This document shows, one piece after another, positions 1-64,000 of a stretch of DNA of 64,000 nucleotides. Numbering within the stretch: position 1 is the stretch's first letter; each line of letters starts with the position of its first letter. The notes under the pieces are model-generated. The model did no database searches. It saw only the letters and a program-made list of their open reading frames with translations, and was not told where the DNA came from. Source of the DNA: an archaeon (GTDB lineage Archaea; Iainarchaeota; Iainarchaeia; Iainarchaeales; Iainarchaeaceae); the NCBI GenBank assembly GCA_035289625.1, contig DATDWP010000016.1, forward strand, positions 11,871-75,870, written 5' to 3'. The position numbers and the translations under genes were made by a program.

Positions 1-53
1 TCGATAACTCCGGTTTTATTCCTAAATAAACCCCCACAGTGGCTCAGAATCAT

Positions 54-65
54 TTTAAATATTTG
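54..65 (+). promoter_or_regulatory. TATA-like box (ttttaaatattt) centred ~26 nt upstream of the ATG at 85; implies a leaderless or near-leaderless mRNA
   Basis: AT-rich box at the archaeal TATA-to-start distance from the first codon; no Shine-Dalgarno sequence in between. Confidence 0.4.
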
Positions 66-84
66 ATTTTACTACTAGGTTAGC

Positions 85-1599
85 ATGCAAATGCCACTGC
101 TTGCCATAATATTTTCACTCATTTTCCTTTTTCCACTAGCAAGTGCTGATATTACTTCTGGGCTTGTTGGGTATTGGAAACTGGATGAAAATTCCGGGCT
201 TATTGCTGCGGATTCTAGCGGCAGGGGCAATGATGGGAATTTAAACGGCGGGATCACGTGGCAAGCTGGTTATTCAAATTCTGATTTGAATTTTGATGGT
301 AGTGATGATTATGTGAGTATTATTGGGGCAACGGGAGGAACTTCGGGTGCTAGCACCATGTCATTTTGGATAAAAACAACTTCGCCATCATCTACCCAAG
401 TTGCAGTTGGCATATCCTCAGGAGATACAGCCAACGGTTTTGTTTGTGGTGTATACCAGTCACGGATTCTTTGTAATGCCAAAAATAATGTCAATGGAAA
501 GACTAGTTCAGTGATTGACACTGGGTGGCACCACATCGTTGCAATTAGAGATTCTTCACCAGCCGTTACAACAATTTATGTTGATGGAACTGATGTAACT
601 GGCACAACAAATACTAGCTGGTATAGTATCGGCTCCACTGCGCAGACACGCATTGGTCGGGCAATGGTAGATGGAGACGGTTCATTTCTCGCTGGACAAT
701 TGGATGATATACGAGTATACAGTCGCGCCCTCTCCGCCGGCGATGTCAACCAACTTTATTTTTGCCAACCACCAAGTGCTTCAGGAACTGATTGGATAAT
801 TGATGGCAACACTACCTGCGAGCTTGGAACCAACTATGATCAAAATTTAGTGGGGCAGTGGAAATTTGACGAAGGAAGAGGAGCGGTCGCAAAAGATTTT
901 AGTGGGAATGGAAACGATGGAAACCTTACCTCTGGGCCTGTGCGGATAACAAACGGAAAACTAGGCGGCGCACTGCAATTTGATGGGACTGATGATTATG
1001 TTTCTTTGTCTCTTGTAACCGGAACGACTTATACGTATTCAGGATGGATAAAACCGGACTCACAAACTGATAGTTACGGGTCGGTTTTTTCAAACAGCTC
1101 TGGTGCTCCCGGAATTTATTACCGTGGTTCGGGTGCAGGTGCAAATGCCGGTAATATTGACTATTATGTTTCAGGCAGCCAACTGTCCAATACTGCACTT
1201 ACCAATGGACAATGGCAACATATTGCGCTAGTGGTAACTTCAGGAGGCGCAACATTCTATTTGAATGGAGCATCCAATGGAACAGCTGCTAGCGTAGCTA
1301 ATTTTACAGTTGACCGTATGGGCGACGATGTTGCTTCTGAAAATTTCAAAGGTTATCTAGACGATGTTAGGTTTTACAACCGCGCTCTCAGCGCAACCGA
1401 TGTCAATAATTTGTACAAAGACACAATGGTTGCGCGGGTTGGAAACAATTTTGATCTACGCAACGGCTCACTAACAATTCTTTCAAGCAATGGAGTTGAA
1501 TTGCAGCCAACAAAAAAAGCAATCCTGCGAATAAAACCCACAAACCGCCACCAACTAATAATCCAAAAACTAGGAAGACTCATAATAAGGAAAAACTAA
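85..1599 (+). CDS. Secreted protein with two LamG / concanavalin-A-like (Laminin_G_3) domains
   Basis: Signal peptide MQMPLLAIIFSLIFLFPLASA. Two ~200-aa halves each end in the Laminin_G_3 hallmark LDD[IV]R[VF]Y.RALSA.DVN.LY. Confidence 0.75.
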   Translation: MQMPLLAIIFSLIFLFPLASADITSGLVGYWKLDENSGLIAADSSGRGNDGNLNGGITWQAGYSNSDLNFDGSDDYVSIIGATGGTSGASTMSFWIKTTSPSSTQVAVGISSGDTANGFVCGVYQSRILCNAKNNVNGKTSSVIDTGWHHIVAIRDSSPAVTTIYVDGTDVTGTTNTSWYSIGSTAQTRIGRAMVDGDGSFLAGQLDDIRVYSRALSAGDVNQLYFCQPPSASGTDWIIDGNTTCELGTNYDQNLVGQWKFDEGRGAVAKDFSGNGNDGNLTSGPVRITNGKLGGALQFDGTDDYVSLSLVTGTTYTYSGWIKPDSQTDSYGSVFSNSSGAPGIYYRGSGAGANAGNIDYYVSGSQLSNTALTNGQWQHIALVVTSGGATFYLNGASNGTAASVANFTVDRMGDDVASENFKGYLDDVRFYNRALSATDVNNLYKDTMVARVGNNFDLRNGSLTILSSNGVELQPTKKAILRIKPTNRHQLIIQKLGRLIIRKN

Positions 1600-1654
1600 A
1601 ATGCAAAACCTAACCAAAATAAAATGCATTTTGCAAAGTAGAAAAGTTCCTGAT

Positions 1655-2449
1655 TTATAGCAGGAGTCCGCCGAGCACTGAACCTATTGCGTATGAAATA
1701 AGTGCAGTAGCTCCGCCTATTAGGAGCATTTCAAATCCTGCAACAACCCAATGTTTTGCAATTACAAGCGAGCGCAATGACCCAACCGCAAATATTGTTG
1801 CAAAAGTGAGCACAAACGCAATTGGGAATGCAATTGAACTTTCAATAGGGGTAAAGAGCGAATATACAAAAATTAGCAAAGGTATAAGCCCTGCTGCAAC
1901 AAATGCAGCATAGGTGTAGAGCCCTGCTTTTATTGGATCTTTTTGATTAGGTATTAGCCCAAGCTCATCAGCCATCATTGTATCTATCCAAACGCTTTTT
2001 TTGGAAGTGATAAGTTCAACTAGGGTTTCAAGGTTTTTCCCGCTATACCCTTTGCGGGAATATATTTGCCGGATTTCTTCCCTCTCGCCTTGCGGATAGT
2101 TTTCAACTTCCCACTCCTCTCTTTTACGCTCTGCGTTGTAGTAGGATTTTTCAGAATTTTTTGAAAGGTAGTTTCCAACCGCCATTGAAAGGCCATCAGC
2201 TAGAAGGTTTGCAAACCCTAAAACTACTATTACTCCGCCCCCGAGCCCGGCACCGGCTGAACCTGCAACAATTGCAAATGTTGTAACAATCCCATCAAGG
2301 GCGCCATAGACCATGTCCCCGACATATTCGCCTTCGCCTTGGGAGTGGTGATCTTTTTCAAATGCATCTTTTGAGTGGGCGGATTTGGTAGCGCTGAGGT
2401 CGAATTTTTTAAAAGCCTCTTGCGCTTCTTTTACCCTTGTTTTTGCCAT
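1655..2449 (-). CDS. VIT1/CCC1-family Fe/Mn transporter
   Basis: GDMVYGALDGIVTTFAIVAGSAGAG motif, central charged helical insert, C-terminal TM bundle. Confidence 0.85.
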   Translation of the reverse strand: MAKTRVKEAQEAFKKFDLSATKSAHSKDAFEKDHHSQGEGEYVGDMVYGALDGIVTTFAIVAGSAGAGLGGGVIVVLGFANLLADGLSMAVGNYLSKNSEKSYYNAERKREEWEVENYPQGEREEIRQIYSRKGYSGKNLETLVELITSKKSVWIDTMMADELGLIPNQKDPIKAGLYTYAAFVAAGLIPLLIFVYSLFTPIESSIAFPIAFVLTFATIFAVGSLRSLVIAKHWVVAGFEMLLIGGATALISYAIGSVLGGLLL

Positions 2450-2487
2450 GGAAATATTATATAAGAAAGGAATTTAACCAGCGCAGA

Positions 2488-2892
2488 TCAATTTTTTGCG
2501 CTAAAAATTCTTTTGAGGGTCAGTATTATGACAACAACAACTGCGGTAAATATTGCAGAATAGAAAAAGCCCAGGCCTATTGCAATTCCGATTGCAGAAA
2601 GCACCCATAGATCAGCTGCGGTTGTGAGGCCGTGAACCTTATCATCAGCTCTAAAAATTGCTCCTGCCCCCAAAAACCCAATTCCTGTAACTATGCCTGC
2701 TGCAATCCTGCTAGGGTCTTGCGCGCCTATAAATTCAATTGAAACTATTGTAAAAAGTGTTGAACCAAGGCAGATTAGCATGTGGGTTCGAAATCCGGCC
2801 GGGACTGATTCTGATTCGCGCTGGAAACCAATAAGCGCGCCGATAACAACGGCAACAAGAAGCCTAACTAATACTTCGCCTTCTGCAATCAT
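2488..2892 (-). CDS. MgtC/SapB-family membrane protein
   Basis: VVIGALIGFQRE...GFRTHMLICLGSTLFT signature; 134 aa, multi-TM. Confidence 0.8.
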   Translation of the reverse strand: MIAEGEVLVRLLVAVVIGALIGFQRESESVPAGFRTHMLICLGSTLFTIVSIEFIGAQDPSRIAAGIVTGIGFLGAGAIFRADDKVHGLTTAADLWVLSAIGIAIGLGFFYSAIFTAVVVVIILTLKRIFSAKN

Positions 2893-3060
2893 GCAATAGA
2901 TTGAAATTAATTCCCATTAATAATGGTTTCGCGTAAAACAGCCTTGTTCAAAAATCCCGACCTGATGCATGTCCTTATGACGACTCAAAATGGCATATGC
3001 CCATTTAGGCCATTTGTTTTATTGGAAAATATTTTTTTAACAGGCATATACAAAACTTGA

Positions 3061-3768
3061 TCACTTGAGCGGAACTTCGATTAGAAGTATTTTTGAATTT
3101 GTTAGGGCGCTAATTTCCAATTTTTTTTCATTTGTAATTTGGGCGGCATCTCGCTTTTGCAGCTCTTTTCCCAAAGTAGCAACCGACCCTTCAATTACAA
3201 AAAGGTAAAATCCATGCCCCGGACTTTTTGAATCGGCAACAACTTTTTTCGAGCTTTCAAGTTCTGATAAATAAAATGAGGCATTTTGGCGGATGTAGAG
3301 CGCCTTCTTACTCTCTTGACCTACAACTTCTAGCAATTTATTTTTCATATCTTTTTGGGAAAATGCTTTTTGCGAATACGTAGGCTCAATGTCCTGCTCT
3401 TTTGGATAAACCCAAATCTGCAAAAGTGAAGTACTCTCTAATTTGGAAGGGTTAAATTCTGAGTGCACAATCCCGCTTCCCGCGCTCATATGCTGCACGT
3501 CCCCAGGTTTTATCACTCCGTGGCTTCCCATGCTATCGCGGTGCTCAAGCGCTCCACTTAGAACAATTGTAACTATTTCCATATTTTCATGCGGGTGCAT
3601 ATCAAAGCCGCGTCCTGGAGCAATTATATCATCATTTAGAACGCGAAGGGTGCCAAAACCCATTCTTTTCGGATTATAATAATCGGCAAAGCTAAAGCTA
3701 AAATTGCTGGAAAGCCAGCCATGATCAGAGTGCCCCCTCTCATTTGAGCGCTGTATATCTATTGCCAT
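3061..3768 (-). CDS. Pirin-family cupin protein
   Basis: HPHENMEIVTIVLSGALEHRDSMG...GDVQHMSAGSGIVHSE matches the pirin N-terminal cupin metal site. Confidence 0.85.
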   Translation of the reverse strand: MAIDIQRSNERGHSDHGWLSSNFSFSFADYYNPKRMGFGTLRVLNDDIIAPGRGFDMHPHENMEIVTIVLSGALEHRDSMGSHGVIKPGDVQHMSAGSGIVHSEFNPSKLESTSLLQIWVYPKEQDIEPTYSQKAFSQKDMKNKLLEVVGQESKKALYIRQNASFYLSELESSKKVVADSKSPGHGFYLFVIEGSVATLGKELQKRDAAQITNEKKLEISALTNSKILLIEVPLK

Positions 3769-4062
3769 TATACTATAGTGAAGGGATTTGCTTATAGAAT
3801 ATAATGTTATTGTATTAGATCTTCAATGGAAAGGTATGAACTAGAGGCCACATGGAATGGCAAAGAGGATGTAGATTACTTTTATATAGTTTTTAGCCCA
3901 CTAATGTATTGTAGTGATTTTTGATGTATCAGAAAACTATTGAAAAGGAAGAGGGATATTCTAAGGCGCAGAAAGAGGAGATTAAAAAGGCACTTGAAGG
4001 CCTGCGTGTTTTTAGAAATAGCCCTAAAGTGATGTCTTACCTTAAGAAGAGGCAAGCAGAAC

Positions 4063-4542
4063 TTAAGGGAAAAACTGATCAATAGAATAGAAAGCAGGCG
4101 TTCTGAACGCATTTTTCTCATTTACTTTCATATAAGCCTTGATTGCAAGGCTTGATTTCATTGAATGGGCATCGTCGGAAATTAGTATGTCAAGATTCTG
4201 AATGCTTGCGAGTGCAACAATTCTAAAGTCATTAATCATTTTCTTTTTTGAAATTCCACCTTCATATTCTCTCCAGTATTCTTCGGCGATAAATTCAACA
4301 ACAGGCCCCACAAGATATGAATGCTTGCCGGTAAACTTATCATATACTGAAAGAAGTGAATTCCTGAAACTTTTTCCCAAATATTTTACATCTGGCGGTA
4401 TCTCGCGCAATTCCTTTCTTATAATACTACACCCATAGACTACTGTTCCGTCTTCTTGCACCATTTTCTTCAGAATATCAATATAGTGAAGAAAAATATG
4501 CTCATAAACATTGGTATCAAACATTACTCTCCTCAGTTTCAC
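4063..4542 (-). CDS. PIN-fold-like nuclease (putative)
   Basis: N-terminal VMFDTNVY and C-terminal LDILISDD acidic motifs resemble PIN domains; size 159 aa. Confidence 0.45.
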   Translation of the reverse strand: MKLRRVMFDTNVYEHIFLHYIDILKKMVQEDGTVVYGCSIIRKELREIPPDVKYLGKSFRNSLLSVYDKFTGKHSYLVGPVVEFIAEEYWREYEGGISKKKMINDFRIVALASIQNLDILISDDAHSMKSSLAIKAYMKVNEKNAFRTPAFYSIDQFFP

Positions 4543-4682
4543 ATTAAACTAAATTTGAGAAAAGAATAAAAGGCAGGCTAGGACAAGGATTGGAATATTT
4601 CCAACATAATGTATAATGAATCAAGTATTGAACCCGGCAATGTGATTTTATATAGGAGAAATCCCTTTCATCTATTGATTTT

Positions 4683-7304
4683 ATGGATTGGCATCTAATG
4701 CAGCCAAATGAGGCAATGCAGACCCTCAACACTTCGCAAAAAGGCCTCTCTGAACAGGAAGCTTCAAATAGGCTTTTGAAAAATGGGAAAAATGAACTCA
4801 TTTCCGGCAAGAAAATAAATGTATTTGCCCTTCTGGTAGAGCAGTTCTCAAGCCCGCTTGTAATAATATTAATCGCAGCTGCTGCGATCTCTTTTGCTTT
4901 TGAAAAAGGCATTGATGGCATTTTAATTTTGGCAATAGTTGTTGCGAATGCAGTTTTTGGGTTTGCACAAAATTACAATGCGGAAAAGAGCATTGATGCA
5001 CTAAAAAAGATGGGCTCTTCGCGCGCGCTTGTTGTACGGGATGGACTTGCAAAAGAACTTGATTCTAAAGAACTTGTTTGCGGCGATATAATTTTGCTGC
5101 GCGAAGGGGCAAAGATCCCAGCTGATTGTAGGCTAATTGAAGCAAATGAAATGAGTGTTGATGAATCAATCCTAACAGGCGAGAGCGATTCTGTTTCAAA
5201 GCATATAGAGCAGGTTGGAAAAGAGTCCACGCTAGCAGATAGAAAGTGCATGCTCTATATGGACACTTTAGTTGTGAGGGGAAAAGGAAAAGCAGTGGTA
5301 GTAGAAATTGGGATGAATACAGAAGTCGGAAAAATCGCGCAAAAACTTGATACAGTATATGAACAGCCTACAAGGTTCCATAAAGAAATTGAGGTGCTTG
5401 GCAAAAAAATCACTTACATTATCATTGTGCTTGTTGCAATAATCGGCGCTACCATACTATTTGAACACGAAGCTAGCCTAATAGAGGCGCTTATAATTTC
5501 AATAAGTGTAGCGGTTGCTGCAATCCCTGAAGGCCTCCCTGCGGTAGTGACGCTCTCACTTGCAATTGCAACGGCAAGCATGCTCAAGAAAAATACCTTG
5601 GTTAGAAAACTGCCGGTAATTGAAAATTTAGGTTCAGTGCAAGTGATCTGCACAGATAAGACCGGGACCCTTACTGAAAATAGCATGACGGTGCAGCAGA
5701 TTTATTGCAATGGCGGTTTTTATGAAGTGAGCGGCACCGGAAGGAGCATTAAGGGCGAATTTTTTAAAAGTTCAAGAAAAATAAACCCAAAAGAAATTGA
5801 AGAAGTACTACTCTGCGGGCTTATTTGCAATGAAACCATTATCCAAAACGCCCTCCCCCAATTGGAATTCAATGGCGACCCTACTGAAGTTGCCCTATGT
5901 GTTAGTGCACTCAAGGCAGGGGCCTCAAAGGCAGGTTGGGAAGAAGTTAGCGAAATCCCATTTTCTTCAAAAACAAGGAGAATGACAAGCGTTGTGCAAA
6001 ATGAGCAAACAATAATGTCCTATTCAAAAGGTGCGTGCGAAGTGATTTTGGATTCATGTACGCACTTTTTACTCTATGGGGAAAAACTAAAGCTTGATAG
6101 TAAAATGCGCAAGCAAATATTGGAGGCAAATGATTTGATGGGTTCAAAGGCCCTTCGTGTCCTTGCATTTGCAAGTAAGGAATTGAATTCCCCGGATGAG
6201 CAATCAGAATTCGATATGACATTTTTAGGGCTGCAGGGGATGATTGACCCTCCAAGATCAGAAGTTGCAGCAGCACTAGATGTTGCGCGGCAGGCGGGAA
6301 TTAGGGTCGTAATGCTGACAGGGGATAATGCTGCAACTGCAAGGGCAATAGGAGAACAGATTGGTTTTAGGGGGCAAGCTATTGATGGAAAAGACCTTGA
6401 AGCTATGAGCGAGCAGGAATTTGAAAAAGCAACGCGTGTAAATGATATTTTTGCGCGCGTTAGCCCTGAACAAAAATACAGGGTTTTGCGGTTTTTTCGG
6501 GCAAGCGGGCAAAGCGTTGCAATGACAGGGGATGGGGTAAATGATGCAATCGCCCTAAAGGAAGCGGATGTGGGAATCGCAATGGGGATTAGAGGCACTG
6601 ATGTTGCAAAGCAGGCTAGTGATATTGTAGTACTTGATGATAATTTTGCAACAATTATTGAGGCAATTAGACAGGGAAGGGGAGTATTTGATAATATCCG
6701 CAAATTTGTAAATTATTTGCTCTCAAATAATCTAGCAGAAGTGTTCATTGTATTTATTGCCTCTATTGGAGGAAATCTTGCAATTACTGCAGTGCAGCTT
6801 TTGTGGATAAACCTTCTAACGGATGGGATGCCGGCTCTTGCCCTGGGAGCCGACCCTCCAAAAAAAGACATCATGAAAGAGCCACCTAGAAATAAGGATG
6901 AACAGATTGTTACAAAAAAACTCGGAAAAATCATGCTTGCAATAAGTGCAATGCTAACAATTGTAGTGCTTGCAATATTTTACTACTATTTGCCACAAGG
7001 CATTGTGATTGCGCAGACAATGGTATTTACGTGCCTTGTATTTTACGAATTTGTAAGAATAGTAGTTATTCGAAGGCAAGAAAAGCTTGGGTTTTTTTCC
7101 AATAAGTGGCTAGTAGTAGCGCTTTTGGGATCTTTTGTTTTGCAATTATTTGTCCTCTACACTCCGGCATCAAATTGGTTTGGGACAGTTAGCCTTGGAA
7201 TAGAAGACTGGGCGATAATTCTACTTGGCGGAATAGTTGCATACTTTTCAAGTGTTATTATAACAAATCTTTTACAGGAAAAATCCCATAACAGCATAAT
7301 TTAG
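4683..7304 (+). CDS. P-type cation-transporting ATPase (P2, Ca2+-ATPase-like)
   Basis: TGES, ICTDKTGTLTEN phosphorylation site, MLTGDN, MTGDGVNDAIALKEADVGIAMG hinge; about 10 TM. Confidence 0.9.
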   Translation: MDWHLMQPNEAMQTLNTSQKGLSEQEASNRLLKNGKNELISGKKINVFALLVEQFSSPLVIILIAAAAISFAFEKGIDGILILAIVVANAVFGFAQNYNAEKSIDALKKMGSSRALVVRDGLAKELDSKELVCGDIILLREGAKIPADCRLIEANEMSVDESILTGESDSVSKHIEQVGKESTLADRKCMLYMDTLVVRGKGKAVVVEIGMNTEVGKIAQKLDTVYEQPTRFHKEIEVLGKKITYIIIVLVAIIGATILFEHEASLIEALIISISVAVAAIPEGLPAVVTLSLAIATASMLKKNTLVRKLPVIENLGSVQVICTDKTGTLTENSMTVQQIYCNGGFYEVSGTGRSIKGEFFKSSRKINPKEIEEVLLCGLICNETIIQNALPQLEFNGDPTEVALCVSALKAGASKAGWEEVSEIPFSSKTRRMTSVVQNEQTIMSYSKGACEVILDSCTHFLLYGEKLKLDSKMRKQILEANDLMGSKALRVLAFASKELNSPDEQSEFDMTFLGLQGMIDPPRSEVAAALDVARQAGIRVVMLTGDNAATARAIGEQIGFRGQAIDGKDLEAMSEQEFEKATRVNDIFARVSPEQKYRVLRFFRASGQSVAMTGDGVNDAIALKEADVGIAMGIRGTDVAKQASDIVVLDDNFATIIEAIRQGRGVFDNIRKFVNYLLSNNLAEVFIVFIASIGGNLAITAVQLLWINLLTDGMPALALGADPPKKDIMKEPPRNKDEQIVTKKLGKIMLAISAMLTIVVLAIFYYYLPQGIVIAQTMVFTCLVFYEFVRIVVIRRQEKLGFFSNKWLVVALLGSFVLQLFVLYTPASNWFGTVSLGIEDWAIILLGGIVAYFSSVIITNLLQEKSHNSII

Positions 7305-7363
7305 CAAAAGGGCTATAACAAATACGGCAATTATTTAAAATTGAAAGGCCCCTAAAGTATAAC

Positions 7364-8587
7364 ATGAAGAAACTTGCATTATTTGCAATATTGGCCTTGC
7401 TGCTAGGATGCGTTGCCCCAATCCCCCCCACTAATGGTTCGGATACCAATAATTCTGACGGCGACCCAAATGATGCAAAATCTGTTGTAATTGACCAAAA
7501 CACAGTATACACTCATGGCAATATTGCAATTGAAGTGATTTCTTTTACCGATTCTCGCTGCCCGCAAGATGTGCAATGTATATGGGAAGGCGAACTTGGA
7601 GTAATACTCAAAGTTAGCTCTCAAGGCCAAGTAGAAGAAGTCATTTTAGGGGAAAAAACAAGGCCATCAGCACAAGCATTTGGTTATACCCTAACAATAG
7701 GTTCAATTGATTTTACAAATAAAAAACTAACACTTGTAATTTCCAAAAATTCGGATGAAACAAAAAGGCGAGTGTGGTTTTCATTTGGGCCAAAGCAGTG
7801 CAATTCAAATCCGTGGGATGACTCAAAATATCAAAGAGCCACATGCCAAGGTCCGGGCTGTCCAAGCTGGGGCGAAGAGAATGCAATCAAATTATGGTTA
7901 GACGACAAGGGAATTAAGGTCTATGGCTATGCGTCCCACCAAAAAAGCGAAATTGTATGCGCTGCATGTTCTTGCCCGCGCGGAGATGAAATTGCAGTTC
8001 TTGTGAACAATTCGGATTCGCAAAAAATGGTTTCCCTCGGATGGGTTTCTTTGGGTTCAGAAATTGCATGCACAGAGGATGCAAAGCTCTGCCCTGACGG
8101 AAGCGGAGTTGGAAGGGAAGGGCCATTTTGCGAGTTCCCAACTTGCCCCGGAGGGGATATTGTTAATGCTAATGAAATAGTAATCCAAAAAATCAATGTC
8201 CCGGGTTTTACAATTAACCCGCAAACAGTAACTGCAATAATTTACGGGGACGGCTATTATGTAATTGAAACCACAAATTACAATTCAGATACACAAGAGC
8301 AAACAGTGAGCGCTACTACCGGAAATATCGGGAAAGAAAAAGTACAAGAGCTTGTTGATCTAATAGAATCTACTAATTTTTTCAGCCTAACTGAAGAAGA
8401 TACAAGAAGTTGCATAGCAGATCCTCCTACAATCACACTTGACATTAAAATTGAGGAAAAATCAAAAGTTGTTAGTGGAATTGGAACTGAGTGCGATAAG
8501 CAAAAGCTTGAGGAATCAAGAAAAATAATAAAGGAAATTGAAGAACTCTTAGGCCAAGAACCACACCTTTTAGGGCAAGAAAGCTAA
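7364..8587 (+). CDS. Predicted lipoprotein, Cys-containing, function unknown
   Basis: Signal peptide with lipobox MKKLALFAILALLLGC; no recognisable catalytic motifs. Confidence 0.6.
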   Translation: MKKLALFAILALLLGCVAPIPPTNGSDTNNSDGDPNDAKSVVIDQNTVYTHGNIAIEVISFTDSRCPQDVQCIWEGELGVILKVSSQGQVEEVILGEKTRPSAQAFGYTLTIGSIDFTNKKLTLVISKNSDETKRRVWFSFGPKQCNSNPWDDSKYQRATCQGPGCPSWGEENAIKLWLDDKGIKVYGYASHQKSEIVCAACSCPRGDEIAVLVNNSDSQKMVSLGWVSLGSEIACTEDAKLCPDGSGVGREGPFCEFPTCPGGDIVNANEIVIQKINVPGFTINPQTVTAIIYGDGYYVIETTNYNSDTQEQTVSATTGNIGKEKVQELVDLIESTNFFSLTEEDTRSCIADPPTITLDIKIEEKSKVVSGIGTECDKQKLEESRKIIKEIEELLGQEPHLLGQES

Positions 8588-8588
8588 T

Positions 8589-9809
8589 TTAGCCAAATAA
8601 AAGTTTGAGTATGGTTTTGGGGCTTGCAAATTCTCGTGCAAGCGAATAATCGCGCTGCATCCTAGAACTTAGTTCAATTAGGGATTTATTTTTTGAGGCG
8701 CGCGATAGCACAAAATCAAATATTTTTTCGTGCAAAATCAAAAACTCGAGCCACTTAAAACCACTAACTTCCGGAACTAATATTTTCCATATCTCTTCAT
8801 CATATTCACTAAGGCTCTTTGCACTAAAATCTTTTCTTTTAAAGGCATTTATTATCGCTCTTGCAGCAATTTTTGCGCTGCGCATTGATGGCCCTACGCC
8901 TTCTCCGCTAAATGTCATTGCAAATGTCCCTGCATCTCCGCAAAGAACAAACCCATTTCCGCTACACGCCCTTCTCTGCCCAAGTACGCTAAGGCCCCAC
9001 TTCTCAACTTGAGTTACTTTTTTGGAATCTTCAAATCTTGCCCTAAACCTTGAGCTTTTTACAATTTCTTCAAGTTTGTGCTCAAGATTTACATGGCCTT
9101 TTTTAATATCCTCTAGGCGCATTCCAATTCCGACGTTGCAGGTTTTTTCATCAACCGGAAAAATCCAAAAATAACCAGGGCACACCCCTTTCAAATAATA
9201 CAATTCACACCTATCCATTGGGCCTTTTACATTTTCATAATACGCCCGTGCATTGAGAGCGTATCTTCCCTTAACTCTTGTACTTATCCCTAGCACATTC
9301 GCAATTGCGCTCTTGCTTCCATCAGAACCCACAACAACTTTTGAAAGCGCTTTTGAATTGTGGCCTTTTTCATCCAAAAAATTAACCCCTATCACTTTAT
9401 CAGAATCAACTACAGGGCCAATGACTTTGCAACCTTCCCGAAGAAGAATGTTCTTATGCCCCTTGCACGCTTGCGCGAGCATATTGTCAAATAGTAACCT
9501 TTTGACATTATACCAAGGGCCTTTTTGCGCAATATCGCTTTGCAAAAACGGAGTATACATTTCATGCCCAGCTGGCGAACCTACAAGAACTCCTGAAATT
9601 GGCTGCTTTTTTAACTTCTCAAATTCATCCCATAGCCCAAGCTCTTTTACAATATCGGTGCAAAGCCAGGTTTTATTATCAGCGCACACTTTATCGCGCG
9701 GAAATTTTTCCTTTTCCAAAAGCAAAACCTTAAGGCCAGAATTTGCAAGGTAGAGCGCGCACGTGCAGCCCGCTGGCCCGGCTCCGCAAACAATGACATC
9801 GTATGGCAT
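8589..9809 (-). CDS. Geranylgeranyl reductase-family FAD oxidoreductase (archaeal lipid saturation type)
   Basis: YDVIVCGAGPAGCTCALYLANSGLKVLLLEKEKFPRDKVCAD dinucleotide fold. Start moved from the track's 9896 to ATG 9809 (MPYDVIV). Confidence 0.8.
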   Translation of the reverse strand: MPYDVIVCGAGPAGCTCALYLANSGLKVLLLEKEKFPRDKVCADNKTWLCTDIVKELGLWDEFEKLKKQPISGVLVGSPAGHEMYTPFLQSDIAQKGPWYNVKRLLFDNMLAQACKGHKNILLREGCKVIGPVVDSDKVIGVNFLDEKGHNSKALSKVVVGSDGSKSAIANVLGISTRVKGRYALNARAYYENVKGPMDRCELYYLKGVCPGYFWIFPVDEKTCNVGIGMRLEDIKKGHVNLEHKLEEIVKSSRFRARFEDSKKVTQVEKWGLSVLGQRRACSGNGFVLCGDAGTFAMTFSGEGVGPSMRSAKIAARAIINAFKRKDFSAKSLSEYDEEIWKILVPEVSGFKWLEFLILHEKIFDFVLSRASKNKSLIELSSRMQRDYSLAREFASPKTILKLLFG

Positions 9810-9920
9810 TTGGTCACCAATTAGAAACAATAATAATGTGCAAGGTGGTTTAAGTGCTTTTTGGGCCAGTAGACTAGTAAAATTTATATTTGGCAATAAG
9901 TATCTTTATTAGGTGTTGAA

Positions 9921-10190
9921 ATGGGATTAATTAGAAAGATGAGAAATGTTTATGAAAACTTCAAGAGGCGTGCCAATCCAAAAAAAGTGCTGAATATGGC
10001 AAAAGTAGAAAACGGAGTGGTGAAAATAGAAGTCGATGGAAGAAAGTATCATATCAAATTAGGATATGAATATGACGGACAAATCCTAAACTACAGGGCA
10101 AACGCTAGTGGCGGAATAACTTTATTATCAAGGGGCCAGAGGAAAGTGATGGATATTTCTCGCTCAGACTTAGTGAAAAAACAACTATAA
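9921..10190 (+). CDS. Small basic protein (89 aa), N-terminus MGLIRK
   Basis: ORF with K/R-rich N-terminus. Shares the MG[LA]I[RK][KR] start with ORFs 14185-14388 and 22750-22974. Confidence 0.45.
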   Translation: MGLIRKMRNVYENFKRRANPKKVLNMAKVENGVVKIEVDGRKYHIKLGYEYDGQILNYRANASGGITLLSRGQRKVMDISRSDLVKKQL

Positions 10191-10441
10191 AATTAGAAAA
10201 ATGAAGAGTCAGGGAGTTAAATTCCTTTTTATTTTTCTTATGAATAACTAAAACCCTAAATCTTCCCTGTAAAATTTTTTCCCTAAAGCAATATTATTCT
10301 CAAACTCTAGAAGCCTTTTGTACCTATTCATAATAATCGTTGCATTAATACTTATTTTAAGTTTTCCGGCCAACATAACACTAATTTCTTGAAATTGCAG
10401 GAGGGCGGATTCGAACCGCCGAAGGCACTAAGCCAGCAGAT

Positions 10442-10576
10442 CTCTCAGACAGTTTTCAACCTAAAATTACACTTTTCTTTTTGGTCGAGCTTCCTTGCAG
10501 AACTTGTTCTGCGAGGCCTCGCAAAACCATTGGTTTTGCTAGGTTTCTTTTCTTGTTAAAGAAAAGAAAAAGGTCG
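10442..10576 (-). other. tRNA-Leu intron (135 nt), highly structured
   Basis: Lies between G37 and A38. Contains perfect hairpin 10544-10569 and palindromes 10497-10512 and 10521-10539. Confidence 0.8.
10489..10539 (-). repeat. Conserved double-hairpin module, copy 1 (inside the tRNA-Leu intron)
   Basis: Minus-strand GCAAAACC-AA-TGGTTTTGC GAGGCCTC GCAGAAC-AA-GTTCTGC AAGGAAGC. A second copy lies at 45272-45323 (+). Confidence 0.7.
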
Positions 10577-10803
10577 CTTGAGTCTGCCCCGTTTGACCGC
10601 TTCGATACCCCTGCAACAAATACCGTTTTGCTAATTGATTGTCCCGTGGCAAAGTATAAAAATCCTCTTTTGCAAAAAACCCTTCGCTTTTTTGGTTTTT
10701 TTATCAAAAATTTCTTCCCTTCCACGATTGTGGAAATACCAAGCGACGATCCCCGAAAAAGCGCGTGTTTAAATTGAAAGAAGATAGGTGTTAGTAAGGT
10801 GGG

Positions 10804-11826
10804 GTGAATAATATGAATGCACGTGAATGGTTTGAGAAAAATAAATGCAGTGCAGAGGAATTTTCAGACCTTGAGAGCCTTGAAAAAGAAAAGGAAAAAA
10901 AGAACCTCTCTGTTTCGTGCGTAATTCCTACTCTAAATGAGGAGAAGACAATCAGTAGTGTTGTTTCCAAAATAAAAGATACCCTTGTTGATGATTACCA
11001 TCTTGTGGATGAAATAATTGTTGTGGATTCCGGTTCGCAGGATAGGACACAACAGGTTGCAGAAGAAGCGGGAGCAAGGTTTAGCTATTCAAAAGATATT
11101 TTGCCGCATTACGGATTTGTAAAAGGCAAAGGGGAAAATCTCTGGAAGAGTCTCTATGCTGCATCGGGGGATATTATTGCATGGATTGATGCAGATATTG
11201 AAAATATTAGCCCAAAATTTGTCTACGGGCTTTTGGGGCCTTTGATAAAAGACCCGCAAATTGGTTTTACAAAAGCTTTTTACCAGCGCCCATTGCGAAT
11301 GGACAGCGCATTAAAATCTTTAGAAGGCGGAAGAGTGACAGAGCTTTTGATGCGCCCACTATTCAACCTCTATTTTCCCCAGCTCTCCTGTTTTATCCAG
11401 CCCCTTAGCGGAGAATATGCCGGCAGAAGAAACGTACTTGACAAAATCCCTTTTTTTACAGGTTATGGGGTTGAGATGGGCATGCTCATTGATATTGAAA
11501 GGAAATTTGGCTTGGAGAAAATGGTGCAGGTTGATCTTGATGAAAGGGTGCATCGCAACCGCCCTATAAATGAACTGAGCAAGATGTCATTTGAAATATT
11601 GCAGGCATTTTCAGAAAAAGCAAATGCACTTGGAGTATTTGTGAACCTTGACAAGATAAATAGTATCTACACAATTATCGAACCAAAATTCAATGGAACA
11701 CAGAAACCCGAGTATGAACTCCATACAAATCCGATATTTGCAAGGCAAAGGCCTCCGATGGTAACTATCCCTGAGTATAGGGAAAAATTCCTCTCAGGGC
11801 GCAATAGCATCTACGCTCGCTATTGA
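10804..11826 (+). CDS. gpgS: Glucosyl-3-phosphoglycerate synthase-like glycosyltransferase (GT81)
   Basis: CVIPTLNEE, VVDSGSQDRT, GKGENLWKSLYAASGDIIAWIDADI, FYQRPL, GGRVTELLMRPL, QPLSGEYA, GYGVEMGMLID and HRNRP match my recollection of GpgS blocks. GTG at 10804 or ATG at 10813. Confidence 0.7.
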   Translation: MNNMNAREWFEKNKCSAEEFSDLESLEKEKEKKNLSVSCVIPTLNEEKTISSVVSKIKDTLVDDYHLVDEIIVVDSGSQDRTQQVAEEAGARFSYSKDILPHYGFVKGKGENLWKSLYAASGDIIAWIDADIENISPKFVYGLLGPLIKDPQIGFTKAFYQRPLRMDSALKSLEGGRVTELLMRPLFNLYFPQLSCFIQPLSGEYAGRRNVLDKIPFFTGYGVEMGMLIDIERKFGLEKMVQVDLDERVHRNRPINELSKMSFEILQAFSEKANALGVFVNLDKINSIYTIIEPKFNGTQKPEYELHTNPIFARQRPPMVTIPEYREKFLSGRNSIYARY

Positions 11827-11909
11827 ACAAAATTGCTTGGACACCGGAAAAATTTTTTATGACAGCGCGGTTTAGGTAAATTTTTAAGGTTAATTTTCCA
11901 AATCAGTTA

Positions 11910-12617
11910 ATGGCACAGATATTTGAAGGGTCACTAAAACAGTGGAAATTTGTCCTTGCATTTAGTGCATTTGCAATTCTATTTTGGCTCCTTGAATTCC
12001 TCTACCAATATTACTTTTTCAGTGCAGGGGATCTGAAAAGTTCAATTATAAGAAGTTTTGCACTCGCTGGCGCGACTTTTATTGCGCTCTCTCTTCTCTC
12101 AAGCGTGCTCTTTAAATTTGCCCCAAAATATACCAAATACTGGACAGTGAGAAGGCTTCTTGGAGTGTTTGGATTTTTTTTCACAACAATCCATATCCTG
12201 GCGGCATTGAATTTTGTTTTTGCATGGAATCTAGCATTTGTGTATATGTCACTAAACCCGCTTGAAAATCCACTAATATTTGGTTCAATTGCATACCCTA
12301 TTTTTGCTCTGCTAGCTCTTACATCAACTGATTGGGCTGTTGCAAAACTTGGAGCAAAATGGAAGATGGTACATAGGCTTGTGTATTTTGGGTTTTGGGC
12401 AAGCGTATTTCACTTCCTCACAATAAACCCGCCCGCGATAATGAATCCCCCGGGATATTTTCTCTTGCTTGTAACTTTTTTAGCTCTTGCCGGGGAACTT
12501 TTCTTATGGTATAAAACCGTCAGCGCAAAAAGTTTCAGAACCATTGGAACGTGGGTTGGGATAGTACTAATTTTGCTCTATGTGATAACCGCATACCTTA
12601 AGTGGTTTGCAAAGTAG
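11910..12617 (+). CDS. Ferric-reductase-like / MsrQ(YedZ)-like haem-b membrane protein, paralogue 1
   Basis: 6 TM; conserved His in TM helices (TTIHILA, WKMVHRLVY, SVFHFL). Confidence 0.55.
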   Translation: MAQIFEGSLKQWKFVLAFSAFAILFWLLEFLYQYYFFSAGDLKSSIIRSFALAGATFIALSLLSSVLFKFAPKYTKYWTVRRLLGVFGFFFTTIHILAALNFVFAWNLAFVYMSLNPLENPLIFGSIAYPIFALLALTSTDWAVAKLGAKWKMVHRLVYFGFWASVFHFLTINPPAIMNPPGYFLLLVTFLALAGELFLWYKTVSAKSFRTIGTWVGIVLILLYVITAYLKWFAK

Positions 12618-12651
12618 TGTTAAAAAAACATAAAACGCGGTGCTTAGATGG

Positions 12652-13149
12652 TCAGTCATCTTCAATGTCTTTTTGGGGAATTTCAGATTTTTCATCGATT
12701 TTTGGCCTCTTGACTTTCTTTATTATTTCCTTAACTTTTTCAATAAAATCCGCCACTTCATCAAATATCTCGCCCAAATCCTCTTCGAGCCCGGGTTGTT
12801 CAAGCGAGTATTGGATGTCATTTCTTTTCGAGCGCAAAGAATCAAGAATAACGGATTGCTGTAACGTAATGAGTTCCTGCATTTGGTACTTTTCCTCAAT
12901 GTACTTGCAGACGCAGTAGTGGCTGCGCTCCTTTACCCCGTCCCTGAAAAGAAGCGCCCGCGCGGCATGAAATGAAGAATTGTAGAGGGCAATGAAAGCC
13001 ATATCCTTCATGCTTGTTTCCAAAAGTTCTTCAGCTTCATCCAAAAAATGCTCTGCCTGTTTTATGCTCTGCTCGGCATAATTCAAATTCGGCTTTATCT
13101 TCTTGAGCAGGCCCTGCTCAAAGCATTCCTCAACTTTGGTTTTGTTCAA
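12652..13149 (-). CDS. HEPN-domain protein (toxin partner of the upstream MNT)
   Basis: HAARALLFRDGVKERSH block typical of HEPN (PF05168-like). TTG start overlaps the MNT stop (TTGA). Confidence 0.7.
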   Translation of the reverse strand: MNKTKVEECFEQGLLKKIKPNLNYAEQSIKQAEHFLDEAEELLETSMKDMAFIALYNSSFHAARALLFRDGVKERSHYCVCKYIEEKYQMQELITLQQSVILDSLRSKRNDIQYSLEQPGLEEDLGEIFDEVADFIEKVKEIIKKVKRPKIDEKSEIPQKDIEDD

Positions 13150-13700
13150 AAACCCTCACCGTGCAATATTTTTGATTTGAATTCAAGCTCATTGTAAAAA
13201 ATTTTATCCTTTTCCTTGAGGTTTTGGATATCTTGCGGGGTGAAAAATTTGAGGCTGACCTCCTTGCCAAGTTCGTTGGAAAATTCCTGCCTCAGTTTTC
13301 CCGCCTCAACGATGCGCTTCTTGCTATCTGAAATAATCCACAAATCAATGTCGCTTTGCTTGTCAACAGTGCCCTCAACAACGCTGCCATAAAGCCCGAT
13401 GGAATCGGAAACTTTCTTGAGTGAGGAAAAGGACTTGGAATCAAGAACCTTGTTGGTGTATATTAGAGTAATTATTTCCCTTACCAAAGGATTTGACTTG
13501 TTGAGTGCAATAATTTTGCGGTTATCGCTTTTTTCAACAGAAATAAGTTTATTTTTAGAGTAAAGGTCAATGAACTGGATAATTTTTGCCGGGGAGCATT
13601 TGGCCTTTTTTGCAAGCCCGCGAACTGAAGCATTCTCCAGAATAAGTAATTCAAAAATCTGCAGGTTGAAAGGCCCTAAAAGTTTTGAAAGTCCTGTCAT
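13146..13700 (-). CDS. Minimal nucleotidyltransferase (MNT) with N-terminal wHTH
   Basis: GLYGSVVEGTVDKQSDIDLWI (GS-x10-DxD). Start moved to ATG 13700, which lies ~27 nt downstream of a TTTATAAA box at 13724-13731. Confidence 0.75.
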   Translation of the reverse strand: MTGLSKLLGPFNLQIFELLILENASVRGLAKKAKCSPAKIIQFIDLYSKNKLISVEKSDNRKIIALNKSNPLVREIITLIYTNKVLDSKSFSSLKKVSDSIGLYGSVVEGTVDKQSDIDLWIISDSKKRIVEAGKLRQEFSNELGKEVSLKFFTPQDIQNLKEKDKIFYNELEFKSKILHGEGF

Positions 13701-13755
13701 ACAAATAACATAGATGTTCACAATTTATAAACATAATGTTCACTAAAAATAAACA

Positions 13756-13938
13756 CGCGGGGGACGGGATTTGAACCCGTGAACCCTTTCGAGTAACAGC
13801 TAACTACCATCCAAACCAAATAAGAAAAGCAATTCATATTGCCGGGCTTTTTCTTTTGGTACAGCTTTTCTTTTGGGCCAAACCAAAAGAAAAGGTGTGT
13901 TAGCAGGCTGCCGCATTAGACCACTCTGCCACCCCCGC
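13756..13938 (-). tRNA. tRNA-Ser(GCU), class II, with 99-nt intron at 37/38
   Basis: Exons 13938-13901 and 13801-13756. GCGGGGG/CCCCCGC acceptor, GCA/UGC D stem, GCAGC/GCUGU anticodon stem, loop CUGCUA|A, variable arm UACUCGAAAGGGUUC, ACGGG-UUCAAAU-CCCGU T arm. Confidence 0.85.
13802..13900 (-). other. tRNA-Ser(GCU) intron (99 nt) with two polypurine/polypyrimidine hairpins
   Basis: Perfect 12-bp hairpin cttttcttttgg/ccaaaagaaaag at 13865-13894; imperfect hairpin at 13816-13859. Confidence 0.8.
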
Positions 13939-14184
13939 ATTTTAGGTGTTATATAAAAGTGCCAGGGTAAATTTAAAAGGTTTTAGAATAGGTAAACTAA
14001 ATTCTTTTATTGCCTCAATTTCAAACATAAAAAAATCTGTCTTGGATATAGGTCAATGGCTCACAAATTGAGGCAAAAGCAGGTGGCCCAAAACCGCAGC
14101 AAAGGCCTCGGTGACATAATAAAATATTTTTGTCTTATTTTTGTAAAACGAAGTTATGGTGCCCTGGCCATGCAATATTAGAGT

Positions 14185-14388
14185 TTAAGCCCGTTTTTTA
14201 TGGTGCGCCCGACTTTCAAGCCGGCTAGCTGCAGCATTGAGACGCTCAACACGCGAAGCTGAAAGTGGGTGAACAATTTTGCCCCAAATACTACCCCCCC
14301 CAGCCATTGCCTTCTCGGATCTGATTCTTGCCCTTTTTGCCCTCTGTCTGAGGGAAAAATACTCCCTGGCCTTTTTTATCAAACCCAT
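14185..14388 (-). CDS. Small basic protein (67 aa), N-terminus MGLIKK; contains a G8 run
   Basis: K/R-rich ORF. Coding-strand GGGGGGGG (+ strand C8 at 14294-14301) encodes GGG. Confidence 0.4.
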   Translation of the reverse strand: MGLIKKAREYFSLRQRAKRARIRSEKAMAGGGSIWGKIVHPLSASRVERLNAAASRLESRAHHKKRA

Positions 14389-14440
14389 TCAAAGTAAAAT
14401 GAAAAAGGCAGAATAAAAGGGTTTTGTTTTGAGAATTGTT

Positions 14441-15397
14441 ATGGATTTTTGCAAAATACGCGTAGATAGCCCTTTCTTTCTATCTCCCATGGCGGCAATT
14501 ACAAGCCTGCCATTTAGGCTCATGTGCAAAAAGCAGGGGGCTGGGCTTGTTATTACCGAGCAGATTAATGCTACGCAAATAGCGCGCAACCCCGACCCAT
14601 TCACTAATAATGAATTTTTTACAATTAAATCAACCCCTGATGAAAAGCCCGTTGGGGTGCAGCTCTTTGGGGCTATTGAAAAGGATTTTATTGCAGCGGT
14701 TGAAGCGGTTGAAAAAAATTTTGAATTGATAAATATCAACTGCGGCTGCCCATCGCACAGGGAAGTTTCAATAGGGGCTGGCGCTGCACTTCTAAAAAAG
14801 CCCCAAAAAATAGCAGGGATTGTAGAAGCGATAGCAGGAGTTACAACAAAACCTGTCAGCGCAAAAATACGCCTTGGATGGAGCGAAAATGAATCTGTAA
14901 AAATTGCAAAAATAATTGAAAGGGCAGGCGCTGATGCAATAATGGTGCACGGAAGAACAGCAAGCCAGGGGTATTCCGGAGTTGCAAATTGGCAGGCAAT
15001 AAAAGCGGTGCGAGAAGCGCTATCAATTCCTGTTGTTGCAAATGGGGATGCAAATTCGGCTCAAAAAGCAATGCAGATGCTAAATGAAACTGGCTGCGAA
15101 TTTGGAATGATTGGAAGAAGCGCAATGACAAACCCTTATATTTTCAGGGAAATTAAGGAATTGGGAAATGGAAATGAATGGAAAGCATCTGCTTCCACAA
15201 AAATAAATGGGTTTTTTGATTATTTGCAGGCATGCGAGGAATTTGACATGGTAAAACTTTCGGACCTAAAAATAAAAGCGGTGCAATTTACAAAGGGAAT
15301 CGAATTTACAAAACAAACAAGGGTTGAATTGCAAACAGCGCAGAGCGTAGAAGAAATAAAAGAGGCACTCAATAGGTTTTTGCTGGTGGTTGCATAA
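14441..15397 (+). CDS. dus: tRNA-dihydrouridine synthase (Dus family, FMN-dependent)
   Basis: SPMAAITSLPFR, INCGCPSH, KIRLGW, GADAIMVHGRT, ANGD motifs. ATG 14441 preferred over TTG 14429. Confidence 0.85.
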   Translation: MDFCKIRVDSPFFLSPMAAITSLPFRLMCKKQGAGLVITEQINATQIARNPDPFTNNEFFTIKSTPDEKPVGVQLFGAIEKDFIAAVEAVEKNFELININCGCPSHREVSIGAGAALLKKPQKIAGIVEAIAGVTTKPVSAKIRLGWSENESVKIAKIIERAGADAIMVHGRTASQGYSGVANWQAIKAVREALSIPVVANGDANSAQKAMQMLNETGCEFGMIGRSAMTNPYIFREIKELGNGNEWKASASTKINGFFDYLQACEEFDMVKLSDLKIKAVQFTKGIEFTKQTRVELQTAQSVEEIKEALNRFLLVVA

Positions 15398-15531
15398 AAT
15401 TTTCTGAATGCAACTAAAATCAAAAAAAAGACATCTGACCCATAAGACCTCAAGAACGTCAAGAGGGCGAAGTCGTATAATGGGCAAGACATGGCATAAT
15501 GGATTTTGACATGGAGTTATTTGTTGCCGCC

Positions 15532-15843
15532 CTAGAGATTTTCTTCTATTTGCTGTTTGAACATTGGTTTTGGCATTGAACCGTGTATTTCCCCCGCAAT
15601 TTCTCCATCTTTGAATATTATAAATGTCGGAATTGAGACAATACTATATTTTGAAGAGGTTTCCGGACTCTCATCCACATTCATTTTGACAAATTCGAGT
15701 TTTTCGCCAAATTCTTTTGAGAGTTCCTCAAAAATCGGGGTTGAAACCCTGCAAGGCCCGCACCAAGGGGCCCAAAAATCGACTATCACCGCTTTTTTTG
15801 ATTTTATAAAATCCTCAAAATCTACATCGGTTAATTCTTTCAT
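15532..15843 (-). CDS. trxA: Thioredoxin
   Basis: WAPWCGPC active site; 103 aa. Confidence 0.9.
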   Translation of the reverse strand: MKELTDVDFEDFIKSKKAVIVDFWAPWCGPCRVSTPIFEELSKEFGEKLEFVKMNVDESPETSSKYSIVSIPTFIIFKDGEIAGEIHGSMPKPMFKQQIEENL

Positions 15844-16172
15844 CTATTTCACCTCAGAACAAAAAATTTGCAAAAATCAATTTATAAAAAGATTCACAAT
15901 AATTTAATCGCAATAACTCAATTGCAAAAAATGTGTAAGAAAAATCATGCAGATAGGCAAAGTATTGGGACAACAGAGAGTTCGGAAAGCAAATATTGTA
16001 AATAAAATGAAACGCAAATAATTCAGATTATAAAGTAAAGCAGCATAATAGTTAGTAAAGTAAACCGGTGTTGTGGGGCACAAAGGTTTTTATATTACAA
16101 TTCGATAGATTAATTCCTTTATACACTAAAGGAAAAAACCAGGCTCAAAAATATCTAAATAGGGGGATTACA

Positions 16173-19100
16173 ATGGCGGAAAAAAAATCAACTACTCATG
16201 GGACTCAAAAAACAAAAAACAACAAAGGCCTTGCAATACCCAGGGTTTTTACAAAAAAAGGCACTGACCCTCTTGAAACAATAGATTACGAATTTAGGAC
16301 ATCGATAATAAAAAACCCCGATGGCAGCACTGTTTTTGAAATGAAAGATATCGAAATACCAAAGCAGTGGACGCAGATAGCAACCGATATTATTGCGCAA
16401 AAATATTTTAGAAAAGCAGGCGTTCCGCAATTTGACAAGTACGCAAAACCGCTTCTTGACGAAAACGGCAAACAAATCTTAGGCCCTGAGAGGAGCGCTC
16501 GCCAGGTAGTTAATAGGCTAGCACAGACCTGGAGATGGTGGGGGGAAAAATACGGATATTTTGCAAGTGAAAATGATGCTAATGCTTTTGAAGATGAATT
16601 AAAATTCATGCTAATAAACCAGTACGCAGCGCCAAATAGCCCGCAGTGGTTTAACACGGGGCTCTATCACTCATATGGGATAAATGGCCCGGCGCAGGGG
16701 CACTATTTTGTAAATCCCGATAGTGGAATTTTGGAAAAATCAACAGATGCCTACTCACACCCACAACCACATGCGTGCGGACGCTATGACACATTGCTTT
16801 TTACTGAAAAGGGAATAATTCAACTTGGAAAAATGGTTGAAGAGAAGATGATTGGGGTAAAAGTATTTGACGGACAGCAGTTTGCCAGGGTAATTGCGGT
16901 TAAGGATAATGGCGTGAAAAAGGTTTTCAGGGCATCACTTTCAAACGGAAATTATATAGACTTCACAGATGACCATTTGGTCTTATCTGCAAAGACAAGA
17001 GACCACGCATTTGAATGGATTGAACTAAAGGACATTCTTGGATATAAGGTGCAGCAAGCTCTAAACTTGGAGCAATTACAAGGCCAGATTGTGGAAAATG
17101 TAAATGGGGCAGCCATGCAGAAGAGCATGGAAACCGAAATTGAGTTGGCAAAGGCAGAACTTTCCGGATGGATTGTTGGCGATGGGTATTTTGGCCAATA
17201 TGGCAAGACTACAATGCTCGGGGTAATAACAATCAATGATGACGAGTTTGAACATGTTAAGGGCCTATTTGAGAAAGTGCTTGGTGGATTTACAGTAACC
17301 GTGAAAAGGGAAATAAGCCCTACATATAGAATAGTGAGGCGGGACTTTAAAAGTGTGAGAGGATTTGTAAAAGAGTACGGACTTGAAAAGAAGTCGCTTA
17401 CTGCAAGCGTGCCAAATAAAATAATGCAGTCTGGTGCCGAGGTACAGCGGGCATTTTTGAGGGCACTTTTCCAGGCAGATGGATGTGTTAGGATTAGAAA
17501 TAACGGCAATTCAGGGGACGTTGTACTTACAACAATTTCTGAAGAACTTGCACATCAGGTGCAAAATGTTCTCCTCAATAACGGCATCTACTCAAGAGTG
17601 AGCCTCTGCAACGATTCGAGAAACGATAGGCATACACAGTACCATGTTGAAATCGCTTACTATTCAGAGAGGGTTAAATTTGAGAACCTAATTGGTTTTA
17701 TTTCAGAGGACAAAATCAACAAGTTGCAACGCCTTAATTTAACAGTAGACGGAAAAGAGAAGCCTATAATGTCACTTGAAACCGTATCCGCGATTGAATA
17801 CCTAGGGCAAGAACCTGTGTACGATATACAAACAGAGAGCGGAAAATTTACCGCAAACGGAGTAGTTGTCCATAATTGTTTCATACAATCAGTGAGTGAT
17901 GATTTGGTAAATGAAGGCGGAATTTTTGATCTTGTAACGCGCGAGGCGCGGATTTTCAAATACGGCTCCGGGACAGGGAGCAATTTTTCAATGCTAAGAG
18001 GAAAAGGAGAACCACTCTCAGGCGGCGGAGTGAGTTCGGGCCTTATGTCTTTTCTTAAAATTTTTGACAGGGCAGCGGGGGCAATAAAATCCGGAGGCAC
18101 CACGCGAAGGGCTGCAAAAATGGTAATTCTAAATGTTGATCACCCGGATATTGAAGAATTTGTAATGTGGAAAGTAATTGAGGAACAAAAAGTTGCAGCA
18201 ATGGTTGCAGGAAGCAAGAGTTGCAGCTACTATCTAAATGAAATAATGAGGCTAGCGCATGAAGGCAAATCAACTGATGTTAGAAAGAATAAAGAACTCG
18301 GGAGAACAATTCGCAGCGCCCTCAAATTCAATGTTCCCGCAAGCTATATTTTCAGGGCCTTGCAGCTAGCAGAGCAGGGGGAAACCAGCATTGATTTTAG
18401 AACATATGATACAAATTACAATTCAGACGCGTACGCAACAGTATCGGGGCAGAATTCAAACAATACAGTTAGGATTAGCAATGATTTTATCGAAGCTGTA
18501 CTAAATGATTCTGATTGGGAGTTAAAATTTAGGACAAATAAGAACATTACCCGCAAAATCAAGGCAAGGGATCTGTGGAACAAAATAGCAATTGCGGCCT
18601 GGCACTCGGCTGACCCCGGAGTGCAATATGATGACACAATAAATGAATGGCACACCTGCCCAAATGATGGAAGGATAAATGCAACAAACCCCTGCGTAAC
18701 CGGGGATACCTTAGTGCTTACAAAGGAAAACGGGTGGCAGAGGATAGACAAACTTGTCGGAAAGGAAATAGAATTAATCACAAACATAGATTCAATGAGC
18801 ACTGGTCTTACTAAAGGGTCATTTGAAACAGGCATAAAACCGGTTTATACTCTTACAACTAACGCCGGTTATGAAATAAAGCTCACTGCAGACCATAAAG
18901 TTTATACCGCAAACCGCGGGTTTGTACAGGCAGTAGAACTGACAAAAGATGATTTTGTGTGCCTACCTTCAGAGAACGTTGCTGAAATAAAAGAGCCAAC
19001 TGATAAGGACTTTTTCAGGCTTTTAGGGCTCTACCTTGGTGACGGGTGCGGCTCGAGGGGGCAAATACAGCTTACAATGGATAAGGCTGAAGAGAAGGTA

Positions 19101-21836
19101 CTCCAGAGGATGGTTGATTATTACAATAGGACCTTTGAGAAAATTACACACAAAAACTGGAACAGCAAAGTATTGCAGACACAGACAACTTCGAAAATCA
19201 ATGTCCTTGCAAAGAGTGCAATTGAAAAAATTTCCCCATTTATTGACCTTTCACAAAAATCACATGAAAAAACAATTTCAGAAGAAATTTTTTCACTCGG
19301 CCTCGGAGAGCAAAAATACATCCTCCAAGGGCTGTTTACAACTGATGGCACGGTTGCAAATTACAGCGAAAAAAGCCAATATGTTGCCCTTGATTCAACA
19401 AGCCTTGAACTCCTAAAAGGGACGCAGATAATATTGCTTGGGTTTGGAATAAAGAGCAAAATTTACAAAAACAGACGGGCAGGAAAACTTGTTGCACTGC
19501 TGCCAGGCAGCAACAGGAAGCTAAAAGAGTATAACGTGAGGGAGATGCATAGCCTGCGCATATCAAGGAGCTCACGGTTGGTGTTTGAAAAGTTAATCGG
19601 CTTTATGGATGAATCGTATAAAGGGGCACAGTTAGCTGAGCTTAATGCCACTGTTTCAGCGTATGAGGATAAACCATTTGACCGTGTGAAATCCCTTGAC
19701 TACATTGGAGAAGAAAAAGTTTATGATCTGACAGAGCCGTTCACGCATTCATTCATAGCAAACGGGGTTTCGGTGCACAATTGCTCAGAATATGTATTTT
19801 TGGATGACACTGCATGCAATCTTGCTTCAATAAACCTGATGCATTTTTTGAATGAAGGGGGCGAATTCCAAGTTGAACAGTTCTGCCATGCAACAAGGCT
19901 ATGGACCATGGTTCTTGAAATTAGCGTACTGATGGCCCACTTCCCTTCAAAAGAAATTGCACAAAAGAGCTATGACTATAGGACTCTAGGGTTAGGGTAT
20001 GCAAATTTGGGAACCCTTTTGATGGTTAATGGAATTCCATATGATTCAGATGAAGGAAGGGCAATTTCCGGGGCGCTTAGCGCAATAATGTGCGGCGAAT
20101 CTTATGCTACATCAGCTGAAATGGCAGGTGCAATCGGATCATTCCCGCGCTATGAGGCAAATAGATCGGAAATGCTAAAGGTAATAAGAAACCACAAAAG
20201 GGCAGCATACAATGCAAAGCCTTCAGAATATGAAGGCCTTACAATAAAACCTGTAGGAATTGAACCTGAAAAGTGCCCAAAAAAATTACTAAGTGCTGCG
20301 CGCACAGCTTGGGATAGGGCGCTAACTTTAGGGGAAAAGTATGGTTATAGGAACGCGCAAGTAACAGTAATTGCGCCCACCGGAACAATTGGGCTTGTAA
20401 TGGATTGTGATACTACCGGAATTGAACCTGATTTTGCAATGGTCAAATTCAAAAAGCTCGCAGGCGGGGGATATTTTAAAATAGTAAACCAGGCCCTAAC
20501 CCGCGCTTTGCAAAAACTTGCTTACCCAAAAGGCCAGATTGATGAAATTATAAAATATGTACGCGGCCACGGGACCCTTGCGGGCTGTCCTGCAATAAAT
20601 AAAGAAAGCCTTTTAGCTAAAGGGTTTACCAATGAGAAAATCGGTCTAATTGAATCCCAACTTGGCAATGTATTTGAATTAAAATTTGCATTCAACAAAT
20701 GGAGCATTGGAAAGGACTTTTGCATCCAACTGGGTTTTACTGAAAAGCAGCTAAATGACCCAGAATTTGATATGCTAAAAGAATTCGGGTTCTCAAAGCA
20801 GGAAATTGATGCGGCAAATGATTATGTGTGCGGCACAATGACAATAGAAGGCGCGCCATTTTTGCGCGAAGAGCACTACCCAATATTTGATTGCGCTTCC
20901 AAGTGCGGCAAGAAAGGGAAAAGGTTCATCCACCACATGGGGCATATAAAAATGATGGCAGCAGCCCAACCGTTTATTTCAGGGGCAATTAGCAAAACAA
21001 TCAATATGCCAAACCATTCAACTGTTGAGGAAATAAAGGATGCTTATTTGCAATCCTGGCAGCTAATGATAAAGGCAAATGCGCTCTACCGCGATGGCAG
21101 CAAGCTCTCACAGCCCCTCAATACAGTCTCTAGTGAAGATGAAATTGCATGGCTTGGTTCAGAAGAGGATATTGATGAAACAATTGGCCCGGCACAAATG
21201 CAGCAAAAAATTGAAATGAAATTGCAAAAAAAATCACTCCCTGCAAAAAGAAGGGGATTTGTACAAGAAGCAACAGTTGGAGGACATAAGGTTTTCATAA
21301 AAACAGGAGAGTACCCTGACGGGAATCTGGGGGAAATATTTATTGACATGTATAAAGAAGGGGCATCTTATAGGGCCCTTATGAACTGCTTTGCCGTAGC
21401 GGTTTCAAAGGCCTTGCAATACGGAGTGCCGCTTGAAGAATTTGTGGATTCTTTCACCTTCACGCGCTTTGAACCATCAGGAATTGTAAAGGGGCACGAT
21501 TCGATAAAGAATTCCACCTCAATAATCGACTACATCTTCAGGGTACTTGGATATGAGTATTTGGGAAGAACAGATTTTGTGCACATAAAACCAATAGAAG
21601 AGTCGCCGGAAGGGGAGCAGAAGAAAATAGTTCCGCAAAATAGATCAGAACTTGCAGTTCCAAAGAGCATGGAAGATCTTGATAAACCAACTTCAGAAGA
21701 AGAGCTCAAAATACGCGCAGCACGCAGCAAGGGATACACTGGCGATCAGTGCGGCTCATGCGGCTCTATGAAGGTGAAGAGGAACGGCGCGTGCACGGTG
21801 TGTGATGATTGCGGTGCAACTAGCGGCTGCTCTTAA
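16173..21836 (+). CDS. nrdJ: Class II (adenosylcobalamin-dependent) ribonucleotide reductase NrdJ, interrupted by two inteins; Cys-rich C-terminal tail
   Basis: Extein blocks QPHA|CFIQSV and TNP|CSEYVFL (radical Cys), [15 protein letters not shown]; tail [25 protein letters not shown] 16173 with a GGGGGA Shine-Dalgarno-like box. Confidence 0.9.
16776..17876 (+). mobile_element. Intein 1 in NrdJ (367 aa) with LAGLIDADG homing endonuclease
   Basis: Starts CGRYDTLLF, block B TDDH, LAGLIDADG motifs [12 protein letters not shown] and [12 protein letters not shown], ends VVVHN followed by +1 Cys. Confidence 0.9.
18693..19781 (+). mobile_element. Intein 2 in NrdJ (363 aa) with LAGLIDADG homing endonuclease, inserted at the NPC active-site cysteine
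   Basis: Starts CVTGDTLVL, block [17 protein letters not shown] and [12 protein letters not shown], ends VSVHN followed by +1 Cys of CSEY. Confidence 0.9.
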
Positions 21837-22033
21837 ATACAGTTGAAGGCTTTGGAAAACCAAATCTTTGAAAACCCTATGAGGGCAAAAATCCTTAAGG
21901 CCCACGCCGTCGTTTGAGGGCTTTTAGGGCGCCCGGATTTTGTTATGGGTAGTTATTCAAAACCTCAATTGACTCAAGAATAAAAATTTACCTAATTAAG
22001 TAATTAGTTAAACTTCTCGGAGCAGATTTTTTC

Positions 22034-22741
22034 ATGCGCTTTTGGGAACTTGATTTTTTGCGCGGGATTGCAATCTGCATGATGGTGCTATTTCACCTTC
22101 TATGGGATTTCAATTACTTTGGGATTATTTCCATTGAGCTCTACTCCGGGGCTTGGGGGCTTTTCCAAAAAGCCACCGCAGCACTATTCCTTCTTCTTCT
22201 CGGTATTTTGCTAACAATTGGGCATGATAAAAGCCCTTCAACTTATGCAAAGAGGTTTTTTTACCGCGCGGTGCAGATCTTCTGCCTCGGGATACTTCTA
22301 AGCCTTGCAACTTACATCTTCTATCCTTCCTCAATGATCTATTTCGGGATATTGCACCTAATCGGCGTCTCAATATTTCTTTCAATCTTTTTTGTGCAAA
22401 ATCCAAAATTATCCCTTGCAATGGGGGCAATAGCAATTGTGCTGCCGCGCATATTTGATTTGCAAAAATTTGAAATTGAGCAGCTTTTCTGGGCAGGGTT
22501 CGCTTCACCTGCTAGTTCGCTTGATTTTTTCCCACTACTGCCATGGGTCGGAGTTGTACTAATCGGGATTTTTGTTGGGAAAATTTTGTATGGAAAGGAA
22601 AATAGGAAATTTAAAATCGAAAAACCAAAAGTACGTGCAATTGGGTTTTTAGAATTTTTAGGAAGGCACTCACTTCTTATTTATTTTGCGCATCAACTTG
22701 TCCTCTTTCCACTTGCAATGGGAATTTCGTATTTATTGTGA
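22034..22741 (+). CDS. DUF1624-like (heparan-alpha-glucosaminide N-acetyltransferase-like) membrane protein
   Basis: MRFWELDFLRGIAICMMVLFH N-terminus and multi-TM layout. Confidence 0.6.
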   Translation: MRFWELDFLRGIAICMMVLFHLLWDFNYFGIISIELYSGAWGLFQKATAALFLLLLGILLTIGHDKSPSTYAKRFFYRAVQIFCLGILLSLATYIFYPSSMIYFGILHLIGVSIFLSIFFVQNPKLSLAMGAIAIVLPRIFDLQKFEIEQLFWAGFASPASSLDFFPLLPWVGVVLIGIFVGKILYGKENRKFKIEKPKVRAIGFLEFLGRHSLLIYFAHQLVLFPLAMGISYLL

Positions 22742-22749
22742 GAAAATAA

Positions 22750-22974
22750 TTATTCTTGCCCTTTAATGCGCTTTATTGCCCTGCCAATAAAACCGGTGGT
22801 GTGACGTTTTTGTACCCTTTCTAATTTGTCTGATCTCTTCTTACGTATTTTCAGTGGCCAATTTCTAGCAGCTTCAGGCTTATATGTATCTAATACCCGA
22901 TGTTCAAGTTTTTCAAGCTTTCTCTTACTCCAGCCCTCTAAGGCCGTTCCAATCTTTCTTCTGATTGCTCCCAT
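22750..22974 (-). CDS. Small basic protein (74 aa), N-terminus MGAIRRK
   Basis: K/R-rich; the N-terminal motif is echoed near the C-terminus (GFIGRAIKRIKG). Confidence 0.4.
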   Translation of the reverse strand: MGAIRRKIGTALEGWSKRKLEKLEHRVLDTYKPEAARNWPLKIRKKRSDKLERVQKRHTTGFIGRAIKRIKGQE

Positions 22975-23038
22975 GGTTAGAATAGGCCACTGGCATTTTT
23001 ATATTTTTGTATTGGCCAAAAGGGCAGATGCAAAAAAA

Positions 23039-24418
23039 TTAGAATTTAGAATGTGACCTGGGGTGCGGTCTTCTTTTCGGGTCCCAATTTCTACTATGTG
23101 GCCTTGTGCCCCCGGAGCGCCCGGGAGAACTAATGTCGCGGTAATCTGAATTCGAGAGGCCCTCTGAACTACTATTCCAAGATCTTTGGGGGCGTGAGTG
23201 TTCTCTGTTGCCCTGGTGCGAACCAGGCCTATTATATGAGTGCGAAGAATGGGGCCTGTGCCCTGGAGAGTTGTGCCTGCGCTCTTTTCGCTCAAGTTGG
23301 ACAATTTCAACAACAGGGGTTTGCTCGTGGCGCACATTTATTGCGCTATTGCGCAAAACAGAGCGAAAATTCAAATGGTCCTGGTGTGAGAGCAAAGATA
23401 TTGCATGGCCGTTCTTTCCTGCCCTTGCTGTTCTTCCGATCCTGTGAATATATTCTTCAGAGGTTGGGGGGACATCGTAATTGTACACATAAAATACCCC
23501 TGAAATATCAAGCCCTCTTGCTGCAACATCGGTTGCCACCAAAACATCTATGTGCTCGCGCTTTAGTGATTCTAGTGCCCTCATGCGCCTGCTCTGGGTA
23601 AGACCGCCATGTATTGGCATTGCCTGGATGCCGTGCTTTTTCAAATTCCTTGCAACAACATCAACTTCGCTTCGTGTGCGACAAAATACTAATGAGAGGC
23701 CGAAGGAATTTTTCTTAATTAAATGCAAAAGCACTGAGAATTTTTCAGCCGGCGAAACATCATAGTACATTTGGTCAAGAAGTGCTGGGTCAACATATGC
23801 TTCTGTTTGCAGGGTCACCGGGGAATTCATGTATTTTGCAACAAGTTTGTCAACATCTTTTGTATAAGTTGCGCTGAATAGAAGTGTTTGCCTTTTTTGC
23901 GGGACTGATCTTATTATGTGCTCAACATCCTCATAAAAACCCATGTCGCACATTCTATCTGTTTCATCCAGGACAAAAAATTTTACGCTATCAAGTTTTA
24001 GCGATCTTGAGCGCATGTGGTCTAGAATTCTCCCAGGCGTCCCTACAACAACTTCTGCGGTTTGCAAATGCTGCTTTTGGGGATTGATATTAACCCCGCC
24101 ATATATCGGGGTGATTTTAATATCGGTGTATTTTGCAAAAGATTTTAGAGAATCGGAAACCTGTACGCAAAGCTCGCGCGTTGGTGTTAAAATGAGGGCC
24201 TGGATGCCTTTTTTGGGGATTATTTTTTCAAGAATTGGAAGTCCAAAAGCCGCGGTTTTGCCAGAGCCGGTGCTTGATTGGCCGATTACATCATTTCCTT
24301 TCTGTACGTGGGGAATGCTTTTTTGCTGTATTTCAGTTAGAGTTGTAAAACCCATTTCCGAAATAGCTCGTAAAAGCCGCTCGTCTAGTTTTATTTCCTT
24401 TAGGTCCATATTATACAT
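23039..24418 (-). CDS. DEAD-box-family RNA helicase with DETD motif II and an R/S/H/P-rich tail
   Basis: Q motif, GSGKTAAF, PTRELC, DETD, SAT, HGGLTQSRR, ARGLD, HRIGRTARAG. Confidence 0.9.
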   Translation of the reverse strand: MYNMDLKEIKLDERLLRAISEMGFTTLTEIQQKSIPHVQKGNDVIGQSSTGSGKTAAFGLPILEKIIPKKGIQALILTPTRELCVQVSDSLKSFAKYTDIKITPIYGGVNINPQKQHLQTAEVVVGTPGRILDHMRSRSLKLDSVKFFVLDETDRMCDMGFYEDVEHIIRSVPQKRQTLLFSATYTKDVDKLVAKYMNSPVTLQTEAYVDPALLDQMYYDVSPAEKFSVLLHLIKKNSFGLSLVFCRTRSEVDVVARNLKKHGIQAMPIHGGLTQSRRMRALESLKREHIDVLVATDVAARGLDISGVFYVYNYDVPPTSEEYIHRIGRTARAGKNGHAISLLSHQDHLNFRSVLRNSAINVRHEQTPVVEIVQLERKERRHNSPGHRPHSSHSYNRPGSHQGNREHSRPQRSWNSSSEGLSNSDYRDISSPGRSGGTRPHSRNWDPKRRPHPRSHSKF

Positions 24419-24584
24419 ATACTACCCATAAAGACCCTTTAAAAAGCTATAAGAACCCCCTTTGCGGCCCTTATAACCCTCTTATTCTGCCCAAGGGATT
24501 CGTTTGTGATTTTCTCGGTTAAGCCAGTTCTAAGAAAAAGTGCTTTTATTCACTAAATAAACATCAGTCTTTTGCCTTTCAAAT

Positions 24585-24890
24585 TTATGAAAGGTCCAAA
24601 TGAGTCGAGTACATAAATGCCGCATCCTCATTTTGCTTTTTTAGAGCGGCGTGCACTAGTATTGAAAGATGTGATGAGGAGATATTTTGCGTGGAATTTT
24701 TTAGAAGAGCCGCCTTGACTTCGGTTAGGGCTTTTTGGGCAATCTGTTCGGATTTTTTTTCGCCAAGATGGCAATTGAGACAGGCTGAATAGGCACTTGC
24801 ATAGATTTTTTTTTCATCAAATTCTTCCATATGGCCCTGCCTTTTAACAGTAAATATTTTTGTAATTTTTGCTTTTGTTTTTTTAGCCAA
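24585..24890 (-). CDS. Stand-alone ATP-cone domain protein
   Basis: VKRQGHMEEFDEKKIYASAYSA resembles the ATP-cone start (V.KRdG..e.Fd..KI); 101 aa, no Zn ribbon. Confidence 0.55.
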   Translation of the reverse strand: MAKKTKAKITKIFTVKRQGHMEEFDEKKIYASAYSACLNCHLGEKKSEQIAQKALTEVKAALLKNSTQNISSSHLSILVHAALKKQNEDAAFMYSTHLDLS

Positions 24891-25620
24891 TGTTTATCAC
24901 CCCATTTGCAATAAGTATTAGTGCCCAGCCTAAAACAACCAATAAGAGTCCGACTGCAAGGCGCATATAGCCCCTATTGTCCTGCTTCCAGCGCTTAATG
25001 TCCTGCACTTTTGCAACCCCGAAATATACTATGAAAAGTATTACGAGCAGCGGGAGGACGAATATGAAATTGTATAAGATCAACAAAAGAAAAGCGGTGA
25101 AATCAAAATTTTGCGACAGTAGTGTAATTATTGCAAGGTATGGGGCCCCAGTGCATGGCAATTCAACCGCTGCAACAAATGCGCCCAAAAACATAACTCC
25201 GGGAATTGTCAAATTTTTTGAAAGATCATCTATTTTCTTTGCATATTCCGGCGGGATTGCTAATGAAAAACCCCTCCCATACCAATAGAAGTCCTTAATT
25301 TCAATAAGCCCAGCGCCAATTACAAGCATTGCAACTGCAATTGAGACGTATTCTGCAACAACTATTGGGACCTGCACGAAAAAATATGTAAGCCCAAGGC
25401 CTGCAACAATATAGGTTATGAAAACCGCGCCAATGTATGCTAGGCCAAATTTTAAAAGTGCCTTTTTGGTTCTCGCCCCGGTAATTACAGTAGAAATTAG
25501 CAGTACCAAAACCCCTATTGCGCACGGGTTTATAGAATCAATTGCAGCGGTGATAACTACAGTTCCAATCGTTGGCAAAATTGCTTCAACTGCCATTTGG
25601 CGCACCTTCTTTTGAATCAA
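24883..25620 (-). CDS. ccdA: CcdA/DsbD-family thiol:disulfide transmembrane electron transporter
   Basis: INPCAIGVL and ELPCTGAPY Cys motifs in a 6-TM core. The start may be ATG 25596. Confidence 0.8.
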   Translation of the reverse strand: MIQKKVRQMAVEAILPTIGTVVITAAIDSINPCAIGVLVLLISTVITGARTKKALLKFGLAYIGAVFITYIVAGLGLTYFFVQVPIVVAEYVSIAVAMLVIGAGLIEIKDFYWYGRGFSLAIPPEYAKKIDDLSKNLTIPGVMFLGAFVAAVELPCTGAPYLAIITLLSQNFDFTAFLLLILYNFIFVLPLLVILFIVYFGVAKVQDIKRWKQDNRGYMRLAVGLLLVVLGWALILIANGVINIG

Positions 25621-26290
25621 AAACTATTTGGATAAAATCTCCCGGAGGGATTTGCGAATAGGGCGCAAGAACATGATCTTCAAATTTTTCATTTTTCTGC
25701 CCATTAACATAGAGCTGCACTTTTGCCGGCAGGCCATTACATAAATCCCCATTTTTCTTATCTAAAATAGAGCCATCTTCAAGAACAACTGCAATGCGAT
25801 CGCTATCAAAATAGCCTCCAATTACTTCAAAATAGTGACCTAGCGAGACATCATGCAGGTCCATTACAGTGCCCTCTACATGGATCCTATAATCGTTGTG
25901 GTGGTGAAGAAGGTTTGTCCCGATTTTTCCATCAATGCCTTTTGATTGTTCAAGTACGAGTTTTTCGCCGCACATCCACACTTCATAATCGGCATGCCAA
26001 TGAACCGGGCCGCCGGTTACAGAATCTAAATTTTTTTGCACCGTTGCCCCCACAAGATAGAGGGTTGAGAGGGAAATTGAAAGGACAATTATTATGAAAG
26101 CTATGTGTTTGTGGGTTTCGGATAATTTGGAAAGGAAAATGATTGAGAGAATTACAACGATTATAGTGATTGCAAAACCAACCCCTAGGAAGAAGAGAGA
26201 ATTATTTTCATGCCCTAAAGATCCGTTTTCATGGGAGAGTACAATCCCCGCAAAAATAAGGATTGCAAATAAGAGCAGGGCTTTTTTCAT
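25586..26290 (-). CDS. Membrane-anchored extracytoplasmic protein with His-rich motifs, function unknown
   Basis: N-terminal TMs; VHWHADYEVWMCG...LLHHHNDYRIHVEG; translationally coupled to ccdA. Confidence 0.55.
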   Translation of the reverse strand: MKKALLLFAILIFAGIVLSHENGSLGHENNSLFFLGVGFAITIIVVILSIIFLSKLSETHKHIAFIIIVLSISLSTLYLVGATVQKNLDSVTGGPVHWHADYEVWMCGEKLVLEQSKGIDGKIGTNLLHHHNDYRIHVEGTVMDLHDVSLGHYFEVIGGYFDSDRIAVVLEDGSILDKKNGDLCNGLPAKVQLYVNGQKNEKFEDHVLAPYSQIPPGDFIQIVFDSKEGAPNGS

Positions 26291-26460
26291 AAAATTCCTC
26301 TTTTAACAAAATTCGCACACTTGCGCTTCTTCTTTCTGTTTGCTCTTCTGCTGTTTTGTATTCTTTGTATTCTTTTGTGTTGAGGGCATTTTTTAGTCTC
26401 CCAAAGAGTCTTGCATTTGGATAATAAAAGCTTTATTCCTATTTAAATCAGTGTGGTTGT

Positions 26461-26775
26461 ATGAAAGTAATTGCAATTGTAACTGATATTTTTTTCAAGG
26501 CAAAAATAGCGGAAGTTGCAAATTCACTGGGAGTAAAAGTGGAGTTTGCAAATAGTTTTGAAAGCTGCCGCGGGGCACAAAAAGTGATTGTTGATCTTGA
26601 AAAATTCGGGACTTTAGGAATTGAAGAGCTAAAAAAGAGTGACGCGCAAATTGTAGTTATTGGGTATTTTTCACATGTTAAAAAAGAGTTAGCAGAGCTA
26701 GCCAAAAGAAGTGGCTGCGATATTATAGTGCCAAAATCTGAATTTAGTAAAAAATTGCCACAGCTCTTAGCGTGA
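26461..26775 (+). CDS. Hypothetical 104-aa protein (alternating beta/alpha pattern)
   Basis: ORF with a GTGGTTG Shine-Dalgarno-like box upstream; no recognisable motif. Confidence 0.45.
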   Translation: MKVIAIVTDIFFKAKIAEVANSLGVKVEFANSFESCRGAQKVIVDLEKFGTLGIEELKKSDAQIVVIGYFSHVKKELAELAKRSGCDIIVPKSEFSKKLPQLLA

Positions 26776-26854
26776 GTCAAAAAATTAAATCTTTAAACAC
26801 CGGCCTAAACCTTTCAGGTGTATTTTTATAAACTAAGTCAACCACTTTTTTGTT

Positions 26855-27802
26855 ATGGATATATTCCTGCTGCTTCTAACCGCTCTTGGCCTTATGGTCT
26901 TTGAAGTGATTACTTCGATTGATAATGCGGTAATCAATGCCGATGTGCTGCGCACAATGTCAAAGAGGGCGCGCAAGTGGTTTTTGCTCTGGGGCCTTTT
27001 GATCGCGGTTTTTTTGGTGCGGGGTGTTTTGCCATTTCTTATAATCTGGCTGGCAAACCCCTCACTTGGCCCAGTTGAAGCTATCACTGCAACATTTAGT
27101 TCAGACCCTTTGGTAGCAGAATCTATGGAAAAATCAAAACCGGTTCTGCTGGTTGGCGGCGGAGTGTTTTTGCTCTTCCTCTTTTTCCACTGGCTCTTTA
27201 TTGAACCGAAAAATTATGGGCTGCGGGGCGAGAGGCGGATCCACCAAGATTATGGGATTTGGTTTTATGCGATAATTTCAGTTCTTTTAAGCCTTGTTGT
27301 CTGGCTTGCAATAGAAAAAGACCCCATAATGGCATTCGGGGCAGTTGTTGGCTCTACTGCCTTTTTCATAACCCATGGATTTAAGGAAAATGCAGCAGAG
27401 CAGGAGAGGCGCATGATGCATAGCGGAAATGGGATGACGGATTTTAGCAAGATCCTATATTTGGAAGTAATCGACGCTACATTTTCAATTGACGGAGTAA
27501 TAGGGGCATTTGCATTCACCATGTCTGTACCGCTAATATTAATCGGGAACGGGCTCGGGGCAGTTGTTGTAAGGGAATTAACAATCCACAATATTGAGAA
27601 AGTGAAAAAATATAAATACCTAAAGAACGGGGCAATGTATTCAATACTCTTCCTGGGGGCAATAATGGTTCTTGATAGCTTTGGAGTGCACATACCGCAA
27701 TACGTCTCACCGCTGATAACATTTTCATCAATTGCATACTTTTTCTACAAGTCAAAAAAAGAGCTTGGGCAAGAGAATGCGGGCAAAGATAGAGGCAATT
27801 AA
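26855..27802 (+). CDS. TerC/DUF475-like integral membrane protein
   Basis: EVITSIDNAVINADVL and a second VIDATFSIDGVIGAF repeat, typical of the TerC-like duplicated core. Confidence 0.6.
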   Translation: MDIFLLLLTALGLMVFEVITSIDNAVINADVLRTMSKRARKWFLLWGLLIAVFLVRGVLPFLIIWLANPSLGPVEAITATFSSDPLVAESMEKSKPVLLVGGGVFLLFLFFHWLFIEPKNYGLRGERRIHQDYGIWFYAIISVLLSLVVWLAIEKDPIMAFGAVVGSTAFFITHGFKENAAEQERRMMHSGNGMTDFSKILYLEVIDATFSIDGVIGAFAFTMSVPLILIGNGLGAVVVRELTIHNIEKVKKYKYLKNGAMYSILFLGAIMVLDSFGVHIPQYVSPLITFSSIAYFFYKSKKELGQENAGKDRGN

Positions 27803-27899
27803 ATTTCCAAGTGGGGTAATTACAGAAATTCGCATCTTTTGCCAAAAAAACGGGTTATAATTATAAATTACAAAGGGTTTTCTTTGTAGGGTCAATATA

Positions 27900-29120
27900 A
27901 TGGCAAGCGTAATAGAGCTTTTTTTCTTTGTCGCAGCAATAATATTTGCGGGGTTTTTTGGGAACCTTTTTTTCAAGCGCACCCGCTTTTCAGATTTCGT
28001 GCTGCTTATGTTCCTCGGGCTTTTGATAGGCCCGGTATTTAACCTCCTTGGGCCGGATGCAGGATTATTCCTAAAAGGGATTACACCATTCTTTGCGTCC
28101 CTTGCCCTCATGATCCTACTCTTTGAAGGAGGGCTGCAACTAAACCTCTACCGCGTGCTGCGCGAACTTCCAAAGACTACGATCTTCACCCTGTTGGTGT
28201 TTGTATTAAGCGTTGCAGTAATCACGGCGATCCTGCTCTTTTTTGGATGGAACCTGTTTTTTGCAATACTTGTAGGATGCATACTTGGAGGGACTAGCGC
28301 TGAAATAATAATACCGCTTGTAAACAGCACCTCGGTGAGTTCGGAGACAAAAACATTCCTAACACTCGAATCGGCAATAACCGATGCGCTCTGTGTAATT
28401 GCGGTTATTACAATGGGGCAGGTTATCCTTGCCCAGACAGTGAATGTGCAAGTAGTCTTGCAGAGCCTCTTTTCTGCCTTTTCAATCTCTGCCGTGCTTG
28501 GGGGGATTTTCGGGGTATTCTGGATAGGGATGCTGCGTGATTTTTCCGAAACCAAAAAATATGACTATGTGCTAACAGTGGCGCTGCTATTTTTACTATA
28601 TGCAATTACCGAATATGCAAACGGGAATGGGGCATTCTCAGCGCTCGTATTCGGAATGGTTTTGGGGAATGCAAAAGAGATTGCCCAGATGCTGCGCATG
28701 AAGCCATCCGAACTTGATTCAACCCTCACTGCATTCCACACGGAGATATCATTTTTTGTGAGGACATTTTTCTTTGTTTATTTGGGGCTGATTTTTGATA
28801 TAACCCAATTAACAGTTGAACTTGGGATAATGTCATTCCTAATAGCGCTTGGAATATATGCGGCAAGAAGGTTCGGGTCGCGGGCAATTGTTCTCTGGAA
28901 CAGCGGCTTTGCATCCGACCAAAAAGCAATAACTGCGCTGATGGCACGCGGGCTTGCAGCTGCCGTCCTTGCAACCTACCCTGTAACTATAGGAATAATT
29001 GACGCTAATTTGGAAATGGTTGTACAGGTCGCGTTCATGGTTATCCTTTTTACTAACATTATGACAACAGTTGGGCTTTTTGATTTTGAAAAGAGCAAGG
29101 CTGCAGGCCTGCAAGCATAG
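27900..29120 (+). CDS. Cation:proton antiporter (Na+/H+ exchanger family)
   Basis: About 12 TM; LLFEGGLQL and ESAITDA motifs. Confidence 0.8.
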   Translation: MASVIELFFFVAAIIFAGFFGNLFFKRTRFSDFVLLMFLGLLIGPVFNLLGPDAGLFLKGITPFFASLALMILLFEGGLQLNLYRVLRELPKTTIFTLLVFVLSVAVITAILLFFGWNLFFAILVGCILGGTSAEIIIPLVNSTSVSSETKTFLTLESAITDALCVIAVITMGQVILAQTVNVQVVLQSLFSAFSISAVLGGIFGVFWIGMLRDFSETKKYDYVLTVALLFLLYAITEYANGNGAFSALVFGMVLGNAKEIAQMLRMKPSELDSTLTAFHTEISFFVRTFFFVYLGLIFDITQLTVELGIMSFLIALGIYAARRFGSRAIVLWNSGFASDQKAITALMARGLAAAVLATYPVTIGIIDANLEMVVQVAFMVILFTNIMTTVGLFDFEKSKAAGLQA

Positions 29121-29405
29121 CAAGAATCTGATAGGCCACACCTCAGGCTAGCCTTTAAATGCCATTAGAGCTGGCCAGCAGGAAAATCTTCATCCAATAT
29201 TATGCTCTCGTTAGTTGTCAAAATGAGGCTCGAAGACGTCTTTTTGCCCCGGGGATTTTTTGGCCCTGCACAAAACTTTCGAAAAGCCTGAACTAAAACT
29301 CAATTTGGCAAAAACGGGAAATTCGAATTTAAAGGCAAATCTGATTTCTACAGAGCAGTGCAAAACCAAAACTTTAATTAGGTGAATAAACTCTTATTCT
29401 GCTGC

Positions 29406-30338
29406 ATGAAAACCAGTACTGTTGCACTTATGCTTGTGGCATTCTTATCCATTTCAGGTTGCGTAAATGTGACTTATGATAAAGGCAATTCAACAGATTT
29501 CCAAGAGTGCGGTAACCTTATTTGCGAGGACGGGGAAACAAAACTGACTTGTGCTACTGATTGTGTCCTTTGCTCTTCACCAGGTGGCTGTTCTGGCAAT
29601 TCGTACAGTTCCCCAAATTCGTACAGTTCCCCAATAATTTCTTCCACAACCGTTAGTCCTTCAAACCCAGGTTTGGGGCAGATCTTCACTCTTTCCCTTA
29701 CCGTGTCTGATGATCGCGGGATCAGATATGTTTTTTGGAACTCCTCAAAGCCTGTTTCTGTCCAAGGCAACCCGACTCTCTTGAAAGGGGATTTTTATGA
29801 TTGCGCTTTCCAGCCAACCTGTTCAGTTTCATTCAGGTTCAGTTCTGAAGAGCAAGGGCCGATACAATTCACTGTTTATGCGGATGATTCTGTCGGCAAC
29901 GAATCCGCAAGATCTGACTTTGAGGTTATCGTACAGTCATTCAAAAGGACCTCCACTGCTGCTGTTTGCGGAAATAATATTTGCGATAGCGGTGAAACAT
30001 CTAATAACTGTGCAGGCGACTGCCCAAGTGCACCTTGTTCTTCAGGCCCGGGATGCCAAGACCCAAATGATGATGTCACGTCCCCATTGTGCGGCAATAG
30101 CGCCTGTGAAACGGGCGAGGCTTTTGAAACCTGCCCGCAGGACTGCCCTTTTGAAAACAATGACGATTCAAATGCCTGCACCACAAATTCAGACTGCGGC
30201 TACCGACAGGCCTGTGAGGGCGGGAGTTGCGTTTCAGTTGAATGCACCAACGATTCGCAATGCTCCGGATGCAGGAGATGTTCGGATAATACGTGCCGCT
30301 CATGCGGATATGGCCCGACTGGTTTATGTTACTGCTGA
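29406..30338 (+). CDS. Cys-rich surface lipoprotein, short paralogue (3 CGN modules + Ig-like core + C-terminal Cys knot)
   Basis: Lipobox MKTSTVALMLVAFLSISGC (ATG 29406; the track start at 29382 is GTG). CGNLICEDGETKLTCATDC-type modules. C-terminus paralogous to the next gene. Confidence 0.75.
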   Translation: MKTSTVALMLVAFLSISGCVNVTYDKGNSTDFQECGNLICEDGETKLTCATDCVLCSSPGGCSGNSYSSPNSYSSPIISSTTVSPSNPGLGQIFTLSLTVSDDRGIRYVFWNSSKPVSVQGNPTLLKGDFYDCAFQPTCSVSFRFSSEEQGPIQFTVYADDSVGNESARSDFEVIVQSFKRTSTAAVCGNNICDSGETSNNCAGDCPSAPCSSGPGCQDPNDDVTSPLCGNSACETGEAFETCPQDCPFENNDDSNACTTNSDCGYRQACEGGSCVSVECTNDSQCSGCRRCSDNTCRSCGYGPTGLCYC

Positions 30339-30439
30339 ACTGCATTTTGTGAATTTTCCAAAAACACAAGTTAACCCAGGACAACACAACCCCCTACACA
30401 AAACAAACCTTTAAGTATAACCTAATTCAATATTTGGAA

Positions 30440-32380
30440 ATGAAATTTTATCCCATTTTGGTTGTTTTTGCAGGTTTTTTTCTTCTAAGCGGATGCGTCA
30501 CAATTGACCTTAGCGAGACAAACCAGACGACCAATGAAACTGTTAAGGGCGCTAACACAGCAGCCTCTTGCGGCAATGGATTTTGCGAGAGCTCGGAAAC
30601 ACTCGCTAGCTGCATTGCTGACTGCACCTATTTTATTGCGCAATGCGGAAACCTGATTTGCGAAAACGGCGAAACACCGGTTACTTGCGAGCAGGACTGC
30701 AGGCCGATTGTCCGCCATGATCTTTGCGGGAATGGGATTTGCGATACCGGAGAGTATGATGAAACGTGCCCTCAGGATTGCCCGCTGCCCGATCCTGTAC
30801 GCGAGGCGTGCGGAAACAGAATTTGCGACACCGGGGAAAATAATTTCTTGTGCCCAACGGATTGTGAAGTGCAGGTAATATGTGGTGATGGGGGGTGCAG
30901 CACAAGTGAAACGCCTGAAACATGCAGCTTGGATTGCGGTTACTCAAACCCTATTTGCGGCAATGCTTTCTGCGAGCCCGGCGAAAGTGCACAAACATGC
31001 CCTGTTGATTGCAGCACCATTGATGCTTTAGGTAATGTGTGCGGCAACGATTCATGCGAACCTGGAGAGACAAGGGAAATGTGCCTGGTTGACTGCAGGT
31101 TTGTTTTCCCGAGGTCAATTTTTGATGTAAACAACAATTTGCCTGACGATCTTAATTCCTTTGACCAGCTGCGGATTTGCGGTAACTATTATTGTGAATC
31201 GAATGAAACAGAACAAAGTTGTCCACGCGATTGCGGCGATCGCCCCGGATTTTGTGGGGACGGTTTTTGTGCAGTGATCGAGGGCTCACAAACCTGCCCT
31301 CAAGACTGCCGCCTTCCTCTGCGACCAGAAACATGCGGGAACGGTATTTGTGATGCAACAGAGGCGTCCACTGCCTGCTGGACGGACTGTTCAGAAGACC
31401 TTACAACCACGTGCGGCGATGGGATTTGTGCAGGGACAGAGAATGCGGCAAGCTGCTCTGAAGATTGCTGGACAAATGGTTCTGGTGACCAATTCCCCTC
31501 GCTCACGGTAACAGTGAGCCCTTCAAACCCTTCACAGAGCACTACTTTCAATCTGACGGTTAGCGCGCAAGACGATGTGGGAATAGACCAGATTTTCTGG
31601 AGCGCCGACAAGTTCATTCCTGATTATAACCACTTGAATTCCTTTGACTGCAACATGCAGACAACATGCACTCATTCATGGGCTGAGCTTATTGCAATCG
31701 AGGAAGGAACTATCCGGATAACTGTTTATGCCACTGATTCTTCAGGACAGCAGTCAGGAAGGCCTGTTATGGAAGTCAATGTCGGGCCTTTTAGGCCTTA
31801 CACTGTTGAAACAGGGGGAGCTGTATGCGGCAATGGCTCGTGCCAGTCCACAGAGAGCCCGAGTTCGTGCCCTTCTGATTGCAACAGCGGAGAAACGGTC
31901 ACAACAATGTGCGGGAACAGCATCTGTGAAACAAGTGAAAGTTCAACAAGCTGTCCGCAGGACTGCTCTGCTGCCCCTTCAGGTCCAATATGCAACAACA
32001 ATATCATTGAGGGTTCAGAAGTCTGTGACGGCACTTCGCTTAGCGGACAAACCTGCCAAACACAAGGCTTTACCTACGGTACATTAAGGTGCAATTTCAT
32101 TTGCTCGGGCTATGATAGGAGTAACTGCTCCAACACCCCTGCTGCAGTGTGCGGCAACGGAACCTGTGAAGCTTCAGAGAGCGAGACAAGCTGTGCTGCT
32201 GACTGCTCTGTTGAAGACGAATGCAGCACGAATTCAGACTGCGGCTATAAGCAAGTTTGCGAATTTGGAGAATGTGTTTCTGTCGAATGCACTAATAGCG
32301 CACAGTGCGGAACATGCCAAAGATGTTCGGATAACATGTGCCGTTCATGCGGTTATGGGCCATATGGCTGCTACTGCTGA
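30440..32380 (+). CDS. Cys-rich surface lipoprotein, long paralogue (14 CGN modules)
   Basis: Lipobox MKFYPILVVFAGFFLLSGC. 14 copies of C-G-[ND]-x2-C-x3-E-x4-C-x2-DC; shared SPSNP...D[DR][VG]GI..[IV]FW core; shared C-terminal 50-aa Cys knot ending CRSCGYGP.G.CYC. Confidence 0.8.
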   Translation: MKFYPILVVFAGFFLLSGCVTIDLSETNQTTNETVKGANTAASCGNGFCESSETLASCIADCTYFIAQCGNLICENGETPVTCEQDCRPIVRHDLCGNGICDTGEYDETCPQDCPLPDPVREACGNRICDTGENNFLCPTDCEVQVICGDGGCSTSETPETCSLDCGYSNPICGNAFCEPGESAQTCPVDCSTIDALGNVCGNDSCEPGETREMCLVDCRFVFPRSIFDVNNNLPDDLNSFDQLRICGNYYCESNETEQSCPRDCGDRPGFCGDGFCAVIEGSQTCPQDCRLPLRPETCGNGICDATEASTACWTDCSEDLTTTCGDGICAGTENAASCSEDCWTNGSGDQFPSLTVTVSPSNPSQSTTFNLTVSAQDDVGIDQIFWSADKFIPDYNHLNSFDCNMQTTCTHSWAELIAIEEGTIRITVYATDSSGQQSGRPVMEVNVGPFRPYTVETGGAVCGNGSCQSTESPSSCPSDCNSGETVTTMCGNSICETSESSTSCPQDCSAAPSGPICNNNIIEGSEVCDGTSLSGQTCQTQGFTYGTLRCNFICSGYDRSNCSNTPAAVCGNGTCEASESETSCAADCSVEDECSTNSDCGYKQVCEFGECVSVECTNSAQCGTCQRCSDNMCRSCGYGPYGCYC

Positions 32381-32599
32381 AGAAATCATTTCCCCATCCG
32401 CCCCTTTTTCCTTGATAGACAAAGGCTTGTTTTCAGGGGCTGTTTTCTGCATAATCAGGCAAGTTCGACACTCATATGCCCTTTCATTGCCCGGGCCAAC
32501 TCATTTTTCCCGATGTTTGGACGGAAAGGTCATTGTGGAATGGCCACTTGTGGCAATCTATTGGCAATATTTTGCACCACGACCAAAAAATGGTTTGAG

Positions 32600-32672
32600 C
32601 GCCGAAGGGTGGATTTGAACCACCGACCCTCCGGTTAACAGCCGGATGCTCTACCTGCTGAGCTACCTCGGC
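32600..32672 (-). tRNA. tRNA-Asn(GUU), no intron
   Basis: GCCGAGG/CUUCGGC acceptor (one G-U), GCUC-AGCAGGUA-GAGC, UCCGG-CUGUUAA-CCGGA, GGUGG-UUCAAAU-CCACC. Confidence 0.9.
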
Positions 32673-32851
32673 CCAAATCAAGTTTTTAGAACTTGAAAGG
32701 ACTTAAGAATATAGTTTTGGATGGTTTTATAAAAGTCTCCTCCCTCTTCGCTGCGGCATAATTTTAATCCCAAAACCGCTAGTTTGTGGCCAGAATTGCT
32801 TAAATATAGGGAAAGTGTAAAACTTGTAGTATTGATAAAAGTTGTGGAAAA

Positions 32852-33835
32852 ATGGAAAAAAATCTGCAAACAGTTCTCTTTGCATCAATAATATTTGTGC
32901 TTTTGCTCGCAAGCGCGCTACTAGCATCCGGTTCTGGAATATTTAGCATGGATTTATTATCTGCCGGGGAGAATTTCCCTCAAGGAATACTTTCACTAAT
33001 AAATACAGAGCTCATTTTGCTCGGGATTCTTTTTCCCCTTTTGCTCGGATTTATTTCTGCACTCACACATTCCCTTGATAGAAAGACAATCTACATTTGC
33101 ACTCTAGGAGGCTGCTTGCCTGCAATTTTAATTTCATTTTTGCTATTCGGGCTTGGGCTTGTTGAAATTCTTTTTGCAATATTTGTACTTGTTGCAATTG
33201 TTCTTGTAGTTGAAATAAGTTTTGTCAAATCAAAAGAGCTAAAAACGCTTGTCACTTTTAGGACAGCTTCAAGTGCTGGCAAAACTGCATTTTTGGCCCT
33301 TGCTATTGCACTTTTTATTTCCAGCGCAGCAATTGGGCTTGAGAACAATGAAAAGAATGTAAAAGAGCTGGGCGATAAAATAATTGACCTAGCAGTTGGG
33401 GGCGGATCAACAAATTCATCACTTGCAGCGGCAAGTGCTGACCTTCTAATAAATTCACAAAAACAAGCAGTGGGTTCTATTGCAAAATCCCCACAATTTG
33501 AAAAATTGCGATCAAAACAAGACCCAGATGTCCAAACTTTTGTTGTTGCAATTGATTCGATGCAGGCACAATTGGATAGCCCACATGCGCGCGAGCAAGT
33601 GATTAGTGAAATTGAGAAAAAAGCACCGCAAGCAAAGAGCTCTATTAATTTTGAATTTTTGAGAAAAACTTCTCCTATGATTGATGCGATTGCAACTTAT
33701 TACTGGCTAATCAGCGCGTTTGCAATAACTTCGGCATTTTTATTTTTTTCAAACCTTATTGGTTCAAACCTTGCAGGGTTTTTTGCGGCTGTTATAAGAA
33801 AAGTTTTAGAATTTATGCACTCTGAGGCGCAGTAA
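32852..33835 (+). CDS. Multi-TM membrane protein, function unknown
   Basis: ORF with several hydrophobic helices flanking a soluble central segment. Confidence 0.55.
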   Translation: MEKNLQTVLFASIIFVLLLASALLASGSGIFSMDLLSAGENFPQGILSLINTELILLGILFPLLLGFISALTHSLDRKTIYICTLGGCLPAILISFLLFGLGLVEILFAIFVLVAIVLVVEISFVKSKELKTLVTFRTASSAGKTAFLALAIALFISSAAIGLENNEKNVKELGDKIIDLAVGGGSTNSSLAAASADLLINSQKQAVGSIAKSPQFEKLRSKQDPDVQTFVVAIDSMQAQLDSPHAREQVISEIEKKAPQAKSSINFEFLRKTSPMIDAIATYYWLISAFAITSAFLFFSNLIGSNLAGFFAAVIRKVLEFMHSEAQ

Positions 33836-33941
33836 ATTTTTGGATAATTTCTAGCGCTTAATTTAATTTAATGACTCTCCCTAGGTTAATAAGTGGCAAA
33901 GGAGAGATAGCATTTTATTCTAAAATACGCAATCTTATTGC

Positions 33942-34475
33942 ATGAGAAACTCTCAATCCAGAGAAAAAAACAGGCTAGCTCGACTATTTGTTAAACAAAT
34001 GCTCCAAAAACACCCAAAAGTAGCGCCATTGATAGATGGTGTTTTTGTTTTTGGAAGTACTGCTGCAAATCTTGCTACTTCAGATTCTGACATAGATATT
34101 TTTTTTGTTACTGAAAAAAATGCCGAAAAATTCAGAATGATTTTTCAAAAAGACATTGAAAAGTTTACTGAAAAACATAAAGTGGAACTGAATGTCCAAT
34201 CATTTCACACCGACGATATGCTTTCATTTATTCAAGGCAATATTACTCGCAGTTTGGCATTGGAGAAAATTCTTCAGTTTGGTTGCATTCCAATATACTT
34301 AAATGAAAAATGTTTTCCTAAAAATGAGAGAAAATATCTTTTTTCCCGTCTTCACCACACACTTCAATCCATAAAAAAATTTTATGGGGCTTTAAACGCA
34401 TTCCCAAAATCTGGGTCAATAGACAAGCGCCTCGGTGAACTAAGAAGACATAAGGGCATGAGAAGGTTTCTCTAA
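33942..34475 (+). CDS. Nucleotidyltransferase-domain protein (orphan MNT-like)
   Basis: GVFVFGSTAANLATSDSDIDIFFV (GS-x-DxD). Confidence 0.65.
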   Translation: MRNSQSREKNRLARLFVKQMLQKHPKVAPLIDGVFVFGSTAANLATSDSDIDIFFVTEKNAEKFRMIFQKDIEKFTEKHKVELNVQSFHTDDMLSFIQGNITRSLALEKILQFGCIPIYLNEKCFPKNERKYLFSRLHHTLQSIKKFYGALNAFPKSGSIDKRLGELRRHKGMRRFL

Positions 34476-34524
34476 ATTAAATGTGGGATTAGTAGAGTTT
34501 TATATCAAAGCAGATTTTAAGCGT

Positions 34525-34800
34525 GAACACGCCCCAAAGTGGATTTGCAAAGCAGCAATAGCGTTTTACCCTAAATCCACTCCTAACTTCCGGAAAAACC
34601 CTTAAGCATTGAGTGCAAAAGTTACCGCTGCTCCCTTCCGGGCCTTGCGGGGTTGGCCTTGGCAAACAACCTTAAGGGACAGAAGGTCATTGTTATGGAA
34701 AGGCACTACAACAACTAAGCAAACCGCCCTCAAGGCTTCGATCCCGTCTAAAGCGGAATTGACGGCAACAGGGAACCACTACCTCCCCAATCTAGTCCAC
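34525..34800 (-). ncRNA. ffs: Signal recognition particle RNA (archaeal 7S RNA); ends approximate
   Basis: Minus-strand GGCCCGGAAGGGAGCAGCGGUAAC (34621-34644) matches the conserved helix-8 core. It also has an Alu-domain-like 5' part (GGGAUCGAAGCC..GAGGGCGGUU), a 5' GUGGA / 3' UCCAC closing pair, and a TATA box at 34822-34830. Confidence 0.72.
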
Positions 34801-34821
34801 TATCAATAGGGGTAAGTGAAG

Positions 34822-34830
34822 TATATAATC
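34822..34830 (-). promoter_or_regulatory. TATA box (TTATATA) upstream of the SRP RNA
   Basis: AAGATTATATAC on the minus strand, ~25 nt upstream of the inferred RNA 5' end. Confidence 0.4.
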
Positions 34831-35165
34831 TTTGAGGAGCAGGAATTGGAAATGTAATTTTTCAATTATATATAACACATAGTGGCACAAAAAATATTTT
34901 CAAGGCAAAATTAAGCATTATTTGCCAAAAAAATACTAAATAACACTTTTTTAATGAAAAAAGACTTTGTTAATGGGTTATTGGGTTTTGAGGCACATTC
35001 ACACCTACGACTATATTGACGCATGGACTTAACAACCTTATTTTTTGAAACGGAGTGTTAATAGAGCTCTATACATAAAAGAGAACGTATATAAAGGACT
35101 TTTACTGTAGTGAATAGTGGATCTTACTTTTATTTCAAAGCCAAGATTCGTTCAGGGGTGAACAA

Positions 35166-36233
35166 ATGAAATCGTTAATAGAAAATGCAGTAAGTACTCC
35201 TAATGAAAAACGGGAGGACAAAATGGAAGAATTCGGGACACCAAAAATAATGGTGATAGGATGCGGGGGCGCAGGATGCAATGCAGTGAATAGGATTGCA
35301 AATATGAACATTGCAGGAGCGCAACTTGTTGCAATCAATACCGATAAGCAGCACCTTGCAATAATAAATGATGAAATAACAAAAATCCTGATAGGAAAAT
35401 CTGTAACAAGAGGACTTGGAGCCGGCGGGTATCCAGAAATCGGCGCAAAGGCAGCAGAAGTTAGCAGGGCAGCTTTGGAAGAAGTAATGGACGGAGTTGA
35501 CATGCTCTTTATTTCAACAGGAATGGGCGGAGGAACAGGGACAGGTTCAGCGCCAATTGTTGCGCAGATCGCAAAAGAGCAAGGAGCAATTGTAATTGCA
35601 ATTGTAACATACCCGTTTGCACTGGAAAAGGCAAGGCTCATAAAAGCAGAAGAAGGAATTGAAGCGCTACGGCAAGTTAGCGACACAGTTGTTGTAATCG
35701 ACAACAATAGGCTAGTTGAACTCGTCCCGAATTTGCCGATACAAGACGCATTCAAAGTCGCAGATGAAGTGATAGCAAGAACAGTGCGCGGTATAACAGA
35801 AACAATCACGCAGCCTTCACTAATCAACCTTGACTATGCTGATGTTCGCGCTATAATGAGCAACAAGGGCCTTTCAGTAATTGCTGTTGGCGAAAGTAAA
35901 TCAGTTAACAAGGTAGAAGAAGTGGTTGAGGACACACTGAAAAATTCACTTCTTGATGTTGACATCAACGGAGCAACAGGCGTACTCATACATATAACAG
36001 GAGGGCCTGAACTAACCCTCGGAGAAGCAAACGGAATTGGGGAAAAATTAACAGAACATATCGACCCAAAAGCCGCAGTAATCTGGGGAGCTAGGGTTGA
36101 TACGACCTTTGATAACAAGCTCGAAGTGATCGCAATCTTTACAGGAGTGCACAGCCCATACATAAAAGGAGCCTCAACAAATATCGGAAGAGGATCAAAA
36201 CCAAAAGGACATCTTGAAATAGATTACATGTAA
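35166..36233 (+). CDS. ftsZ: Cell division GTPase FtsZ
   Basis: GCGGAGCNAVNR, GMGGGTGTGSAP tubulin signature; Shine-Dalgarno GGGGTGA at 35155-35161. Confidence 0.95.
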   Translation: MKSLIENAVSTPNEKREDKMEEFGTPKIMVIGCGGAGCNAVNRIANMNIAGAQLVAINTDKQHLAIINDEITKILIGKSVTRGLGAGGYPEIGAKAAEVSRAALEEVMDGVDMLFISTGMGGGTGTGSAPIVAQIAKEQGAIVIAIVTYPFALEKARLIKAEEGIEALRQVSDTVVVIDNNRLVELVPNLPIQDAFKVADEVIARTVRGITETITQPSLINLDYADVRAIMSNKGLSVIAVGESKSVNKVEEVVEDTLKNSLLDVDINGATGVLIHITGGPELTLGEANGIGEKLTEHIDPKAAVIWGARVDTTFDNKLEVIAIFTGVHSPYIKGASTNIGRGSKPKGHLEIDYM

Positions 36234-36263
36234 ACCAACCGTTTCGGCGTTTGGAGCGAGTGG

Positions 36264-36304
36264 CTATCTCAACTAAAGTTGAGATAGGCCATCTAATTTT
36301 TTTT
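36264..36304 (+). terminator. Hairpin plus T8 tract downstream of ftsZ
   Basis: 10-bp perfect stem ctatctcaac/gttgagatag with loop taaa, followed by tttttttt at 36297-36304. Confidence 0.45.
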
Positions 36305-36332
36305 AATCTAATTTTACTTTAAAATTTTAATT

Positions 36333-37748
36333 TCAAATAAAAAGCGGCAGCGCATTCACTAAAAGCAGCGCAAGAATAATATAGAGGAAAAATTTCTCTA
36401 CAATTTTTTGTAGTTCCTCTTTTGGCTTATTCAAAAAATTTAGATACGGAGCTATCATTAATTTTGCAATCCTTCCGCCATCAAATGGGTGCATTGGCAA
36501 AAAATTTATGGAAGCTACAAGGAAATTTAGCAAAAAGAGCCAATAAATAAAATCAACAAAAAGTGTTGCAATAGTAGCATACAATGAAAAGGACTCTGGC
36601 AAAGGGAAGTTCTCATTGCGGATCTGCTGCGGTACAAATCCAAACTGCCCCAATTCATTTGGAGTTAAATTTATTGTGACAAGTTTCCCTGTACGCTCTA
36701 GGGCAAATGTTTTTTGTGAAAACCTATCCTGTTGCAGGGCGCTGAAGAGATCTTGCGCATTTTTTATTTCAGCGCCATTTACGCTGCGAATAATATCACC
36801 CTCTTGCATTTGCCCAAAAGCAGAGGAAGGGTATTGCTGGCCACAAAAGAGCGTATTTTCAAGAACGCTACCAACTCCAACACCTAAAACCAAATTATCC
36901 TGCACACCCGGGTACAAATAATCGGTAACAGGAGTGATAAGGCCAAGTGAGAGCGCAAGAATAACCCCGGTAATTCCCATCAGGGCAAGATTTGCCATTG
37001 GCCCGGCTGCTAAAAACGGCAAAACCTTCTCTTCTTTTTCTTCTCTTACTTGCTTTTCATCAGGTTCAACAAAAGCGCCGACCGGCAAAAACCCAAGCAA
37101 AACTACACCTGTTGATTTTATTGTAAAGCCCTGCCTTCTGCCAACAATCCCGTGCGCTCCTTCGTGCACAAGTAAAATTATTAGAAGCGAAATCCAGGCA
37201 TGCAATGGAGGGGTTATTGGAACTCCTGGGATTTGCACCCCGGGTATTAGAGGAGCTACCCCCGGGCAACTTTTTAAACCGAGCAAATAATTTGAAGTTA
37301 TTTCAAAAGCTTGCAAAACAAGTGAGAAGAGTGTAAATCCTGCTAGGCCCATTGCACCAAAAGAAAAAACCATTAACGGGAAAAGGCCCCCGATAAGGCT
37401 GCTTTGCGAGAGCGCATTTCCCAAAAGTGAATCAATTCCAACAAGTCCTGCGCACAGGATTGTAAACGAGAGAACAAAAAGCCCAAGTCTTTTTGCAATC
37501 GGAAGTTTTCTGCCGTAAAAAAAATCAGCTGAAAGCGCTCCAAAGCCAATCAAAAGGCCAACCATTGAAAAAATATCCAAGAATTTTTTGTGCCTAGCCA
37601 TTTTGTCAAAAAATGCAAGCGGCTTTTGGGTTTTTAGAAGTGAAATTATAAAATAAGTGTCGGCTTTTGCGAATTTTTTTAATAGAAATGTGACGATTAG
37701 CGAAATTACGACAAACCCAAAGGCGATAAGAGTGAAATCTAGTGCCAT
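36333..37748 (-). CDS. Site-2 protease family (M50) membrane metalloprotease with PDZ-like insert
   Basis: HEGAHG (HExxH) in a TM helix and a distal FLPMHPFDGG motif. Confidence 0.85.
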   Translation of the reverse strand: MALDFTLIAFGFVVISLIVTFLLKKFAKADTYFIISLLKTQKPLAFFDKMARHKKFLDIFSMVGLLIGFGALSADFFYGRKLPIAKRLGLFVLSFTILCAGLVGIDSLLGNALSQSSLIGGLFPLMVFSFGAMGLAGFTLFSLVLQAFEITSNYLLGLKSCPGVAPLIPGVQIPGVPITPPLHAWISLLIILLVHEGAHGIVGRRQGFTIKSTGVVLLGFLPVGAFVEPDEKQVREEKEEKVLPFLAAGPMANLALMGITGVILALSLGLITPVTDYLYPGVQDNLVLGVGVGSVLENTLFCGQQYPSSAFGQMQEGDIIRSVNGAEIKNAQDLFSALQQDRFSQKTFALERTGKLVTINLTPNELGQFGFVPQQIRNENFPLPESFSLYATIATLFVDFIYWLFLLNFLVASINFLPMHPFDGGRIAKLMIAPYLNFLNKPKEELQKIVEKFFLYIILALLLVNALPLFI

Positions 37749-37872
37749 TTTACCATCTTTTCCAAAAACCGCCTATAAATTTGCAATACAACAAACAAAT
37801 GCGGATAAAACAATAGTAAAAGTTGAGTTTAAAAGGGTTGTCTTATCAAAATGTATTTAGCGAAGTGGAAAA

Positions 37873-39054
37873 ATGGCTGAAAATGAGACAAAAAAACAAG
37901 GGACATATGATGTATACGATTACGTGTTCTCACTAGAAGAGCAGCTCCGTTCATTGCAAACAGAAAAACAAATGGCATCAGCCCGTTTAACACAGCTCCA
38001 GATTGATTTGGAGAGAATGAGAAAAGAACTAAATGAATTAAAGGTACCTCCGCTAATAGTTGGCACAATAAACGAGGTACTTGCGGATAATTCAGTTATT
38101 GTAAAGCACAGCAACGGCATGGAATTTTTAGTTAAGCCGGCTCCGGGAATTGAGAGCGAACTTGAAGCAGGAAAACGCGTTGCAATGAACCAGAGAAGCC
38201 TTGTTGTTACAAAAGTATTCCCGGAAAACAAGGACTGGCGCGTCAATGCAATGGAAATAATCGAAAAACCAAAAGTCACATTTGAGCAAATTGGCGGGCT
38301 TGAAAATGAAATGCGAGAACTTGAAGAAGCTGTAATATTGCCCCTTACAAACCCAGAGAGTTTTGAGCAGCTCGGAATCGATCCTCCTAACGGAGTGCTA
38401 CTACACGGGCCCCCCGGAACAGGAAAGACACTACTTGCAAAAGCTGTTGCAAACAAAACAAATTCAACATTTATTTCACTCTCCGGCTCAGAACTTGTGA
38501 GAAAATATATCGGCGAAGGCTCAAAACTTGTTCGTGATCTCTTCAGGTTGGCAAAAGAGAAAACCCCCTCAATTATTTTTATTGATGAGATTGATTCTGT
38601 GGGCACGCACAGGTTTGCAACTGCAAATGGGGACCGCGAAGTGCAGCGCACAATGATGCAGCTACTCTCAGAAATGGACGGGTTTTGTGAAGTTAAGGGA
38701 GTGAAAGTGATTGCCGCAACAAATAGGCTCGATATGCTAGACCCAGCGCTCTTGCGACCGGGACGCTTTGATAGGATAATTGCAGTGCCGCTTCCAAGTA
38801 AGGATGCGCGAAAGAAAATATTTGGAATCCACAGCGCAAAAATGGCAATTGAAAAGAAAATTTCCCTAGATGAACTTGCCGGGTTAACTGAAGGGCTGAC
38901 CGGGGCAGATATCAAGAACGTGTGCATGGAAGCCGGGATTTTTGCCCTTCGCGAGAACAAGAAAAAAATCGAACTGCGCCACTTCAATGACGCTGTGCAG
39001 AAGGTTTCAAGGCTGCCGGTTGTAGATAGGCCAAATGATAGGATGTTTGCGTGA
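37873..39054 (+). CDS. pan: Proteasome-activating nucleotidase (PAN, AAA+ ATPase)
   Basis: N-terminal coiled coil, OB region, GPPGTGKT, IIFIDEIDS, second region of homology, hydrophobic C-terminal tail. Confidence 0.9.
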   Translation: MAENETKKQGTYDVYDYVFSLEEQLRSLQTEKQMASARLTQLQIDLERMRKELNELKVPPLIVGTINEVLADNSVIVKHSNGMEFLVKPAPGIESELEAGKRVAMNQRSLVVTKVFPENKDWRVNAMEIIEKPKVTFEQIGGLENEMRELEEAVILPLTNPESFEQLGIDPPNGVLLHGPPGTGKTLLAKAVANKTNSTFISLSGSELVRKYIGEGSKLVRDLFRLAKEKTPSIIFIDEIDSVGTHRFATANGDREVQRTMMQLLSEMDGFCEVKGVKVIAATNRLDMLDPALLRPGRFDRIIAVPLPSKDARKKIFGIHSAKMAIEKKISLDELAGLTEGLTGADIKNVCMEAGIFALRENKKKIELRHFNDAVQKVSRLPVVDRPNDRMFA

Positions 39055-39111
39055 AAAAATAAAATTTTTTTATTAATTCGTTTTATAAAAATAAATCTGC
39101 TAAGTTATTAT

Positions 39112-40863
39112 TTAATCTTCCACAGCTAGTACTGAAATATATGTCCTTTTTTTTGAACTGTCATAAGAAACCCCAACTCCAACCAAATCATATTTTGCAA
39201 TTGAGAGCAAATCAGAAAAATTCGAATTTCTGGTATTCAGTTCTTTAGAAAAATCTTGAATAACTTGCAAACTTGGATTGGGAACATCAGGAAGGGGGAG
39301 CATTATCTCAACAAAAGCAAATTCATCTATAGTTTCAAAAAACCACAAATGAGTGAAATCATCCCTAACAGCAGTATTTAGAGGTTTTCCATTGGTCTTT
39401 CCCGGTATTACACTTCCCCAGCTTGTCCAGCTAACAAACGCGGTATCTGTTGATGCAATTTTTGTGTTATCTGCTATAACAAGTGCCCATTTTTCCACTT
39501 TAGTATTGATTTTCATTGGCTTTAGATTCTGTGCCGCTCTGAATTTTGCGATTTCAGAATATATTCCAGTTTTAATAGCAGTTTCACTAATAGCAGAACC
39601 GGCAGTTGGTGGAGTGGCTGTTGTTGGTATAGGATTAGTGCTGGTCCCATCTGCTGCAAGCGCGCCAGAAGTTGGGGAATTAGTGGAAATTGCAGTAGCA
39701 GAATTAGTAGCAAGTGTTGGAGCGACCGGGGCAGCTTCTTTCACCAAAATATAAATACAAATTGCAGCTACTCCATTGTCTTCACAAAATTGTACACCAA
39801 GAGTTACGCTTTTGGCATTTTGCATCGTTAAAGCATTATCAAGGTTTGGATATTTGGTTTCAAGAGCTTCTGCCATGAAACACTCAACAACAGCAGCATC
39901 AGAGGTTATTTTTATTTTTAATTCCGGGGCTTTTTTAGCACAAATTTCTTCAGTGTCTAGCCTGTAGAAATGACCTTCTTTTATGCTTGTAGCCCTTGCT
40001 TGTGCTAGAGCCGCAGGATCGGCTGAAACTTCTGGCCAACCAAGTTTAGCCCTTCCATCATTAATCTCTTTCAAAATAAGCTTCTCAATATTTGCAAGGT
40101 TAAATTTGGCAGCGCTTGCAGGTAGAGTTGAAGAAGGAGTGGGAGTAGATGGTGTAGTAGTGGGCGTGCTAGTCGGGGTTGTTGCGCCCGGGGTAGTTGT
40201 CGAGCCCGGAGTTGCTGCAGCAGCTTGCGCCGCAACATTGGCGGTAGCAGCGGTTGTTGAAAACAAACCCCAAGCGCTTGCTTGGTCAACCAGCCTTTTG
40301 TTAACAAGTGCAAGAGATTCGCCGATAGATGCTGCCGGAAGAGGTTGTAATGGTTCAATGCCTTTGGCTTTTTTATATACTGATTCAAACTGTGCCTTTA
40401 CTTTAGCGTATTCTTTTACGCCTTCATCCGAAGCGGCATAGTCGTGGAAATCTATACCAAACCCTTCTTGTTCACTATCACTTATTATCGGCCCATAAGT
40501 ATAAGGGTCTGAAAAATGAGTTTCATTGTTTTTGATTTCTCCCCCAAACTTTTCCCATTTACCACGAATGTCAGTGCCAATATAAGTTTTTACATGCGCC
40601 TGGACTTTATAATCGCGCAATACCTCCAATTTTGCAAAATCAAATCTAACTTTTGCATTCTCAATTGTGGTTTCGCCATATATTACAATTGATTCATTTG
40701 GATTTACAACAATAGAATCAGTAAATACAAAAGTGTGATTGTCAATGCTAGCAATATCTTTGCCATTATATGGATAGGAATATTTCTCTGTATCAGCAAG
40801 TGCTACAAAGGAAAATAAAATCAGGAAAATTGCAACTGTGCTAAGTGCCACGATTCTTTTCAT
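39112..40863 (-). CDS. Secreted protein with T/P/S/A-rich linkers; possible CAP/YkwD-like modules
   Basis: Signal peptide MKRIVALSTVAIFLILFSFVALA. Two linkers (TPGSTTTPGATTPTSTPTTTPSTPTPSS; APVAPTLATNSATAISTNSPTS) precede modules that begin ILKEINDGRAKLG and IYSEIAKFRAAQN. Confidence 0.55.
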   Translation of the reverse strand: MKRIVALSTVAIFLILFSFVALADTEKYSYPYNGKDIASIDNHTFVFTDSIVVNPNESIVIYGETTIENAKVRFDFAKLEVLRDYKVQAHVKTYIGTDIRGKWEKFGGEIKNNETHFSDPYTYGPIISDSEQEGFGIDFHDYAASDEGVKEYAKVKAQFESVYKKAKGIEPLQPLPAASIGESLALVNKRLVDQASAWGLFSTTAATANVAAQAAAATPGSTTTPGATTPTSTPTTTPSTPTPSSTLPASAAKFNLANIEKLILKEINDGRAKLGWPEVSADPAALAQARATSIKEGHFYRLDTEEICAKKAPELKIKITSDAAVVECFMAEALETKYPNLDNALTMQNAKSVTLGVQFCEDNGVAAICIYILVKEAAPVAPTLATNSATAISTNSPTSGALAADGTSTNPIPTTATPPTAGSAISETAIKTGIYSEIAKFRAAQNLKPMKINTKVEKWALVIADNTKIASTDTAFVSWTSWGSVIPGKTNGKPLNTAVRDDFTHLWFFETIDEFAFVEIMLPLPDVPNPSLQVIQDFSKELNTRNSNFSDLLSIAKYDLVGVGVSYDSSKKRTYISVLAVED

Positions 40864-41291
40864 TCAAAACCCACTAAATGAATGCGTTTTTCCAATTTAA
40901 ATCTTTGTTTTCCGGTTTTTCAAAAATTATAACTCCGCTCCAAGCATAAAGAGGTTGTTTGCAAAAAAAAGAGAAACCAGGCCCTTTTTTAGAGGGCCTA
41001 AAACGTGTTGCTAATATTTTAAGAAAATGGGATTAGGCTCACGTGGAGTTTTAAATCCACTATTATAATGCTTCAAATGAAATATATAAAATTTTACCCA
41101 GAATAGCCTTTGGGTGGTTATTTTTAAAGCCCAGCATTATTAGGGGGTTTTTGCCCAAAAGTACCGTTTTATTGTATTTTGAGCCAAAAGGCAAAATTGA
41201 GCCCTCAAATTTTATGGTAAATATGGCATTGGTTACAATTTTGGTTGGAAAGTGGGACAAATATTATAAACTTGGACAACTTAATCCTAAA

Positions 41292-42950
41292 ATGCAAAGT
41301 AAGCTTTTAGCAATCCTCTTATTTTCACTGCTAATTGCCTTTGGTGGGTGCGCACAGAAAAAAACCCCATACGAAGGCCCCGGGGCAACCGATGTTAATG
41401 CAGCCGACCAGAACGCCCTAATCAAGGCGCAAGAGGCAATAGTTGATGCAAATACGGTTAGCGAAACAGACATTTGCCTACGCGAACAAAATGCGGTAAA
41501 GGCGGATGAGTGCCTTATAGAACTTGGAAAAACAAACAAAAGGAGCGATCCGTGCGAAAAAATTTCCGTGCTGCCAAAGGACACCTGCTTTTTGGAAGTT
41601 GGGATTGCAGCAGAAGATGAAATCACGTGCGGGAAAATTTCAGACCAGAGCATAAAAGACAAGTGCTTTTCTCAAATTGCAGTTGAATCAGGAAGGATTG
41701 AACTATGCAGGAAAATTGGCGCAATTGAATCCCGTGATGAGTGCCTCGGAGAACTTGCAAACACAAAGTCCTCAATCAAAGAGTGCCTTTCCATTTTCGA
41801 TATCCCCACAAAGGATTCGTGCATTGTAACGGCTGCCGCCAAAATCACGGACAAATCAATTTGTGAAAATGTGAGCAAGAGGCTCACCAAAGAAGGGTAT
41901 TCCCGTGACCTTTGCTATTATGCAAATTCTAAGCTTCCTATGGGGCAGGAATGCGTGGTGCTTATCTCACCGGGCCTTGTTCCAAAATGCTTTTTGGAAG
42001 CTGATGGGAATTTTACAAAAGAAGTGGACTGCAATGCCCTATCTGATGTAAATTCCCAAAATAGCTGCACAGCCTGGCTCGGGTTTGCAAAAAAAGAAGT
42101 GTCCTATTGTTATGCCCTGCCCAAAAAAGAGCAGGATGCATGTGTTGAAAGAGTGATCAGCGCAAAGCCGCAGAAAACCGAGTGCCCTAAAATAAAGGGC
42201 CTGCAGCTTGAGAACGATTGCTATATGCAGGCTGCAGTTTCCTACAAGGATATTTCGGCATGCCAGCAAATTGACAGCAACCCAATTCTAAGAAATGGGT
42301 GCATTGCCGCGCTTGCACTTGAACTTGAGGACCCGCAATCATGCGCACTAATACCTGCAAACAATATTTCCGGAAGGGATGAGTGCTACTCAGGCCTTGC
42401 GCTTGCGACAAATGATTACAGGATATGCGAGAGCGTGCAGACAGATAAGCAATATATCAGTTGTTTTTCCGATATAGCGCTAGGTCTTGGCGCAACCGAA
42501 GTGTGCACAAAACCACAAAGGGAAAGCCTGCGCCTGTTGCCATATGCGGCTTCTGATTATTGCATTGAAGAATATGCAATTTCTATAGAGGATGCTAAAC
42601 TGTGCGATAAGATCTCCAAATCCGCCCTTCAAGAGCACTGCAATCAGGAGGTTGGCAAAAGGCTTGCCTGCATTGACAATGACGATGTGTGCGATGAGGG
42701 CATTTGCGATTATAAAATTGATTCTGATTGCAAGTCCCCGTTTTCCTGCACAGTGGATTCGGAGTGCAATGACAATAAGGCCGCTACAAAAAACAGCTGT
42801 GTCAATGATTTGTGCAAATACACCCAAATAACACAGTGCATTGCAGATGATAGTTACTGCCCCGGCATATGCACCTACACGGGGGATCCTAACAAGACAA
42901 CAAACGCGCAAGGGGAAACAAATGAGGATAGCGATTGCGAGAGCCCATAA
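41292..42950 (+). CDS. Cys-repeat lipoprotein (about 35-aa two-Cys helical repeats plus C-terminal Cys/Asp-rich region)
   Basis: Lipobox MQSKLLAILLFSLLIAFGGC (ATG 41292). Reiterated C-x(11-14)-C-x(17-21) pattern such as ISDQSIKDKCFSQIAVESGRIELCRKIGAIESRDECLGELA. Confidence 0.7.
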   Translation: MQSKLLAILLFSLLIAFGGCAQKKTPYEGPGATDVNAADQNALIKAQEAIVDANTVSETDICLREQNAVKADECLIELGKTNKRSDPCEKISVLPKDTCFLEVGIAAEDEITCGKISDQSIKDKCFSQIAVESGRIELCRKIGAIESRDECLGELANTKSSIKECLSIFDIPTKDSCIVTAAAKITDKSICENVSKRLTKEGYSRDLCYYANSKLPMGQECVVLISPGLVPKCFLEADGNFTKEVDCNALSDVNSQNSCTAWLGFAKKEVSYCYALPKKEQDACVERVISAKPQKTECPKIKGLQLENDCYMQAAVSYKDISACQQIDSNPILRNGCIAALALELEDPQSCALIPANNISGRDECYSGLALATNDYRICESVQTDKQYISCFSDIALGLGATEVCTKPQRESLRLLPYAASDYCIEEYAISIEDAKLCDKISKSALQEHCNQEVGKRLACIDNDDVCDEGICDYKIDSDCKSPFSCTVDSECNDNKAATKNSCVNDLCKYTQITQCIADDSYCPGICTYTGDPNKTTNAQGETNEDSDCESP

Positions 42951-43048
42951 CACGGCCTAACAACAGTATATGCCCTACAAATGATACAATTTATTTCCAA
43001 ATGGCAAGCATGCTTTTTGAGGCATTTTAAGGTTTTGTCGAAGTGGAA

Positions 43049-43056
43049 TTTATAAT
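43049..43056 (+). promoter_or_regulatory. TATA box (tttataat) ~26 nt upstream of the guaA ATG
   Basis: Spacing implies a leaderless transcript; no Shine-Dalgarno sequence. Confidence 0.4.
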
Positions 43057-43078
43057 ACTTTAATTTAATAGACTCTTA

Positions 43079-44872
43079 ATGGAAGCAGACAGAATAATTG
43101 TCCTTGATTTCGGAAGCCAATACACCCACCTACTTGCAAGAAGGATAAGAGAACTTGGGGTGTACTCGCAGATAATGTCTCCAACTGTTTCATCTGCTGA
43201 GCTTGCAAAATCAAAAGGGATTATACTAAGTGGCGGGCCAAAGAGTGTATATGACAAGGACGCGGTTGCATATAATCCCCAAATCTTCTCCCTTGGAGTT
43301 CCAATACTAGGGCTCTGCTATGGGGAGCAATTAATAGGGCATACTTTGGGCGGAAAGGTCGAACTTGGAAAAGTGAAAGAATATGGCAGCGCAAAATTCC
43401 AAGCAACAAAAACAGAGCTTTTTGCCGCCGTTTTACCAAATTCAACCGTGTGGATGAGCCACGGGGACAAGGTTTTGGTTTTGCCTGAAGGCTTTTCCAA
43501 AATAGGCTCGACAAAAGACTGTGAGTTTGCGGCAATTGCAGATGAGCGCAGAAAAATCTACGGGCTGCAGTTCCACCCCGAAGTTGCGCACTCGCAAGAG
43601 GGCATGAAAATACTTTCAAATTTCGTTTTTAGGATTTGCGGCTGCAAACCGAACTGGACAATGAAGGGTTATCTTGAGAAAAAAATAACGGAAGTTCAAA
43701 AAAATGCAGGGAATAAAAATGTATTTTTACTCCTAAGCGGCGGGGTTGATTCGACTGTCTGCCTTGCGCTAATTGCAAAAGCTCTAGGCGCGCAAAGGGT
43801 GCACGCTCTGCATGTTGACACGGGTTTTATGAGAAAGGGCGAGAGCAAACTGGTAGTTGAGGAACTCGAAAAACTGGGGTGCGGAAAAATACATCTTGTA
43901 GAGGCGCAGGATAAATTTTTGCAAAAACTAGATTGGGTAACTGACCCTGAGGAGAAGAGAAACATCATCGGAAAACTCTTTGTCGACATTGCAATCGAGG
44001 AATTGAATAACATCTCGTTTGAGCCTGGCACCTGGCTAATTGGCCAGGGCACAATATACCCTGACACAATTGAAACGGGCGGAAATGAAAATTCAAATAA
44101 GATAAAAACGCACCACAACAGGGCGCCTATAATTATGGAAATGATAGAGAAGGGAATGGTAATTGAGCCCCTAAAAGACCTCTACAAAGACGAGGTAAGA
44201 GAACTTGGCAAGCTTTTGGGACTGCCGGAAAAACTTGTAAATAGGCACCCATTCCCAGGGCCCGGGCTTGCGATAAGGATTCTTTGCAGCGGCACAAAAG
44301 ATGTAAATCTAGAAGCGGAAAAAGAGATTATGAAAATCGCAAAAAAAGAAGGGTATGCTGCAACAATTCTTCCGATAAAAGCAGTCGGGGTGCAGGGGGA
44401 TAACAGGACTTACAGGAATGCCTTGCTTTTGGAAGGGAAATTTGATTATGAGGCGCTCGAGAGGGTTTCTACAAAAATTACAAATTCTTTCAATTCAATA
44501 AATCGCGTGGTTGCCTTAGTTTTTCCCAAAAAAATAAATTCTATTGAGCTAAAGGCCGCATTTTTGACAAAGTCGCGCATTCAAAAACTTCAAGAAGCTG
44601 ATTTTGCGGCTACACAAATTCTTGCAAAAACAAAACAGTATGACTCAATCTGGCAATTCCCCGTGGTTTTGCTCCCAATCGATTTTAATAAAAATGGCGA
44701 GGGGGTAGTGCTGCGCCCAGTCGAATCAAAAGAGGCAATGACCGCAAAATTTTCAAAAATAAATAAATCGGCTCTCAAAAAAATGGCAACTCGCATCTTG
44801 AAAATCGGGGGAATCGGGGCGGTAATGCTAGATATTACACATAAACCCCCCGCAACAATTGAGTGGGAATAA
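43079..44872 (+). CDS. guaA: GMP synthase (glutamine-hydrolysing), fused GATase + ATP-PPase, long C-terminal form
   Basis: LGLCYGEQL, FHPEV, LLLSGGVDSTV, IKTHHN, HPFPGPGLAIR, VGVQGDNRTY, C-terminal KPPATIEWE. Confidence 0.9.
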   Translation: MEADRIIVLDFGSQYTHLLARRIRELGVYSQIMSPTVSSAELAKSKGIILSGGPKSVYDKDAVAYNPQIFSLGVPILGLCYGEQLIGHTLGGKVELGKVKEYGSAKFQATKTELFAAVLPNSTVWMSHGDKVLVLPEGFSKIGSTKDCEFAAIADERRKIYGLQFHPEVAHSQEGMKILSNFVFRICGCKPNWTMKGYLEKKITEVQKNAGNKNVFLLLSGGVDSTVCLALIAKALGAQRVHALHVDTGFMRKGESKLVVEELEKLGCGKIHLVEAQDKFLQKLDWVTDPEEKRNIIGKLFVDIAIEELNNISFEPGTWLIGQGTIYPDTIETGGNENSNKIKTHHNRAPIIMEMIEKGMVIEPLKDLYKDEVRELGKLLGLPEKLVNRHPFPGPGLAIRILCSGTKDVNLEAEKEIMKIAKKEGYAATILPIKAVGVQGDNRTYRNALLLEGKFDYEALERVSTKITNSFNSINRVVALVFPKKINSIELKAAFLTKSRIQKLQEADFAATQILAKTKQYDSIWQFPVVLLPIDFNKNGEGVVLRPVESKEAMTAKFSKINKSALKKMATRILKIGGIGAVMLDITHKPPATIEWE

Positions 44873-44948
44873 GAGGGAAAAAGGCCAAGCGGAAAGTTCA
44901 ACTCGTGCTTGCGAAAGCTTTTATACCCCCAATTACAAATACTAAGTG

Positions 44949-45176
44949 ATGACTCGCGAATTTGAGGTTATTCAAAAACAGGCGCTAAAGGCGCTCTCGA
45001 TCTACTCGATGGTAGTTTTACTTGGCGGGCTTTTTCTCTCATCAATTGTCGAAGGGCTCAGGTTGCATTTGATGGGATCTAGCGCGCAAGCTACACTACT
45101 CTATTTTGCAGGCATTGGTTCACTTGCGGTAACAATATATGTGTACAAGAAAGGCAGGGAAATAATCGGCGCATAA
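44949..45176 (+). CDS. Small two-TM membrane protein
   Basis: 75-aa ORF with two hydrophobic helices. Confidence 0.4.
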   Translation: MTREFEVIQKQALKALSIYSMVVLLGGLFLSSIVEGLRLHLMGSSAQATLLYFAGIGSLAVTIYVYKKGREIIGA

Positions 45177-45249
45177 AATTTACAGACTCTTTCTACTAAT
45201 TTACACTTTTTTGAGTCAAATTTATATTCTCTTTCTTTTTGGCCACGAC

Positions 45250-45357
45250 TTTGTTTCTTTTCCGCCACATTGCAAACCTTTCGGTTTGCGATGCCTCGCA
45301 GAACTTTTGTTCTGCAAGGAGGCTTTTCTTTTTCTTTGTAAGAAAAAGAAAAAAGTT
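45250..45357 (+). repeat. Structured repeat block next to tRNA-Ala: double-hairpin module copy 2 (45272-45323) plus polypyrimidine/polypurine hairpin (45323-45355)
   Basis: GCAAACC-TTTC-GGTTTGC GATGCCTC GCAGAAC-TTTT-GTTCTGC AAGGAGGC, then CTTTTCTTTTTCTT-TGTA-AGAAAAAGAAAA. Confidence 0.7.
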
Positions 45358-45363
45358 GTAGTT

Positions 45364-45435
45364 TGGACCCTGCGGGGATTGAACCCGCGGCCTCTTCGTT
45401 GCGAACGAAGCGCTCTACCACTGAGCTAAGGGCCC
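45364..45435 (-). tRNA. tRNA-Ala(CGC), no intron
   Basis: GGGCCCU/AGGGUCC acceptor with the G3:U70 identity pair, GCUC-AGUGGUA-GAGC, CUUCG-UUCGCAA-CGAAG, GCGGG-UUCAAUC-CCCGC. Confidence 0.9.
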
Positions 45436-45788
45436 GGAAAGGAATTAGGAATAGCAAGGTATTTATTCTTTGGCTGGAAGTGCAAATACCATTAAATACC
45501 CAGGAAATTCATTTTGCGGCAAATAACCCCCTATTATACTCGGGCAATTGATCTCACTCGCCTCACTGCCCTACTGATAGGCCTAGAGAGTTTGAATCAT
45601 CCTACCTGCATATAATCCAAAATTCCAAAGGCAAAAAATTCGATAAGGACTTGTTTGCGTTGATTGGGGAGACGATATTTGACAATCGGCGAATTAAAAC
45701 TATATTTTTGTTTAAATAGTACATTGAATTTTGCGTATTTTTAGTTTTGTTTAAATTAACTTTTCCCCAAATATCATTGGGTGGAAAA

Positions 45789-46106
45789 ATGGCCGAGTAT
45801 GCTCTACATGCACAGTATAGGGAAACTAATCCAGCAGCAAAAGTACTAGGAGTTGGAATTGCAGTAGTTGGCCTATTTTTGCTAATTACTTGGTTTAGTA
45901 GCCCTGTTGCTGAGAATACCGACCTTCTAATATCAATCGCTCTTCTGCTACTTGGCGGATATTTATTTTTTACAAATCCGATGCCAAGTCCGCCAACTAT
46001 CTCAATTGAAGGGGACAATATTCAAAAGGAAGATATAGAAGATGCAATTAGAAGCGTTGAAAAGAGCGAACCGGTTAAGGCCATGATAAATGAGCTAAAA
46101 AAGTAA
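45789..46106 (+). CDS. Small membrane protein, function unknown
   Basis: ATG preceded by a GGGTGG Shine-Dalgarno box; two TM helices and a charged tail. Confidence 0.45.
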   Translation: MAEYALHAQYRETNPAAKVLGVGIAVVGLFLLITWFSSPVAENTDLLISIALLLLGGYLFFTNPMPSPPTISIEGDNIQKEDIEDAIRSVEKSEPVKAMINELKK

Positions 46107-46174
46107 TAGAACAGCACTAAAAATAGAAAGATTGGATTGACTCAATAGTTTTTCTGCAAAAACGGAGGGATTGT

Positions 46175-46618
46175 ATGAGAACAATTTCAATAAAAAAACC
46201 TGGTATAGAGGCAATGGAATCACACGAACTTAAGGGGAAAAAAGTTTTAACATATGAAGGCAAAGAGATGGGAAAAATTTCAGACATTCTCATCGACAAG
46301 GATCTTGAGGTCGAAGGAGTGTTAATACACCGCGGCCTTATCAAAAAAGACATTTTTGTGGGAAAAAACTATATACAATCAATAGGAAAAGAAGGGGCAA
46401 TACTCAAAATCACTCCCCCCACTGAGTATGAGGGGATGAAGGTCTTTGATTCGACGGGAAAAGAGATTGGCACTGTAAAGAAGGTCAACACAACTCCGAG
46501 CAACACGGTAAATATTGTAATTGACCGCGGGCTTATGAAGGAGAACCTTGTGGTGACAAACGATTCGGTGCAAAATATTGGGGAGAATGTGATCCTAAAT
46601 ATTGAACTCGAGAAGTGA
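46175..46618 (+). CDS. PRC-barrel domain protein
   Basis: LKGKKVLTYEGKEMGKISDILIDKDLEVEGVLI and a second GMKVFDSTGKEIGTVKKV repeat; Shine-Dalgarno GGAGGG. Confidence 0.6.
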   Translation: MRTISIKKPGIEAMESHELKGKKVLTYEGKEMGKISDILIDKDLEVEGVLIHRGLIKKDIFVGKNYIQSIGKEGAILKITPPTEYEGMKVFDSTGKEIGTVKKVNTTPSNTVNIVIDRGLMKENLVVTNDSVQNIGENVILNIELEK

Positions 46619-46788
46619 ATCTAATTTTCACTTCTTTTTTTTCTTTTATTTTACATTCCAAACAAGAATTCACTATAGTTTCATTATAGGACTCAAAAGT
46701 TAAGAGCAAAGGACTAAAATCAATCAGTTTTCGCACCGGCAATAAGGCCTGCTCTTCTTTTTATTCCCCAAAATGCTATAAGTGGTAA

Positions 46789-47448
46789 ATGCCACATTCA
46801 CTCTCTGCTTCCACTCTTTCACTCTTCAAAGATTGCCCTCGCTGCTTTTGGATGCATTTACGGAAAAAAATTAAAAGGCCACAAGGGATTTTCCCATCTC
46901 TGCCATCCGGCATTGACCTTGTACTAAAAGAACATTTTGATTCCTACTCAAAAATTGGTGCTCTCCCCCCAGAACTTTCAAACATTGAAGGAAAAGTGCA
47001 GCTTTTTGATGATGAAAAACTTCTTGCAAAGTGGAGGGATTTTAGAAGCGGGCTTATTTGGAAAGATGGAACTGGGAATGTGCTGCGCGGGGCATTGGAC
47101 AATTTGCTGGTAGAAGATGGGGATTTTATTGTTCTTGATTACAAAACGCGCGGCTACCCGCGAAAAGATGACACTCACACTTACTACCAGCACCAGCTTG
47201 ACATATACAATCTGCTTTTGCAAAAAAACGGTTTTCCGACTAAAAATTATGCATACCTTCTTTTCTACCACCCAATAAATATAGGTGCAAATGGACATTT
47301 TACATTCCAGGCTGATTTGGTAAAAGTTAATGTGCAAGTTCGAAATGCCGTTGAACTTTTTGAAAAAGCCCTTCAAACCCTTGATGGGCAAAAACCCGAA
47401 TCTTCCGAACAATGCTCATTTTGCAACTGGGCAAAAATGCACAAATAA
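46789..47448 (+). CDS. PD-(D/E)XK nuclease, Cas4/RecB-like, with four flanking Cys
   Basis: N-terminal CPRCFW, core D...VLDYKT, C-terminal CSFCNW. Confidence 0.6.
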   Translation: MPHSLSASTLSLFKDCPRCFWMHLRKKIKRPQGIFPSLPSGIDLVLKEHFDSYSKIGALPPELSNIEGKVQLFDDEKLLAKWRDFRSGLIWKDGTGNVLRGALDNLLVEDGDFIVLDYKTRGYPRKDDTHTYYQHQLDIYNLLLQKNGFPTKNYAYLLFYHPINIGANGHFTFQADLVKVNVQVRNAVELFEKALQTLDGQKPESSEQCSFCNWAKMHK

Positions 47449-47817
47449 GCAAAGTGTTAAAGCCTAGAAAAAATATTTCAAAACTAAAGAGGAAGCCATT
47501 TTCTATTTAAGGTCGTCTTTGTCGGAGCAATTCGATGAAAGGTTTGAAGCGGATAATGGGATTGGAGCTCTGGTATACGAGACATTTTAGGATTCACAGT
47601 TCATTACAAGCAGGAAAAACCGCAAAATGCAAAAGCGCCTCATGCCACAATTTTTTGTGGAAAGAGGAACACCTGAATGGAACTCTATTCGTAAGGAAAA
47701 ATTCACAAAACCAAATATTAATCTGCAGGATTTTGCAAAATAGCTCAAAAACCGATATCGGAAGGTAGGGGAAACCAATTAATAGGCAAAAGCCATTGAA
47801 TGTATAAAGTGTAAAGT

Positions 47818-48522
47818 ATGCTAAAACATCTGCCGACAATAACTGTAGCGCTTGTGATTGTTTCCCTGCTCGTATTCTACACAGCTTATGACAAGCAAAC
47901 CAAAAGCATTGTCCCAGATAAGCTTGCAGACGTTGTAATGTTTAAGGATGCGAAAAATTCACTGCGCGAACTAAATAAAGTCGCAGCCCTTGCATCAATT
48001 GGGCTTCTTGCAATAGCTTTTTTGCTAGGCCCCCTTTCAAAAATTATCCCTCACACTTTTGCGCCGATGATCTATGCAAGAAAGCCAATAGGTTTAGCAG
48101 GGTTTGTCCTTGGCCTTGCCCATGGAGCATATTCATTTTTCGTAATTTATGGGGGAAGCCTTGAAAAGACGTTTTTTGAAAATCCAAAAATGCTTGGCGC
48201 AGTTTTAGGGATAATAGGGCTTTTCATATTCTTTTTGATGGCAATAACCTCAACTGAAAAAGCAGTCAAGAAAATGGGTTATGCGCGCTGGAAAACTCTG
48301 CAAAGGACAGGCTATATTGCACTGTTTTTTGTGGTTGCACATTTCATAATCCTTGAAGTAAAACCCGACATTGGTTTGGATGTGCGACCTTATGGATTGC
48401 TGTTCCTTTTCATTGCAATAGTTGCGCTAGCACTCAAAGCAATAAGCATTTTTATAAAAGTGGAGCAAAATCCCGCTCATGACAGCACAATTTTCATGCA
48501 CCCGGAAGAGAAGAAGCGATAA
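47818..48522 (+). CDS. Ferric-reductase-like / MsrQ-like membrane protein, paralogue 2
   Basis: 6 TM; LGLAHGAY, WKTLQRTGY, VVAHFI. Confidence 0.55.
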   Translation: MLKHLPTITVALVIVSLLVFYTAYDKQTKSIVPDKLADVVMFKDAKNSLRELNKVAALASIGLLAIAFLLGPLSKIIPHTFAPMIYARKPIGLAGFVLGLAHGAYSFFVIYGGSLEKTFFENPKMLGAVLGIIGLFIFFLMAITSTEKAVKKMGYARWKTLQRTGYIALFFVVAHFIILEVKPDIGLDVRPYGLLFLFIAIVALALKAISIFIKVEQNPAHDSTIFMHPEEKKR

Positions 48523-48722
48523 GGCCCTTTGTAAGTAAAGCGTTTTAACTTCTCGGTGACTTGTGTTTTTCAGATTTGTAAGCGGCCTTGTTTTGTTCTC
48601 AATCCCTTCAAATCCGAAAACTTGAGAAAAAAACTACAACGACAAGACAAGGGCGGGACTTTAAGGGCTTGACTTTACACCATTCAAAAGGATTTTATAT
48701 TATAAATGCCTAATGTGTAAAC

Positions 48723-49322
48723 ATGAGCAATGCAAAAGCCTACATCATATCCGCACTCGTACTCGGGATATTTTCATGGTATTATTTAGTTGTAAGGGCC
48801 CAGCCGGCTAGCCTGAATTTTATTAACGCAATTGTTGCTTTCTCGGCAGTTATCATAATAGGGTTTTCGTTTGTCCTCGGTCCGCTTTCAAACTTTATCA
48901 AATTCTTCGCAAAATATGAGAGCTATAGAAAAACTTTCGGTTTGATTGGCTATGCTCTTGCCGGCCTGCATATTGTGCTTGTGGTGCCACTGCTCTTGCA
49001 AGAAGCGGGCGAGGGCACTGTTGCAATGATTGTATCTGTTGCAGTTGCCGCAGTCGCATTCATGATTTTTACGCTGATGGCCCTGACTTCAACCGGCAAG
49101 TGGATGGCGACTTTGGGCTATGAGAACTGGAAATCGCTCCAGCGCACAGGATATATTGCAATAGTGCTTGTGATGTTCCATGTTGCCCTTTTGGATAGTG
49201 GGGCATTCATTTTCCAGCGCATAACAGGCCAGATTGCAATAGGGTTTATTCTGCTAATATTGCTCCTACGGGGCCTTGCACAGGTTTTTTCGCATTCTGA
49301 GCGCAAGATAAAAGTCGAATAA
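48723..49322 (+). CDS. Ferric-reductase-like / MsrQ-like membrane protein, paralogue 3
   Basis: 6 TM; AGLHIVL, WKSLQRTGY, VMFHVAL. Confidence 0.55.
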   Translation: MSNAKAYIISALVLGIFSWYYLVVRAQPASLNFINAIVAFSAVIIIGFSFVLGPLSNFIKFFAKYESYRKTFGLIGYALAGLHIVLVVPLLLQEAGEGTVAMIVSVAVAAVAFMIFTLMALTSTGKWMATLGYENWKSLQRTGYIAIVLVMFHVALLDSGAFIFQRITGQIAIGFILLILLLRGLAQVFSHSERKIKVE

Positions 49323-49411
49323 AACCAGATCTTTTTTGACTAGACTTTTTCCAAATCTTGCCACAGAGCAATGTATATATTCTCTACTTCCGTCTATTAA
49401 TTGGGTTTTTA

Positions 49412-52400
49412 ATGGCTAGGGAAAAGGAAGAAAAAAAGGCTCTTGAAGAGAAACCGCGCGAATTTGGCGAAGGTGAGGCAATAGAGCGAACCCAGGTAAA
49501 CCCGCAAGATACCGATATTTTTGATGAGTTTTTAAAAGGCAAAAACAAGGAAAAGGCGGCAAAAGTTCGGCAGGCAATCGATAAGAACGATGAAGATCTG
49601 CCAGACAATGAGGATATTGAAATGGAAGAAGATGACGAGCAAGAGGATGAAGAAGACTCTAAATCCAAAATAGTTGAAACGGAGCAAGAGCCTTCAGAAG
49701 AAGAAAAACCAAAAAGGCAAAGAAAGCCCCGCAAAAAAGCTGCTCCTAAAGTAGATGCAAAAAGTGAAGGATTTTCTAATAAAGCGCATGACGATGAATC
49801 TGAAGGCATAAAACTGAAAGGAAAAGACCCGGCACAGATATCAAAAGAGCAAGAAGAAGATACATTAGATTCTGAAGAAAAAATAGGGGAAGAAGCAGAA
49901 GTTTCGCAAAAAATCGAAGAAGAAACTGAAGGCGAAGAGATTTTAGGCGATGATGAACCGGGAGAGTGGACTGATGAGGAATTTGATTATGATATTGACC
50001 ATGATGCAAAAGAACCGGAGGAATTAACTAAACCAATTGTGCCAACGCGCGAGGAAATAAAAAAAACAGTGCTGGCAAAAGCGAGCATGGCATCCGGGGG
50101 AGTTGACGAAATAGATTTGGCGGCAGAAAAACTCCAGTTCCTTTCAGACCCGCAGAAAAAATCTGTTTTTATCGGAAGAAAGGCAAGCATTTACAAAAAA
50201 TATGGCTTTGAAGCAGCTCTGCAACTCGGAAAGGTGCAGGAAAAAGACCTTGAGGGCTGGGATGTTTATCTTGATTCCCTAAACCCGCATGTTGTATTTG
50301 TTTGCGGAGCGCGAGGATCCGGAAAGTGCTTAACCGGAGACACGCTAATTACTCTTGACTCAGGCGAGGTTGTGCCAATAAGGGAGCTTGAGAATAGGAA
50401 TGAAAAAATATTTGCCGTCGATAATAAATTGAAAATTACCTCTGCAATTAGAACGGGATTCTATAAAAGAACGGTCAGCAAAATATTGAAAATAAAAATG
50501 CAAAGTGGAAAAGAAATTGAATTAACTCCTGAACACCCTCTCCTTACAATAAACGGCTGGAAGCCAGCTGAAGAATTTTCCCGGGGAGATAGGATAGCAA
50601 CTCCGCGGATATTGCCTGCATTCGGAAATACCAAAATGAAAGAATGCGATGTCAAACTACTTGCATACTTAATCGCAGAAGGGCATCTGGACAATCAATT
50701 TGTTTTATTCAGCAATATGAACGAAAAAATAAACAGTGAATTCAAAGAAAGTGTTTTACAATTTGACCCCAATTTAAGAGTAGAACTACATTCAAAAGAA
50801 GGGTGTTTTAGAGTTGCACAGATAAAAAAGAAAGTAGATTTGAGCCATATTGTCAGAGATTCTACTACAGGAAGGTTTACTGATAAAGGTTACATTCTAA
50901 TGGAAAGAAGCTCAATAAGAAAATGGCTTGAAAGTATTGGTTTATACGGAAAGCTTGCCGGAGAAAAATTTATTCCAAAAGAAATAATGAAACTGGAAAA
51001 AGGCCAGCTAGCCCTTTTCCTAAACAGACTTTTCAGCTGTGATGGATCCATATATAGGATCAACAAGGGAAAAAGCTGGGCTGTTTCTATTGGGTTCACT
51101 TCTAAAAAACTTACACAGCAGGTTCAACATTTGATTGCAAGGTATGGAGTAATTTCCACTTTCAGGAACAAAATAAATAGGCAACACGGACGGGACATAC
51201 CAAATTACGAAGTTGTTCTATATGGAGAAAACGTAATCAAGTACATACAGGAAATCGGATTTTTTGGCTATAAAGAAGAAAGAGCCGCAATTGCCCTCGA
51301 GGAAATGGCAGCACAAATTAGAAATCCTAATTTGGACACTATCCCAATAGAAGTATGGAATAAATTCCAAGTGAGAAATTGGAAGCAGATGGCAAGAGAG
51401 CTAGGATATGCCCCACAATCGTTCCACAACACAAGGAATTATTCCCCATCAAGGGAAAAGCTAGCAAAAATGGCAAGAATTGAGGGAAATTCAGGAATAG
51501 AAATGCTTGCCCAATCTGACATTTACTGGGACATCATAAAAGAAATAACTGAAATTAATCAAGAAACGGAAGTTTATGATATAACTGTACCTGAACTGCA
51601 CAACTTTGTTGCAAATGATATAATAGTGCATAACTCCTACGTTCTTGGTGTAATAGCTGAAGAACTAGCAGACAAAAACAAAAATGTAGGAATAATTGTT
51701 GTCGACCCTATTGGAGTATTTTGGTCAATGAGATTTGCAAATAAGGATGAGAAGGAACTTGAAAAATTAAAAGAATACGGACTTGAGGCGAAAGGGCTCT
51801 CGGGCCTTAAAGTATTCATTCCGGAAGGCATGAAAGACCAGGTGCCAAAATCAACATATGATGCCGGATTTGCAATACAGCCATCCCTTCTAACCGGCGA
51901 GGATTGGGCCTTAACATTTGGTGTTGATAGGTTTTCTGTTTCAGGGCTCTTGTTAGATAAGGTTTTGAAAAAAGTCGAAACCGGCTATAAAAAAACTACT
52001 ACAGAAGAGAGTGCAAAACCCGGGGAAAAAGTAAAACCTAAAGGAAAGAAATACGCGCTCGAGGATCTGATAGAGTGCCTTGAAACTGATTCTGAATTAA
52101 ACAGCCGGGACAAAGGATATAAACAGGATTCAATTAGGGCAATTATCAGCAGATTTGAAGCTGCAAAGAGCTGGGGGATATTCCACGAAAAAGGGACTCC
52201 GTTAGGAGAACTCTCCCGCGAGGGGCAGATGACAATACTTGACACCTCATTTTTGGAGGATAATGTAACCGCGCTTGTAATCGGAATACTTGCAAGAAGA
52301 TTGCTCTCTGCAAGAAAAATCGGGACAAGAAAAGAAGCTGCAAACAAATTCAAATCACTAAACATGAACGAACTCTTAGAACTCGAAGTCCCGCCAACTT

Positions 52401-53935
52401 GGCTCTTTATTGATGAAGCGCACACATTAATTCCGAGCGGAAATGAAATGACCGCGGCAACTGCCGGACTTATCGAATATGTAAAGCAAGGAAGAAGGCC
52501 AGGCCTTTCACTCGTATTTGCAACACAGCAGCCATCTGCAATTAATACAAAAGTTTTGAGCCAATTAGACGTCATAATGACCCACAAGCTTATTTTTGAT
52601 GATGACATTAAAGCGGTGTTCAAAAGGACCCCGACAATAATTCCACGAAAATACCGCAACCCAAATTTTATAAAAACACTGCCCGTAGGGGTTGCAGTTA
52701 CTGGGGATAGGCGCGAGGAGACAAGCAGGGCATTTGTTATGGGGATTCGCCCGCGCAAAAGCCAGCACGAGGGAAGGGATGCTGAAACAACCGGGCTATC
52801 TGAACAGGTGGATTCAGCTCAGGCACAAAAAATTGCATTTGAAATGCTTTTGAAAAATGTAAAAGAGGAAAAGAGAATTGATATGGATAAAGCAAAACTT
52901 GCAGTAGAAACCCTTAATGCAAAATACAGAACACATGTGGATTTTGAAAAGCTACTAAAAGAACTTGAGGCAAAAGGCCTTGAGGTTTCTGAGAGCTCAA
53001 TAGCAGTTGCCGGATTTGCTGCAATGGCACAAGAAGAAGAGGCAGAAGATGAAGTTTTAGATGAAGAGCAAACACAAGAACAGCAAGCACTCGGACTTGA
53101 TAGAGAAGAGCTTGTCCCGCTAAAAAGAGGCGAAGAATCTGAAGATGGGCAAGAAGGGACAGACGCAAAAACAAATCCACTCGAACTTGATCTTCTATCT
53201 CTCCCGCAGAGAATTAATGAGCAGGACGCGAGAAGAGTTGTTGAAGGAGTTAGAAAGAAGGCCTTTTTTGGAATTTTGGGAAATGCCGAAAGAATTGAGT
53301 GGATAAAATTGCGCCACTACCCGATATGGAGGATCAAATTTGATGCCCCTACAAGAAGAGGGGAATTTATTTCACGCGAATGTTTTGTCAATTCACTCTC
53401 AGGCGAATTTGTGCACTTCAAGGACGGGCAGTTTATCGAATCAAAAGGGCTTGTGCAAATTAATGATTTGGGTGATGAGGAAGCAATGACCCTCAAACTT
53501 TTGCAAAAGCGCGAAATGCTGCTAGAGGAAATTATGGCACAGACACAAATGGATGAAGCCCGCCTTAGAAGGGTTTTGCAAAAATTGGTGGATCGCGCGC
53601 TTGTTGCAAAAACACAAAAGAACGCGCGGGAAATATTTTCACTCAAAGAAAAACTCGACCTTCCCCCAAGCGAGAGGCATGAACTATTAGGTTCACTTTC
53701 AACCCTTCCATTTGTTAGAACTGAAGCGCTTAGCATCGAGAGGGAGAAGTACTCAAGGGAGGATATAACAAAAGCGCTGCGAAAGCTATGGGGAAGTATT
53801 CTTGTAAAAAAAATCGAGCCGCTCTATAAACCCATTTGGCATGTAGTGCTATCCGAGGATGCAAAAGAGAGAACGGTTATAATTGATGCGGTGAACGGAA
53901 AAATTATTAGTGAAAAGGCAAATACTACTACATAA
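49412..53935 (+). CDS. Giant HerA/FtsK-superfamily (DUF87-like) P-loop ATPase with acidic/Lys-rich N-terminal region, an intein, and a C-terminal wHTH-like region
   Basis: Split Walker A GARGSGK|SY, IIVVDPIGVF, Walker B WLFIDEAHTLIP, LVFATQQPSAI. ATG 49412 preferred over TTG 49358. Confidence 0.8.
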   Translation: MAREKEEKKALEEKPREFGEGEAIERTQVNPQDTDIFDEFLKGKNKEKAAKVRQAIDKNDEDLPDNEDIEMEEDDEQEDEEDSKSKIVETEQEPSEEEKPKRQRKPRKKAAPKVDAKSEGFSNKAHDDESEGIKLKGKDPAQISKEQEEDTLDSEEKIGEEAEVSQKIEEETEGEEILGDDEPGEWTDEEFDYDIDHDAKEPEELTKPIVPTREEIKKTVLAKASMASGGVDEIDLAAEKLQFLSDPQKKSVFIGRKASIYKKYGFEAALQLGKVQEKDLEGWDVYLDSLNPHVVFVCGARGSGKCLTGDTLITLDSGEVVPIRELENRNEKIFAVDNKLKITSAIRTGFYKRTVSKILKIKMQSGKEIELTPEHPLLTINGWKPAEEFSRGDRIATPRILPAFGNTKMKECDVKLLAYLIAEGHLDNQFVLFSNMNEKINSEFKESVLQFDPNLRVELHSKEGCFRVAQIKKKVDLSHIVRDSTTGRFTDKGYILMERSSIRKWLESIGLYGKLAGEKFIPKEIMKLEKGQLALFLNRLFSCDGSIYRINKGKSWAVSIGFTSKKLTQQVQHLIARYGVISTFRNKINRQHGRDIPNYEVVLYGENVIKYIQEIGFFGYKEERAAIALEEMAAQIRNPNLDTIPIEVWNKFQVRNWKQMARELGYAPQSFHNTRNYSPSREKLAKMARIEGNSGIEMLAQSDIYWDIIKEITEINQETEVYDITVPELHNFVANDIIVHNSYVLGVIAEELADKNKNVGIIVVDPIGVFWSMRFANKDEKELEKLKEYGLEAKGLSGLKVFIPEGMKDQVPKSTYDAGFAIQPSLLTGEDWALTFGVDRFSVSGLLLDKVLKKVETGYKKTTTEESAKPGEKVKPKGKKYALEDLIECLETDSELNSRDKGYKQDSIRAIISRFEAAKSWGIFHEKGTPLGELSREGQMTILDTSFLEDNVTALVIGILARRLLSARKIGTRKEAANKFKSLNMNELLELEVPPTWLFIDEAHTLIPSGNEMTAATAGLIEYVKQGRRPGLSLVFATQQPSAINTKVLSQLDVIMTHKLIFDDDIKAVFKRTPTIIPRKYRNPNFIKTLPVGVAVTGDRREETSRAFVMGIRPRKSQHEGRDAETTGLSEQVDSAQAQKIAFEMLLKNVKEEKRIDMDKAKLAVETLNAKYRTHVDFEKLLKELEAKGLEVSESSIAVAGFAAMAQEEEAEDEVLDEEQTQEQQALGLDREELVPLKRGEESEDGQEGTDAKTNPLELDLLSLPQRINEQDARRVVEGVRKKAFFGILGNAERIEWIKLRHYPIWRIKFDAPTRRGEFISRECFVNSLSGEFVHFKDGQFIESKGLVQINDLGDEEAMTLKLLQKREMLLEEIMAQTQMDEARLRRVLQKLVDRALVAKTQKNAREIFSLKEKLDLPPSERHELLGSLSTLPFVRTEALSIEREKYSREDITKALRKLWGSILVKKIEPLYKPIWHVVLSEDAKERTVIIDAVNGKIISEKANTTT
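50327..51634 (+). mobile_element. Intein (436 aa) with LAGLIDADG endonuclease inserted in the Walker A loop
   Basis: Starts CLTGDTLITL, block B TPEH, LLAYLIAEGHLD and FLNRLFSCDGSIY, ends DIIVHN followed by +1 Ser. Confidence 0.9.
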
Positions 53936-53986
53936 CCTATTTCTATTTTACCTCTCCCCCCACTACTAAATCAAGCTGCACCCGAA

Positions 53987-54580
53987 CTATTTCCTAAATC
54001 CATTAGGTAAAATAAGCGCTCCGCCCTCAACTATTGCCCCGCAATTAATTGAAGAGTTCACTCCGGTTTTTACCTTATCAAAAAGAAGCGCGCCGAGTTT
54101 TTTTCTACCCGAATCAACTTTTTTGCCATTTATATTTACCGATACATTTGAGTGGTCATGGCGGAGGTTTGCTATTTTTGTTCCGGCACCAAGGTTGCAG
54201 TTTTTGCCAATTACACTATCACCTACATATGAGTAGTGCGGTACTTTTGAGCCTTCGAGTATTATTGAATTTTTTATTTCGCAAGTTCCGATATGGCAGT
54301 TATCGCAAATCACTGCTCCACTTCGCAAAAATGCATTTGGGCCTATTACACAATTTTTCCCAATATATACATTGCCTTCAATCCTGCTTCCGCTCTTTAT
54401 TATAGAGCCGCTTCCGAGCTGTAAATTGCCTTTGATGGCGACAAATTCTTCAATTTCCCCCTCTATCTTATTTTCAATACCAGAAATTTCCTTTTCGCTT
54501 TTTTCTAGTAATTTCCAGTATTCAAATGGCTGGTTTTTTGAAATAAGTTGCTCGCATTCTTTTATTATTTCCAAAATCAT
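53987..54580 (-). CDS. Left-handed beta-helix acyl/acetyltransferase (GlmU C-terminal-domain-like)
   Basis: Hexapeptide repeats; EIKNSIILEGSKVPHYSYVGDSVIGKNCNLGAGTKIANL resembles the GlcN-1-P acetyltransferase domain. ATGA overlap with the glmM stop. Confidence 0.7.
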   Translation of the reverse strand: MILEIIKECEQLISKNQPFEYWKLLEKSEKEISGIENKIEGEIEEFVAIKGNLQLGSGSIIKSGSRIEGNVYIGKNCVIGPNAFLRSGAVICDNCHIGTCEIKNSIILEGSKVPHYSYVGDSVIGKNCNLGAGTKIANLRHDHSNVSVNINGKKVDSGRKKLGALLFDKVKTGVNSSINCGAIVEGGALILPNGFRK

Positions 54581-55941
54581 GCTCCGACCTCTAATTTTAT
54601 TGCATTTGCAATTTTTGCAGCAAATACCCTCACTCTTCGGGCTTGCACGCCCTCTACCATAACCCTGCAAATATTTTCAGTGCCGCTGTAGCGAACAAGC
54701 ACTCTTCCAGAAGTTGAGAGTTCTTTTCTTGCCTTTTCAATTGAATCTTTTACTTTTTGCATCTGTTCAATTGGCTTTTTTTCTTTTACTTGTACATTTA
54801 TGAGTGTTTGCGGGTGAGGGGTAAAAGAAGAGCACAATTCTCGCACGCTTTTTTTGCTCTCTTTCATTGCGCGCATTAGTTGAAGGGCGGCAATTATCCC
54901 ATCGCCGGTTGTTGAGTAGTCTCCAAATATTATATGGCCGGATTGTTCTGCCCCAAAATTATATCCTTGCGCCCTCATCTGTTCAATTACATATCTATCC
55001 CCAACTGCTGCGCGCACTATTTTTACACCCTGCAAAAAGAGGTGTTTTTCAAGAGCTCCGTTGCTCATTACAGTGGATACTATTGTGTTTTTGGAGAGCT
55101 TGCCTTTTTCTTTTAATTCGAGAGCAAGCCTTCCCATTAGAGAGTCCCCGTCAATTTTTTTGCCTTTATGGTCAACTACAACAAGCCGATCGGCATCCCC
55201 ATCGAGTGCAATTCCAATATCTGCTTTTTGTTCGAGGACTTTTTTTGAAAGCGATTCAAGGTGCATTGCCCCACTTTTAAAATTTATATTATTCCCATCA
55301 GGAATATTGTTGATTGCAATTACTTTTGCGCCAAGTTCTGAAAAGATGTCAGGAGCGACCTTGTATGCTGCTCCGTTTGCGCAGTCCACTACAACTTTTA
55401 ATCCTTCAAAAGAATCACCTTCCATTGTGCCTTTTGCATATTCTATATATCTTCCGCGCGCATCATCAACCCTTATTGCTTTGCCTATTTTTTCCCCATA
55501 TGAAGATTTGTGCGGAGACGCGTCTAGCTGCATCAGCATTTCGATTTTGTGCTCTTGCAAATCCTCAAGTTTAAATCCATTTGAATCAAATACTTTCACC
55601 CCGTTATCCTGTGCCGGATTGTGTGAAGCTGAAATCATAATGCCGGCATGCGCGTTAAACGAGCGAGTTAGCTGGGCAATTGCTGGGGTTGGAAGAGGGC
55701 CCACTAAAAACACCTGAGCGCCGCCTGAAACCAGTCCGGAGGTCAGAGCGGTTTCTAGCATATAGCCAGAGAGCCTTGTATCTTTTCCTATTACAATTTT
55801 TGGGGACTCCCCATTACTAAAATTTTTTGCAATAGCTCTTCCCAGTGCTATCATTACTTCAGGGGTCATCGGGTAGTGATTTGCCTTGCCGCGAATGCCG
55901 TCAGTTCCAAACAATTTTCGAGTGTGAGCCATTGTTTTCAC
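54577..55941 (-). CDS. glmM: Phosphoglucosamine mutase
   Basis: FGTDGIRG, active-site SASHNPAQDNG, DGDADR, GEQSGH. Confidence 0.9.
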   Translation of the reverse strand: MKTMAHTRKLFGTDGIRGKANHYPMTPEVMIALGRAIAKNFSNGESPKIVIGKDTRLSGYMLETALTSGLVSGGAQVFLVGPLPTPAIAQLTRSFNAHAGIMISASHNPAQDNGVKVFDSNGFKLEDLQEHKIEMLMQLDASPHKSSYGEKIGKAIRVDDARGRYIEYAKGTMEGDSFEGLKVVVDCANGAAYKVAPDIFSELGAKVIAINNIPDGNNINFKSGAMHLESLSKKVLEQKADIGIALDGDADRLVVVDHKGKKIDGDSLMGRLALELKEKGKLSKNTIVSTVMSNGALEKHLFLQGVKIVRAAVGDRYVIEQMRAQGYNFGAEQSGHIIFGDYSTTGDGIIAALQLMRAMKESKKSVRELCSSFTPHPQTLINVQVKEKKPIEQMQKVKDSIEKARKELSTSGRVLVRYSGTENICRVMVEGVQARRVRVFAAKIANAIKLEVGA

Positions 55942-57689
55942 TTCACAGTAACACTCTTTGCTAAGTTGCGCGGTTTATCAGGATCTAAGTTTTTTTCAAG
56001 TGCAATATAGTATGCTAGTAACTGGCACGGAATCACAAGGTGCAATGGCTCTGCTCCGTTGCATTCAGGAATTTGGAAAAATATGTCAAATACATCACTA
56101 TTTTGCGAATCTACCCCTATTATTTTTGCTCCTCTGCTCTTCATTTCAATTGCATTGCTCAAAATAAGTTTTCTTGTAAGAGGAGTACAAAGAACTATTG
56201 CAGGAGTTCCTTCTTCTATTAGGGCAATTGTCCCATGTTTTAATTCCCCACCAGCAAACCCTTCGGCATGAATATAACTAACTTCCTTTATTTTGAGCGC
56301 GCACTCAAGTGCTGCTGGATATGCTTGCGATCTCCCTATTACAAACATATTTGGTTTCTTTGAGAGCTCTTTTGCGACCTTTTTAATTTTTGAGTGATCT
56401 TCAATTATTTTTTGAATCCCAAAAGAGGTTTTTGAAATTATTTCTTTCCCCAAATCTAATTTGTTAGCAGCAGAATATGCTATCAAAAGCAATATTGCAA
56501 GTTGGGAAGTGTAGCTTTTTGTTGAAAGTACGCAGATTTCTGGACCCGCATTCATAAGAAGAGTTAGATCTGATGCGCGCATTACACTAGAATCCATTGC
56601 ATTTACAATTCCAACAATTTTTGCTCCCCTTTCGCGTGCTAATTTTATTGCATCAAGTAAATCGGCAGTTTCTCCACTCTGACTTAGCGCTATTACAAGA
56701 GAATCAGAAGAGATTGCATCTACTAGCTGGTCAAATTCAGATGCAAGAGAGGCGCGCGAATCTATTTTTGCAACGGAGCTAAGAAAATGAACTCCTGCTA
56801 AAGATGCGTGGTATGAAGAGCCGCACCCTACAAAAAAAATTTTCTTTGAAGATTTTATTAAAGAGACTACTTTTTCGATTCTTTCTACAGGTTGTTTTGC
56901 CGCAGCAAGAAGCGTGCTTGGCTGCTCTGAAATTTCTTTTATCATAAAATGTGCAAAGTCCCCTTTTTTTGCCTGCTCAAAACCCCATTCGAGGGTTTTT
57001 GTTTTATATTTTTCCCCTACTCCATTTGCAATGTCGATTAGTTTTACATCACTATCAATAACAACCATTTTTGCATCAGGAACAAAGAGAACTTGCCTTG
57101 TTGAATTGATGAATGCGCTAGCATCTGATGCTACTACAAAACCATCTTTGCAAAACCCCACTACAAGAGGAGAGCCGTTTTTTGCGCACACTATTTTTTT
57201 CTCTCCATAGTGGAGTGCTGCTATCGCATAATTTCCTTCAAGTTCAAGAGCGCAGAGCCTTAGCGCATTTTCAAATGAGTTCCCCTCAGATATTTTTTTT
57301 TGAATTAAATTTGCAATCACTTCAGAATCAGTTTCAGAATTGAAATGAAACCCTTTAGACAAGAGGTCTTTTTTTAATTGAACAAAATTTTCAACAATGC
57401 CGTTGTGCACTATTGCTATTTTTCCATCATTGGAAATGTGCGGGTGCGCGTTTTTCTCCAAAACTTTACCATGAGTTGCCCAGCGTGTGTGACCGATTGC
57501 AATCTCTGTTTGTGGCGCATTATTCAAAACTGATTGGCCAATTTTGCCTATTTGCCTCTGCAAGTAGAACCCATTGTTAGTTGGGGCTGCTATTCCCCAT
57601 GAATCATAACCCCTATACTCTAGTGCCTTGAGGCATTCAAATGCCTTCTCCGGGGCGTTAGCACTTATTACCCCTACAATTCCACACAT
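55938..57689 (-). CDS. glmS: Glutamine--fructose-6-phosphate aminotransferase
   Basis: N-terminal MCGIVG nucleophile, two SIS domains, C-terminal NLAKSVTVK-type ending; 4-nt overlap with glmM. Confidence 0.95.
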   Translation of the reverse strand: MCGIVGVISANAPEKAFECLKALEYRGYDSWGIAAPTNNGFYLQRQIGKIGQSVLNNAPQTEIAIGHTRWATHGKVLEKNAHPHISNDGKIAIVHNGIVENFVQLKKDLLSKGFHFNSETDSEVIANLIQKKISEGNSFENALRLCALELEGNYAIAALHYGEKKIVCAKNGSPLVVGFCKDGFVVASDASAFINSTRQVLFVPDAKMVVIDSDVKLIDIANGVGEKYKTKTLEWGFEQAKKGDFAHFMIKEISEQPSTLLAAAKQPVERIEKVVSLIKSSKKIFFVGCGSSYHASLAGVHFLSSVAKIDSRASLASEFDQLVDAISSDSLVIALSQSGETADLLDAIKLARERGAKIVGIVNAMDSSVMRASDLTLLMNAGPEICVLSTKSYTSQLAILLLIAYSAANKLDLGKEIISKTSFGIQKIIEDHSKIKKVAKELSKKPNMFVIGRSQAYPAALECALKIKEVSYIHAEGFAGGELKHGTIALIEEGTPAIVLCTPLTRKLILSNAIEMKSRGAKIIGVDSQNSDVFDIFFQIPECNGAEPLHLVIPCQLLAYYIALEKNLDPDKPRNLAKSVTVK

Positions 57690-57812
57690 ACTACTAAGGT
57701 TGTGGCAAAAGCCTTAAAAATAAAAAAGATACTATTATTATAAAAATAGTAATACTAGTATGAATTATTTAGTAGTAGTGAATAAGATACAAAAACAGCG
57801 ACAGGTGATGAT

Positions 57813-58754
57813 ATGGATAGGATAATAATAGAACAAAAAGATGGTGAAATATCACTCCCCACGCGCGTTATAAAAGAGCCCCAGAGGCTGCGCCCGCTGC
57901 TAAGTGAGGGGTGCTGGAAGCTTTTCCAATCAATTTGCAAAAAACCATCCTACCCAGCGCTTTTATCTAAAGAGCTTGGAATTAATGAACAAAAAATCTA
58001 CTACTACATAAAACAGCTCAAAAACAGCGGCCTAATTGATATTGATAGGACAGAGGAGAGAAATGGTGCGGTTGCAAAATACTACTCCGCTTCAAGCGAA
58101 TCCTTTTCCATTCTCCCGACTAGCCCAAGCACAGGAAAAATTTTGCGCAAAATTGAGCAGCAAAAAAACCATTCGGGGTTTTTATCAGAGTTTGTTAAAA
58201 ACGGGATTTTTACAGGAAAAATTGTGGTGGGCTCTCCTGATCCGCACGGGGAATTCAAGGCAAGGGCGCGCGATGGGCATCTTGCAGCAGAGATTGCGGC
58301 ATTTATCGGGGCAAATTTTCCGGGTTTTGAATCCCCACTTGTTTTTCTAGATACTGCCTTGCCTGATTTAAAAAAAGAGAATTCAAACCTCTTGATTTTA
58401 GGAGGGCCGGTTTCAAATAAATTTGCAGCGCAGGCCAATAATTTTCTTCCGATAAAATTCGAACCAAGCGGAGGGAATTGGGCAATCAATTCTTCAATTT
58501 CCAAAAAACAGTACACTGAAGATTCAATCGGAATTATTGAAAAAATCCCGCACCCATATTTTAAGGGCAAGTGGATTTTTGTGATCGCAGGAAAACGAAA
58601 TACCGGGACAATTTCTGCAATTCTAGCACTTACAAAAAAAACCACACAACTGCAAAAGCCCAATTCATACGATTTGAAAAGCGAGGCGCATGTAGTTGAA
58701 GGGCTTGATATGGATGGGGACGGGGCAATTGATGAAGTGGAGTTTAGGGAGTAG
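57813..58754 (+). CDS. wHTH (ArsR/TrmB-like) protein with an unassigned central domain and a C-terminal canonical EF-hand loop
   Basis: LSKELGINEQKIYYYIKQLKNSGLI HTH; DMDGDGAIDEVE at 58707-58742. Confidence 0.55.
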   Translation: MDRIIIEQKDGEISLPTRVIKEPQRLRPLLSEGCWKLFQSICKKPSYPALLSKELGINEQKIYYYIKQLKNSGLIDIDRTEERNGAVAKYYSASSESFSILPTSPSTGKILRKIEQQKNHSGFLSEFVKNGIFTGKIVVGSPDPHGEFKARARDGHLAAEIAAFIGANFPGFESPLVFLDTALPDLKKENSNLLILGGPVSNKFAAQANNFLPIKFEPSGGNWAINSSISKKQYTEDSIGIIEKIPHPYFKGKWIFVIAGKRNTGTISAILALTKKTTQLQKPNSYDLKSEAHVVEGLDMDGDGAIDEVEFRE

Positions 58755-58799
58755 AAACCCGGCGAACAATTATATATCCTGCCGCCTTTTCTTAATTTT

Positions 58800-59084
58800 A
58801 TGAAAATTGAACTCTCGGATTTTGTTGCAAAGCCGTGTAAATCAAGGATTGCATTCGAATTTGTGCCAAAGCAAGATTATGGTCTTGATTTGCAAGTAGT
58901 TGCAAAAAAATTGCGCGAGCAGGAAGTGTTTGTTGAAATCGAAACCCCGTATCTTCTGATGTTAAAATTTGCAGGAAGGGATGTTTCGATTTTCAAGAGC
59001 TCAAAAATTATTGTCAAATCGACAAATGATGAGCAAGAGGCTAGCAGGATTGCAAAAGGGCTTGTTGAGAAGATGAATAATTAA
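58800..59084 (+). CDS. Stand-alone single TBP-fold-like domain protein (94 aa)
   Basis: GLDLQVVAKKL...LMLKFAGRDVSIFKSSKIIVKSTNDEQEASRIAKGLVEKM aligns by eye to one TBP repeat (LDL..IA...., [18 protein letters not shown]....A..YA..). Confidence 0.45.
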   Translation: MKIELSDFVAKPCKSRIAFEFVPKQDYGLDLQVVAKKLREQEVFVEIETPYLLMLKFAGRDVSIFKSSKIIVKSTNDEQEASRIAKGLVEKMNN

Positions 59085-59163
59085 TTGCGAACAACTAATT
59101 TTGAATTAGAAAAATAAGAAAAAATGAAAGAAGCAAATTTGGCGCTTCCTTCACTAATTCAAT

Positions 59164-59529
59164 TTACAATTTATTTGCTGCAAGCCTGTGTATTGAGACC
59201 ACTGAGACGATTAGCGCCGCAGGAGCTACGAATACAGCTAGGTTTTGGACAACTCCTACAAGGAATGGCCCAATGCCTGGGATCAAATTAAGTCCCCCTG
59301 CACTGCCTGCAAGTCCCAAAAGGGCGATTGCCGCTATGAGGAATGTGTGGACTTCTTTGTCCGCTATGTTGAGCAATCCTACTAGGGCACCCAAAAGTAT
59401 GAGTACTAGAGGAATCCATGCCGCAAAACTTCCGAGTGCGGTGCCGGCTCCAACCAATAGTCCGCCAATTATTGCTATTACGGTTCCTATTATGAAGGCC
59501 CAACCCCCAATTTGTTCGTGTGATGCCAT
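59164..59529 (-). CDS. Small G/A/L-rich multi-TM membrane protein
   Basis: 121-aa ORF with 4 hydrophobic helices. Confidence 0.5.
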   Translation of the reverse strand: MASHEQIGGWAFIIGTVIAIIGGLLVGAGTALGSFAAWIPLVLILLGALVGLLNIADKEVHTFLIAAIALLGLAGSAGGLNLIPGIGPFLVGVVQNLAVFVAPAALIVSVVSIHRLAANKL

Positions 59530-59721
59530 TTATTAGCACCTCCTGGAACACCCTTTGAATCAAACCTATAAAAAGCTTCTGGATAACTGGAAAAAGTTTT
59601 CCGTCAATTGCAGATCTTTCGCATTTTTTTGTAGTGCGAATGATATAATGACAAATGACGATAAGTTAAAATAAAGAAAAGCCACAGTTTACTAAAAACA
59701 CTTCAAACGGAGGTTGTGTGA

Positions 59722-60402
59722 ATGGTTGATTACATTGAAGCAATAAAGAAGCCTTTCCAAGATCCAATGACTGCAGGAATTGGCACAATTATAGGTGCAA
59801 TCCCGGTTCTAAATCTTGGGCTAACAGGCTTTAACGCAGGGATGGGAAGGAAAGTAATTAAGGGAGATAATAACCTACCTAAGTGGGATCCAAACCAAAT
59901 AGGGCAATATGTCAAGGACATAATATCAATTATAGTAATACAAATAATCTACATGATACCGGCAATAATAGTGCTCGCAATTGCGGCAGCCGCTGTAATC
60001 AGCACAATAATAGCAGCAGGCCCGCAAATCCTATCAGGAAGTGGCCAGGGGCTTATAACAACAATATTTGCTAGCGCAGCAACAGGCGGGGCCTTAATCC
60101 TTGTCGCAATCCTTTTGGGAATTGTTGGGGCAATACTCTCTTCAATGGGAATATTTTTCTACCTAAAGGAAGGGTCAATTGGCGCGGCATTTAATTTCGG
60201 GGCAATATTAAAAAAAGTCCTAACAGGCACGTATTGGATAACACTAATAGTGTTCTTCATATACAGCCTAGTCCTTGGCTTTGTAGCAGGGTTGCTATCA
60301 TTTATACCAATAGTAAACCTACTAGTATTCGGCTTTGTGGCATTCATTTCAGGAGTCACAGGCTATACAATGCTCGGGCAAGTTTTCAAGGAGACGCCAT
60401 AA
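59722..60402 (+). CDS. Multi-TM membrane protein (DUF4013-like)
   Basis: Shine-Dalgarno GGAGGT. Soluble N-terminal KKPFQDPMT segment followed by G/A/I-rich TMs. Confidence 0.45.
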   Translation: MVDYIEAIKKPFQDPMTAGIGTIIGAIPVLNLGLTGFNAGMGRKVIKGDNNLPKWDPNQIGQYVKDIISIIVIQIIYMIPAIIVLAIAAAAVISTIIAAGPQILSGSGQGLITTIFASAATGGALILVAILLGIVGAILSSMGIFFYLKEGSIGAAFNFGAILKKVLTGTYWITLIVFFIYSLVLGFVAGLLSFIPIVNLLVFGFVAFISGVTGYTMLGQVFKETP

Positions 60403-60510
60403 ATTTGGCGCCTCGATTTTCTCTTTTTTTCGCTTTGAATAGCTTTTTAACGCTAATTTAGCACTTTTTCTTTGAAAAGAGCCTCAAATTAAATCTCTTT
60501 TGTCAAAACT

Positions 60511-60569
60511 CACACTTTTCTTTTTAGTCAAGTTTTTTCTTTTCGTGTAATGAAAAGAAAAAAGTTGAG
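60511..60569 (+). repeat. Polypyrimidine/polypurine repeat block abutting the 5' end of tRNA-Ser(CGA)
   Basis: acacttttctttttagtcaag (19/21 identical to 10469-10489), then hairpin TTTTTTCTTTTTC-GTGTAAT-GAAAAGAAAAAAG, ending 5 nt before the tRNA. Confidence 0.7.
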
Positions 60570-60653
60570 GCGGAGGTGGCAGAGAGGTCAAATGCGCACC
60601 GCTCGAGACGGTGTTCCCGCAAGGGAGCGCGAGTTCAAATCTCGTCCTCCGCG
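60570..60653 (+). tRNA. tRNA-Ser(CGA), class II, no intron
   Basis: GCGGAGG/CCUCCGC acceptor, GCA/UGC D stem, CACCG-CUCGAGA-CGGUG, variable arm UUCCCGCAAGGGAGC, GCGAG-UUCAAAU-CUCGU, discriminator G. A T5 tract follows. Confidence 0.9.
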
Positions 60654-60668
60654 CCTTATTTTTCAAAT

Positions 60669-61262
60669 TCAAAGCCCTAATTTTGCAAGTTTTGAAAATA
60701 AATCAGCGTTCCCGCGGTAGCGTATTGCCTTAAATCCGAGAAGCGAGGCCACAAGTACATTTATTGCAGAATCATCAACATACACGCACTCATTTGCAGA
60801 AAGAGAATTTTTTTTGAGAAAGTGCAAATACGTTGAAGGGAATGGTTTTGCATTTCCACTCTCATGCGAGAGGCAGAATTCTTTGAACGGGGCGTAGAGT
60901 TTTTGCTTGCGGTATGCTTTCCCTTGCAAAAAATTGGAATTTGAAATGCAATAGATCGGAAGTTTTTCCGAGAGCTTTTTAGCAAAGGTGTAGAGTTCTA
61001 AATTAGGTTCAACTGGTTTTTCATATTCTGCAACAACATAATTTTCGTACTCTTGCAAGCTAAGCCCGACAAAGACCCTGCTCCAGAATTCGTAGGGCGA
61101 GTATTTTGCGCGCTCAAAATCTAAAATTAAAAGAAGGTAATTTGATTTTGCAATATTTAATCCGGTGCCGGTTGCAGCGCAGAGCTGCTCTAATATCCTA
61201 TTCTCAGGGGCCTGCACAAACAACCCATTTAGATCAAATACAACTGCCTTTATCATGCGCAT
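60669..61262 (-). CDS. HAD-superfamily hydrolase
   Basis: IKAVVFDLNGLF (motif I with N in place of the second Asp), CISNSN, VYVDDS. Start moved to ATG 61262. Confidence 0.65.
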   Translation of the reverse strand: MRMIKAVVFDLNGLFVQAPENRILEQLCAATGTGLNIAKSNYLLLILDFERAKYSPYEFWSRVFVGLSLQEYENYVVAEYEKPVEPNLELYTFAKKLSEKLPIYCISNSNFLQGKAYRKQKLYAPFKEFCLSHESGNAKPFPSTYLHFLKKNSLSANECVYVDDSAINVLVASLLGFKAIRYRGNADLFSKLAKLGL

Positions 61263-61266
61263 GCCT

Positions 61267-62088
61267 TTAATCCTTTTTCCACTTCTCAACTTCTGCAACC
61301 GGCCCTGAGAGTATTATTATGTCCGGATATACCTGCGCTTTTAGAACCGATGAGAAAATATTTACGGGTTTTATTGAGCGCAAAGCGCTTTTTTCAAATA
61401 CCCCGGGAAGTATTTGCAATTGGGATTTTTGCACGGGAAAAGAATTGTTTTTTACTTTACCTAAAAATCCGAGGGCAAGAATTTCAAGAAGCGCGGGGTC
61501 CTGGCACTCAACCATTAATTCAGAATCCGGCTGTGAGGAAAAAATTTCATTTAATTTTGTAAAAGAAACAGGGTTTGATTGCCTTGCAAAAGAATCATTG
61601 AACTCCAGGTCTTTTAGGGATTTTATCTGGTCTGAAAAAACTTTTGAAATGTATTCCAAATGCCGCACTTTTTTTTCAAGTTCGCCGCAAATCCCTTCAA
61701 GGTCTGAAATTGAAAAATCCAGGGAGCTCTTTGCGGTTTTGAGCAAGTCGCGGTCAGACCTTCCCCTCTCAATCAGTATTTGCAATTTTTCAACAACCGA
61801 ATCGATTTTATCAACAGGGTGCTTTTCTTTTAGGGTTGCATTTAGCGCCAGCACTAACTTGTTTTTTATTTCAGAATATATTTCCCCCTCACCCTTGTCC
61901 ATTAAATAGTAGCGGTTCTGCTTGCGCGTGACAAGCCCAAAAATAGTGAGGTCTTTTAGCGAACGCGAAAGGGCGGCGCGCGCTGAATTTGCATTTGAAT
62001 AAGATGAAGCGAATTTATTGAGAAGGGAGTTATAATCAATCCCGGGGTTTTGCTTTACAATTAGAAGGATTGCATTTCTAGTGGTCAT
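61267..62088 (-). CDS. wHTH-containing hypothetical protein
   Basis: N-terminal ILLIVKQNPGIDYNSLLNKF...LKDLTIFGLVTRKQNRYYL winged-helix pattern; ATG 62088. Confidence 0.5.
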   Translation of the reverse strand: MTTRNAILLIVKQNPGIDYNSLLNKFASSYSNANSARAALSRSLKDLTIFGLVTRKQNRYYLMDKGEGEIYSEIKNKLVLALNATLKEKHPVDKIDSVVEKLQILIERGRSDRDLLKTAKSSLDFSISDLEGICGELEKKVRHLEYISKVFSDQIKSLKDLEFNDSFARQSNPVSFTKLNEIFSSQPDSELMVECQDPALLEILALGFLGKVKNNSFPVQKSQLQILPGVFEKSALRSIKPVNIFSSVLKAQVYPDIIILSGPVAEVEKWKKD

Positions 62089-62454
62089 CCAAACAATTAA
62101 CAAAAAAAGGAATTATAAAGTGTTGTTAAGAGGCCTTGGGTTTATAGCAGACAGTTAAAATAATTCGGTTGATTTTTCATGTCTGCTACCAGCGCAAACC
62201 GCTCCAAAAACCGAAAAACTTTCGCGGTTTGCTATAGTTAACATTGGCCTAGATGGCCCACCTAGCTTTGAAAATGAATTTCAAATAACTCCAAAAACCT
62301 CCATTATTTCTTGCCTCAAAATGCCAAACAGGCATAAAAATAATTTCAGAAATAGCCACTAACCCGGATTTTGTGAATTTTCACCAAAAATCTCCCCCCC
62401 CGTTTTCAACAGTTTTTTAAAGGGGTTCTGCCTTTATCTAAGCGAGAATTTACC

Positions 62455-64000
62455 ATGCAAAACAATCCCTTTACCCCCCCCCATACTCAATAATCGCGCC
62501 CTTTCCCTTCTCCTCATTTTACTCTTTTTCTCTTCAACCGTTTTTGGTGTTGCACAATTAGTTGCGTTGCACGGGCGGATAGCTCAAAGCGGTTCTTCAC
62601 TCTCCACCGGGGATCTAAGAGTTTTGATTTACGATGCGAATGTGAATGGAAATTTGGTTTATGATTCCGGTTCTGATTTTAACAACGCAATAACCGACGG
62701 AGTAGTGGATGTGCTCTTAGGAAGTAATACTCAACTTGATTTGAACTACGGCGGGTACTACTACATTGATCTCAGCATTAATGGAACTGATTTGGATTTC
62801 AATGGTTAAGAGAGAAAACAATTTGAATCCTCACACGGAGTAGTAAAAACAGGATCAATACTCGATGCCACCATCACCAACTCGGATATTTCAACGACCG
62901 CTGGAATTGATTGGGCAAAAATCTCAAAAACCGGTGCTGATCTGAACGCTTTGAAATGGGGTTCGGATTTCAATAACATTTACGCGCGCAGAGGATCAGA
63001 TGTGAATGTTACCGGAGCATGGAATTTCGCAAACAACACAACCTACGGCGGAGGATTCGGCTCAGGCGGAATAACCATCCAAAACGGAGTACTCTACACA
63101 CAATCACTCGTAATCCTAAACGATTTGAACGCAGCAACAGTCACAGCAATAGATGTAAACGGAAACTACACACCATTCCTCGACGCCACATGGAGCCTAG
63201 GATCATCATCAAACAGATGGCTCGGAATATTCACGCGCGACCTAAACGCAACCGACATAAACTCAACACGCGCTTCAATTGGGACACTCTCGCTACCAAT
63301 CACTAGCGGAAGAATACCATTCTCCGACGGAACCAACATCACAAGCGACGGAAACCTCTACTGGGACAACTCAAACAAAAGATTGGGAGTAGGAACATCT
63401 AGTCCGTCTTCAATCCTAACTTTGCTTGGCAATAATTCTCTTACCTTTAGCGGCGTATCTGCACAAGATCAAGCTAGCACCATCTCAACTGATAGCAGCG
63501 ATAATTTGATAATTAATTTTGGGGGAGGTTCAGGAAAGGTTCTTCAAATAAAAGCATCAGGATCTACTTTCTTACAGTTGGCACATCCATCAGGCACTAG
63601 CCCCCACAGCCTTAGCGGTGGTTTGACATTAACCTCAGGAGCCACTACATCAAAACCACTGGTTGTTAGAGGCATATCATCTTCCCAGAGCGCAAATTTA
63701 CAAGAATGGCAAAATAGCGACACAACAGTTTTAGCTGCTATAACACCTGACGGAAACCTAGGAATCAATACATCCACGCCAACACAAAAACTTGATGTGA
63801 ATGGCAATGCACGCATTTTAGGTGATTTGAACGTCACCGGCACATCTTATTTAGGAAGCATAATCCTCAACACCACTGATTTGAATGTCACCAACATCAA
63901 CCCCCGCGACCAAAACATAATATTCAACAACACAAGCGGAGGAGAAATCGCAAGAATAGTGGGAGCAGGAGGAACATCAGGATATATTGGAATTGGAACG
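62455..64000 (+). pseudogene. Tail-fibre-like secreted surface protein gene, disrupted (C9 frameshift at 62474-62482 and in-frame TAA at 62807-62809); runs off the window end
   Basis: ATG 62455 is in frame 0. A +1 shift in the C9 run gives a signal peptide (RALSLLLILLFFSSTVFGVAQ). The frame is then uninterrupted from 62810 to 64000 with reiterated (N/R)LG(I/V)(N/G)TS.P...L motifs. Confidence 0.6.

Follow-up and report, generated by a model that had tools for sequence, protein, structure and literature searches.

What is the pyrimidine/purine hairpin that ends just upstream of tRNA-Ser(CGA), and why do similar hairpins stand beside other tRNA genes of the same contig? The window (the whole stretch of Iainarchaeota DNA analysed, 64,000 nt) contains five tRNA genes by ARAGORN in intron mode: Leu(CAA), Ser(GCU), Asn, Ala(CGC) and Ser(CGA). 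It also contains four perfect pyrimidine/purine hairpins of 10-13 bp, one at each tRNA locus except that of Asn and none elsewhere. These lie in the Leu intron (10544-10569, a perfect 11-bp stem with a 4-nt loop), the Ser(GCU) intron (13865-13894, 12 bp with a GG/CC included), the Ala trailer (45324-45352, 13 bp) and the Ser(CGA) leader (60533-60563, 12 bp). The last is flanked by a G/G at 60532/60564, with 5 nt between the flanking G at 60564 and tRNA +1 at 60570. An imperfect purine/pyrimidine pairing at 13816-13859 folds as well.

A scan for pyrimidine-loop-purine hairpins of at least 9 bp with at most one mismatch returned 6 in the window against a mean of 1.5 in simulated windows, and the four perfect stems of 10-13 bp fell on exactly the four tRNA loci. 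The decamer CTTTTCTTTT occurs 9 times in the window against 1.66 expected, a count reached in 0 of 100 shuffles; five of the nine copies are at tRNA loci and the remaining four within long ORFs. All tRNA-linked hairpins listed in the first-pass annotation were present in the sequence, tRNA-Asn was indeed the only tRNA without the element in the scanned window, and the pattern exceeded chance, the decamer against shuffles and the hairpins against simulated windows. The 21-mer it described as shared by two loci does match at 19 of 21 positions, with the Leu interval (10469-10489) placed correctly, but the Ser(CGA) interval is 60512-60532 and not 60511-60531, one base off. Three features were absent from that annotation: a third, mirror tract at every hairpin, two shared GC hairpins, and a rule of orientation.

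The element has a three-block architecture. On the strand termed the Y-form, its parts run 5' to 3' as Y2 (a pyrimidine third strand), S2a, Y1' (the pyrimidine arm), a loop, R1' (the purine arm) and S2b, and the complementarity of Y2 to R1' is parallel (mirror), not inverted. The order Y2-Y1'-R1' on one strand, and Y-R-R on the other, is found in all four window copies and in all related copies. Read from the sequence, this layout is that of an intrastrand triple helix, class IV on the Y-form and class II on the complementary strand in the Hoyne/Maher-Holder scheme. Two sizes occur, a mini form of ~55 nt and a full form of ~110-135 nt; in the latter, S2a and Y1' are separated by an insertion of two GC hairpins of 11 bp, both conserved. 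Stems measure 9-15 nt and the loops of mini copies 5-10 nt, while the first loop of full copies spans about 60-70 nt and holds the two hairpins.

The 5' leader of tRNA-Ser(CGA) carries a mini element (60512-60568, + strand; from the sequence and the hairpin scan) whose Y-form lies on the tRNA strand. It comprises, all on the + strand, S1a, ACAC (60512-60515); the third strand Y2, CTTTTCTTTTT (60515-60525); S2a, TCAA (60528-60531); Y1', TTTTTTCTTTTC (60533-60544); a loop that holds S1b, GTGT (60545-60551); R1', GAAAAGAAAAAA (60552-60563); and S2b, TTGA (60565-60568). The +1 of the tRNA (60570-60655, + strand; ARAGORN, Rfam) is 1 nt past the end of S2b. Pairing of Y2 with R1' scores 12 in the parallel and 9 in the antiparallel sense, and the z-score of the RNA fold is -4.1 on the + strand and -2.2 on the - strand. 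The tRNA-Ser of a related Iainarchaeum (L033) is arranged likewise, except that S1 reads GGGC/GCCC in place of ACAC/GTGT.

The second mini element (13847-13900, Y-form on +) lies within the intron of tRNA-Ser(GCU), antisense to the tRNA (13755-13939, - strand; ARAGORN intron mode i(40,99)). On the + strand, Y2 (13847-13859) is followed by S2a, TACAG (13860-13864), by Y1' and R1' (13865-13876 and 13883-13894) and by S2b, TGTGT (13896-13900). The intron is 99 nt long (about 13802-13900), and its purine tract at 13816-13829 is an alternative partner of Y2; this pairing is the second hairpin that had been assigned to the intron. The intron of tRNA-Leu(CAA) holds a full element (10469-10576), likewise with the Y-form on + and antisense to the tRNA. 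Its + strand consists of Y2 (10472-10484), the first and second GC hairpins (10493-10516 and 10517-10543), the Y1'/R1' hairpin (10544-10569, the purine arm extending to 10573) and a closing stem to which TCG (10574-10576) contributes; the fold z-score is -6.1 on + and -4.3 on -. The tRNA itself (10395-10615, - strand) was delimited by ARAGORN intron mode, i(38,135), and a hand reading of exon and intron, which puts the 135-nt intron (about 10444-10578) at 37/38, the canonical site. By eye, its splice sites may form a bulge-helix-bulge-like structure with a CTCA/TGAG central helix and a GAC/GTC outer helix, and intron removal restores the cloverleaf for both Leu(CAA) and Ser(GCU) in ARAGORN intron mode.

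The other full element (45227-45359; repeats D4 and I7) lies 3' of tRNA-Ala(CGC); its Y-form is on + and its R-form on the strand of the tRNA. Here Y2 is TTCTCTTTCTTTTT (45227-45240), the two GC hairpins occupy 45268-45293 and 45294-45319, the Y1'/R1' hairpin spans 45323-45352, and 45245-45252 pairs with 45352-45359 in a closing stem (all +) that has a G.U pair on the + strand only. The fold z-score is -7.4 on + and -6.2 on -, and the 3' end of the tRNA (45364-45435, - strand; ARAGORN, Rfam) is 4 nt from the closing stem. The GC hairpins are common to the Leu-intron and Ala-trailer copies, in inverted orientation (repeat I7). tRNA-Asn(GUU) (32599-32672, - strand), the sole tRNA of the window without an element, provides an internal negative.

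Comparison across genomes supports the three-stranded register. The mirror relation covaries over about 130 copies from many genomes: of the 69 pattern hits whose purine arm is asymmetric, 48 have a Y2 that is asymmetric in the parallel sense and 6 one in the antiparallel sense, with exact equality in 30 versus 1. When hits were collapsed to 102 clusters by similarity of flank, linker and loop, the parallel sense still prevailed by 35 to 5 (p=1.4e-6). The parallel match also exceeded the antiparallel one in 12 of 14 hand-parsed DPANN copies, with scores of 15 vs 7 in L008 and 14 vs 8 in L014, and an intron copy (L106) is a perfect mirror of 14 nt. The GC hairpins are paired in 98.4% of cells, with 7 pairs changed on both sides; their covariation score was reached by 0 of 500 shuffles and collapses in slid controls. 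The mirror covariation indicates that the three-stranded register itself is under selection. The element may form a triple helix, and triplex-prone tracts, among the roles first proposed for the hairpins, gain substance from a third tract in mirror register at each hairpin and from the covariation of that register across copies. Two further roles proposed at that stage, processing or stability helices and a promoter/terminator device, leave the mirror covariation unexplained.

The ViennaRNA folds given above describe the Watson-Crick parts only, triples being outside its model. Two alternative pairings were rejected. A swap of outer and inner 6-mer partners between the two GC hairpins is contradicted by CCT-to-CAT changes that are compensated within each local hairpin, and the Watson-Crick Y2/R1' pairing returned by RNAalifold was taken to be a low-complexity alignment artefact, explicit register tests favouring the parallel sense.

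The two strands of the element differ in their pairing. In the Y-form orientation, G.U outnumbers A.C by 15 to 6 in DPANN copies and by 32 to 11 in bacterial S2 stems, and the ratio is 5 to 0 in intron copies, where the sense strand is the other strand. Fold z-scores are likewise better on the Y-form strand in all four window copies. The single-stranded Y-form is thus probably the structure that is recognised or propagated, and the folding molecule could be either RNA or DNA. The Y-form is on the + strand in 4/4 window copies, and an explanation by replication strand was considered for this; it was discarded, as L007 and L013 carry both orientations within 200-300 nt.

The association with tRNA genes extends to Iainarchaeota other than the window and to other DPANN archaea. 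Elsewhere, copies were found in 5' leaders (L007 with two, L012, L013 and L033), in introns (L026, L040, L087, L106, L110, L033 and L078) and in 3' trailers (L010, L013, L098, L110 with two, and L122). The sites are the leader adjoining +1, the intron loop just past the 5' splice site and the trailer adjoining the discriminator, and the element stands 1-9 nt from the RNase P, splicing endonuclease or tRNase Z junction. In every tRNA-linked copy, in the window and in the other genomes, the hairpin end is the tRNA-proximal one. The first-pass annotation had called orientation not constant, which is correct relative to the tRNA strand; there is, however, a strict rule, in that the hairpin end faces the tRNA.

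This placement has limits. About half of the full copies have no recognisable adjoining tRNA (L007, L008, L009, L011 and L014), and the same three-block motif occurs away from tRNAs in ANME-1 archaea, many bacteria and phage contigs. Outside DPANN the motif has no tRNA specificity. Bacterial versions form the ends of repeated non-coding elements of 200-700 bp, some as outward-facing inverted pairs. The conserved upstream and variable downstream sequence of the bacterial copies prompted the idea of a TnpB/IscB omega-RNA or another mobile-element guide RNA. This candidate was rejected: the flanking ORFs are unrelated housekeeping genes, and no transposase adjoins any bacterial copy examined. A metagenome scan returned two loci only, both duplicates (of L011 and L008), and a scan of viral contigs with the centre of the full element gave only a chance match, in a coding sequence.

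Near-identical copies occur in different contexts. The Ser(GCU) intron copy is identical at 53 of 55 positions to a copy that another archaeal MAG (L007) carries in its tRNA-Arg(GCG) 5' leader, and the leader copies of tRNA-Cys (L012) and tRNA-Val (L013) are identical at about 108 of 110, their similarity being bounded by Y2 and by GGTT|tRNA. One sequence family includes both a mini form (L061) and a full form (L014), near homologous HAD/278-aa genes. CAYJRH01 has three copies and the window at least four. The proposal of a small mobile element at tRNA genes or introns is strengthened by these near-identical copies at different tRNAs and in different contexts and by the recurrence of the element in DPANN leaders, introns and trailers.

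The usual signatures of transposition were also sought. The ends of the copied unit (Y2 and ...AAGGTT) are not inverted repeats, so terminal inverted repeats are lacking; no duplicated flank, as expected of a target-site duplication, was seen in L012/L013 or the window copies; and no transposase, reverse transcriptase or other enzyme linked to the element was found. A look-up of the window's DUF4013 protein returned identical contigs only, from which no presence/absence polymorphism could be read, and a search for relatives via the neighbouring GMP synthase gene gave distant bacterial and archaeal matches without synteny. No pair of empty and filled sites was recovered, so it is identity between copies that argues for mobility. 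Gene conversion between tRNA loci could mimic mobility. The process suggested by these sequences would nonetheless be mobility rather than gene conversion.

One explanation to be weighed is that the tracts are chance low-complexity sequence of AT-rich intergenic DNA. The tracts are simple, T4CT4 is almost its own mirror image, so that part of the symmetry comes free, and A/T-rich triplex motifs are relatively common in the scrambled genomes of a published database (PMC4666352). Against this stand the ninefold occurrence of the decamer where 1.66 was expected, the restriction of strong hairpins to tRNA loci, the mirror register kept in asymmetric tracts, the compensatory changes in the GC hairpins and the 53/55 and about 108/110 identity between copies of different genomes. 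A chance origin is scarcely credible and, for practical purposes, refuted. Taking together the observed anatomy, the mirror and hairpin covariation, the distribution, the polarity rule and the near-identical copies in different contexts, we favour, with moderate confidence, a repeat of the "potential intrastrand triplex" type that spreads by copy and paste and is kept in places from which tRNA processing excises it. The hairpins would be the Watson-Crick core of a three-block intrastrand triplex module; because Y2 is parallel-complementary to R1', the Y-form strand could fold back twice and form T.A-T and C+.G-C triples. The module would belong to a multi-copy non-coding repeat family of Iainarchaeota and other DPANN, spread by copying, presumably through an enzyme, and it would persist in those parts of the tRNA transcription unit that processing discards, namely the leader, the intron loop and the trailer. 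Effects on the host would probably be by-products: long leaders, introns that are new or enlarged, and T-tracts able to serve as archaeal terminators. Covariation this strong points to a structure under selection. Among the points against the copy-and-paste reading, a purely selfish repeat has no obvious need for a base-specific triplex, and the fixed polarity and 1-9 nt spacing could represent a host function instead of an insertion preference.

Host functions were considered at the level of RNA. The 3' end of MALAT1 consists of a U-rich Hoogsteen tract, one or more stem-loops, a U-rich Watson-Crick tract and an A-rich tract, after which comes a tRNA-like substrate of RNase P. In its Y-form, every copy has two U-rich tracts, stem-loop(s) and a downstream A-rich tract in triple-helix register, and in the leader copies (window Ser-CGA, L007 twice, L012, L013 and L033) the A-rich tract is followed by a tRNA on the transcribed strand, which is not so in intron, trailer or non-tRNA copies. 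A cis RNA triple helix of the MALAT1/MEN-beta type might cap an RNA 3' end, its U.A-U and C+.G-C triples sequestering the A-rich arm, with RNase P cutting 1-6 nt past the structure, so that the leader or upstream transcript would have a blunt 3' end resistant to exonucleases. In its favour, the block order of Hoogsteen U-tract, stem-loops, Watson-Crick U-tract, A-rich tract and tRNA equals the MALAT1 layout (cf. the review PMC13541005), and in all six leader copies the tRNA strand is the one that bears the Y-form, whose end lies 1-6 nt before +1; such an orientation already follows from the hairpin-proximal rule, however, so it is not independent support. TATA-like boxes of the type TTTTTAAC, which by eye precede the element in the window, in L012 and in L013, suggest that the leaders are transcribed, although the nearest such box in L033 and L007 is so close, by eye, that Y2 may be left untranscribed. 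The G.U pairs favour the Y-form strand, RNA can form pyrimidine-motif triplexes (PMC4666352), and RNase P RNA is present in at least one motif-carrying lineage (L104). At introns and trailers, by contrast, the pre-tRNA carries the purine-motif strand, reported to be unable to form RNA triplexes (PMC4666352), and a Y-form RNA would need antisense transcription into the tRNA gene; in addition, the T5-T6 tracts of Y2 and Y1' are themselves archaeal termination signals. Capping, under which the element would stabilise the RNA that bears it, is quite unlikely.

Those same tracts could make the element a bidirectional oligo-T terminator or insulator around tRNA genes, the hairpin being two terminators back to back. 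T5-T6 runs begin 3-10 nt past the 3' ends of tRNA-Ala, L010 tRNA-Trp and L013 tRNA-Val, a polymerase approaching the tRNA meets two T-tracts and a departing one meets one, in agreement with the polarity rule, ANME-1 copies lie 5-55 nt past stop codons on the R-form strand, and some bacterial copies follow strong GC hairpins in the manner of intrinsic terminators. In the trailer copies the non-template strand has five or more consecutive T directly past the gene end, but the same tracts also occur in introns and leaders: sense T5 tracts lie inside tRNA-Leu and other introns and in leaders past likely promoters, where an efficient terminator would abolish tRNA synthesis. Termination also leaves the perfect complementarity of the arms at C/G positions and the mirror register of the third tract unexplained, GC hairpins precede bacterial Y2 tracts without excess (25/91 vs 18/89 control positions), and E. 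coli PIT motifs showed no terminator activity (PMC4666352), which together make this role unlikely. It is also conceivable that the hairpins are pre-tRNA processing helices that position or shield the RNase P, splicing endonuclease and tRNase Z sites, leader and trailer pairing into a long stem as in archaeal rRNA operons and split tRNAs. The element does adjoin all three kinds of junction at 1-9 nt; in Ca. Iainarchaeum andersonii, tRNA-Val is preceded by a Y-form and followed by an R-form, and their A-rich and T-rich arms, by eye, could partly pair across the acceptor stem; and the tRNA-Leu intron element sits in a loop closed, again by eye, by the bulge-helix-bulge-like motif. Yet the element is one-sided at most tRNAs and missing at tRNA-Asn, half of the full copies lie away from tRNAs, as do all those of ANME-1 and bacteria, and the two elements flanking tRNA-Val are different sequence variants that pair imperfectly. 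The G.U evidence from introns moreover favours the antisense strand over the pre-tRNA, and the third tract has no role, so that a processing function appears very unlikely.

Among known systems, intrastrand triplex motifs of prokaryotes are abundant, conserved repeats with no assigned function (PMC4666352). The PIT/TM motifs, such as E. coli BoxC (TM_ECO; Hoyne, Maher et al. 2000; Holder et al. 2015), likewise consist of three homopyrimidine/homopurine blocks, of class II (pyrimidine-purine-purine) with a complement of the pyrimidine-motif class. They are also multi-copy, intergenic, conserved and sometimes arranged as inverted pairs, and they have no function, flanking-gene consensus or linked enzyme; no stable triplex of BoxC was seen in vivo (PMC4666352). 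BoxC is G/C-rich, confined to proteobacteria and has loops of 3-6 nt, whereas the window element is A/T-rich, with T.A-T and single C+.G-C triples, and belongs to DPANN. Beyond BoxC, the element has closing stems S2, in bacteria a pseudoknot stem S1, and a first loop that can accommodate the pair of GC hairpins (about 60 nt). Published searches used stems of 6-15 nt with loops of 1-6 nt (ITxF database) or loops of 0-10 nt (Hoyne et al.) (PMC4666352); loops of mini copies fall within the Hoyne limits and partly above those of ITxF, and the first loop of full copies is outside both definitions. Placement at tRNA leaders, introns and trailers with a fixed polarity is not reported for PIT motifs in PMC4666352. 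These motifs and tRNA-intron transposition in Thermoproteales are the nearest known systems.

Similar introns among different tRNAs of Thermoproteales were read as intron transposition (Fujishima et al. 2010, as summarised in PMC4033280), and the present family resembles them in that similar introns shared by different tRNA species within an archaeal lineage are read as movement or gain. Measured against that summary, it differs in its triplex-type architecture, its presence also in leaders, trailers and non-tRNA spacers, its two orientations and its superphylum. Leader copies share with MALAT1/MEN-beta the block order, the single C interrupting the U-tracts and a tRNA structure immediately after; here the partner is a real tRNA, most copies lack the layout on the transcribed strand, sequence homology and an Rfam match are lacking, and the element is known from sequence alone. 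Like MITE/REP repeats, the family consists of short, structured non-coding units in multiple copies, nearly identical ones being found at unrelated loci, but the archaeal copies lack terminal inverted repeats, target-site duplications and a cognate transposase, and the mirror repeat that defines them is absent from MITE/REP. Literature searches on the raw motif, on prokaryotic triple helices and on Diapherotrites tRNA introns yielded no description of the element.

Bacterial intrastrand triplex repeats, known since 2000, are still without a function. The archaeal family offers two handles that the bacterial ones do not, a positional and polarity rule at tRNA genes and a clear mirror covariation. 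It also provides a sequence-defined candidate for the rise and spread of tRNA introns and long leaders in genome-reduced DPANN, an open question in tRNA gene evolution. A bolder and tentative reading, on balance unlikely, is that the module drives tRNA-intron gain and growth in DPANN: a mobile triple-helical pseudoknot would be joined hairpin-first at +1, the splice site or the 3' end, and leader copies would double as a MALAT1 counterpart with a 3' end made by RNase P. Were this intron-gain reading true, the chemistry of tRNA processing, the origin of introns and a recognition structure built on a triplex would be connected. If the leader copies form RNA triple helices ending at an RNase P site, we know of no earlier prokaryotic parallel to the MALAT1 3' end.

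The elements also affect annotation and assembly. With Rfam covariance models, only tRNA, SRP RNA, rRNA and RNase P were matched, and the elements had no match even at E<=10. Two of the five tRNAs of the window were missed by standard ARAGORN and Rfam, the elements hindering tRNA gene calling, and short-read assemblies are apparently broken by them.

Five tRNA genes lie in the window, together with an archaeal SRP RNA (34521-34802), and the proteins encoded there are ~55-65% identical to those of Candidatus Iainarchaeum and related MAG contigs, which places the source among the DPANN archaea, near Iainarchaeota. The genes for tRNA-Leu(CAA) (c[10395-10615], 135-nt intron) and tRNA-Ser(GCU) (c[13755-13939], 99-nt intron) were detected in intron mode only. 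The polypyrimidine/polypurine hairpins that the first-pass annotation had assigned to four tRNA loci were all recovered, in these two introns, in the 3' trailer of tRNA-Ala(CGC) and in the 5' leader of tRNA-Ser(CGA), and tRNA-Asn indeed carries none. A dedicated scan for pyrimidine-loop-purine hairpins returned 6 in the window vs 1.5 in simulated sequence; the perfect 10-13 bp stems (4 of the 6) mark exactly the four tRNA loci. The decamer CTTTTCTTTT occurs 9 times (1.66 expected), including four copies away from tRNAs, all within long ORFs. The 21-nt flank said to be shared by the Leu intron and the Ser(CGA) leader is present, the latter interval being shifted by one base to 60512-60532. The finding is real and statistically robust, and the element has more structure than was first noticed.

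Alongside each hairpin, the + strand bears a third tract, a homopyrimidine one. On what is here called the Y-form strand (the + strand for the window copies; its complement is the R-form), every copy has the same block order: Y2 (the third tract), S2a (a short stem strand), the two GC hairpins if any, Y1' (the pyrimidine arm), loop, R1' (the purine arm) and S2b. Y2 is complementary to R1' in parallel orientation, hence the mirror image of Y1'; T.A-T and C+.G-C Hoogsteen triples require just this register. In a published class scheme for intrastrand triplexes, the Y-form corresponds to class IV and the complementary R-form to class II (PMC4666352).

Only asymmetric tracts are informative on this register, because T4CT4 is nearly self-mirror. 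The parallel register is preferred in 12 of 14 parsed DPANN copies; at locus L008, Y2 TTCTCTTTCTTTTTC and R1' AAGAGAAAGAAAAAGG match with a score of 15 in parallel vs 7 antiparallel, with comparable scores at L007 (14 vs 7), L012 (14 vs 9) and L014 (14 vs 8). At least 120 loci matched a less strict "mini" pattern (T4CT4, 5-14 nt, T4CT4, 3-12 nt, A4GA4). Among the matches listed, 69 copies have a purine arm that is asymmetric; in these, the sign of the Y2 asymmetry was parallel in 48 and antiparallel in 6, and that of Y1' was antiparallel, as expected, in 55 vs 4. After copies among the matches listed were merged by flanks, linkers and loops into 102 clusters, the count was 35 parallel vs 5 antiparallel (p=1.4e-6). 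Because we know of no replication-based process that yields mirror repeats, the mirror covariation is read as selection on a three-stranded fold, the fold being one to which the covariation itself points.

The element occurs as a mini form (~55 nt) and as a full form (~110-135 nt) with two inserted GC-rich hairpins (consensus CCTTGC...GCGAGG / CCTCGC...GCAAGG), which are common to the Leu-intron and Ala-trailer copies in the window (repeat I7). A search of one genome per species, first for the core formed by the GC hairpins and then for tract, core and tract, identified ten different full copies, every one of them from Candidatus Iainarchaeum or an unclassified archaeal MAG. Compensatory changes back the GC hairpins: 98.4% of alignment cells are paired, seven pairs have changed on both sides, and the covariation score was reached by none of 500 shuffles and collapses in slid controls. 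One sequence family includes both mini and full versions, at L061 and L014, in the vicinity of homologous HAD/278-aa genes, so that the GC-hairpin pair behaves as an insertion into the first loop. The fourth pair in all full copies is T.G in the first GC hairpin and C.A in the second (window 10493-10543 and 45268-45319), a pattern that appears identical on both strands.

At tRNA junctions, where the DPANN module was found, the hairpin end faces the tRNA without exception. Copies in 5' leaders (window Ser(CGA), L007 tRNA-Arg(GCG) and tRNA-Arg(CCG), L012 tRNA-Cys, L013 tRNA-Val and L033 tRNA-Ser) present the Y-form on the tRNA strand and end 1-6 nt 5' of +1. The R-form lies on the tRNA strand both in introns (window Leu and Ser(GCU), L026, L040, L087, L106, L033, L078 and L110), starting 2-5 nt past the 5' splice site, and in 3' trailers (window Ala, L010 tRNA-Trp, L013 tRNA-Val, L098, two copies in L110, and L122), 2-10 nt past the tRNA 3' end. 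Copies at L060, L067 and L104 are placed, by eye, after tRNA fragments, which suggest non-canonical introns.

The tRNA association is not universal. Among the matches listed, a called tRNA is no more than 30 nt away from 14 of 39 archaeal mini-pattern matches, all 14 of them DPANN, and from 2 of 101 bacterial ones. Ordinary spacers harbour five full copies. In the non-tRNA contexts L054:5099-5145, L130:3347-3392 and L014:312-470, the Y-form purine arm lies 8-25 nt 5' of a protein start codon or ~10 nt 5' of a TATA-like box. The 161-nt intron of a tRNA-Ser(GGA) (L110:2605-2851) consists of three tandem pyrimidine-purine-purine modules with TTGGG linkers, and a tRNA-Val of Candidatus Iainarchaeum andersonii (AQRS01000040, L013:1535-1832) is flanked by full elements on both sides, the upstream one in Y-form and the downstream one, a different full element, in R-form. 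An A-run-G-CTGTA-CC-purine tract follows 3' of this downstream element and also the L010 copy.

Fold z-scores of the four window copies are -6.1, -7.4, -4.1 and -4.7 on the Y-form strand and, in matching order, -4.3, -6.2, -2.2 and -3.5 on the other, the Y-form being better in all four. In Y-form orientation, G.U vs A.C pairs number 15 vs 6 in DPANN copies, 5 vs 0 in the intron copies, where the opposite strand is the sense RNA, and 32 vs 11 in bacterial S2 stems among the matches listed. At the base of the hairpin, archaeal copies have a G/G or G/A mismatch that is conserved. Overall, the data favour the Y-form strand as the one that folds and fit RNA or single-stranded DNA alike; they do not separate the two because G.T is the most tolerated mismatch in DNA too.

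The Ser(GCU) intron element of the window is identical at 53 of 55 positions to the leader element of a tRNA-Arg(GCG) in another MAG, although genome, tRNA and context all differ and the orientation to the tRNA strand is opposite. The I. andersonii tRNA-Cys and tRNA-Val leaders agree at ~108 of 110 positions, and the extent of the copied unit is delimited, because their similarity stops at Y2 and at GGTT|tRNA. From such sequence identity we infer mobility; terminal inverted repeats, a target-site duplication and a linked enzyme were looked for and not found for the element. An independent short-read assembly of the window region (Logan SRR2090153 contig, L138) stops at locus position 3820, ~window 60541, inside the Ser(CGA) leader hairpin, which suggests that the repeat fragments assemblies.

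A terminator function, in which the T-tracts end transcription at tRNA genes, would account for T-tracts directly past tRNA 3' ends; it leaves the matched C/G positions and the mirror register unexplained, and clashes with the sense-strand T5 tracts in introns and leaders. A processing helix for pre-tRNA would make no use of the third tract, and at most tRNAs the element is on one side only. A MALAT1-like RNA element fits the leaders very well, where six copies share the block order with the RNase P site immediately after, but fails for introns and trailers, where the transcribed strand is the purine-motif form, reportedly not formed in RNA (PMC4666352). The reading that we adopt, with about an even chance of being right, is that of a repeat that propagates: its own Y-form single strand would be the structure under selection, and it would persist at sites where tRNA processing clears it away. 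Of the readings considered, this one alone is unaffected by which way the host transcribes.

Intrastrand triplex ("PIT", "TM") motifs are abundant, conserved prokaryotic repeats; among them, E. coli BoxC is G/C-rich, has pyrimidine-purine-purine order, at times forms inverted pairs, shows neither promoter/terminator activity nor a stable triplex in vivo, and is associated with local genome variability (PMC4666352). The archaeal element satisfies their three-block and register criteria but differs in composition, host lineage, accessory stems, long hairpin-bearing loop and tRNA-junction rule. For the intron aspect, the nearest precedent is that of introns common to different tRNAs in Thermoproteales (PMC4033280). 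A 2026 review of RNA triple helices covers riboswitches, group II introns and eukaryotic/viral stability elements and lists no such prokaryotic element (PMC13541005), and Rfam contains no matching family. Within a repeat class that is known yet unexplained, the element forms a new archaeal variant, rich in A/T and associated with tRNAs.

The three-block motif is also found in ANME-1/Methanophagales, many bacteria and phage contigs. In ANME-1/Methanophagales (L021, L023, L028, L048, L051, L057, L070, L072, L076, L077, L079, L082, L114 and L121) it often lies 5-55 nt past stop codons, away from tRNAs; the loops of the mini copies, of which ANME-1 genomes carry many, are very short, and both the ACAGG...AGTGT stem and an upstream GCTTTACCAAAAGAA are conserved. 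The bacterial/phage motif, at loci within L017-L136 (genome contigs) and L139-L161 (viral contigs), has no Rfam family and reads S1a - TTTTCTTTT - S2a - TTTTCTTTT - S1b - AAAAGAAAA - S2b, S1 and S2 being short stems. Both stems covary, and the motif resembles a pseudoknot of the H-type in which the major groove accommodates a triplex. In Bacteroidota, Selenomonadales, Clostridia, Polaromonas, CPR bacteria and other groups, it makes up the terminal module of non-coding repeats a few hundred bases long, some of those in Polaromonas and Bacteroidales bearing an outward-facing motif at both ends. In bacterial copies, the 5' flank and the hairpin loop form an additional pseudoknot stem; among the matches listed, 25 copies vs 5 in controls show complementarity to their own loop over at least 5 bp. 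The genes beside them are unrelated housekeeping genes.

Elsewhere in the window, a membrane-protein-like ORF of ~75 aa (44950-45177, +), below the ORF-listing threshold, lies between guaA and the Ala-trailer element, and a degenerate ACACTTTTTTGAGTCAA, resembling Y2 plus S2a, follows 3' of it at 45203-45219. Two very large ORFs occupy 16068-21836 (+, 1922 aa) and 49358-53935 (+, 1525 aa). At 29382-32380 (+), two neighbouring, locally GC-rich ORFs (0.50 vs ~0.41) contain many diverged 34-65 nt repeats (families D1-D3) that encode Cys-rich CGN..C modules.
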